From: a virus
Taxonomy: Duplodnaviria > Caudoviricetes
DNA length: 27,934 nt
Reading direction: 5' to 3' (one strand)
IMG/VR virus record: IMGVR_UViG_3300032308_002491
Location: 1-27,934 of that record
Shown: in pieces, positions 1 through 27,934 of the stretch
Layout: the number at the start of each line of letters is the position of its first letter
Position numbering within the stretch: position 1 is the first letter of the stretch
Translations under genes and position numbers: made by a program
Notes under the pieces: model-generated
Seen by the model: the letters and a program-made list of their open reading frames with translations, nothing else
Databases searched by the model: none
Told to the model about the DNA's origin: nothing

Positions 1-330
1 CGTGAAGAACGCAAACCATTACTTGCGGCACAAGATGTTGAATATTTAAAAGCATTAGAAGTTAATGGTGATACAACAGAAATCATCAAAGAAAAAAAGC
101 GTCTGCGTGATATTACAAAACTTGCAGATGATGCAACAACACTAGACGAATTAAAAGAATTGAAAGCAGAAAAACCAAAACCTCCTGAACCAATTATTCC
201 TGTAGATCCCGTTGTGCCTGATGAACCAGTTTTACCAACTGACCCAATCCTACCAACACCTCTGGATCCTGTTGCCCCGGAATCAAAAGTCAAAATACCG
301 TTAGGAAATTTAATTGTGAGGATTGACTAA
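1..330 (+). CDS. Phage tail-fibre assembly chaperone-like protein, 5'-truncated by the window, with Pro-rich C-terminal extension
   Basis: Not in the ORF track. Frame 1 is open from base 1 to TAA at 328-330 and reads REERKPLLAAQDVEYLKALEVNGDTTEIIKEKKRLRDITKLADDATTLDELK..., matching the R..R..LL...D.../LRDIT pattern of tail assembly chaperones. The stop overlaps the next start (TAATG). Confidence 0.65.
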   Translation, partial: REERKPLLAAQDVEYLKALEVNGDTTEIIKEKKRLRDITKLADDATTLDELKELKAEKPKPPEPIIPVDPVVPDEPVLPTDPILPTPLDPVAPESKVKIPLGNLIVRID

Positions 331-860
331 TGACGTTAGTTTTAAGCGGCAATACAGGGTCTGCATTAGATGGAATTAAAAATAGTTTGATGTTTCTTGA
401 AACAGCAAAAGCAACAACAAGTGGCACGTCTATTGATTTTACTGGCATACCAAGTTGGGCAAAAAAAATCACAATTATATTTAATGAAGTTTCTTTAAGT
501 GCCTCTGCGCAACTTTTAATTCAATTAGGAACAACGTCAGGTTATGAAACAACCGGTTACTTGTCGACAACAGTTTACATAACTACGGCGTCGTCGACAA
601 CAGGTACAAGTGCAACAAATGGGTTTGTAATATTTAGTAATAACTCCACTACAAATACAACTGGCCATTTAGCAATAATCACGCTTGGATCAAATTTATG
701 GGTTTCAAATGGCGTTACAAGACAAACCACTTCACAAATGACGATTAATTCTGGAGTTAAAACTACGGCCGCAACAGTTGATCGCTTGAGAATTACGACT
801 ACAAGCACAGATACTTTTGATAATGGCTCTGTCAACATTTTAATTGAGGGTTATGTATAA
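330..860 (+). CDS. Putative tail fibre / virion beta-sandwich protein
   Basis: Ser/Thr/Gly-rich 176 aa (TSGTSIDFTGIPSWAKKITI...TFDNGSVNILIEG), typical of phage fibre tip domains; start overlaps the chaperone stop codon. Confidence 0.55.
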   Translation: MTLVLSGNTGSALDGIKNSLMFLETAKATTSGTSIDFTGIPSWAKKITIIFNEVSLSASAQLLIQLGTTSGYETTGYLSTTVYITTASSTTGTSATNGFVIFSNNSTTNTTGHLAIITLGSNLWVSNGVTRQTTSQMTINSGVKTTAATVDRLRITTTSTDTFDNGSVNILIEGYV

Positions 861-1180
861 TGGCAGCGGATGCGACAGAAAAAATACTAGAAAAATTAAT
901 TGATTCGATGCACGCAAAAATGGCGCAAGGTTTTGGCTCTAAAGCTGTAAAACCTGTTGCGGCAATCGAAGAAGCATTAGAAGATGCTAAAGAAGATAAA
1001 GAAGAAAATGAGATGGAAGAACCAAAAGTTCCATCAATTTTTGAAAAATGGTTGCAATCTGAAAACGAGAAAAAAGTTGCGCCAAAGAAAAATCAAATGA
1101 TTGTTTCAAAAACTCAAATCACTATGGCGCCAAAGAAAAAGTCTGACAATAAAACGCCATTTGTTGTAGGGAAAAAATGA
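860..1180 (+). CDS. Hypothetical protein (Lys/Glu-rich)
   Basis: 106-aa ORF overlapping both neighbours (TAATG, ATGA); GAGG upstream. Confidence 0.6.
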   Translation: MAADATEKILEKLIDSMHAKMAQGFGSKAVKPVAAIEEALEDAKEDKEENEMEEPKVPSIFEKWLQSENEKKVAPKKNQMIVSKTQITMAPKKKSDNKTPFVVGKK

Positions 1181-2130
1181 GTTACTCAACTGCGGAATTG
1201 TTAGCATCTATCAAACGCAACCAAACAATTGCTGCGTCATCATTTCGTTTTGATGACACGGATTTACTCGCAATGGCTGACGAAGAAATCCAAGACGTCA
1301 TTATTCCCATGATTTTACGATTGCATAGTGACAGACTTCTTTACACAGAAGTGCAACAAGTCGTCGCGAATAAAAAATCTTATACGATGCCTTATCGTGC
1401 GATTGGCGGACAGTTGCGGGAATTATTTTTTCAAGATGATTTATTAAACCCAACACTCACGCGTGATTTAAGATTGTATGATTATACATACGGCGTGCAA
1501 ATTACGACACCAGGAAATCCGTTAGGTTTTTATTTTTCAAGTAACACTGTTAATTTGGTGCCAACTCCAAATTCAAATTATGGGTATTTAAATTTCACAT
1601 ATCCCATTCAGCATAATAGTTTGGTGTTAAGTTCAGCTGTCGCTGTTGTGCAATCTGTAGATTTGGAAGCAGGAGATGTGACACTTACAAGTTTACCGCC
1701 CTCGACGTTTTCTGCTTCGGTTTATTGTGACTTTATTCAAGCAAACCCACGGTGCAATCCGCGTATTTTATCATTTGATAAACAAATTCTCGGCGTCAAC
1801 GATCAAGTCTTATCATTCAATCCATCCGATATTCCGGATGAATTGGTAGCAGGTGATCGTGTGACACTTGCAGGTCAAACTGACACGCTTTTATTGCCGG
1901 ATGAGTGTTATAAATACTTATCAAAAGCGATTGAATTAAAAATAATTGAAGCACAAAAAGACTTGCAAGCGTACACGGCGTTTAAACCACAACTTAATGA
2001 GTTGCGCCGAATTATGGAAAATATTTTAACGCCAAGAATTACGGGTGAGCCTAAGATTATTATCAACCGCAACGGATTTTTAAATCGCAGAATGCGTAGA
2101 AAAGTTTTACCGAACATTACAATTTCTTAA
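1177..2130 (+). CDS. Putative head-tail adaptor / tail tubular protein A-like
   Basis: 317 aa immediately upstream of the nozzle-like gene; N-terminal helical pattern (ELLASIKR...FDDTDLLAMADEE...YTMP) resembles podovirus adaptors. Function is inferred from position. Confidence 0.5.
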   Translation: MSYSTAELLASIKRNQTIAASSFRFDDTDLLAMADEEIQDVIIPMILRLHSDRLLYTEVQQVVANKKSYTMPYRAIGGQLRELFFQDDLLNPTLTRDLRLYDYTYGVQITTPGNPLGFYFSSNTVNLVPTPNSNYGYLNFTYPIQHNSLVLSSAVAVVQSVDLEAGDVTLTSLPPSTFSASVYCDFIQANPRCNPRILSFDKQILGVNDQVLSFNPSDIPDELVAGDRVTLAGQTDTLLLPDECYKYLSKAIELKIIEAQKDLQAYTAFKPQLNELRRIMENILTPRITGEPKIIINRNGFLNRRMRRKVLPNITIS

Positions 2131-2139
2131 AGGTTGTAA

Positions 2140-5133
2140 ATGCAAATTACACAATTTAAAGGTTTAAATTTACAACAAAATAGCTTTCAAGATAGCGCGC
2201 AGGGCTTCTTAGAAATTGCAGAAAACATCATCTTTGCACAAGATGACATCATTCAAAAAAGAAACGGTTACGCCACATTTTTAAGTTCACCGCCCCCAAG
2301 TCCTGTTGATATTATTGATTACAAGAATAAATTAATTCTCACATCGCGCACGACAATTTCACGAATCGATCAGACAATTGCAGGCGATTTTCAGTCGATT
2401 ACAACTTTGCTTGGCCAAACATTTACAATTAGTTTACCGCGTTCGGCACAAGCAGGCGGGAATTTATTTATTCCAAGCAATAATTTTATTATAAAACTTG
2501 AAGACACAACGTCCTCATTATTAAAAGCAGGTGTGAATAAAGCGCCTGACTTGTTGTACTTGCCGTTAGGTTCCGGATCCAATTATGCTGTCAATACCGG
2601 AATCCACGCACCGGACACACAAATAGGCTATCGGGTTTTATTTGGCAGAAAAGATGTTAATCAAAATTTAATTTTAGGTGCGCCATCTGAATTTACCCAA
2701 ACAGCGAATTTATTAATTACGGCAACGTCAATCTCAATTGCAACTTCAAACGTGACCGTAACGTATGCCGCGCATGGACTTGTCACGAATGATTTCGTCA
2801 CAATTAAAAACGCAAATGGCACTATTCCCGTGCCTGATGGTGAGTACGTTGTAACGGGTTATACAACCAACACGTTTACAATTAGTACCGCAGCTGTGCT
2901 GACAGCAACAGCAAACTCAACAGCATTAAAGTTTGGGAAACGCATTCAACCACAATTAGAATTTACAATACCCGCAGATGTAAACTCAACGGCGTTTTTA
3001 TATCGTATTTATCGTAGCAACGCGTCGATTAACAATGACGTTGAGCCTGATGAGAGCACGCTACAACTTATTTATGAAGCAAACGTCACAAGTGGACAGC
3101 TTGCAACGGGCTATATCAATTACACAGATACAGTCGATGATTTATTTAAAAGCGCATATCTCTATACAAACCCAAACACAGGCGAGGGCGAGACTGAAGC
3201 AAACTTTCCGCCGCCTGTTGGGTTAGATATTGCATTATTTAAAAATCATTTATTTATTGCAAATACTACAAGCAATTACACGCTTGATGTGTCTTTAATT
3301 CGCTCAAGCGCTTCAACGTTCACCAATGGTGATTACGTTGATATACTGCAAACCAATAACAATAACTTAAGCACAACAGCATTATGGCAAAGCGGGACAA
3401 CAGTCCGTTATACGACAAGCTCAACAATTGATTTTATTGTCGGGATGTATGTTGATATTACCGGGTTTGCCACTGCCGCAAATAATGGCAGATTTATCAT
3501 CACATCAAAAGCGTCAAGTTATATTCAAGTGACAAACCCCGGACGCACAAGTTCCACGGGCGACGAAACCACAGCACAAGCACAAATCATGCCAATAAGA
3601 AGATATACAGCCGCTTCTAGCAATTCTTATAATACAGCTGCTGGTGGGAACTTTGCGCTCACAACCTCAAGCCCCTCTGTGAGTGTGAATATAGACACCA
3701 CAGCACGGGCACTCTGTCGTGTGATTAATCGCGATAATTATAGTAACATTTATGCAAGCTATACAAGCACATCTCAAAGTGTTGTGGGACAAATGTTTTT
3801 CTATAGCAGACTGATAGATGATATGTTTGTTTTGCAAGCAAGTAGCGCAACTGTGGGTGCAAACTTTAGCCCGAATATTCCAAACGCGTTTGATGATTAT
3901 TCAGTCACAGGAACGAATACCCAGTTACCAAACGGTATTTATATTAGCAAAGAGTCAGAATTTGAGGCGTTCCCACTTTTGTCTTATTTGCTTGTGGGCT
4001 CAAAGACAGCACAAATTCAGCGCATCATTCCATTAAAGAACTCGCTCATTATTATTAAAGAAGATGGTGTATTCAGACTGTCAGGCAACAATCGTTCTGA
4101 TTTTTTGGTGACGCCAATTGATTTGACAATATTTTGTAACGCACCGGAAAGTGCCGTGGATACTGACAATGTAATTTTCGTCTGCACAACTTCAGGCGTT
4201 GCACGCATTACAGAATCTGCGGTGAGTATCGTAAGCAGACCGATTGAGCCTGTGTTGCACGCTGTGTTTACGAATGCGAATTTTTACGACCAAACATTCG
4301 CCGCGGTTGTGCCCTCTGACCGCCACTATTTTTTGACAACACTACAACCCAATAATGCGGGCGCAACGACTTACGTTTATAATTTGCTCGCTGACAAATG
4401 GTCAACGTCCACAATTCTTTATAGACGCGGTGTGATAAAATTTGCTGACAACACACATTATGCCATCTCAAGCGAAGAGAACTTAATAAAAGCCCGCAAA
4501 ACAAGCACACGACTTGATTTTTGCGATGAGAGCGCACAGGTCATCGCAATTTCAGAAGTTGCCGCAGACAAGCTCTCATGCAGAATTATTAGCCCGCTAC
4601 CCATTGGTGATGGTGATGTCATCGCGTGGCAAAGCTCAATCAATCGTATTGATAGAATCGTTGATGGCATTTATTATTTTGTCCGTCAGATTAATTTTAC
4701 AGACACAGACTTACCGTTTCACTATCGCGCGATTACAAGCACCTGGGCGATGGCGCCGATTGGTCTTAATGAAGAAATTTTAAAACAGTTTTCCGAGTTG
4801 AGTCTAAATTGTCGCAACACAGCGATCACCCACTTAGATATCGGGTTTATCTCTGACAACGCCGAGACCGTCTTTAAAAAATGGTCAGCGACAACCGCAA
4901 ACCTCGCTTGGGGTATTTCCCCATGGGGCTATTTCCCTTGGGGCGCAGGGGAAACTATCAACTTAAATTTCACAACATACAGTGCGCAACCGGTGCGGAT
5001 TTTTATACCTGTGGATACTCAAATCACAACCTGGCTCAAGCCAAAATTCCGCCACGGCGAAGCCGCAGAGCTTATCAATTTACAATCCATGAATTTAAAA
5101 GTGCGTAATATTTCAGAGCGCATATCAAAATAA
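2140..5133 (+). CDS. Putative tail nozzle / tail tubular protein B (P22 gp10- or T7 gp12-like) with inserted beta-rich domains
   Basis: 997 aa, beta-rich. N-terminus FKGLN...AENI...IQKRNGY and propeller-like segments (IALFKNHLFIAN; IYISKESEFEAFP; LIIIKEDGVFRLSG) are typical of podovirus nozzle proteins. WG-rich C-terminus. Confidence 0.6.
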   Translation: MQITQFKGLNLQQNSFQDSAQGFLEIAENIIFAQDDIIQKRNGYATFLSSPPPSPVDIIDYKNKLILTSRTTISRIDQTIAGDFQSITTLLGQTFTISLPRSAQAGGNLFIPSNNFIIKLEDTTSSLLKAGVNKAPDLLYLPLGSGSNYAVNTGIHAPDTQIGYRVLFGRKDVNQNLILGAPSEFTQTANLLITATSISIATSNVTVTYAAHGLVTNDFVTIKNANGTIPVPDGEYVVTGYTTNTFTISTAAVLTATANSTALKFGKRIQPQLEFTIPADVNSTAFLYRIYRSNASINNDVEPDESTLQLIYEANVTSGQLATGYINYTDTVDDLFKSAYLYTNPNTGEGETEANFPPPVGLDIALFKNHLFIANTTSNYTLDVSLIRSSASTFTNGDYVDILQTNNNNLSTTALWQSGTTVRYTTSSTIDFIVGMYVDITGFATAANNGRFIITSKASSYIQVTNPGRTSSTGDETTAQAQIMPIRRYTAASSNSYNTAAGGNFALTTSSPSVSVNIDTTARALCRVINRDNYSNIYASYTSTSQSVVGQMFFYSRLIDDMFVLQASSATVGANFSPNIPNAFDDYSVTGTNTQLPNGIYISKESEFEAFPLLSYLLVGSKTAQIQRIIPLKNSLIIIKEDGVFRLSGNNRSDFLVTPIDLTIFCNAPESAVDTDNVIFVCTTSGVARITESAVSIVSRPIEPVLHAVFTNANFYDQTFAAVVPSDRHYFLTTLQPNNAGATTYVYNLLADKWSTSTILYRRGVIKFADNTHYAISSEENLIKARKTSTRLDFCDESAQVIAISEVAADKLSCRIISPLPIGDGDVIAWQSSINRIDRIVDGIYYFVRQINFTDTDLPFHYRAITSTWAMAPIGLNEEILKQFSELSLNCRNTAITHLDIGFISDNAETVFKKWSATTANLAWGISPWGYFPWGAGETINLNFTTYSAQPVRIFIPVDTQITTWLKPKFRHGEAAELINLQSMNLKVRNISERISK

Positions 5134-5146
5134 AAAGGAGTGCCTC

Positions 5147-7126
5147 TTGGATAGAATTTACTACGCAAGTGACACGATCGAAAAAGCATCACAAAAAGTG
5201 ATGGAGATTGTTAGATTCCAACAGCAAAAAATGTTCTCGAGTGTGGGAATTGCGAATGTGTGGAATCGCAACTCGGAAGTTTATTACCGGAACAGTTTAA
5301 TTGATATTTTGAATTTCACAGGCGAGCAAGGCGAGCTCATTGGTATGAGTGTCCCACAAGCCCGATCTCTTGTGAGACAGATGATTTCTATCATCACGAA
5401 ACAAAAGTTGCAATTTGCAGCAAAAATGCGAAGTCGCGACTATAGCGCCTTTGGCAACGGACAGATTGCAGAGTCACTCGCAAATCAAATTGTGAAAGAC
5501 CAATCGCTCGATGAGAAAATCGACAGGCTCGCAGAGCTTACATATTTGCACGGGCAATGTTTTTGGCACGTGACTTGGGATTCCGAAGCTGGGCGACGGG
5601 TTGATACCGGCATGAGTGAGGCAATGCCTGATGGGATGCCCAGTGCGCCAGTGATGAGTGGTGATGTGAATATACAAGTCGCAAGTGCTAAATACGTTTA
5701 CTACGATTGGAACGAAGAAGATTGGAACAATTTACATTGCGTGACTGTTGCTAAACGCATGAACCGTTGGGATCTCATTGCGCAACATCCAGAGATGGAA
5801 GATGAGCTTAGAAAAATTCCGAATTTCAACCGAATTTTAAACGGGTTTACAACAACCATCGCATCGTTTGATGACACACTGACACGCACAGATGATTTGA
5901 TCCTTGTCTATTATTATTATCATAAACCAACCCCTGCGGTTCCCCAGGGTCGCATGATCATCATGTGCAGCGAGAAATGCGTATTATACGATGGCGCAAA
6001 CATTTATGAATGCTTGCCCGTGATTCCTTGCATGCCTGAAAAACTTGATGACTTTTTATTGGGCTATCCACAATTCTCAAACCTCGCACCGTTGCAGGAA
6101 ATGCTGGATATCAACTTTAGCACAATGGCAACGAATCAATCTGCATTTGGTGTGCAATCTGTTTTAAATCCTAGAGGCTCTAATATCGATATCACAGAAA
6201 TATATGGGATGCGTTGGATTGATTACACACCGCAGGGCAATGATGGCGGCGGTAAACCTGAACCCTTGCAACTCACGCGCTCTGCTCCTGAAATTATGGA
6301 CGGCATTAAAATTTATATTGATAACTTGGGCACACTTGCAAACATCAACAGTGCGCTGCGGGGCACACCGCCGCCTGGTGTGACAGCGGGAAATGCGATT
6401 GCAACGTTAACCGCAAATTCTATTGAATTTTTTAGTTCATTTTCAAAAGCCATCTTTGCAAGCATTGAGAATACAATTACGCTTGCGGTGAAATTCTATA
6501 AAATGCTAGGGGCAGAAGAACAACTTACGGTTATTTCTGACGGTAACATTTCTTATTTAAAAGAATTTAAGGCATCAGATTTGCGCGAATTTGAAAGAGT
6601 CTCGCTTGAAATCACAAACCCACTGATGGCAACAATTGCTGGCCGTCGCGACCAAGCAGAGATTTTGTTGAGCAAGGGATTAATTAAAGACATCGGCGAT
6701 TATTTCATGGTTCTTGAGGGTGAACCGCCTAAACGGTTATGGAATTCAGAACTCAATGAGTCGGCTTTAATTCAAAAAGAAAACGATGACCTCACCAAAG
6801 GCATTCAGTGTCCTGTGTTGTATACCGATAATCACGCATTACATATTGAGAAACATAAGGACATTTTGCGCAATCCGGAATTCCGCAGAAATGGGAATAT
6901 TCAAGAAATCTTAAACCACATGGAACAGCACGAGCAATTTATCAGTCAGCAACAGCAAGCGATGATGCCGCAGCAACCCATGCAACCGGGGCAACCGGGG
7001 CAACCGCCGCAGCAAAATGGAATGCCGCCGGTTGAGCAAGAGCCAACGCCGGAAGTTGCGGCGATTGAAGATAGACAGCAACAATCTAAACCGGCAACAC
7101 CTGCGGAACCTGAAATTAGCTTTTGA
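5147..7126 (+). CDS. Portal protein
   Basis: 659 aa, TTG start with AAAGGAG SD at about 5134-5140. Portal-like segments (GQCFWHVTWD; PVIP...LGYPQFSNLAPLQEMLD; ALRGTPPPGVTAGNAIATL; DNHALHIEKH) and a Gln/Pro-rich C-terminal tail. Confidence 0.8.
   Translation: MDRIYYASDTIEKASQKVMEIVRFQQQKMFSSVGIANVWNRNSEVYYRNSLIDILNFTGEQGELIGMSVPQARSLVRQMISIITKQKLQFAAKMRSRDYSAFGNGQIAESLANQIVKDQSLDEKIDRLAELTYLHGQCFWHVTWDSEAGRRVDTGMSEAMPDGMPSAPVMSGDVNIQVASAKYVYYDWNEEDWNNLHCVTVAKRMNRWDLIAQHPEMEDELRKIPNFNRILNGFTTTIASFDDTLTRTDDLILVYYYYHKPTPAVPQGRMIIMCSEKCVLYDGANIYECLPVIPCMPEKLDDFLLGYPQFSNLAPLQEMLDINFSTMATNQSAFGVQSVLNPRGSNIDITEIYGMRWIDYTPQGNDGGGKPEPLQLTRSAPEIMDGIKIYIDNLGTLANINSALRGTPPPGVTAGNAIATLTANSIEFFSSFSKAIFASIENTITLAVKFYKMLGAEEQLTVISDGNISYLKEFKASDLREFERVSLEITNPLMATIAGRRDQAEILLSKGLIKDIGDYFMVLEGEPPKRLWNSELNESALIQKENDDLTKGIQCPVLYTDNHALHIEKHKDILRNPEFRRNGNIQEILNHMEQHEQFISQQQQAMMPQQPMQPGQPGQPPQQNGMPPVEQEPTPEVAAIEDRQQQSKPATPAEPEISF
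6982..7006 (+). repeat. 9-bp tandem repeat (GCAACCGGG x2.8) encoding QPG repeats in the portal tail
   Basis: gcaaccggg gcaaccggg gcaaccg read directly. Confidence 0.8.
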
Positions 7127-7128
7127 CG

Positions 7129-7146
7129 TGATGTGACGTCACATCA
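7129..7146. promoter_or_regulatory. Perfect 18-bp palindrome TGATGTGACGTCACATCA (possible operator or hairpin)
   Basis: Lies in the 38-bp gap between the portal stop and the next gene. The palindrome is certain; its function is not. Confidence 0.5.
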
Positions 7147-7164
7147 ATTTAAAGGATTTTAAAC

Positions 7165-8379
7165 ATGCCGATAGTCTTTAGAAAAATTGATAATTTAGTC
7201 AGTAACCCAAAAAACGAAGCGGCACCCATAGGCGGCGGGTCGGGTGCTCAAAATAATCAAAACCCATACGTCTCAACGTTTCGCAACCCAAGCGATGTGT
7301 TGAGTGCAAACATCAACGAAAAGCAAGGCGACTTGGACACAGGGTTAAATCAGAACATCAAAGATGCACAGAGCAACTTAGACAAGTCAACGCAAACATA
7401 TACAGACAATTTAAAGAATATTGAAAACGAGAAAACCTACGCAGGCAAGGATGAGTTGAACAAAATAGATGATGGCCAATTCTCAAAATTGCAATCATTA
7501 TTGAGTCCGGAAGAGCGGCAAAAGCGCATGGACACAACCGCATCTTCAACAAAATATATCAATCCTGATACGAGCGCAGTCGCCGCAGCAAGTAGCGTGC
7601 AAGGTCTCTCAAACCAATTGCGGAATCAGTACAACACAACCGCTGGGGGTTCCAGGCTTGATGCGCTGTTGTATCGCAACAGTGGGCAAGCAGGACAAGC
7701 CTTAAATAAAAATTTAAGTGATATTAATAATTTTAATACAACCCGTGAAAATTATTTGAACAATGAAAATGCCGCGCTTGCAAATGCAAAATCAAACCTC
7801 GCCAACACTGCAAATACAGTGAGAAGTGATGTGCAAGGATTAAAACAACAACTCGGCACAACAGCACAACAGCAAGCAACGGATGCGCAAAATACGTTCA
7901 ACACATCCCGGCAGAATTTGTTGAATAACGAAATTCCCGAATTGCAAGCAAACACAATCCAAAATCTGCTTAAAGATGTGGCATTACAAAATAATTTGAC
8001 GCAATATTTGCCTGGACAAAATCAACGTTCCTTATTTCAATATGTTCCAAACATTGACCCATCTCTTTATGTGTCACCTGAAAGAACATTTGACCAATCT
8101 CAATTCTTAGATTCGAGATTTAATAAGCTAGCAGGCTTACTGGGAGAAGAACAAATCGCACCATCTGCAAGTCCTGCTGATACAAACGTTGCGTTTAATC
8201 GTGATGAGTATCTCAACAATTTGCAAGAAAGCGCGCGGCCTGACCTGTTGCGATTCTTACAATCGCGAGTCCCAGCACCGCCCCCAAGCTCAACAACAAC
8301 GCTAGGTTTATTACCAACACTAACGAACGCAGTTAGTAATTTCCCACTAGTGAGGGGAATTAGTAATGTATTTGGTTAA
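7165..8379 (+). CDS. Putative internal virion / DNA ejection protein
   Basis: 404 aa, Asn/Gln-rich and coiled-coil-like; AAGGA SD; first gene of an ejection-like cluster. Confidence 0.5.
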   Translation: MPIVFRKIDNLVSNPKNEAAPIGGGSGAQNNQNPYVSTFRNPSDVLSANINEKQGDLDTGLNQNIKDAQSNLDKSTQTYTDNLKNIENEKTYAGKDELNKIDDGQFSKLQSLLSPEERQKRMDTTASSTKYINPDTSAVAAASSVQGLSNQLRNQYNTTAGGSRLDALLYRNSGQAGQALNKNLSDINNFNTTRENYLNNENAALANAKSNLANTANTVRSDVQGLKQQLGTTAQQQATDAQNTFNTSRQNLLNNEIPELQANTIQNLLKDVALQNNLTQYLPGQNQRSLFQYVPNIDPSLYVSPERTFDQSQFLDSRFNKLAGLLGEEQIAPSASPADTNVAFNRDEYLNNLQESARPDLLRFLQSRVPAPPPSSTTTLGLLPTLTNAVSNFPLVRGISNVFG

Positions 8380-8400
8380 AGTCTATGAGGTATTATGTAA

Positions 8401-9447
8401 ATGGATCCGATTACTTTAAGTATACTCGGCGGTGCAACACTCGGCGGCGGATTGTTAAATTATTTCGGCGCCGAAAATGCACGGAAAGACGTCGCGTCAG
8501 AACGCGCACGGATTGCAGCACTCGCTGATGCAATACAAAGCCCTGAATTTGATATGAGCACGATCACACCCGAAGAGTTCAAACTTTTGGGTCAATACAA
8601 TCCCGAAATGTTGCCGCTCATTCAAGAAAAAGCACCCGAAATTGTACAACGTTCAATAGCGGGCGAGCAAGGCCAAGACGCGATGCTCAACTCGCTTCAG
8701 CGTTTGCGGAACCTGTCAAACACAGGTGCTGATGCACAGAGTCAAGCAATGGTTGAGCAAGCCATGCGCAATGCTGCAATCCAAAATCAAGGACAACAGG
8801 CTGGAATTTTAGATAATGCAAGCAGACGTGGTTTTGCGCCAGGTAGCGGTTTAGCGTTTGCACAAGCTCTTTCATCACAACAAAATGCGAATCAATCGGC
8901 ATCGCAAGCGGGCACACAAGCAGCACTCGCGGCATATCAAAACCGTTTGCAAGCATTAAAAGATTCTGCAAACCTTGGCGGTCAAATTGAAGCAAATGAT
9001 TTGAATTTGCAAGGTCGCAACGCGGATATTATCAATGCGTTTAATCAGAGAATGGCAGATAGTCGCCGCAACCAAGCAATGTTCAACACAACAAATTTAA
9101 ACGATGCCCAGAGGACAAACTTGGCAGCCCAACAATCTAACCAAGACCGCAACACTGCTTTAAGAAATCAAGCAAAATACGAACAACGCGATTTTAGAAA
9201 CCAAACAGCACAGCAACAATATCAAAACCAGTTGAATAAACTTGCTGCACAAACGGGCGCATCGCAGGGAAGCATCAACGATATCAGAGCAAACGCTCAA
9301 GACAGAGCAAATTTAATCAGCGGGGCTACAAATACCGCATTAGCGTTGGGCGGCTTGTACAAATCAAATCCGACACAACAACCAAGCCCAAAATATAACA
9401 ATATGTACTCCGGAGGCGGTTATGGCGACAGTGCGTTTACTGGGTGA
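8401..9447 (+). CDS. Putative DNA ejection (pilot) protein, P22 gp7-like composition
   Basis: Hydrophobic Gly-rich N-terminus (MDPITLSILGGATLGGGLLNYFGA), Gln/Ala/Asn-rich body and Gly/Ala-rich C-terminus. Confidence 0.6.
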   Translation: MDPITLSILGGATLGGGLLNYFGAENARKDVASERARIAALADAIQSPEFDMSTITPEEFKLLGQYNPEMLPLIQEKAPEIVQRSIAGEQGQDAMLNSLQRLRNLSNTGADAQSQAMVEQAMRNAAIQNQGQQAGILDNASRRGFAPGSGLAFAQALSSQQNANQSASQAGTQAALAAYQNRLQALKDSANLGGQIEANDLNLQGRNADIINAFNQRMADSRRNQAMFNTTNLNDAQRTNLAAQQSNQDRNTALRNQAKYEQRDFRNQTAQQQYQNQLNKLAAQTGASQGSINDIRANAQDRANLISGATNTALALGGLYKSNPTQQPSPKYNNMYSGGGYGDSAFTG

Positions 9448-10435
9448 AGACGCAAACCCTGATATTTATCAAACATTGCTGCAAAACTACAAAACAAAAG
9501 CGGCAGAGTTGCCACAAGTGTCTGATGCAGAAATCGAAAACGCTAAGCAGATGCAACAGTACGGGACACTTGCTAATGCTGTGTCAAAACTTGTTTCAAG
9601 CGCTGGTTCGTTTCAAGGCCAGCAAGCAAAGCCCATGGACTTTTCAGAGCTGGGAGAGTCCGGCATGCGTGACGTTGCATTAAAACGTCAACAGCAACAA
9701 GACAAACTCAATCTGTTGAATTCAGAGTATGGAAAAGATTTACAAGCTCAACAAGCCAAAGACGCAGCGATTGCGGGGAAAGCAGCAGCTCGCAGACAAG
9801 CAGAGATGGATCAATTCACGCGTATTAAACAAAACCAAGAATTAGAAAAAGGAAGCTACACAGAGGGGCAAAAGAAATTAGATGCAGACTATGCAAAAGA
9901 CTACAACGATTGGACAACAACTGGTCGCGCGCAGGCAGCTAAAAGTCTAGAAAAATTGAGAGAATCTTTAAATCTGTTGAAAAAAGAAGCATCCTCAAAC
10001 GTGCCAATGATTTCAGGACGGAATGTGGGAACTCTACCTGAATTCTTGAGACCTACACGCTCTCGCGTTGTGGAACAAAACGTCCAAGAGACAGCACAAG
10101 CAGGTTTAAAAGCTGTCTTGGGGACTGCATTTACAAAAGATGAAGGCGAGCGAATTTTAAAAACATCGTACGACAAAACTTTACCTGAAACTGAAAATAT
10201 TAAAAAAGTGGAAGCGATTATTAAAGAGTTGGAAGAGCGAATCGCAAACCAAGAATCAAAACGTGCAGCTTTTGAGAACGATGGAACATTAAGAAAATGG
10301 AAAGCCCCATTTTACTACCCTGAACCAAAACCCTCAATAAATACCCAAACATCACCTACGGCCGGGGGAGAAACTAAAGTCATAAACGGAAAAACATATA
10401 AGAAAGTACAAGGCGGCTGGGAGGTAGTGAATTAA
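9422..10435 (+). CDS. Putative DNA ejection protein
   Basis: 337 aa, helical and Gln/Lys/Ala-rich; ends in GETKVINGKTYKKVQGGW, a motif type common at the end of phage ejection proteins; stop overlaps the next start (TAATG). Confidence 0.55.
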   Translation: MATVRLLGEDANPDIYQTLLQNYKTKAAELPQVSDAEIENAKQMQQYGTLANAVSKLVSSAGSFQGQQAKPMDFSELGESGMRDVALKRQQQQDKLNLLNSEYGKDLQAQQAKDAAIAGKAAARRQAEMDQFTRIKQNQELEKGSYTEGQKKLDADYAKDYNDWTTTGRAQAAKSLEKLRESLNLLKKEASSNVPMISGRNVGTLPEFLRPTRSRVVEQNVQETAQAGLKAVLGTAFTKDEGERILKTSYDKTLPETENIKKVEAIIKELEERIANQESKRAAFENDGTLRKWKAPFYYPEPKPSINTQTSPTAGGETKVINGKTYKKVQGGWEVVN

Positions 10436-11943
10436 TGGCAAATTTTATTTCTGACGCAGAAATGGACAAGTTGTTGGCAAGCAACAACACAGCACAACCT
10501 GCTCAACCTAACAAATTTATTTCTGATGATGAAATGCAGAAATTGGAACAACAAACAGCACAACCCAAAAGTAACAATGATAGTTTTGCAAAAAAATTAG
10601 AAGCCGCTGGAATTGGTGCCGCGCGCGGTGCAACTTTTAATTTCTTAGATGAGATTGAGGGAGTTTTAGGCGGAGTTAATCGCGCAGGACAACAAGCTTT
10701 TGGCATGTTACCTAAACCCGAGGGTGAGGGTTTTGAGGGTGTTAAGAAAGCATTTCAAACGGGTTATAAAGTTGATCGGGATGCTTCACGTGCATATCAA
10801 AAGCAATTACAAGAATCCAACCCTGGGTCGTCAATGGTCGGCGAGATTGCATCCGGTTTACCCGCTATTGGCGCGAAAAGTTTGGTGACAATTCCCTCTA
10901 TGATTGCCCAAGGTGCACTATCAGGTCTTGGTGCTGCAGAAGGTGATGCAATCGCGCAAGCAAAAGGTGCTGCAACAGGCGGTGCAATTTCAGGAGCGTT
11001 TGGATTAGCAGGAAAAGGCATTGGTAAAATTGGAGAATCTCTTGATAAAATCAAAACTGACAACGCATTAAAAAGTGTTGGGTTTGATAAAGGATTACTC
11101 AATAAAATTTCAAAAAACATGCCGCTTGAAATGCGAGAAAAGCAAGAGAAAGACTTGGCAGAGTATATTTTAAAAAACAAATATGCAGATTTTTTTTCAA
11201 CAACACCTGGCCGTCAAAAAATGTTGGATGCTTCACGAAAAACGACAGGCCAACAAATTGGAGCGTTAAGAGAAAGCGTGACAGAACCATTTAGTGCTCC
11301 TGAAATTCTCGCTAACGTAAAAAAATCATTTAACCCAAACGAATTAAAAAACATTCCTGAAAATTCCGCGGTCACTCGTGCGCTTTCAGACTTAGAGAGT
11401 AATCTGCTTGGCAAATCTGATAAACTTAAAAATGTGAGTGGGTCGGATTTAGCACGTTCCATTTCATTCTTGAATTCGAACATTAAAAAAGCACGTGCGG
11501 GAATGGACGAAGTTGACGCAGCAGCTCTAGGGAAAATAAAGAAAACTTTAAACGAAATCTTAGAATCAAAAATTCAAGATCCAAACTACAAAGGGCTTGT
11601 CAAAGACTATGCAATGCAAAGTCAGGTTGGAAAAGCCTTGCAAAACCTGAACAACAAGAGCCTTAATTCCGCGATTGGATTAGGCGGTATAATAGGTGCG
11701 ACCGGCGCAGGCGCTTATTCAGCCAACCAGCAACAGGTAAGCCCAGGGGCATTTGCAGCAGCATCATTGCTAACACCATTGGGTAGGAGAAAGTTAGGAG
11801 AGGTTATTGCCAAAGGAATTAATACTGGTAATAATATAAGTAATAGAGTGCCAATGTCTGTGAAGCAATTTGCATCAAAAAGTGGCATAAATCCCGAAGT
11901 TCTATTGTACCTTGCCTCAAAACCAAGCATATCGCAAAATTGA
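10435..11943 (+). CDS. Putative large DNA ejection / internal virion protein
   Basis: 502 aa with GAARGATFNFLDEIEG motif, Gly/Ala-rich membrane-like segments and a duplicated N-terminal motif FISDxEMxKL. Confidence 0.6.
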   Translation: MANFISDAEMDKLLASNNTAQPAQPNKFISDDEMQKLEQQTAQPKSNNDSFAKKLEAAGIGAARGATFNFLDEIEGVLGGVNRAGQQAFGMLPKPEGEGFEGVKKAFQTGYKVDRDASRAYQKQLQESNPGSSMVGEIASGLPAIGAKSLVTIPSMIAQGALSGLGAAEGDAIAQAKGAATGGAISGAFGLAGKGIGKIGESLDKIKTDNALKSVGFDKGLLNKISKNMPLEMREKQEKDLAEYILKNKYADFFSTTPGRQKMLDASRKTTGQQIGALRESVTEPFSAPEILANVKKSFNPNELKNIPENSAVTRALSDLESNLLGKSDKLKNVSGSDLARSISFLNSNIKKARAGMDEVDAAALGKIKKTLNEILESKIQDPNYKGLVKDYAMQSQVGKALQNLNNKSLNSAIGLGGIIGATGAGAYSANQQQVSPGAFAAASLLTPLGRRKLGEVIAKGINTGNNISNRVPMSVKQFASKSGINPEVLLYLASKPSISQN

Positions 11944-11947
11944 CTAT

Positions 11948-12029
11948 TTTTAAGCTCATAGAGAAAAAAATATATCTGATCCTAACGATGATATCTATTT
12001 TAAAAAAAATATTTTCTATGAGCTTAAAA
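11948..12029. repeat. 15-bp perfect inverted repeat TTTTAAGCTCATAGA / TCTATGAGCTTAAAA with 52-bp spacer
   Basis: Arms at 11948-11962 and 12015-12029, directly after the last structural gene. Confidence 0.8.
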
Positions 12030-12474
12030 GCGTCGAAATTTTTTATTTTAAAACCTAATTCAAAATCAAAATTACCATTTCAAAATTTTAAGCTTCTTTT
12101 TAGAAATTTTTGTCGAAGTCTGTCAGCTTAAACCCGTTACAAAAATTTATAATAATAAAATTATTAAAATAAAAATTATTTATTATATTTATTTGTTTAA
12201 ATATAAAATTGAAACAAAGGAGCTTCTCCCGTGGAAACACAAAGTAAAAAAGCTGTGGTATAAAAAGGGGTGCCTATTTTTATTTTTTGCAACATGATTT
12301 TTATTTTTTTGCTTCTTTTTTGTGCATTTTTTTTGATTAAAAAGAATAAAAAATGATTAAAAATATATATATATAAAACTATAAGATACTGGAGCGAATT
12401 TTTACTTTTCAAATAACTATATGAAATTATTGATTTATTTTTCAGAAACCGGTTTTTTAAAAATGGTGCCAAAA

Positions 12475-12612
12475 GTGTATAGAAAAGTCGGTTCAGGGTG
12501 TATAGAAAAGTCGGTTCAGGGTGTATAGAAAAGTCGGTTCAGGGTGTATAGAAAAGTCGGTAGTGGGTGTATAGAAAAGTCGGTTCAGGGTGTATAGAAA
12601 AGTCGGTAGTGG
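12475..12612 (+). repeat. Iteron array: 6 x 23 bp, GTGTATAGAAAAGTCGGT(TCAGG/AGTGG)
   Basis: Units start at 12475, 12498, 12521, 12544, 12567 and 12590. The 18-bp core is invariant. Units 4 and 6 end in AGTGG, the others in TCAGG. Confidence 0.95.
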
Positions 12613-12621
12613 GTTTTTAAT

Positions 12622-12647
12622 ATGCAAAAAAATGATGCAAAAAAATG
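12622..12647 (+). repeat. Two tandem 13-mers ATGCAAAAAAATG (candidate DNA-unwinding element)
   Basis: 12622-12634 and 12635-12647 are identical and lie 9 bp after the last iteron. Confidence 0.65.
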
Positions 12648-12684
12648 ATTAAAAATTGTGCAGGAATTTTATGATAGAAAAAAT

Positions 12685-12713
12685 TTGGCAAAAAAAAAGC
12701 CTCTGTGTATATT
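12685..12713 (+). promoter_or_regulatory. Putative sigma70-type promoter of the rep gene
   Basis: TTGGCA (12685-12690), 17 bp spacer, TATATT (12708-12713); GGAGG SD at 12739-12743. Confidence 0.55.
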
Positions 12714-12750
12714 TAGTTTCTTAGACAAACATGAACACGGAGGTTAATTT

Positions 12751-13887
12751 ATGCTAATTACAAAAAGTAAAACAGTCAAGAGAATCGGAATTAAAAACGA
12801 AAATACTCAACAACATCCACATTTTAACGAAGCAATGGGTATTTGTGGGGCTTTGTTTTTTGACAGCTTTCAAGATTTTAAAGGCAATTTTAATTATTTT
12901 AGTTACAATGCCTTTAAACACGTCGTCAATCTTTGTCTTAATGAGTTCGGAATTTTAGGGTTTCGATTTTTAGAAGAAAAAATACGCACAACACATGAAA
13001 CAATTAGCGACTTGCAAACAAAACCTTACAGGCTCTATGAGTATTTAAACAGCAATACGGAAGAGTTTAAAGAATATCTCAATAAACATTTTGATAAAAT
13101 CAAAGAAAAAATTAATCTTCTTCCGACAAAAGAATTTATCCCTGTTACAGAACCTTTAAGTCGTGCAATTCCTAACGTTTTTTTACGTTCTGCCTTATTT
13201 GGAATTCAAAAAAAGGGGGTTCACCTCACTGTCAAAAATAAAGAGATACTGTCAATGTCACAGTATCAAGTTTTGTTTTCAGGAGAAGAATTAAACCAAA
13301 TGGATCTCATCGTTTGGGATGCATTGGTCTATTTATTTAAACAAAAGTCTAACGGAAGTAATCGTGTCCGCGTGACAATTTTTGAAGTGTGTAAATTTTT
13401 AGGTTATACAGATAGTACCGAAACCCGTGACCAAGTTAAAAATAGAATTTTTAAACTTGTTATCGCGGTTGTACAAGTCAAAGGCAAGCAACACGCAATG
13501 TATATGAGCCATCTTATTCAATCGTTTGCTATGATTGAAAATGAACTCAATGCTTATCATTTAGAATTTGATAATCATTTGCTTTGCGTGTTTAGAGATA
13601 CAGATGACTATACATTTATCAATCTAAATATTAGGAAGCACCTTGGCCAAAATCAATTGGCTTTATGGATTTTTCATTTTTTCGCTTCGCACAAAGAACC
13701 TATCCCTTTTTCGCTTGAATATTTACACGACTTATCAAGAAGCGGTTTAATGCAAAAAGAATTTAACAGGTCTTTACGTTTTGCTCTTGAATTGATTAAG
13801 AATGCTTACGAAAAAGAAAATAGCAAGTTTGAATACGCGATTAAAAATTCAAAATTGTTTGTTAGAAAAGATGGCGGATTAATTTAA
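12751..13887 (+). CDS. trfA: Plasmid replication initiator, TrfA family
   Basis: TrfA-family motifs RAIPNVFLRSALF, FSGEELNQMDLIVW and RKHLGQNQLALWIFHFFASHKEPIPFSLEYLHDLS; strong SD; adjacent iteron array. Confidence 0.88.
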   Translation: MLITKSKTVKRIGIKNENTQQHPHFNEAMGICGALFFDSFQDFKGNFNYFSYNAFKHVVNLCLNEFGILGFRFLEEKIRTTHETISDLQTKPYRLYEYLNSNTEEFKEYLNKHFDKIKEKINLLPTKEFIPVTEPLSRAIPNVFLRSALFGIQKKGVHLTVKNKEILSMSQYQVLFSGEELNQMDLIVWDALVYLFKQKSNGSNRVRVTIFEVCKFLGYTDSTETRDQVKNRIFKLVIAVVQVKGKQHAMYMSHLIQSFAMIENELNAYHLEFDNHLLCVFRDTDDYTFINLNIRKHLGQNQLALWIFHFFASHKEPIPFSLEYLHDLSRSGLMQKEFNRSLRFALELIKNAYEKENSKFEYAIKNSKLFVRKDGGLI

Positions 13888-14472
13888 ACTTCTGCACGTT
13901 TCCGTAGGCTTTAATTTCTGAATAAAGTCTAGCATCAATCCATATGAGTACAACACATCGTCTTGGGCACGATGTTTAGGGTTTGGTTGTTCGCTGTCAT
14001 CAGGATAAAGTGAAGTATAAATTGTGCGGAATGTAGTCATATCTAAAATTCGGTAGCTTAAACGTTTTGCAAAAGTTGGCATATGGTGTTTGATAAATGC
14101 CAAATCAAAATGCACAGAGTTACCCGCTAATTGTATACCCATCGAATGGTTACCGAATAAAAAATTAACACGTTTTATCAATTCTGTTTCAAGTTCTTTT
14201 AATTCCCATTTATCAATATTGGGATTGATAATATCGGCTATCAAACCATTTTGCTGGTGCATTTCAAACGCTTTTTGATTGCAATTGTGCTGCAACTTAT
14301 CAACGGGAAAATTCACGATTGCCGTAAACATTTTGTCTTGATAACAGGAAAATTTTTGCCCGTAAAATTGGGCAGGCAAAATTGAGAGTTCTAAAATGTG
14401 ATTCTGTGTTGGCTCAAGACCTGTAGTTTCTAAATCTAAAAACAAACAATTAATCAACGGAGTTGTCGTCAT
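13879..14472 (-). CDS. orn: Oligoribonuclease (DEDDh 3'-5' exonuclease, Orn family)
   Basis: FLDLETTGL, MHQQNGLI, LAGNSVHFDLAFI, LSYRILD and KHRAQDD match Orn motifs. ATG at 14472 is preferred over the upstream start at 14499. Confidence 0.85.
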   Translation of the reverse strand: MTTTPLINCLFLDLETTGLEPTQNHILELSILPAQFYGQKFSCYQDKMFTAIVNFPVDKLQHNCNQKAFEMHQQNGLIADIINPNIDKWELKELETELIKRVNFLFGNHSMGIQLAGNSVHFDLAFIKHHMPTFAKRLSYRILDMTTFRTIYTSLYPDDSEQPNPKHRAQDDVLYSYGLMLDFIQKLKPTETCRSLN

Positions 14473-14932
14473 CAATAAAGCCTTTCTCGAGATAAGCAAG
14501 TAACATTAAGATAGCATCAGCCTCATCATCAGAAACTTGGGGGTACGCTGGCCGGACACATTGCAGCGCTAAAAAACCTTTTGTTGATTTTCCGCCGCCG
14601 TATTTTCTAACAATTCTTTTCCAAACTGCGGGCGATACAAGGTTTAAGTCGCTTTGAATACACGGCAGAGAACAAAGAGCACCTACAGAATAACTCAATT
14701 TTGAATTTCTAAATCCACTTACATTTTCAACGACAAGATGATTAATAATTTCATTTTCGGGTAAGTAATGATTTAAAAACAATTCTAATTGTTGCCGCTG
14801 TTGTGTGATTCTTTGCGTCCAATTTCCATATCCCGTTAACAATGCAGACCGTAAAATTTCGTTGTAATACAATGCCACACCTGCTTTATTTGATGCGGGG
14901 TCAATCGCTAAAATAGTGGGAATTTTCTTCAA
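14450..14932 (-). CDS. RuvC-like Holliday junction resolvase
   Basis: ILAIDPASNKAGVA, LVVEN, PAVWK and SDDEADAILM supply the RuvC acidic residues. Confidence 0.8.
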   Translation of the reverse strand: MKKIPTILAIDPASNKAGVALYYNEILRSALLTGYGNWTQRITQQRQQLELFLNHYLPENEIINHLVVENVSGFRNSKLSYSVGALCSLPCIQSDLNLVSPAVWKRIVRKYGGGKSTKGFLALQCVRPAYPQVSDDEADAILMLLAYLEKGFIDDDNSVD

Positions 14933-15720
14933 ATTGTCTCCCCTAATTCAAATAAATAATTTGTTCCTAAAATGTGCTGTTTGTATTTATTAATCGCTTT
15001 ATAGAGTAATTGCAAACCCTCGTAGAGGGTATTTTGCGAGATATGATACATCTTCACATCATAGGGCGGCTCGGTTTCAAAGAATATAATTTTATACTCG
15101 TAATCTTCTAATTTTTTATTTTCATTTTTTGCTTTAAGCATACCATAAAGTGCAAGTTGCATATGATAATACTCATCAAATATGATGTGCTTTGCGATAT
15201 GTAATTTTGACGCGTTTTTATAAGTTGTTTTAAAATCAATTATGTATTTGTGATTTTCTGCATCGACTTTTCCTTTAAATGCCAAATCTTGAATTTTTGC
15301 AAAATATGGAGTCTCAAAATTTGTGACGTGATGCATGACGCCTTGAATTTCAGCATTCTGTAAATAATTTTGTTCAAGGTTAGTCAAAATAGGGAGAGAA
15401 TCGATAGGAATAATAAAGTTATCCGGCGGCAGAGTTTTTTTATAGTTTTCAATTATCTGTTTCCCCTCTGTGGTTGCGTGTGGGTTGCGTGCCGCGCGCC
15501 CGTCTTTTGTTTTTATCTGTGACAAGTCGGGCAGAAAACTCACGCGCTCTTTTTGGTTTTGTAGCCAACAATGAATCGCATTGCCCAAATTTGATGCAGC
15601 AGAACCCGCAAATGGTGTTTGCTGTTGCTGTAAAAATTTTCGGGGCGAATTTAAAATATGTTTGAGTTTTGAAAAGCTAAGCCGGTCAATTTGATAATAA
15701 TCAGAATCTGGCATGTTCAC
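14929..15720 (-). CDS. PD-(D/E)XK exonuclease, RecE/exonuclease VIII-like (DUF3799-type)
   Basis: YYQIDRLSFSKLK, LGNAIHCW, FKGKVD, IIDFKTT and YHMQLALY motifs. Confidence 0.85.
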   Translation of the reverse strand: MNMPDSDYYQIDRLSFSKLKHILNSPRKFLQQQQTPFAGSAASNLGNAIHCWLQNQKERVSFLPDLSQIKTKDGRAARNPHATTEGKQIIENYKKTLPPDNFIIPIDSLPILTNLEQNYLQNAEIQGVMHHVTNFETPYFAKIQDLAFKGKVDAENHKYIIDFKTTYKNASKLHIAKHIIFDEYYHMQLALYGMLKAKNENKKLEDYEYKIIFFETEPPYDVKMYHISQNTLYEGLQLLYKAINKYKQHILGTNYLFELGETI

Positions 15721-16070
15721 TCCACGAAAAAGTCGTGCATCGCTCTGTTTGATTTTGGGCTTGTTTTGGTGCCGAGATAATGAATTGTTATTGGGTCGCC
15801 TTTTTCTTTGCCGACTTTTTCAGTTTCGCCGTATTTGTATTTTTTGTAGTACATGAAAAACTTGAGTCCCATATACAACGGAACGCCAACATCGCCTTTA
15901 TCAGTTTTGATAAAAATAATTTTGCCGTCTTGATTTTCAAAAATGTTTGAAATTGTGCCTTTCACGCACTCGTTCACTTTAAACAATTCGCCATTGACTG
16001 TTTTATTAGTCAGCGAGGGCGCTTTTTTAAAAATGGTTTTGCTTTCGGTTTTGACAAATTCTGTTTGCAT
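15717..16070 (-). CDS. Hypothetical protein, possibly an OB-fold ssDNA-binding protein
   Basis: 117 aa, basic and beta-rich (GDPITIHYLGTK...HDFFVE), between the exonuclease and the polymerase; AGAGG SD. Function is inferred. Confidence 0.4.
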   Translation of the reverse strand: MQTEFVKTESKTIFKKAPSLTNKTVNGELFKVNECVKGTISNIFENQDGKIIFIKTDKGDVGVPLYMGLKFFMYYKKYKYGETEKVGKEKGDPITIHYLGTKTSPKSNRAMHDFFVE

Positions 16071-16082
16071 ACAGTGACCTCT

Positions 16083-18017
16083 TTATAAAAGATGCTGTGA
16101 AATTTTAAGCCAGTCTGCTTGTCCCTTTTTTTCAACCCATATTTCTGATTCCGTTATGATTTTATCATCAATTCTAATTTCAATACAGTTTTTACCCAAG
16201 ATTTTTTCAGTTGCTATCCGCATAACTTCTTTTAATTTTGGGATATCTTTTATTGGATCTGTTGAAATAATATAAATGGCATCATGAAGTGATGACACAA
16301 CGTTAAGTTGTGCTTGATACGCCTCAATAACTGCCTGACGCGTGATGCTCGCACTGTGTGCTTGCACAAGAAAGTTGCGGACACTTGTCATAATGGGGTT
16401 GTCAGGCCATAGTACCCAACCATCACTTGTAATCAGCGGCATCCGTTGCTTGTAGCGAGTGCTGACGTCATAAACCCAATGCCAATATTGCGCATAGACT
16501 GTTTTATGCGCAGTGATGAGTTTTAAGGTCTCTTCTTGAGTGACTTCTCGCTTGCAATCATAAGACAATTTGATGCGCAACTTTTCCGCACCCATTCCGT
16601 ATTGCAATCCTAATTTTGTTGACTTGAACAAGTCACGCTCGCGCTCGTGGGTTTTCTTTGTTGCATCCCACGGCACAGCGCCCGCTTGTTTTGCAAACTC
16701 TAGGTAAACGTCGCCTGAATTGTAGGCATTGATTAAGTTTGGGTCTTGAGAGAGCCAGGCAGCAACCGCGATTTCTTGTTGACTAAAGTCTGCGGCAACT
16801 ATGACAGTCCCAGGTTTTGGTTGAATAATGGCACGCAACCAGGAACTCATCGCTAATGGGTATGTTTTTGCTTTTGCGGCATTACGTCCCGTTTGAGTTC
16901 CGTAAATTCCATAAAAGGGTCTGACAACGTCATTTTTAAAATCATAGGCAGAAAAAAACCCATCAGAGTTCTTATCTTTAAACCATTTTAAAGATGATTC
17001 CGTTTTGTTGCATTTGTAAATCTCTTCAATAACTGGAATAGAGCGGTAATTTTCGATTGTTTCTTTATCTGTTTTATAAAAACCAGTTTCTGTTTTTGGC
17101 CACGACGGAATATTAAAACTTTCAATTAATTTTTGAATGGCTTTATTGTCTCTTTTTTCAGGTTTTCCTTTGATAATTTTAATGGCACCATTTTTAAAAT
17201 GTTTTTCTGTCGCAGGGGTTTCTTGCAAATAAATAGCAAACGGCGATAAACTGTTTACGGCATCGCGTGCGTCTTTAATAATTTCAGGAGTCTTTGCAAT
17301 AATTTTATCAAGTAATTGTTTGTTAATTGGTAATCCTGTTTGCTCACAGATTCCAATGCACGCAGAATACAACCCACGATTTAATATAGAATCATAAAAG
17401 TTTCTCAATCCCATCCTGTGATACTCTGCTTCTATTTTGTTGCGCACAGAATAAAGAAACGACACATCACTTAAGCAATAATTCATAATCTCGTGTTTAT
17501 GGTTTGTGATATTGTCTTTATCTCCTGAAATTATAATTTCTCGCATTGTGTTTTTTTGCGAAGAACTTAAAACGTGTTGCGTTGTCTTAAAGACTGCATT
17601 AATTAAGTTGGAGGGTACTTTGCTATGCTCAAAGAGTTCTTCGTGGTCTTCTTCGCTATTTATTTGATTTATCTGTTGACTAAACTTTGGGGGTTCTGAA
17701 AATTTTTTAAGCCCTGTGTGATCAATGTAAGAACCATACAAATAACGGTAATTTGAGTTTTGCAGCATTTTAAACTCGGCGTACAAATCAACCCACTCAA
17801 AATCAAGCGGGTTGCAAGCGAGCGCAAGTAAACAGCGAGACTCTGCAACGCCGTAATAGACGATTAGTTTTTTTATTTTTTGTAAATCATTTATCAATTC
17901 TTTTGTATCAGAGTTATCCAATAGCCAGTAGGTTTTATTTGCAAGAGCAGCACAGACTAAAGTCGGGTGTTCATTGTTAGCACCGAAGAATTCGAAGTCG
18001 AGGACTGCTTCATTCAT
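16083..18017 (-). CDS. Phage DNA polymerase, family A (3'-5' exonuclease plus polymerase, no 5'-3' exonuclease)
   Basis: ExoI LDFEF, ExoIII YCLSDV, TQTGR, motif A ADFSQQE, motif B RDLFKSTKLGLQYG and motif C LHDAI. Start at 18017 (preceded by GGGGA) or 18029. Confidence 0.93.
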   Translation of the reverse strand: MNEAVLDFEFFGANNEHPTLVCAALANKTYWLLDNSDTKELINDLQKIKKLIVYYGVAESRCLLALACNPLDFEWVDLYAEFKMLQNSNYRYLYGSYIDHTGLKKFSEPPKFSQQINQINSEEDHEELFEHSKVPSNLINAVFKTTQHVLSSSQKNTMREIIISGDKDNITNHKHEIMNYCLSDVSFLYSVRNKIEAEYHRMGLRNFYDSILNRGLYSACIGICEQTGLPINKQLLDKIIAKTPEIIKDARDAVNSLSPFAIYLQETPATEKHFKNGAIKIIKGKPEKRDNKAIQKLIESFNIPSWPKTETGFYKTDKETIENYRSIPVIEEIYKCNKTESSLKWFKDKNSDGFFSAYDFKNDVVRPFYGIYGTQTGRNAAKAKTYPLAMSSWLRAIIQPKPGTVIVAADFSQQEIAVAAWLSQDPNLINAYNSGDVYLEFAKQAGAVPWDATKKTHERERDLFKSTKLGLQYGMGAEKLRIKLSYDCKREVTQEETLKLITAHKTVYAQYWHWVYDVSTRYKQRMPLITSDGWVLWPDNPIMTSVRNFLVQAHSASITRQAVIEAYQAQLNVVSSLHDAIYIISTDPIKDIPKLKEVMRIATEKILGKNCIEIRIDDKIITESEIWVEKKGQADWLKISQHLL

Positions 18018-18579
18018 GCAATTCCCCATTAATTGATTTTATGATATCTTCAGCACCATATTTCGCATTGATATTCATTAAAATAGAAAGATTGCACGCA
18101 GCATGTGCTAAATGTGGTTGTTTACTTTCTAAATCAAAAAACTCACCAAGCCTGACTTTTTCAATGTGTCTCATCAGCGCATCGTAAATATCTCCTGCAT
18201 GTTTTGCTGTGATATTTCTATGAGAATCGAGACCATGCTTTGCGATACCTTGTCTAAAAATCATCGCCATATCATGCAACAAATGAGGACTTATTGCGCG
18301 GTAGTGTCCTTTTAAAATCAAGTCATCTTTTGTACTAATTCCATCAGAAAAATTTCTCTTAAACGGGCAGAGTTTAATTCCTGAAACACTGGTGAGATTT
18401 TCATTTGTTTCTAATTCGTGAATAGTGGAGCCGTATTTTTTTCTAAAGACGTAAGGGTAATGCCCTGGGCGTATTTGTTGCAATCTAAAAATATCATCAA
18501 TTAAAAATTCAGAATTTGTGGTTTCAATAATTTTAAATTTATCACCAACTCTATATAAATTGTCTGTCATAAAATTCAA
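18010..18579 (-). CDS. dATP/dGTP diphosphohydrolase-like domain protein (DUF5664-type) with N-terminal extension
   Basis: C-terminal half KDD...GIAKHG...YDALMRH...GEFFDLESKQPHLAHAACN matches this family. Confidence 0.75.
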   Translation of the reverse strand: MNFMTDNLYRVGDKFKIIETTNSEFLIDDIFRLQQIRPGHYPYVFRKKYGSTIHELETNENLTSVSGIKLCPFKRNFSDGISTKDDLILKGHYRAISPHLLHDMAMIFRQGIAKHGLDSHRNITAKHAGDIYDALMRHIEKVRLGEFFDLESKQPHLAHAACNLSILMNINAKYGAEDIIKSINGELHE

Positions 18580-19015
18580 ATCCTTTAAATTTTTGCGGGG
18601 CTAATGGTTCATTGGATGAGGGGATAAAAATGCGCTGTCCTGATTTTGGCGGTGTCACTTGTATATGAACCCACGTGGGCGTATACCTAAAGTCTTCAAA
18701 ATACACGCCATGAATTTCTGCTGCGATTAAATTTTCTAAAATTGCATGCATTAATAAAAAGGGTTTCATATCGAGTAAATCCACAGCTTCACATGTGATG
18801 TGTTTACTTTTAACTGCTGCGTTTTTGATGCTATCATTCAATTGTTGGGGTCTCCAGCCACTTGTCACTTGCACATCGTTTATGTGAATTTCCTTTAAAA
18901 AATTATTAATTTTTTCAAGTGTGGTCATCATTGTTTTTTCAAGTTTTTTATTCCAATCTTCATAATATATAATATCTCTTCGTTTTAAATAATCGTCCGG
19001 TGTAATTAATGGCAT
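18551..19015 (-). CDS. Peptidase M15 family zinc peptidase, putative endolysin
   Basis: VTSGWRP...N, SKHITCEAVD (SxHxxxxAxD) and WVHIQ zinc ligands. Confidence 0.85.
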   Translation of the reverse strand: MPLITPDDYLKRRDIIYYEDWNKKLEKTMMTTLEKINNFLKEIHINDVQVTSGWRPQQLNDSIKNAAVKSKHITCEAVDLLDMKPFLLMHAILENLIAAEIHGVYFEDFRYTPTWVHIQVTPPKSGQRIFIPSSNEPLAPQKFKGFEFYDRQFI

Positions 19016-19024
19016 ACTTAACCT

Positions 19025-20545
19025 TTAATTTGTCTGAAAAGGGTCATAATAGACTCCTTTTTTATCCAACGCTTTTAAACCATAAATGCGGCCATGTTCG
19101 GCTTTGATGCTGTGTTCATTTTTTAAATATTTTAAGAAATTAGACAGGCCATAATTCTTTTTAAATTCTTTTAAGTTTGTCATGCTTTGCAATGATTTAT
19201 AAAACAAAGACTCATCAATTTCTGAATTTGGGTCTAGAACAAAATCACCCGAGCGGATAATTTTTGCCCATAATTCTTGATTCATGACAAGCTGTGCTTT
19301 GTCTTGTAAACTTTTAAATTGCGCTTGCTGGTTGGGGCTTGGTAACACTGTCCAATTTTGCCCGATTTTTTCATAACAGATTCGGCAATAATTGATAAAG
19401 TCGTTAAAATTTTGCCCTAAGTAATTCTCATACATTTCTTTTGAATAAAATTCTGTTGCTTTCAACGGCTCAAATTTAAATAAACGGAGTCTGCGCAATT
19501 CGTATGAGTCGCCGTCAATTTCAGGCAGCACGTTTGAATCGATCATCAACAAACCGGACAATGTGCCTGTAAATCTATCTTTCCCTTTTTGTTCAATGCT
19601 GACAATACTATCTCCCGTCAATTGTTTGACTTCTGCTTTTTGCAAAACTCGTGGGTTGTTATTTTCAGAAAGAACAATGAGGGCTTTATTGAACATGCCA
19701 AAATTTGAAAATTGATTTGAGCTATCAAAGCTCGCGACAACATCTTTTCCAATTTTTCGCCGCAACATTCCCGTAAATGAAGATTTCCCCTCGCCGCCCT
19801 CGCCGTATAAATAAATAACATACGGCGATTTATGGCCATTAAAACAAATCCAAAGTAACGCGCACAATCTATCACTATCTGTCACGCGTCCAAGTAATTC
19901 TTTTAAATGTGGATTAAGTTGTGGGTGTTCAATGTAGTCATACTGTAATTTATGCGCAGAAAATTCTCGGCTGGTCGAGAGTGTGAGCGGTTTGATTTCA
20001 TAATCAATTATCATTGGAGTTTTTGTATACAGTGAGTTGATAATTGAGTTGACTAAAAGTTTGATGCAACTTTCAATTGTCACATGATGCCGTTTCTTTT
20101 TTTCCGTCCGCTGTTGAATTTCTTTATGCAACAGCGCCATATCTTCGGGATAAAGATTGGCAAGCAACCGCACAAGCTCATCAGTCCCTGGGAGCGATGA
20201 GGCAATAAGTTTTGCTCGAGTGCCATCAATTAAATAAATCAGTTTTTGTTCCGGATTATTTTTATTGAGAACAATTTGGAATTTATCAATGACATAACTA
20301 AACGAGTGAATAACTTGATCCATCTCATCAAAACATTGATCGACAAAGTTTTGACGGTCGCGGCATTTCTCTTTTAAGACTTCGATAATTTTTTCAACTT
20401 CATGAATCTCTGCGCCGAGGTCAAGGATTTCTTGAATAAGTTTTCTTTTCTCCACGGGTTGATTCGCATAACGTCCTGCGTGGTGATAAAAGGTCTCGCC
20501 ATTCACTCGGTACTTTTTCAGCAAAGTTGATAATTCCACTTTCAA
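19025..20545 (-). CDS. SF3 (D5/P4-like) helicase ATPase
   Basis: Walker A GEGGEGKSS, Walker B LIVLSE, KQLTGD...IEQKG, motif C IDSN and RRLR arginine finger; TTG start with AAGGA SD. Confidence 0.85.
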   Translation of the reverse strand: MKVELSTLLKKYRVNGETFYHHAGRYANQPVEKRKLIQEILDLGAEIHEVEKIIEVLKEKCRDRQNFVDQCFDEMDQVIHSFSYVIDKFQIVLNKNNPEQKLIYLIDGTRAKLIASSLPGTDELVRLLANLYPEDMALLHKEIQQRTEKKKRHHVTIESCIKLLVNSIINSLYTKTPMIIDYEIKPLTLSTSREFSAHKLQYDYIEHPQLNPHLKELLGRVTDSDRLCALLWICFNGHKSPYVIYLYGEGGEGKSSFTGMLRRKIGKDVVASFDSSNQFSNFGMFNKALIVLSENNNPRVLQKAEVKQLTGDSIVSIEQKGKDRFTGTLSGLLMIDSNVLPEIDGDSYELRRLRLFKFEPLKATEFYSKEMYENYLGQNFNDFINYCRICYEKIGQNWTVLPSPNQQAQFKSLQDKAQLVMNQELWAKIIRSGDFVLDPNSEIDESLFYKSLQSMTNLKEFKKNYGLSNFLKYLKNEHSIKAEHGRIYGLKALDKKGVYYDPFQTN

Positions 20546-21038
20546 TATCCTTTTTTGCTTTTTTATGTGCTATGTGTGCTTCTTTTTCTGTTGCAAAATA
20601 GCCGAGACAAATTGCTCTACTTTTATAGTAAATTCGAGCATTCCAAGGTTTTGTTTTTTTCTCTTTGCGAAAACTTGCGCCAACCAAATACTGTGACGAT
20701 TTTCTATGGGCTTGCAATTCATATTTATTGCAGTGAACGAGATTTAAAAAGCGCAAATCGTTTGGGTCTTTGTTGCGAAAACTGATAAATTGGTGCGGCC
20801 ATAATTTTGTCATATAAAACCATGCAAGACGATGAGCTGCATAATCTTTTTTACCAATTCGCACAAAAGAATAACCGCGAGACGGCGCAAAAAAAACCGC
20901 GTTGCTGCCTTTTCTAATTTTGTGTTTATTTATTTTCCAGGTAAAAATTCCGGTTTTGGGATCATAGTGTATTTGTCGAGTCAAATCATAATAACTTAAC
21001 ACACGTCGCCCTCTTATTGATTTATTTTGTAACGTCAT
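20421..21038 (-). CDS. HNH-AP2 domain protein with degenerate HNH active site
   Basis: YDPKTGIFTW, GY..V.I....Y.AHRLAWFY, and AP2-like WNARI...LGYFATEKEA. The usual IDHIN..DNR is replaced by ISFRN..DLR. Confidence 0.8.
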   Translation of the reverse strand: MTLQNKSIRGRRVLSYYDLTRQIHYDPKTGIFTWKINKHKIRKGSNAVFFAPSRGYSFVRIGKKDYAAHRLAWFYMTKLWPHQFISFRNKDPNDLRFLNLVHCNKYELQAHRKSSQYLVGASFRKEKKTKPWNARIYYKSRAICLGYFATEKEAHIAHKKAKKDIESGIINFAEKVPSEWRDLLSPRRTLCESTRGEKKTYSRNP

Positions 21039-21083
21039 CTATATTAACATATGTAATTTTAAAACAAAAGGATATAGATGACG
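21033..21083. repeat. 12-bp perfect inverted repeat covering both divergent start codons
   Basis: CGTCATCTATAT (21033-21044) and ATATAGATGACG (21072-21083). Confidence 0.8.
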
Positions 21084-21521
21084 AAATTTAATGCAGCATT
21101 GGTTCTTCAACATATTGGGGTGCAATGGCGCCACGGGCAATTAAGAAGAAATGGCAAAGTTGTAAAATATTCTACAGTTAAAAAAATATTACAACAACAC
21201 AACCCGGAATTAACGGATTCAGAAATTTGGCAAATTGTATTTAATGATATTAGCACGTATGCAGAGTTTCGCCCGTCTCTCAAGACAATTTCAGAATGTT
21301 TACGAAAAGAAGGCGCAGACAAACGACGCAGACTTGAAGAAAATAAAACGCGCAGATTTAATAATTTATTACGTAACAGTCATCCTGAAGATTTTGGGTT
21401 GCAAGATTACGCACGAATGCCAGCAGGTCATGTTGTCGCTGCGATTCTTGCCGCACACCCTTATTTAAAAGAAGACCAAGCTAAGAAAGTGTTAGGCTCA
21501 TGGATACTACGTCGCTTATAA
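21078..21521 (+). CDS. Hypothetical protein (basic)
   Basis: 147-aa ORF with AAGGA SD; no competing long ORF on the opposite strand. Confidence 0.65.
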   Translation: MTKFNAALVLQHIGVQWRHGQLRRNGKVVKYSTVKKILQQHNPELTDSEIWQIVFNDISTYAEFRPSLKTISECLRKEGADKRRRLEENKTRRFNNLLRNSHPEDFGLQDYARMPAGHVVAAILAAHPYLKEDQAKKVLGSWILRRL

Positions 21522-21919
21522 AGATTTTAGAAACGCCTTGTATTGCCATTAATAATTTACACATCAAAACTCGACTTGTGAATTTGTCGTTTGAAATTTT
21601 TACTAATTCTTTTCATGAAAAAGACAGTGACGACCAATTTAAATACTCCAACTGTTTTTTTCGCTACCATGGTGTCAATGGTTATTCCATTAAATTTATG
21701 GTGTGGGTTATTGGTGATAGAACAATATTAAAAAATTTTATTCTTGAAAAATCAGTTGAAACTCAAAAAAAGAAATGGTTTCAATTTTGGAAAAAAAACA
21801 CAATTGAATCTACAATAGAAAATTTATTAATTTCAGATAAAGACGCTACACAAATTGTTTTAGATTCTTTTACAGAGGATGTGGTTAAAAATTTATTAAA
21901 CTTTTGTGAAAAGGCTTGA
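21500..21919 (+). CDS. Hypothetical protein
   Basis: 139-aa ORF with KKKWFQFWKK amphipathic motif; overlaps the upstream gene and the terminase 3' end. Confidence 0.6.
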   Translation: MDTTSLIKILETPCIAINNLHIKTRLVNLSFEIFTNSFHEKDSDDQFKYSNCFFRYHGVNGYSIKFMVWVIGDRTILKNFILEKSVETQKKKWFQFWKKNTIESTIENLLISDKDATQIVLDSFTEDVVKNLLNFCEKA

Positions 21920-23282
21920 GAGCTTTTGTCACTTTTTCTAAATTCGTCTGCGGTGTGTTGTGATTCATTTGATGAAAATTTGAGGCATTGGTGATGATTT
22001 TAGGGCGTTCAATAAACTTTTCGACCCTAAGGCCATACACCGCGCACATCACAGCGTCAGCGTGCCCTAATTCCTCTGTACGTTCAAAATCTGTGCGTGT
22101 CTTATTAAACATACACGAGCGCAGACTTTTAATCGTAAACTCGCAAGAATTATTAATGACGATTTGCTCTTGAAAAAATGCCGAGTTTAAAGCCATAATT
22201 GCATTGTCTCTATCCACTTTTGGCGGCAGTGTCACGTGAACATTGCACAGTGTCCCTAGGTCAACTTGAGTTTGGCCGTGGCAATCAAGGAAAATATGAT
22301 ATGACTTGACTTGATATTTGGTTTGTAACAATTTTATTGTATCACCAAGCACTATTGTATTTGTATTAGATTCAAAGACAACTTCTTCTAAAATTATCTT
22401 TTTATAATCTGTGATGCGGTGACCCCACACTTGCAACACGTGCTTATCTCGAATACCTCCCGTGTCTCCAACAATCCAACAACACGCTGTAAACACGCTC
22501 TCGTAGCCCTCATTTGTCAAATGTTTGACATCAGAAAATGCGGGAATAATTAAAGAGCGACCATCGCGCACAATTTCGCACAAGTATTCACGGCGAAAAT
22601 CAAGACTATCAACTCCGCCATAGGCATTGATAGCGTTTTGAATTTGGTCTGTTGTGAGTTGTGGGTTGTCGTAAATTGTGGCTTTGTAAAGTGTGCCGAG
22701 TTTCTTACATTGTGGTTGCAATACAGAGTGCACATAGTGATCCGGGTTTTTGGAGGGAGTTGTGATAATTACAATTTTACCCCCGGATCGCAACAATTGC
22801 GGAATGATAACGGCTTTATAAGCATACTCAAAATCATCACTGGAGACCGCAGCCGCTGCTTCCTCTAAGATATAAAGCCCAGCATTCCCCCCACGCAACG
22901 AATCCACATGCGCACGTTCCATCATGCCAAGTCGAATTTCTCCCTGCGTGCCAACTTTAAATCGCTTGTCCGATTTTGTGGGTCTAATGTGCCCACGCGG
23001 TGCGCTGTCAATAAAAAATTTCATATTATCATTCACGATATCATTTGTTGCTTTTAGCGTGCCTGCTGCAATTTTAACAAGTTTATTGATAGTGTTTGGA
23101 TTTGCGACGTGTTGAAACCCTAAGGCAAGAGAGAGAAACGATTTTCCAAACTGTCTTGAGCCTAGAAATAGATGCAGTTGCTGATGGCTTTTTAAAATTT
23201 TATTATAAACTTCTCGTTGCGCTTCATGCAACAAAAAACTCATCTCGCCCCGTTGCCACAATTGCTCTGTGATTCTATCCAT
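21885..23282 (-). CDS. terL: Terminase large subunit
   Basis: LHEAQ, Walker A SRQFGKS, LRG...Walker B YILEEAA, coupling motif ITTP, DNP, FRREYLCE, nuclease VGDTGGIRD and GHADA. Confidence 0.93.
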   Translation of the reverse strand: MDRITEQLWQRGEMSFLLHEAQREVYNKILKSHQQLHLFLGSRQFGKSFLSLALGFQHVANPNTINKLVKIAAGTLKATNDIVNDNMKFFIDSAPRGHIRPTKSDKRFKVGTQGEIRLGMMERAHVDSLRGGNAGLYILEEAAAAVSSDDFEYAYKAVIIPQLLRSGGKIVIITTPSKNPDHYVHSVLQPQCKKLGTLYKATIYDNPQLTTDQIQNAINAYGGVDSLDFRREYLCEIVRDGRSLIIPAFSDVKHLTNEGYESVFTACCWIVGDTGGIRDKHVLQVWGHRITDYKKIILEEVVFESNTNTIVLGDTIKLLQTKYQVKSYHIFLDCHGQTQVDLGTLCNVHVTLPPKVDRDNAIMALNSAFFQEQIVINNSCEFTIKSLRSCMFNKTRTDFERTEELGHADAVMCAVYGLRVEKFIERPKIITNASNFHQMNHNTPQTNLEKVTKALKPFHKSLINF

Positions 23283-23517
23283 TGTTCTTACTCTGTCTGA
23301 ATTTGTAAAGTAGCATCAATTCTTCTTCCGTGAGTTCATCAAATTTTGCGTTGTCTTTTAAGTTATCGAGTAATGCTTCTGACTCAACAAGTTTTGCAAG
23401 TTTTGCTAGTGAGTCAATTTCTTTGTCAAATAACGGCTTACTAGATGTGTCTGAAATTTCATAAAGCTTCTGAATTTGTTGATCGATAATGGCTCTGATT
23501 TTTTCACGATTGTTCAA
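23275..23517 (-). CDS. Putative terminase small subunit (short)
   Basis: 80-aa helical ORF overlapping the terL start and ending in FDELTEEEL, a TerS-like C-terminus. Inferred from position. Confidence 0.45.
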   Translation of the reverse strand: MNNREKIRAIIDQQIQKLYEISDTSSKPLFDKEIDSLAKLAKLVESEALLDNLKDNAKFDELTEEELMLLYKFRQSKNNG

Positions 23518-24113
23518 TTGATAACTCCAATTGTCACGAAATTTTTTACAAGTGATTTTCCTGTAAATGTTGAGAGAATCTCATCTCCTGTAGCACTATC
23601 TCGATTATAATTTTGCACAAATACCAAACTATTATCAATATCAATTCCCACAATTAAAAACGTTCCGTTATTGGTTTGGTTGCGAAACCCGGAGAAAATG
23701 ACCACATCCCCAATGCTGTAATTTTGGATATTTTGCACAGAATATTTGACAATTGTCCCCGCAACCCAGGTAGCACTATTTGCAAAAATGTTTTGGGTTT
23801 GTTTAAAAAAGATTGTCAAAACATATTGAGACAGTGAATTTTGCGAAATATCATAAGTTAAAATTGGAATAATTGAATTGATTAAGATATGCGAGTAACT
23901 CGTAATTTTTAAAACAATAGGCTCACCATGACTCACCGATAAATTTAACGTTGCATAACTAAAATTGTCGTTGAGTGTGAGTTTTTTTGTCAACGCTTGC
24001 ACAGTTTCGTAAGTAAACCGATTCGCGTAATCAAAATAACTTTGTAATTCTTGATATGATTTTGTATTAGCGACTGTTGAAATATCAAACGTATTCGAGA
24101 TGGATATTTTCAT
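23514..24113 (-). CDS. Putative virion structural protein sharing a beta-rich domain with the nozzle-like protein
   Basis: C-terminal W.AGT.V.Y...G.V...GF...NNG.F.I...N..R.S.TGDE aligns with 3379-3567 of the 997-aa ORF. Confidence 0.55.
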   Translation of the reverse strand: MKISISNTFDISTVANTKSYQELQSYFDYANRFTYETVQALTKKLTLNDNFSYATLNLSVSHGEPIVLKITSYSHILINSIIPILTYDISQNSLSQYVLTIFFKQTQNIFANSATWVAGTIVKYSVQNIQNYSIGDVVIFSGFRNQTNNGTFLIVGIDIDNSLVFVQNYNRDSATGDEILSTFTGKSLVKNFVTIGVIN

Positions 24114-24394
24114 AAATTACCAGGTTTTTTAAAGTGAGAAATGTTCGGCGATGCTGTTTTCAGAAGTGTCAGCTCTGTTTGCAATTTTTCAATCTTTTTG
24201 TTTTGCTCGTCATAATTTTTCATGGCGTTTTGGTGTAAAGTACAGAGCTTTTCTGTTGAGTCTTTCATTTCAATTTGTGCATTGTTAAATTTAATTGTGA
24301 TATCATCAAGTCTTTTTTTTGCAATATAGCCAACCATTGGAATAATTCCGAGCAATAATCCTAGACTAAAAACTTCAATAATTGTCATTATCAT
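24110..24394 (-). CDS. Membrane-anchored coiled-coil protein (possible lysis accessory)
   Basis: N-terminal hydrophobic stretch IIEVFSLGLLLGIIPMVGYIA followed by KKR and a coiled coil. Confidence 0.5.
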   Translation of the reverse strand: MIMTIIEVFSLGLLLGIIPMVGYIAKKRLDDITIKFNNAQIEMKDSTEKLCTLHQNAMKNYDEQNKKIEKLQTELTLLKTASPNISHFKKPGNL

Positions 24395-24689
24395 TGTTGT
24401 TATCTCCGAAATCTTTTAGAAATGTTCGGTTACACTTTGAATAAATATCATTTAAAATCGGGCGGTGACGATTGAAACTTTCGCGACGTTGTTTGACTGT
24501 AAAATTCAACTTGAGAAAGTCTTTACTGTTGCGAAAATAATAACCGGAAATAAACGCCTCCAACCACTCTTTCTCCGCTGCGCTCAAACTTTTTAGATAT
24601 TTTTTTTCGTATTGATAGTCATCTGTGACAAGTTGCTTGTAGCCTCTTATTGCAGTTTTAAAGATGTTAAATTTGTGCTTGTTTTGCAT
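24375..24689 (-). CDS. Hypothetical phage protein
   Basis: 104 aa, overlapping both neighbours; contains YLKSLSAAEKEWLEAF...YY. Confidence 0.6.
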   Translation of the reverse strand: MQNKHKFNIFKTAIRGYKQLVTDDYQYEKKYLKSLSAAEKEWLEAFISGYYFRNSKDFLKLNFTVKQRRESFNRHRPILNDIYSKCNRTFLKDFGDNNNDNDNY

Positions 24690-24916
24690 TCTTCCGCTTG
24701 GTGTATCTCAAGTGCAATGTCTGCATAATCCTTGAGTGTGTTTTCTAAGAAAAAAACCGTTGCGCCCACTGCGTTTATGTAAACTTCATTTTCATTTTGC
24801 AACTCTGGCCTTAGCTCGCTGATTTCTGTAAACAATCTTATTACTTTATTTGTCAATTTTAAAGTTTTTTTAAGCTGAGAATACCGAATCTTTTTCTGAT
24901 TTATTAAGTTCTTCAT
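24647..24916 (-). CDS. Hypothetical protein
   Basis: 89-aa ORF in a tightly overlapping operon. Confidence 0.5.
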   Translation of the reverse strand: MKNLINQKKIRYSQLKKTLKLTNKVIRLFTEISELRPELQNENEVYINAVGATVFFLENTLKDYADIALEIHQAEECKTSTNLTSLKLQ

Positions 24917-25361
24917 TTTTTGCTAAGCTTTCTTTTGTTTCTTTATCATAAATTTCATTAACCATCGATTGAGCATAACCTAAAAAGTTTTCGATTGCTG
25001 TTTCTAACAATTTTTCCGCTTCAGGTTTGACGTATTCACTATTGCGCAACGAGTGCAATAACTTAGCAACTCTGACGATTCTTTCAATTGCCCTGTGATA
25101 TTTGGGATACCCAAACGCTGTGCTCTCGATAAATGTCGTGCTACTAATCTCATGCAATTTATCAACAAGCATCAGCAATGCACGGTTTTTTTCGTCCATT
25201 TTTAAAATTGTAGACACATATTTTGACAACTCTTTATCTGGAATTTCTGTCTCGTACACGCTATTAAGCACTGCGGAGGATTCTTTAGAATAAAACTCAT
25301 TCAGATTAAAGAAAACTTGGATAAAATCTTTTAAGTAAATACTGAACCCGTATTGCTGCAT
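24870..25361 (-). CDS. Hypothetical protein
   Basis: 163-aa helical ORF with AGAGG SD. Confidence 0.65.
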   Translation of the reverse strand: MQQYGFSIYLKDFIQVFFNLNEFYSKESSAVLNSVYETEIPDKELSKYVSTILKMDEKNRALLMLVDKLHEISSTTFIESTAFGYPKYHRAIERIVRVAKLLHSLRNSEYVKPEAEKLLETAIENFLGYAQSMVNEIYDKETKESLAKNEELNKSEKDSVFSA

Positions 25362-25371
25362 CGATAGCCTC

Positions 25372-25698
25372 TTAATAAATTGTTTTAAAATAAATTCGGG
25401 GTGTCATCCTAAGATACCGCGGCGTTTTTACGTTCTTAGATGCAGCTTCCCACGCTTCTTGGTAGTGATAATAAACAGCGTAAAGCTCTTCAGTTTCTAG
25501 TGGGTCAATGTGATAAGCTAGTATATAAACCGTTGAGACCGGGAGTTCCGAGAGTGGGATGATTTGGTATTTGTTACCATCCATTGGCATTCCAAAAGCT
25601 TTGCGTTCTGCGGCTTTCATTGAACAGTGCTTGCTGATAATTTCTTGAGTTTCTTTAATATATAAAAAACATTTCATACAGTCACCATAATAAAACAC
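25372..25698 (-). CDS. Hypothetical protein
   Basis: 108-aa ORF; the true start may be the ATG at 25677 (MKCFLY, preceded by GGTGA). Confidence 0.55.
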   Translation of the reverse strand: MFYYGDCMKCFLYIKETQEIISKHCSMKAAERKAFGMPMDGNKYQIIPLSELPVSTVYILAYHIDPLETEELYAVYYHYQEAWEAASKNVKTPRYLRMTPRIYFKTIY

Positions 25699-25769
25699 TC
25701 ACAAACTATAAAATAATTTGTGAGGTGTTCGCAATATTCAATCAGAGAGATAGGATGCCAGGAAATTTA

Positions 25770-25820
25770 AAAATAAAGGATGTGAAAATTTTTGTCAAGT
25801 TATTGTAATTATAATAGAAT
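25770..25820. promoter_or_regulatory. Overlapping divergent sigma70-type promoters
   Basis: Minus strand: TTGACA (25798-25793), 17 bp, TATTTT (25775-25770). Plus strand: TTGTCA (25792-25797), 17 bp, TAGAAT (25815-25820). Confidence 0.55.
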
Positions 25821-25950
25821 AGCCGAATTATTAAAAGGTAGGCGTGATGGCGTGATTTAATACAACGTTTTTTTATGGTGGGTTCGGCTATCTAGCATTA
25901 AATTTAGTCGAAAATTTTATAAGAATCAACTTTTTTAAGGACTTGGATTG

Positions 25951-26577
25951 ATGCTTTATCATAGTAAAGAACGTATTAAAAGTCTTGGTGAGGTCTTTAC
26001 ACCGTTGCCTGTGGTTGATGAGATGCTTAATTTATTAGCAAAAGACAATAGCGAAATATGGGCAGATGACCAGCAATTATTGTTTGACCCATGCTGCGGG
26101 ACTGGGAATATTGTCACACAAATTTATAAGCGACGGCTTGATGCATTTTTAGAAAAAAATAAAAAAGAAAATAATTTTGACCCCGTTTTTAATTCTGTCA
26201 TCGATTCTTTAAAAAATTTATGCGCAGTGGATATCTGCGAAGAAAACATTAAAATTTGCAGATATCGTATGTTTAAAATCACGTTTGAATTTTTAGAAAA
26301 ACACTTAAACGTTGAGATAAATTTGAAATTTATAAATTCTCACAAAAGTTTTTTTGCACACCTTGTCGCTTATATTGAATTAAAAATTCATTGTAATGAA
26401 ATGCTTTCATCTTTGAGTGATGCGGCAACTGCAAGAGCCAATGCTTACAAAACTAAAGCTGGGCGTCTGTGGTTTGAAAAATACGGGCACAAGCCTATTG
26501 ATTTTGATGCAGAGCCTTCTTTTTCCGATTTTTTAAATGCAGTTAAACTTATTGAAAATCTCATGAACCCCTCCTGA
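25951..26577 (+). CDS. N6-adenine DNA methyltransferase-like protein, SAM-binding half only
   Basis: Motif X GEVFTP, motif I FDPCCGTGN and motif II AVDI are present; no NPPY/DPPY-type motif IV before the stop. Confidence 0.75.
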   Translation: MLYHSKERIKSLGEVFTPLPVVDEMLNLLAKDNSEIWADDQQLLFDPCCGTGNIVTQIYKRRLDAFLEKNKKENNFDPVFNSVIDSLKNLCAVDICEENIKICRYRMFKITFEFLEKHLNVEINLKFINSHKSFFAHLVAYIELKIHCNEMLSSLSDAATARANAYKTKAGRLWFEKYGHKPIDFDAEPSFSDFLNAVKLIENLMNPS

Positions 26578-26614
26578 ATTTGCTTTCTCATAATTTTGTA
26601 GTGTATGATGTAAA

Positions 26615-26657
26615 TGCCCCGGGTGCGTCGTTTTGCATCTATCAGCCTGACGGGGCA
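26615..26657. terminator. Possible stem-loop between convergent genes
   Basis: TGCCCCG (26615-26621) pairs with CGGGGCA (26651-26657); GC-rich island in AT-rich context; no clear U-tract. Confidence 0.3.
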
Positions 26658-26872
26658 ACTATCAATTCTTTAAAATGTGCAACGTCCCACGTGTAATAAA
26701 CAGTCAAATGACCGCGAGTTTGCTCATACCGTTTGCTTTTGGCGTATTTGAACATCGCCCAACGAACTCCTTGGTGTGTTTTGCCTGAAATTTTCATTAA
26801 ATCTTTTACTGTATACTCACCCTCGGGTAAGTCTAAAAGCCATTGTGCTGGCGGTCTTCCCATTTTGCTCAT
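26642..26872 (-). CDS. Small putative winged-HTH DNA-binding protein
   Basis: GRPP N-terminus, YTVKDLMKISGKTHQGVRWAM helix-turn-helix-like segment and a C-terminal beta hairpin. Confidence 0.5.
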   Translation of the reverse strand: MSKMGRPPAQWLLDLPEGEYTVKDLMKISGKTHQGVRWAMFKYAKSKRYEQTRGHLTVYYTWDVAHFKELIVAPSG

Positions 26873-27492
26873 ATTTTACCCATGATGTAGTTTTGTATTT
26901 CGTGGAGAATTTCTATCTGAAAAGCTGACACAGTTTTAAATGCAGTGCGCAACCGAAAACAGAAAAATTTGGCATCAAAATTTTCAAATGAGTTTGGCAA
27001 TATTTTAAAAATAAGATGAGAACGATTTTTATTGCAAGTTTCTGAATTTAAAAGTCTTTGATAAAACTTGAGTGTGTCTTTATTTAAATTGTCAATTTCA
27101 ATCTTAATTTGTTGGATTAACCATTCCACATCAGATTTAAAATAACCTGTTGCTTCTTTTGGTGAATAATAAATATTATTCGTTATCACATCGTAAGTTT
27201 TTATGTATTCAATAAATTTTTCGATAAAAACTGTGCCAAAAGTTGTGAGTTTTTTGTCAGTAATTGTATTCAATGATAAAACAAAACGAAAATTTTTATT
27301 TTGTTTGAGATTTTCAAGTCTATTTTGTTCGAAATAATCCACAGAAAACAAAATATCTTCAACCAAATCATGGTAAATAAATGTTGCCTCTTTTGTTTCT
27401 GTTGTTTCAAATAATTCTGTGAGTGCATCAGAACAAATAAGAGATGCAATAAAGGCTGTTGGGGATATGTTGTCCTTGTTATTTGTTGTCAT
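26869..27492 (-). CDS. Hypothetical protein (paralogue of the adjacent upstream gene)
   Basis: 207 aa, coupled to neighbours by ATGA overlaps. Confidence 0.65.
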   Translation of the reverse strand: MTTNNKDNISPTAFIASLICSDALTELFETTETKEATFIYHDLVEDILFSVDYFEQNRLENLKQNKNFRFVLSLNTITDKKLTTFGTVFIEKFIEYIKTYDVITNNIYYSPKEATGYFKSDVEWLIQQIKIEIDNLNKDTLKFYQRLLNSETCNKNRSHLIFKILPNSFENFDAKFFCFRLRTAFKTVSAFQIEILHEIQNYIMGKI

Positions 27493-27934
27493 AAATTCTC
27501 GCTTATTCTGTGGTCAATGTAATTAATAATAACTTTGATAAAGTCTGCGTTCATTGTTTTGTTGTTAATAGAATTAATGATATTATCCATAAAGTCTGCA
27601 CGCTGTGCATACATAAGCGGCAATTGTGGGTCAAGCATTCGGCTACAAAAAAATTGAATTTTAAAATCATCATAAAAATTTTCAATTAAATTTCTAAAAA
27701 TTAAAATAATTTTAGCTAAAGATGGTGAGTTTTCTTCAAATAATTCTTTAAATTTTTTTAGGACTGTTGCATCCAACAAATTAATTTGAATTAAGAAGTG
27801 ATTAAGCATTGATAACATATCCCGCTGCAAGTAACCGATTCGAGCTTTTGGGACGTAAAGTTTATTAATTCTTGGGTCTTTTGTAGTAAAAGAAATTTTA
27901 TTATCAATTAAATAAGTGTCTGATGCCGTAATAG
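27489..27934 (-). CDS. Hypothetical protein, 5'-truncated by the window (paralogue of 26869-27492)
   Basis: The frame has no stop from 27830 to the window end, and similarity to the paralogue extends upstream of the TTG used in the ORF track. Confidence 0.65.
   Translation of the reverse strand, partial: ITASDTYLIDNKISFTTKDPRINKLYVPKARIGYLQRDMLSMLNHFLIQINLLDATVLKKFKELFEENSPSLAKIILIFRNLIENFYDDFKIQFFCSRMLDPQLPLMYAQRADFMDNIINSINNKTMNADFIKVIINYIDHRISENL

Follow-up and report, generated by a model that had tools for sequence, protein, structure and literature searches.

The window, that is, the whole stretch of DNA analysed here, comprised 27,934 bases. It corresponded to an entire virus record and represents most of a freshwater phage genome of ~38-40 kb. 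About 10 kb of this genome lies outside the window, and in run X1 the right-hand contig extended about 9.4 kb beyond the window end. The virion arm occupied the plus strand (330..11943), where the portal and tail fibre genes were identified by PHROG matches and the other genes were labelled from protein features and gene order. It contained a tail fibre-like gene (phrog_18673), an adaptor-like gene (1177-2130, named from gene order), a 997-aa nozzle-like protein with crAss muzzle-like features (2140-5133, 0.91), the portal (5147-7126; phrog_156, E 7.5e-9), and four probable ejection or internal proteins, also named from gene order (7165-11943). The lytic replication arm, defined by profile searches of the window ORFs, lay on the minus strand (13879..21038) and encoded a DEDD exonuclease, a RuvC-like resolvase, a RecE-like exonuclease, a family A DNA polymerase, a dNTP diphosphohydrolase, an M15 endolysin, an SF3 primase-helicase, and an HNH protein. 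Further to the right were the terminase large subunit gene (21885..23282, minus strand; PF03237, E 4.7e-9; phrog_2, E 5.6e-23) and an N6 DNA methyltransferase-like gene (25948..26577, plus strand; PF02384, E 2.8e-5).

Genes for the virion, packaging, and lysis were thus represented by the portal, terminase, and endolysin in the window and by the holin and capsid in its sister genome G004. Gene order and weak matches suggest that the phage likely has a short tail of the podovirus type, and neither a tape measure nor a sheath protein was matched over the cut-off among the ORFs scanned in the window and sister records. The capsid matched NF033394 weakly (24 bits against a cut-off of 80), and PDB sequence searches gave no match. 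The most variable virion gene among relatives (9422-10435, 65-81%) contained a replacement of ~550 bases in runs X1 and X5 (window 9861-10403). A gene of 147 aa that diverges from the replication operon (21078-21521) showed a weak HTH-like match and is kept in the integrating relatives described below (35-37%), making it a candidate regulator. A variable restriction-modification-like island was seen at 4692-7380 of the related record L008 and at 25948-26577 of the window; G004 and G005 carry a methylase and an Eco57I-like gene there, oriented opposite to the methylase of the window.

Between the last virion gene, which ends at 11943, and the stop of the converging exonuclease gene at 13879 lies rep (12751..13887, plus strand), an intact ORF of 378 aa that PF07042, its fold, and its plasmid matches assign to the TrfA family of replication initiators. 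The original prediction had proposed an intact TrfA-motif gene at exactly this junction, and both the position and the family held. In a profile search of 12751-13887, residues 124-328 of Rep aligned with positions 34-240 of the 282 in PF07042 (44 bits, cut-off 22, E 1.9e-11). There was no NCBIfam match, no match among 50,697 annotated phages, and nothing under E 0.4 among the sequences of solved structures. The structure model (pLDDT 74) showed two winged-helix domains, with RctB (E 8e-8), RepE, and pi as best matches, and Rep as modelled is a double winged-helix replication initiator. By tblastn, Rep matched 426 PLSDB plasmid records; among the matches listed, 29 of 30 were annotated as trfA, and annotated TrfA proteins were 23-34% identical to Rep. 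The label 'replication helicase' offered by phrog_775 was rejected, since the fold and plasmid matches indicate an initiator. Three pairs of rep sequences gave dN/dS ratios of 0.16, 0.11, and 0.17, indicating purifying selection on the gene.

The surroundings of Rep relatives were those of plasmids. An array of 22-23-bp repeats adjoined rep in all 15 genome loci examined (of 21 fetched), and none of these 15 loci matched the virion genes of this phage. ParA or MobA was encoded beside Rep relatives at 9/10 loci (45 picked neighbours). Judged from these sequences, the relatives of Rep are plasmid initiators. The Rep cluster itself has 34 members, many on contigs of 33-40 kb. Two of the 426-440 PLSDB records were checked as possible phage-plasmid precedents, namely Arsenophonus NZ_CP123537 (whole) and Piscirickettsia NZ_CP013669 (first 50 of 57 kb), and both were rejected, carrying conjugation genes and none of the listed virion genes. 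A scan of IMG/VR for the iteron pattern returned 20 loci: three known relatives, 16 single matches, and L050, which was set aside as an unrelated hairpin-end element. In L050 (1237-5030), two inverted copies of a gene that we take to be protelomerase-like enclose a perfect palindrome, and a linear phage-plasmid probably has its hairpin end here.

Upstream of rep are six 23-bp iterons (12475..12612, plus strand), each beginning with GTGTATA and arranged head-to-tail from 12475, 12498, 12521, 12544, 12567, and 12590. The six direct repeats first noticed here were confirmed: TRF gave period 23, 5.8 copies, and a score of 245 (the other 21 rows reached at most 56), and the longest exact periodic run extended over 64 nt, whereas 300 shuffles of 11901-12800 gave runs of 13 nt at most. 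The AT-rich tract noticed at the same time does exist, with 98% A+T at 12141..12200, but it is private to this genome, being absent from 3/3 related origins aligned. The conserved block is instead 12305..12474, on the left side of the iterons, with about 75-85% A+T and kept in 4/4 aligned origins; it is the likely unwinding element. The G+C content was 26% in the origin and 32% in rep, against 43% and 37% in the two arms.

The resemblance of this origin to RK2 oriV was upheld in part. Iterons of 22-23 bp beside an AT-rich region were found as expected, but the other elements of RK2 oriV, described in the available text of PMC4081077 as four conserved 13-mers and DnaA boxes, were unsupported. 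Two tandem 13-mers are present at 12622..12649 (plus strand, 2.2 copies by TRF); they are real sequence but unsupported as a feature, as they are not tandem in 2/2 relatives covering the spot and the RK2 13-mer consensus (from the same part of PMC4081077) was not enriched (40 matches, 58.8 expected). They are probably incidental. A DnaA-box consensus pattern was likewise not enriched in the scan (91 matches, 117 expected) and formed no cluster at the origin. RK2-like 13-mers and DnaA boxes were therefore rejected as origin parts, being neither enriched nor conserved.

Variation among 21 Rep sequences peaked at residues 220-229 (entropy 9.04), a peak reached by 0/5000 permutations, although this result overstates the significance because the Rep sequences are related. 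In the Rep model these residues form a turn and the start of helix 223-238, and they are predicted to be the hypervariable start of the WH1 recognition helix; by position, helix 223-238 corresponds to the helix that contacts DNA in Rep proteins, as described in the accessible part of PMC8034659. The core of the iteron also differs among the relatives read (L001, L003, L045, and runs X2, X3, and X5). The window and L001 share the same helix allele and the same iteron core, L045 differs from them in both, and runs X2, X3, and X5 have in common yet another core and yet another helix allele, which in X5 lie on the same contig. These four linked cases and three allele pairs, from few and related sequences and with the iteron allele of L043 left unpaired, are suggestive of co-variation between the iteron core and the predicted Rep helix. 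A sigma-70 promoter of rep is predicted at 12685..12713 (plus strand, 10/12 match) and is kept in 3/3 loci covering the spot, while the promoter scan as a whole was not above chance (5 sites, 9.8 expected). GTGTATA occurs seven times in the window, six times in the iterons and a seventh time at 12705 over the predicted -10 box of this promoter, suggesting that the seventh copy is likely a site of Rep autorepression.

Alignment to two related records, L005 and L042, delimited the replicon as an exchangeable cassette of origin and initiator gene (11975..13876). Both records showed full identity to the window as far as position 11974 and onwards from position 13877, with unrelated DNA between. 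The main flanks of the cassette were 90-96% identical to the complete sister G004. The slot was filled in all nine distinct related records in which it could be read, five with the TrfA type and four with a second type, which we denoted as type B. The TrfA type was found with rep in L001, L002, and L045 and as the origin only in L003 and L043, which are probably one phage; type B was found in L004 (=L044), L005, L041, and L042. Two cassettes are thus interchangeable at this slot, the replicon of the window being one of them. An 18-nt inverted repeat (94%; 11948-11965 and 12012-12029) straddles the left cassette border and may be a terminator or a recombination site.

Cassette B is unrelated to the TrfA cassette and combines an origin-like stretch, in which 11-bp repeats occur, with a gene of 201-212 aa; in L005 it spans 7940-9192. 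Genes of this family (L005:8566-9192; L071:5974-6627; L072:5980-6615) encode unannotated proteins of ~200 aa with 11-bp repeats upstream. The type-B protein had 33 close clusters (42 at 50% identity), and no informative Pfam family was found in 31 members. Its structure model (pLDDT 54) was too poor to search, and the Atlas matches were all under 0.9. Upstream repeats of 11-12 bp exceeded shuffles in 9/10 strong and 2/9 weak type-B homologues (19 loci), and some homologues lie on large contigs. In one assembly, contig G134:C111 (L087, L095, and L099) carries three type-B homologues within 8 kb, one of them broken by stops.

In PLSDB, type B matched two circular Pigmentibacter ruber plasmids only, pGTC16762-1 (AP029160) and pGTC16762-2 (AP029161), whose homologues are 33% and 28% identical. 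Neither plasmid has a typed replicon, and Rep3, TrfA, and RPA were not found on either. On the 68-kb pGTC16762-2 the order is an HTH gene, 11-bp repeats, the type-B homologue, parA, parB, and terminase, with baseplate genes elsewhere. The position of a type-B homologue before parA-parB on a circular Pigmentibacter phage-plasmid points to a likely undescribed family of plasmid replication initiators in Silvanigrellales. AP029161.1 (L072, L083, and L084), which encodes terminase, baseplate J, RecT, ParAB, and HigB, is itself an apparently unreported phage-plasmid, likely of the myovirus type; the word 'phage' does not occur in the accessible part of the announcement of the Pigmentibacter plasmids (PMC11385108).

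The gene content of the lineage was examined in five records (G001-G005), comprising one complete circle (G004) and four fragments. Sister G004 has 40,322 bases, direct terminal repeats, and a rating of complete, and also carries capsid, holin, and methylase genes. It answers the call of the original prediction for a check of circularity, in that its terminal repeats indicate circularity or terminal redundancy; they say nothing on the state of the genome in the cell. The predicted lack of an integrase was confirmed: there was no match among the 34 window ORFs scanned, and neither the tyrosine integrase PF00589 (controls positive 14/14) nor the large serine recombinase domain PF07508 (controls positive 2/14) was found in any of the five records, G004 included. 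Of the partition or toxin-antitoxin genes that the original prediction had also listed for checking, toxin-antitoxin genes are present in G003, G004, and G005, but ParA (PF13614 profile, controls positive 14/14) is absent from 5/5. G004 carries a BrnT-type toxin-antitoxin pair, and G003 a RelE/ParE-like toxin with an HTH antitoxin. All five records carry a resolvase-type gene; that of G004 is a small serine recombinase with PF00239 and a C-terminal HTH, whose best NCBIfam match is the Mpi family at 175.7 bits, below the cut-off of 272. No repressor was recognised among the ORFs scanned, portal and terminase searches of PLSDB returned no member of the lineage, and none was found inside a host genome.

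The closest annotated phage was Proteobacteria phage MWH-Nonnen-W8red 1 (CP017838) of Silvanigrella aquatica, with a portal identity of 56%. When 131 Oligoflexia genomes were searched with the portal profile, five matched, one of them strongly (G136); its prophage lies inside a 271-kb contig with an integrase at its end and flanking genes without a match to the phage set. CP017838 and the G136 prophage resemble the lineage in portal (56%), capsid (59%), helicase (44%), terminase (40%), and family A polymerase, sharing with it the polymerase and helicase of the replication arm. In contrast to the lineage, both carry a tyrosine integrase gene, and the G136 prophage sits in the chromosome. CP017838 (integrase E 8.7e-16) has no cassette at the corresponding junction, in a record with 3,152 N, and TrfA was not found in CP017838 or the G136 prophage in a search that had no positive control there and was positive elsewhere. 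The lineage has the replicon cassette, resolvase, and toxin-antitoxin genes instead.

In a tree of 24 rows, the phage Reps grouped (99/100) with two proteins from a single Silvanigrellaceae assembly and one other protein. Based on these relatives and the Rep tree, the hosts are likely Silvanigrellaceae. More distant relatives of the virion module were seen in the viral contig L049 and the Oligoflexia assembly L082 (portal 27-37%). The record of the Silvanigrella phage, L040, encodes an Acb2/Tad1-type anti-defence domain (40354-40815, E 6e-16) and contains a duplicated block of ~4 kb and runs of N.

A plasmid-type origin with its initiator in the slot, and sisters with another cassette in the same place, suggest that the lineage is likely a plasmid rather than integrated. 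We consider it probable that the 1.9-kb cassette maintains a circular plasmid prophage, with the recombinase resolving dimers, toxin-antitoxin genes replacing partition, and the phage polymerase serving lytic growth. In this model, Rep monomers would contact the six iterons with the recognition helices of both winged-helix domains and open the neighbouring AT-rich block, and Rep bound at the seventh GTGTATA would repress the rep promoter. Host enzymes would copy the circle during lysogeny, and the phage polymerase and helicase would take over in lytic growth. Dimer resolution would fall to the small serine recombinase, with toxin-antitoxin pairs taking the place of a partition system. A swap of the cassette, or a joint change of helix and iteron core, would create new incompatibility types, and we propose that a phage could thereby settle in a cell already holding a sibling. 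Against this plasmid-prophage reading we counted the lack of ParA in 5/5 records, of a recognised repressor, and of a cultured carrier; the sole closed genome, which carries cassette B and not TrfA; the absence of lineage members from PLSDB and host genomes; the lack of enrichment of DnaA boxes or RK2 13-mers; the recombinase match to Mpi below the cut-off; and a co-variation drawn from few, related sequences.

Several of these points would also fit a lytic phage, or one in a loose carrier state, that uses the Rep/iteron cassette as a starting origin for lytic replication before its own polymerase takes over. The lineage shows neither ParA nor a recognised repressor, its slot is always filled, as for an essential origin, and it has never been seen in a cultured host. 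We regard this as unlikely, however, given that the integrase-bearing relatives share the polymerase-helicase module without TrfA or a cassette at the junction, that resolvase and toxin-antitoxin genes accompany the cassette, and that relatives of either cassette type occur on bona fide plasmids.

A dual life, in which integration is the work of the small Mpi-like serine recombinase and the replicon supports no more than a transient episomal state, appears very improbable. Mpi is the best NCBIfam family of the recombinase, and elements with both states are described in the part of PMC7969092 consulted. However, the protein has only PF00239 and a C-terminal HTH, without PF07508; no host genes lie near it among the listed ORFs of the five IMG/VR records; and the sole close portal match in the Oligoflexia genomes belongs to the tyrosine-integrase clade.

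An origin of the cassette by chimeric assembly, or as a dead plasmid piece between two converging operons, is hardly credible: its lower G+C and the frequent breaking of assemblies inside the iterons would fit, but the purifying selection on rep and the 34-member Rep cluster speak against it, and a chimera, the artefact the original prediction had warned of, is excluded by the independent contigs L001 (IMG/VR) and L045 (metagenome), each of which spans the last virion gene, the origin and rep (these 90-91% identical), and the exonuclease and thus both borders of the replicon. In run X1, possibly the source sample, read depth was 160 to the left and 165 to the right of the iterons. A 39,707-base contig of run X7 begins at the iterons, as would a circle broken there. 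The cassette is no assembly chimera.

The plasmid-prophage reading can be set beside known systems. The cassette resembles TrfA-oriV of RK2/IncP-1 and other plasmid replicons with PF07042 initiators in its PF07042 protein, double winged-helix fold, and iterons with a period of roughly two helical turns, next to an AT-rich block. It differs from RK2 in that the iterons lie directly upstream of rep, there are no par or conjugation genes, the replicon sits in a phage, Rep has the limited identity to annotated TrfA given above, and neither 13-mers nor DnaA boxes are enriched. In P1-like subgroup 1, according to the portion of PMC7969092 available, two alternative replicases occupy the same genome position and belong to different incompatibility types. 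P1, however, is a myovirus, larger and equipped with partition genes and Cre, whereas the genomes here are about 40 kb, without Par, and carry a TrfA-type or unannotated initiator. Podovirus-type phage-plasmids are known but few, and include the F116 community; no replicase is recognisable in F116, and its Klebsiella members type as IncFIB (PMC7969092, same portion). The F116 community was not returned by the portal search of annotated phages, kinship being compared by portal alone. The Pigmentibacter plasmids share homologues of cassette B behind 11-bp repeats and, for pGTC16762-2, also parAB, terminase, and baseplate genes, but show no similarity to the virion genes of the window in the stretches compared.

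The claim of a new phage-plasmid type therefore needs narrowing. The group is new, but neither its lifestyle nor its replicase swap is new in kind, since podoviral phage-plasmids and the replicase swap of P1 were already published, as the consulted part of PMC7969092 shows. Our literature search, which did not cover subscription journals, found no description of this phage group and no phage-plasmid for Bdellovibrionota; Silvanigrella is not mentioned in the main text of PMC7969092 as far as available, and PMC7386786 makes no mention of phage or plasmid. The lineage is a well-supported candidate phage-plasmid group. A wider proposition may equally prove right or wrong: that a short-tailed phage lineage of Bdellovibrionota persists as a plasmid without a partition system, in contrast to its integrating relatives, and that its plug-in origin slot alternates between a TrfA cassette, whose helix and iterons co-diversify into incompatibility types, and an undescribed initiator of ~200 aa with 11-bp iterons that also replicates untyped Silvanigrellaceae plasmids.

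The lineage likely adds a podoviral phage-plasmid group to a phylum for which our literature search found none, and offers a natural comparison of integrating and plasmid-type members within one phage group. With helix and iteron alleles that come in pairs, the specificity code of a TrfA-type protein becomes directly testable. The likely new initiator family would account for plasmids of Silvanigrellaceae that have stayed untyped, and vectors for these bacteria could be built from it. Of all these findings, the exchangeable slot and the cassette-B family most deserve to be pursued.
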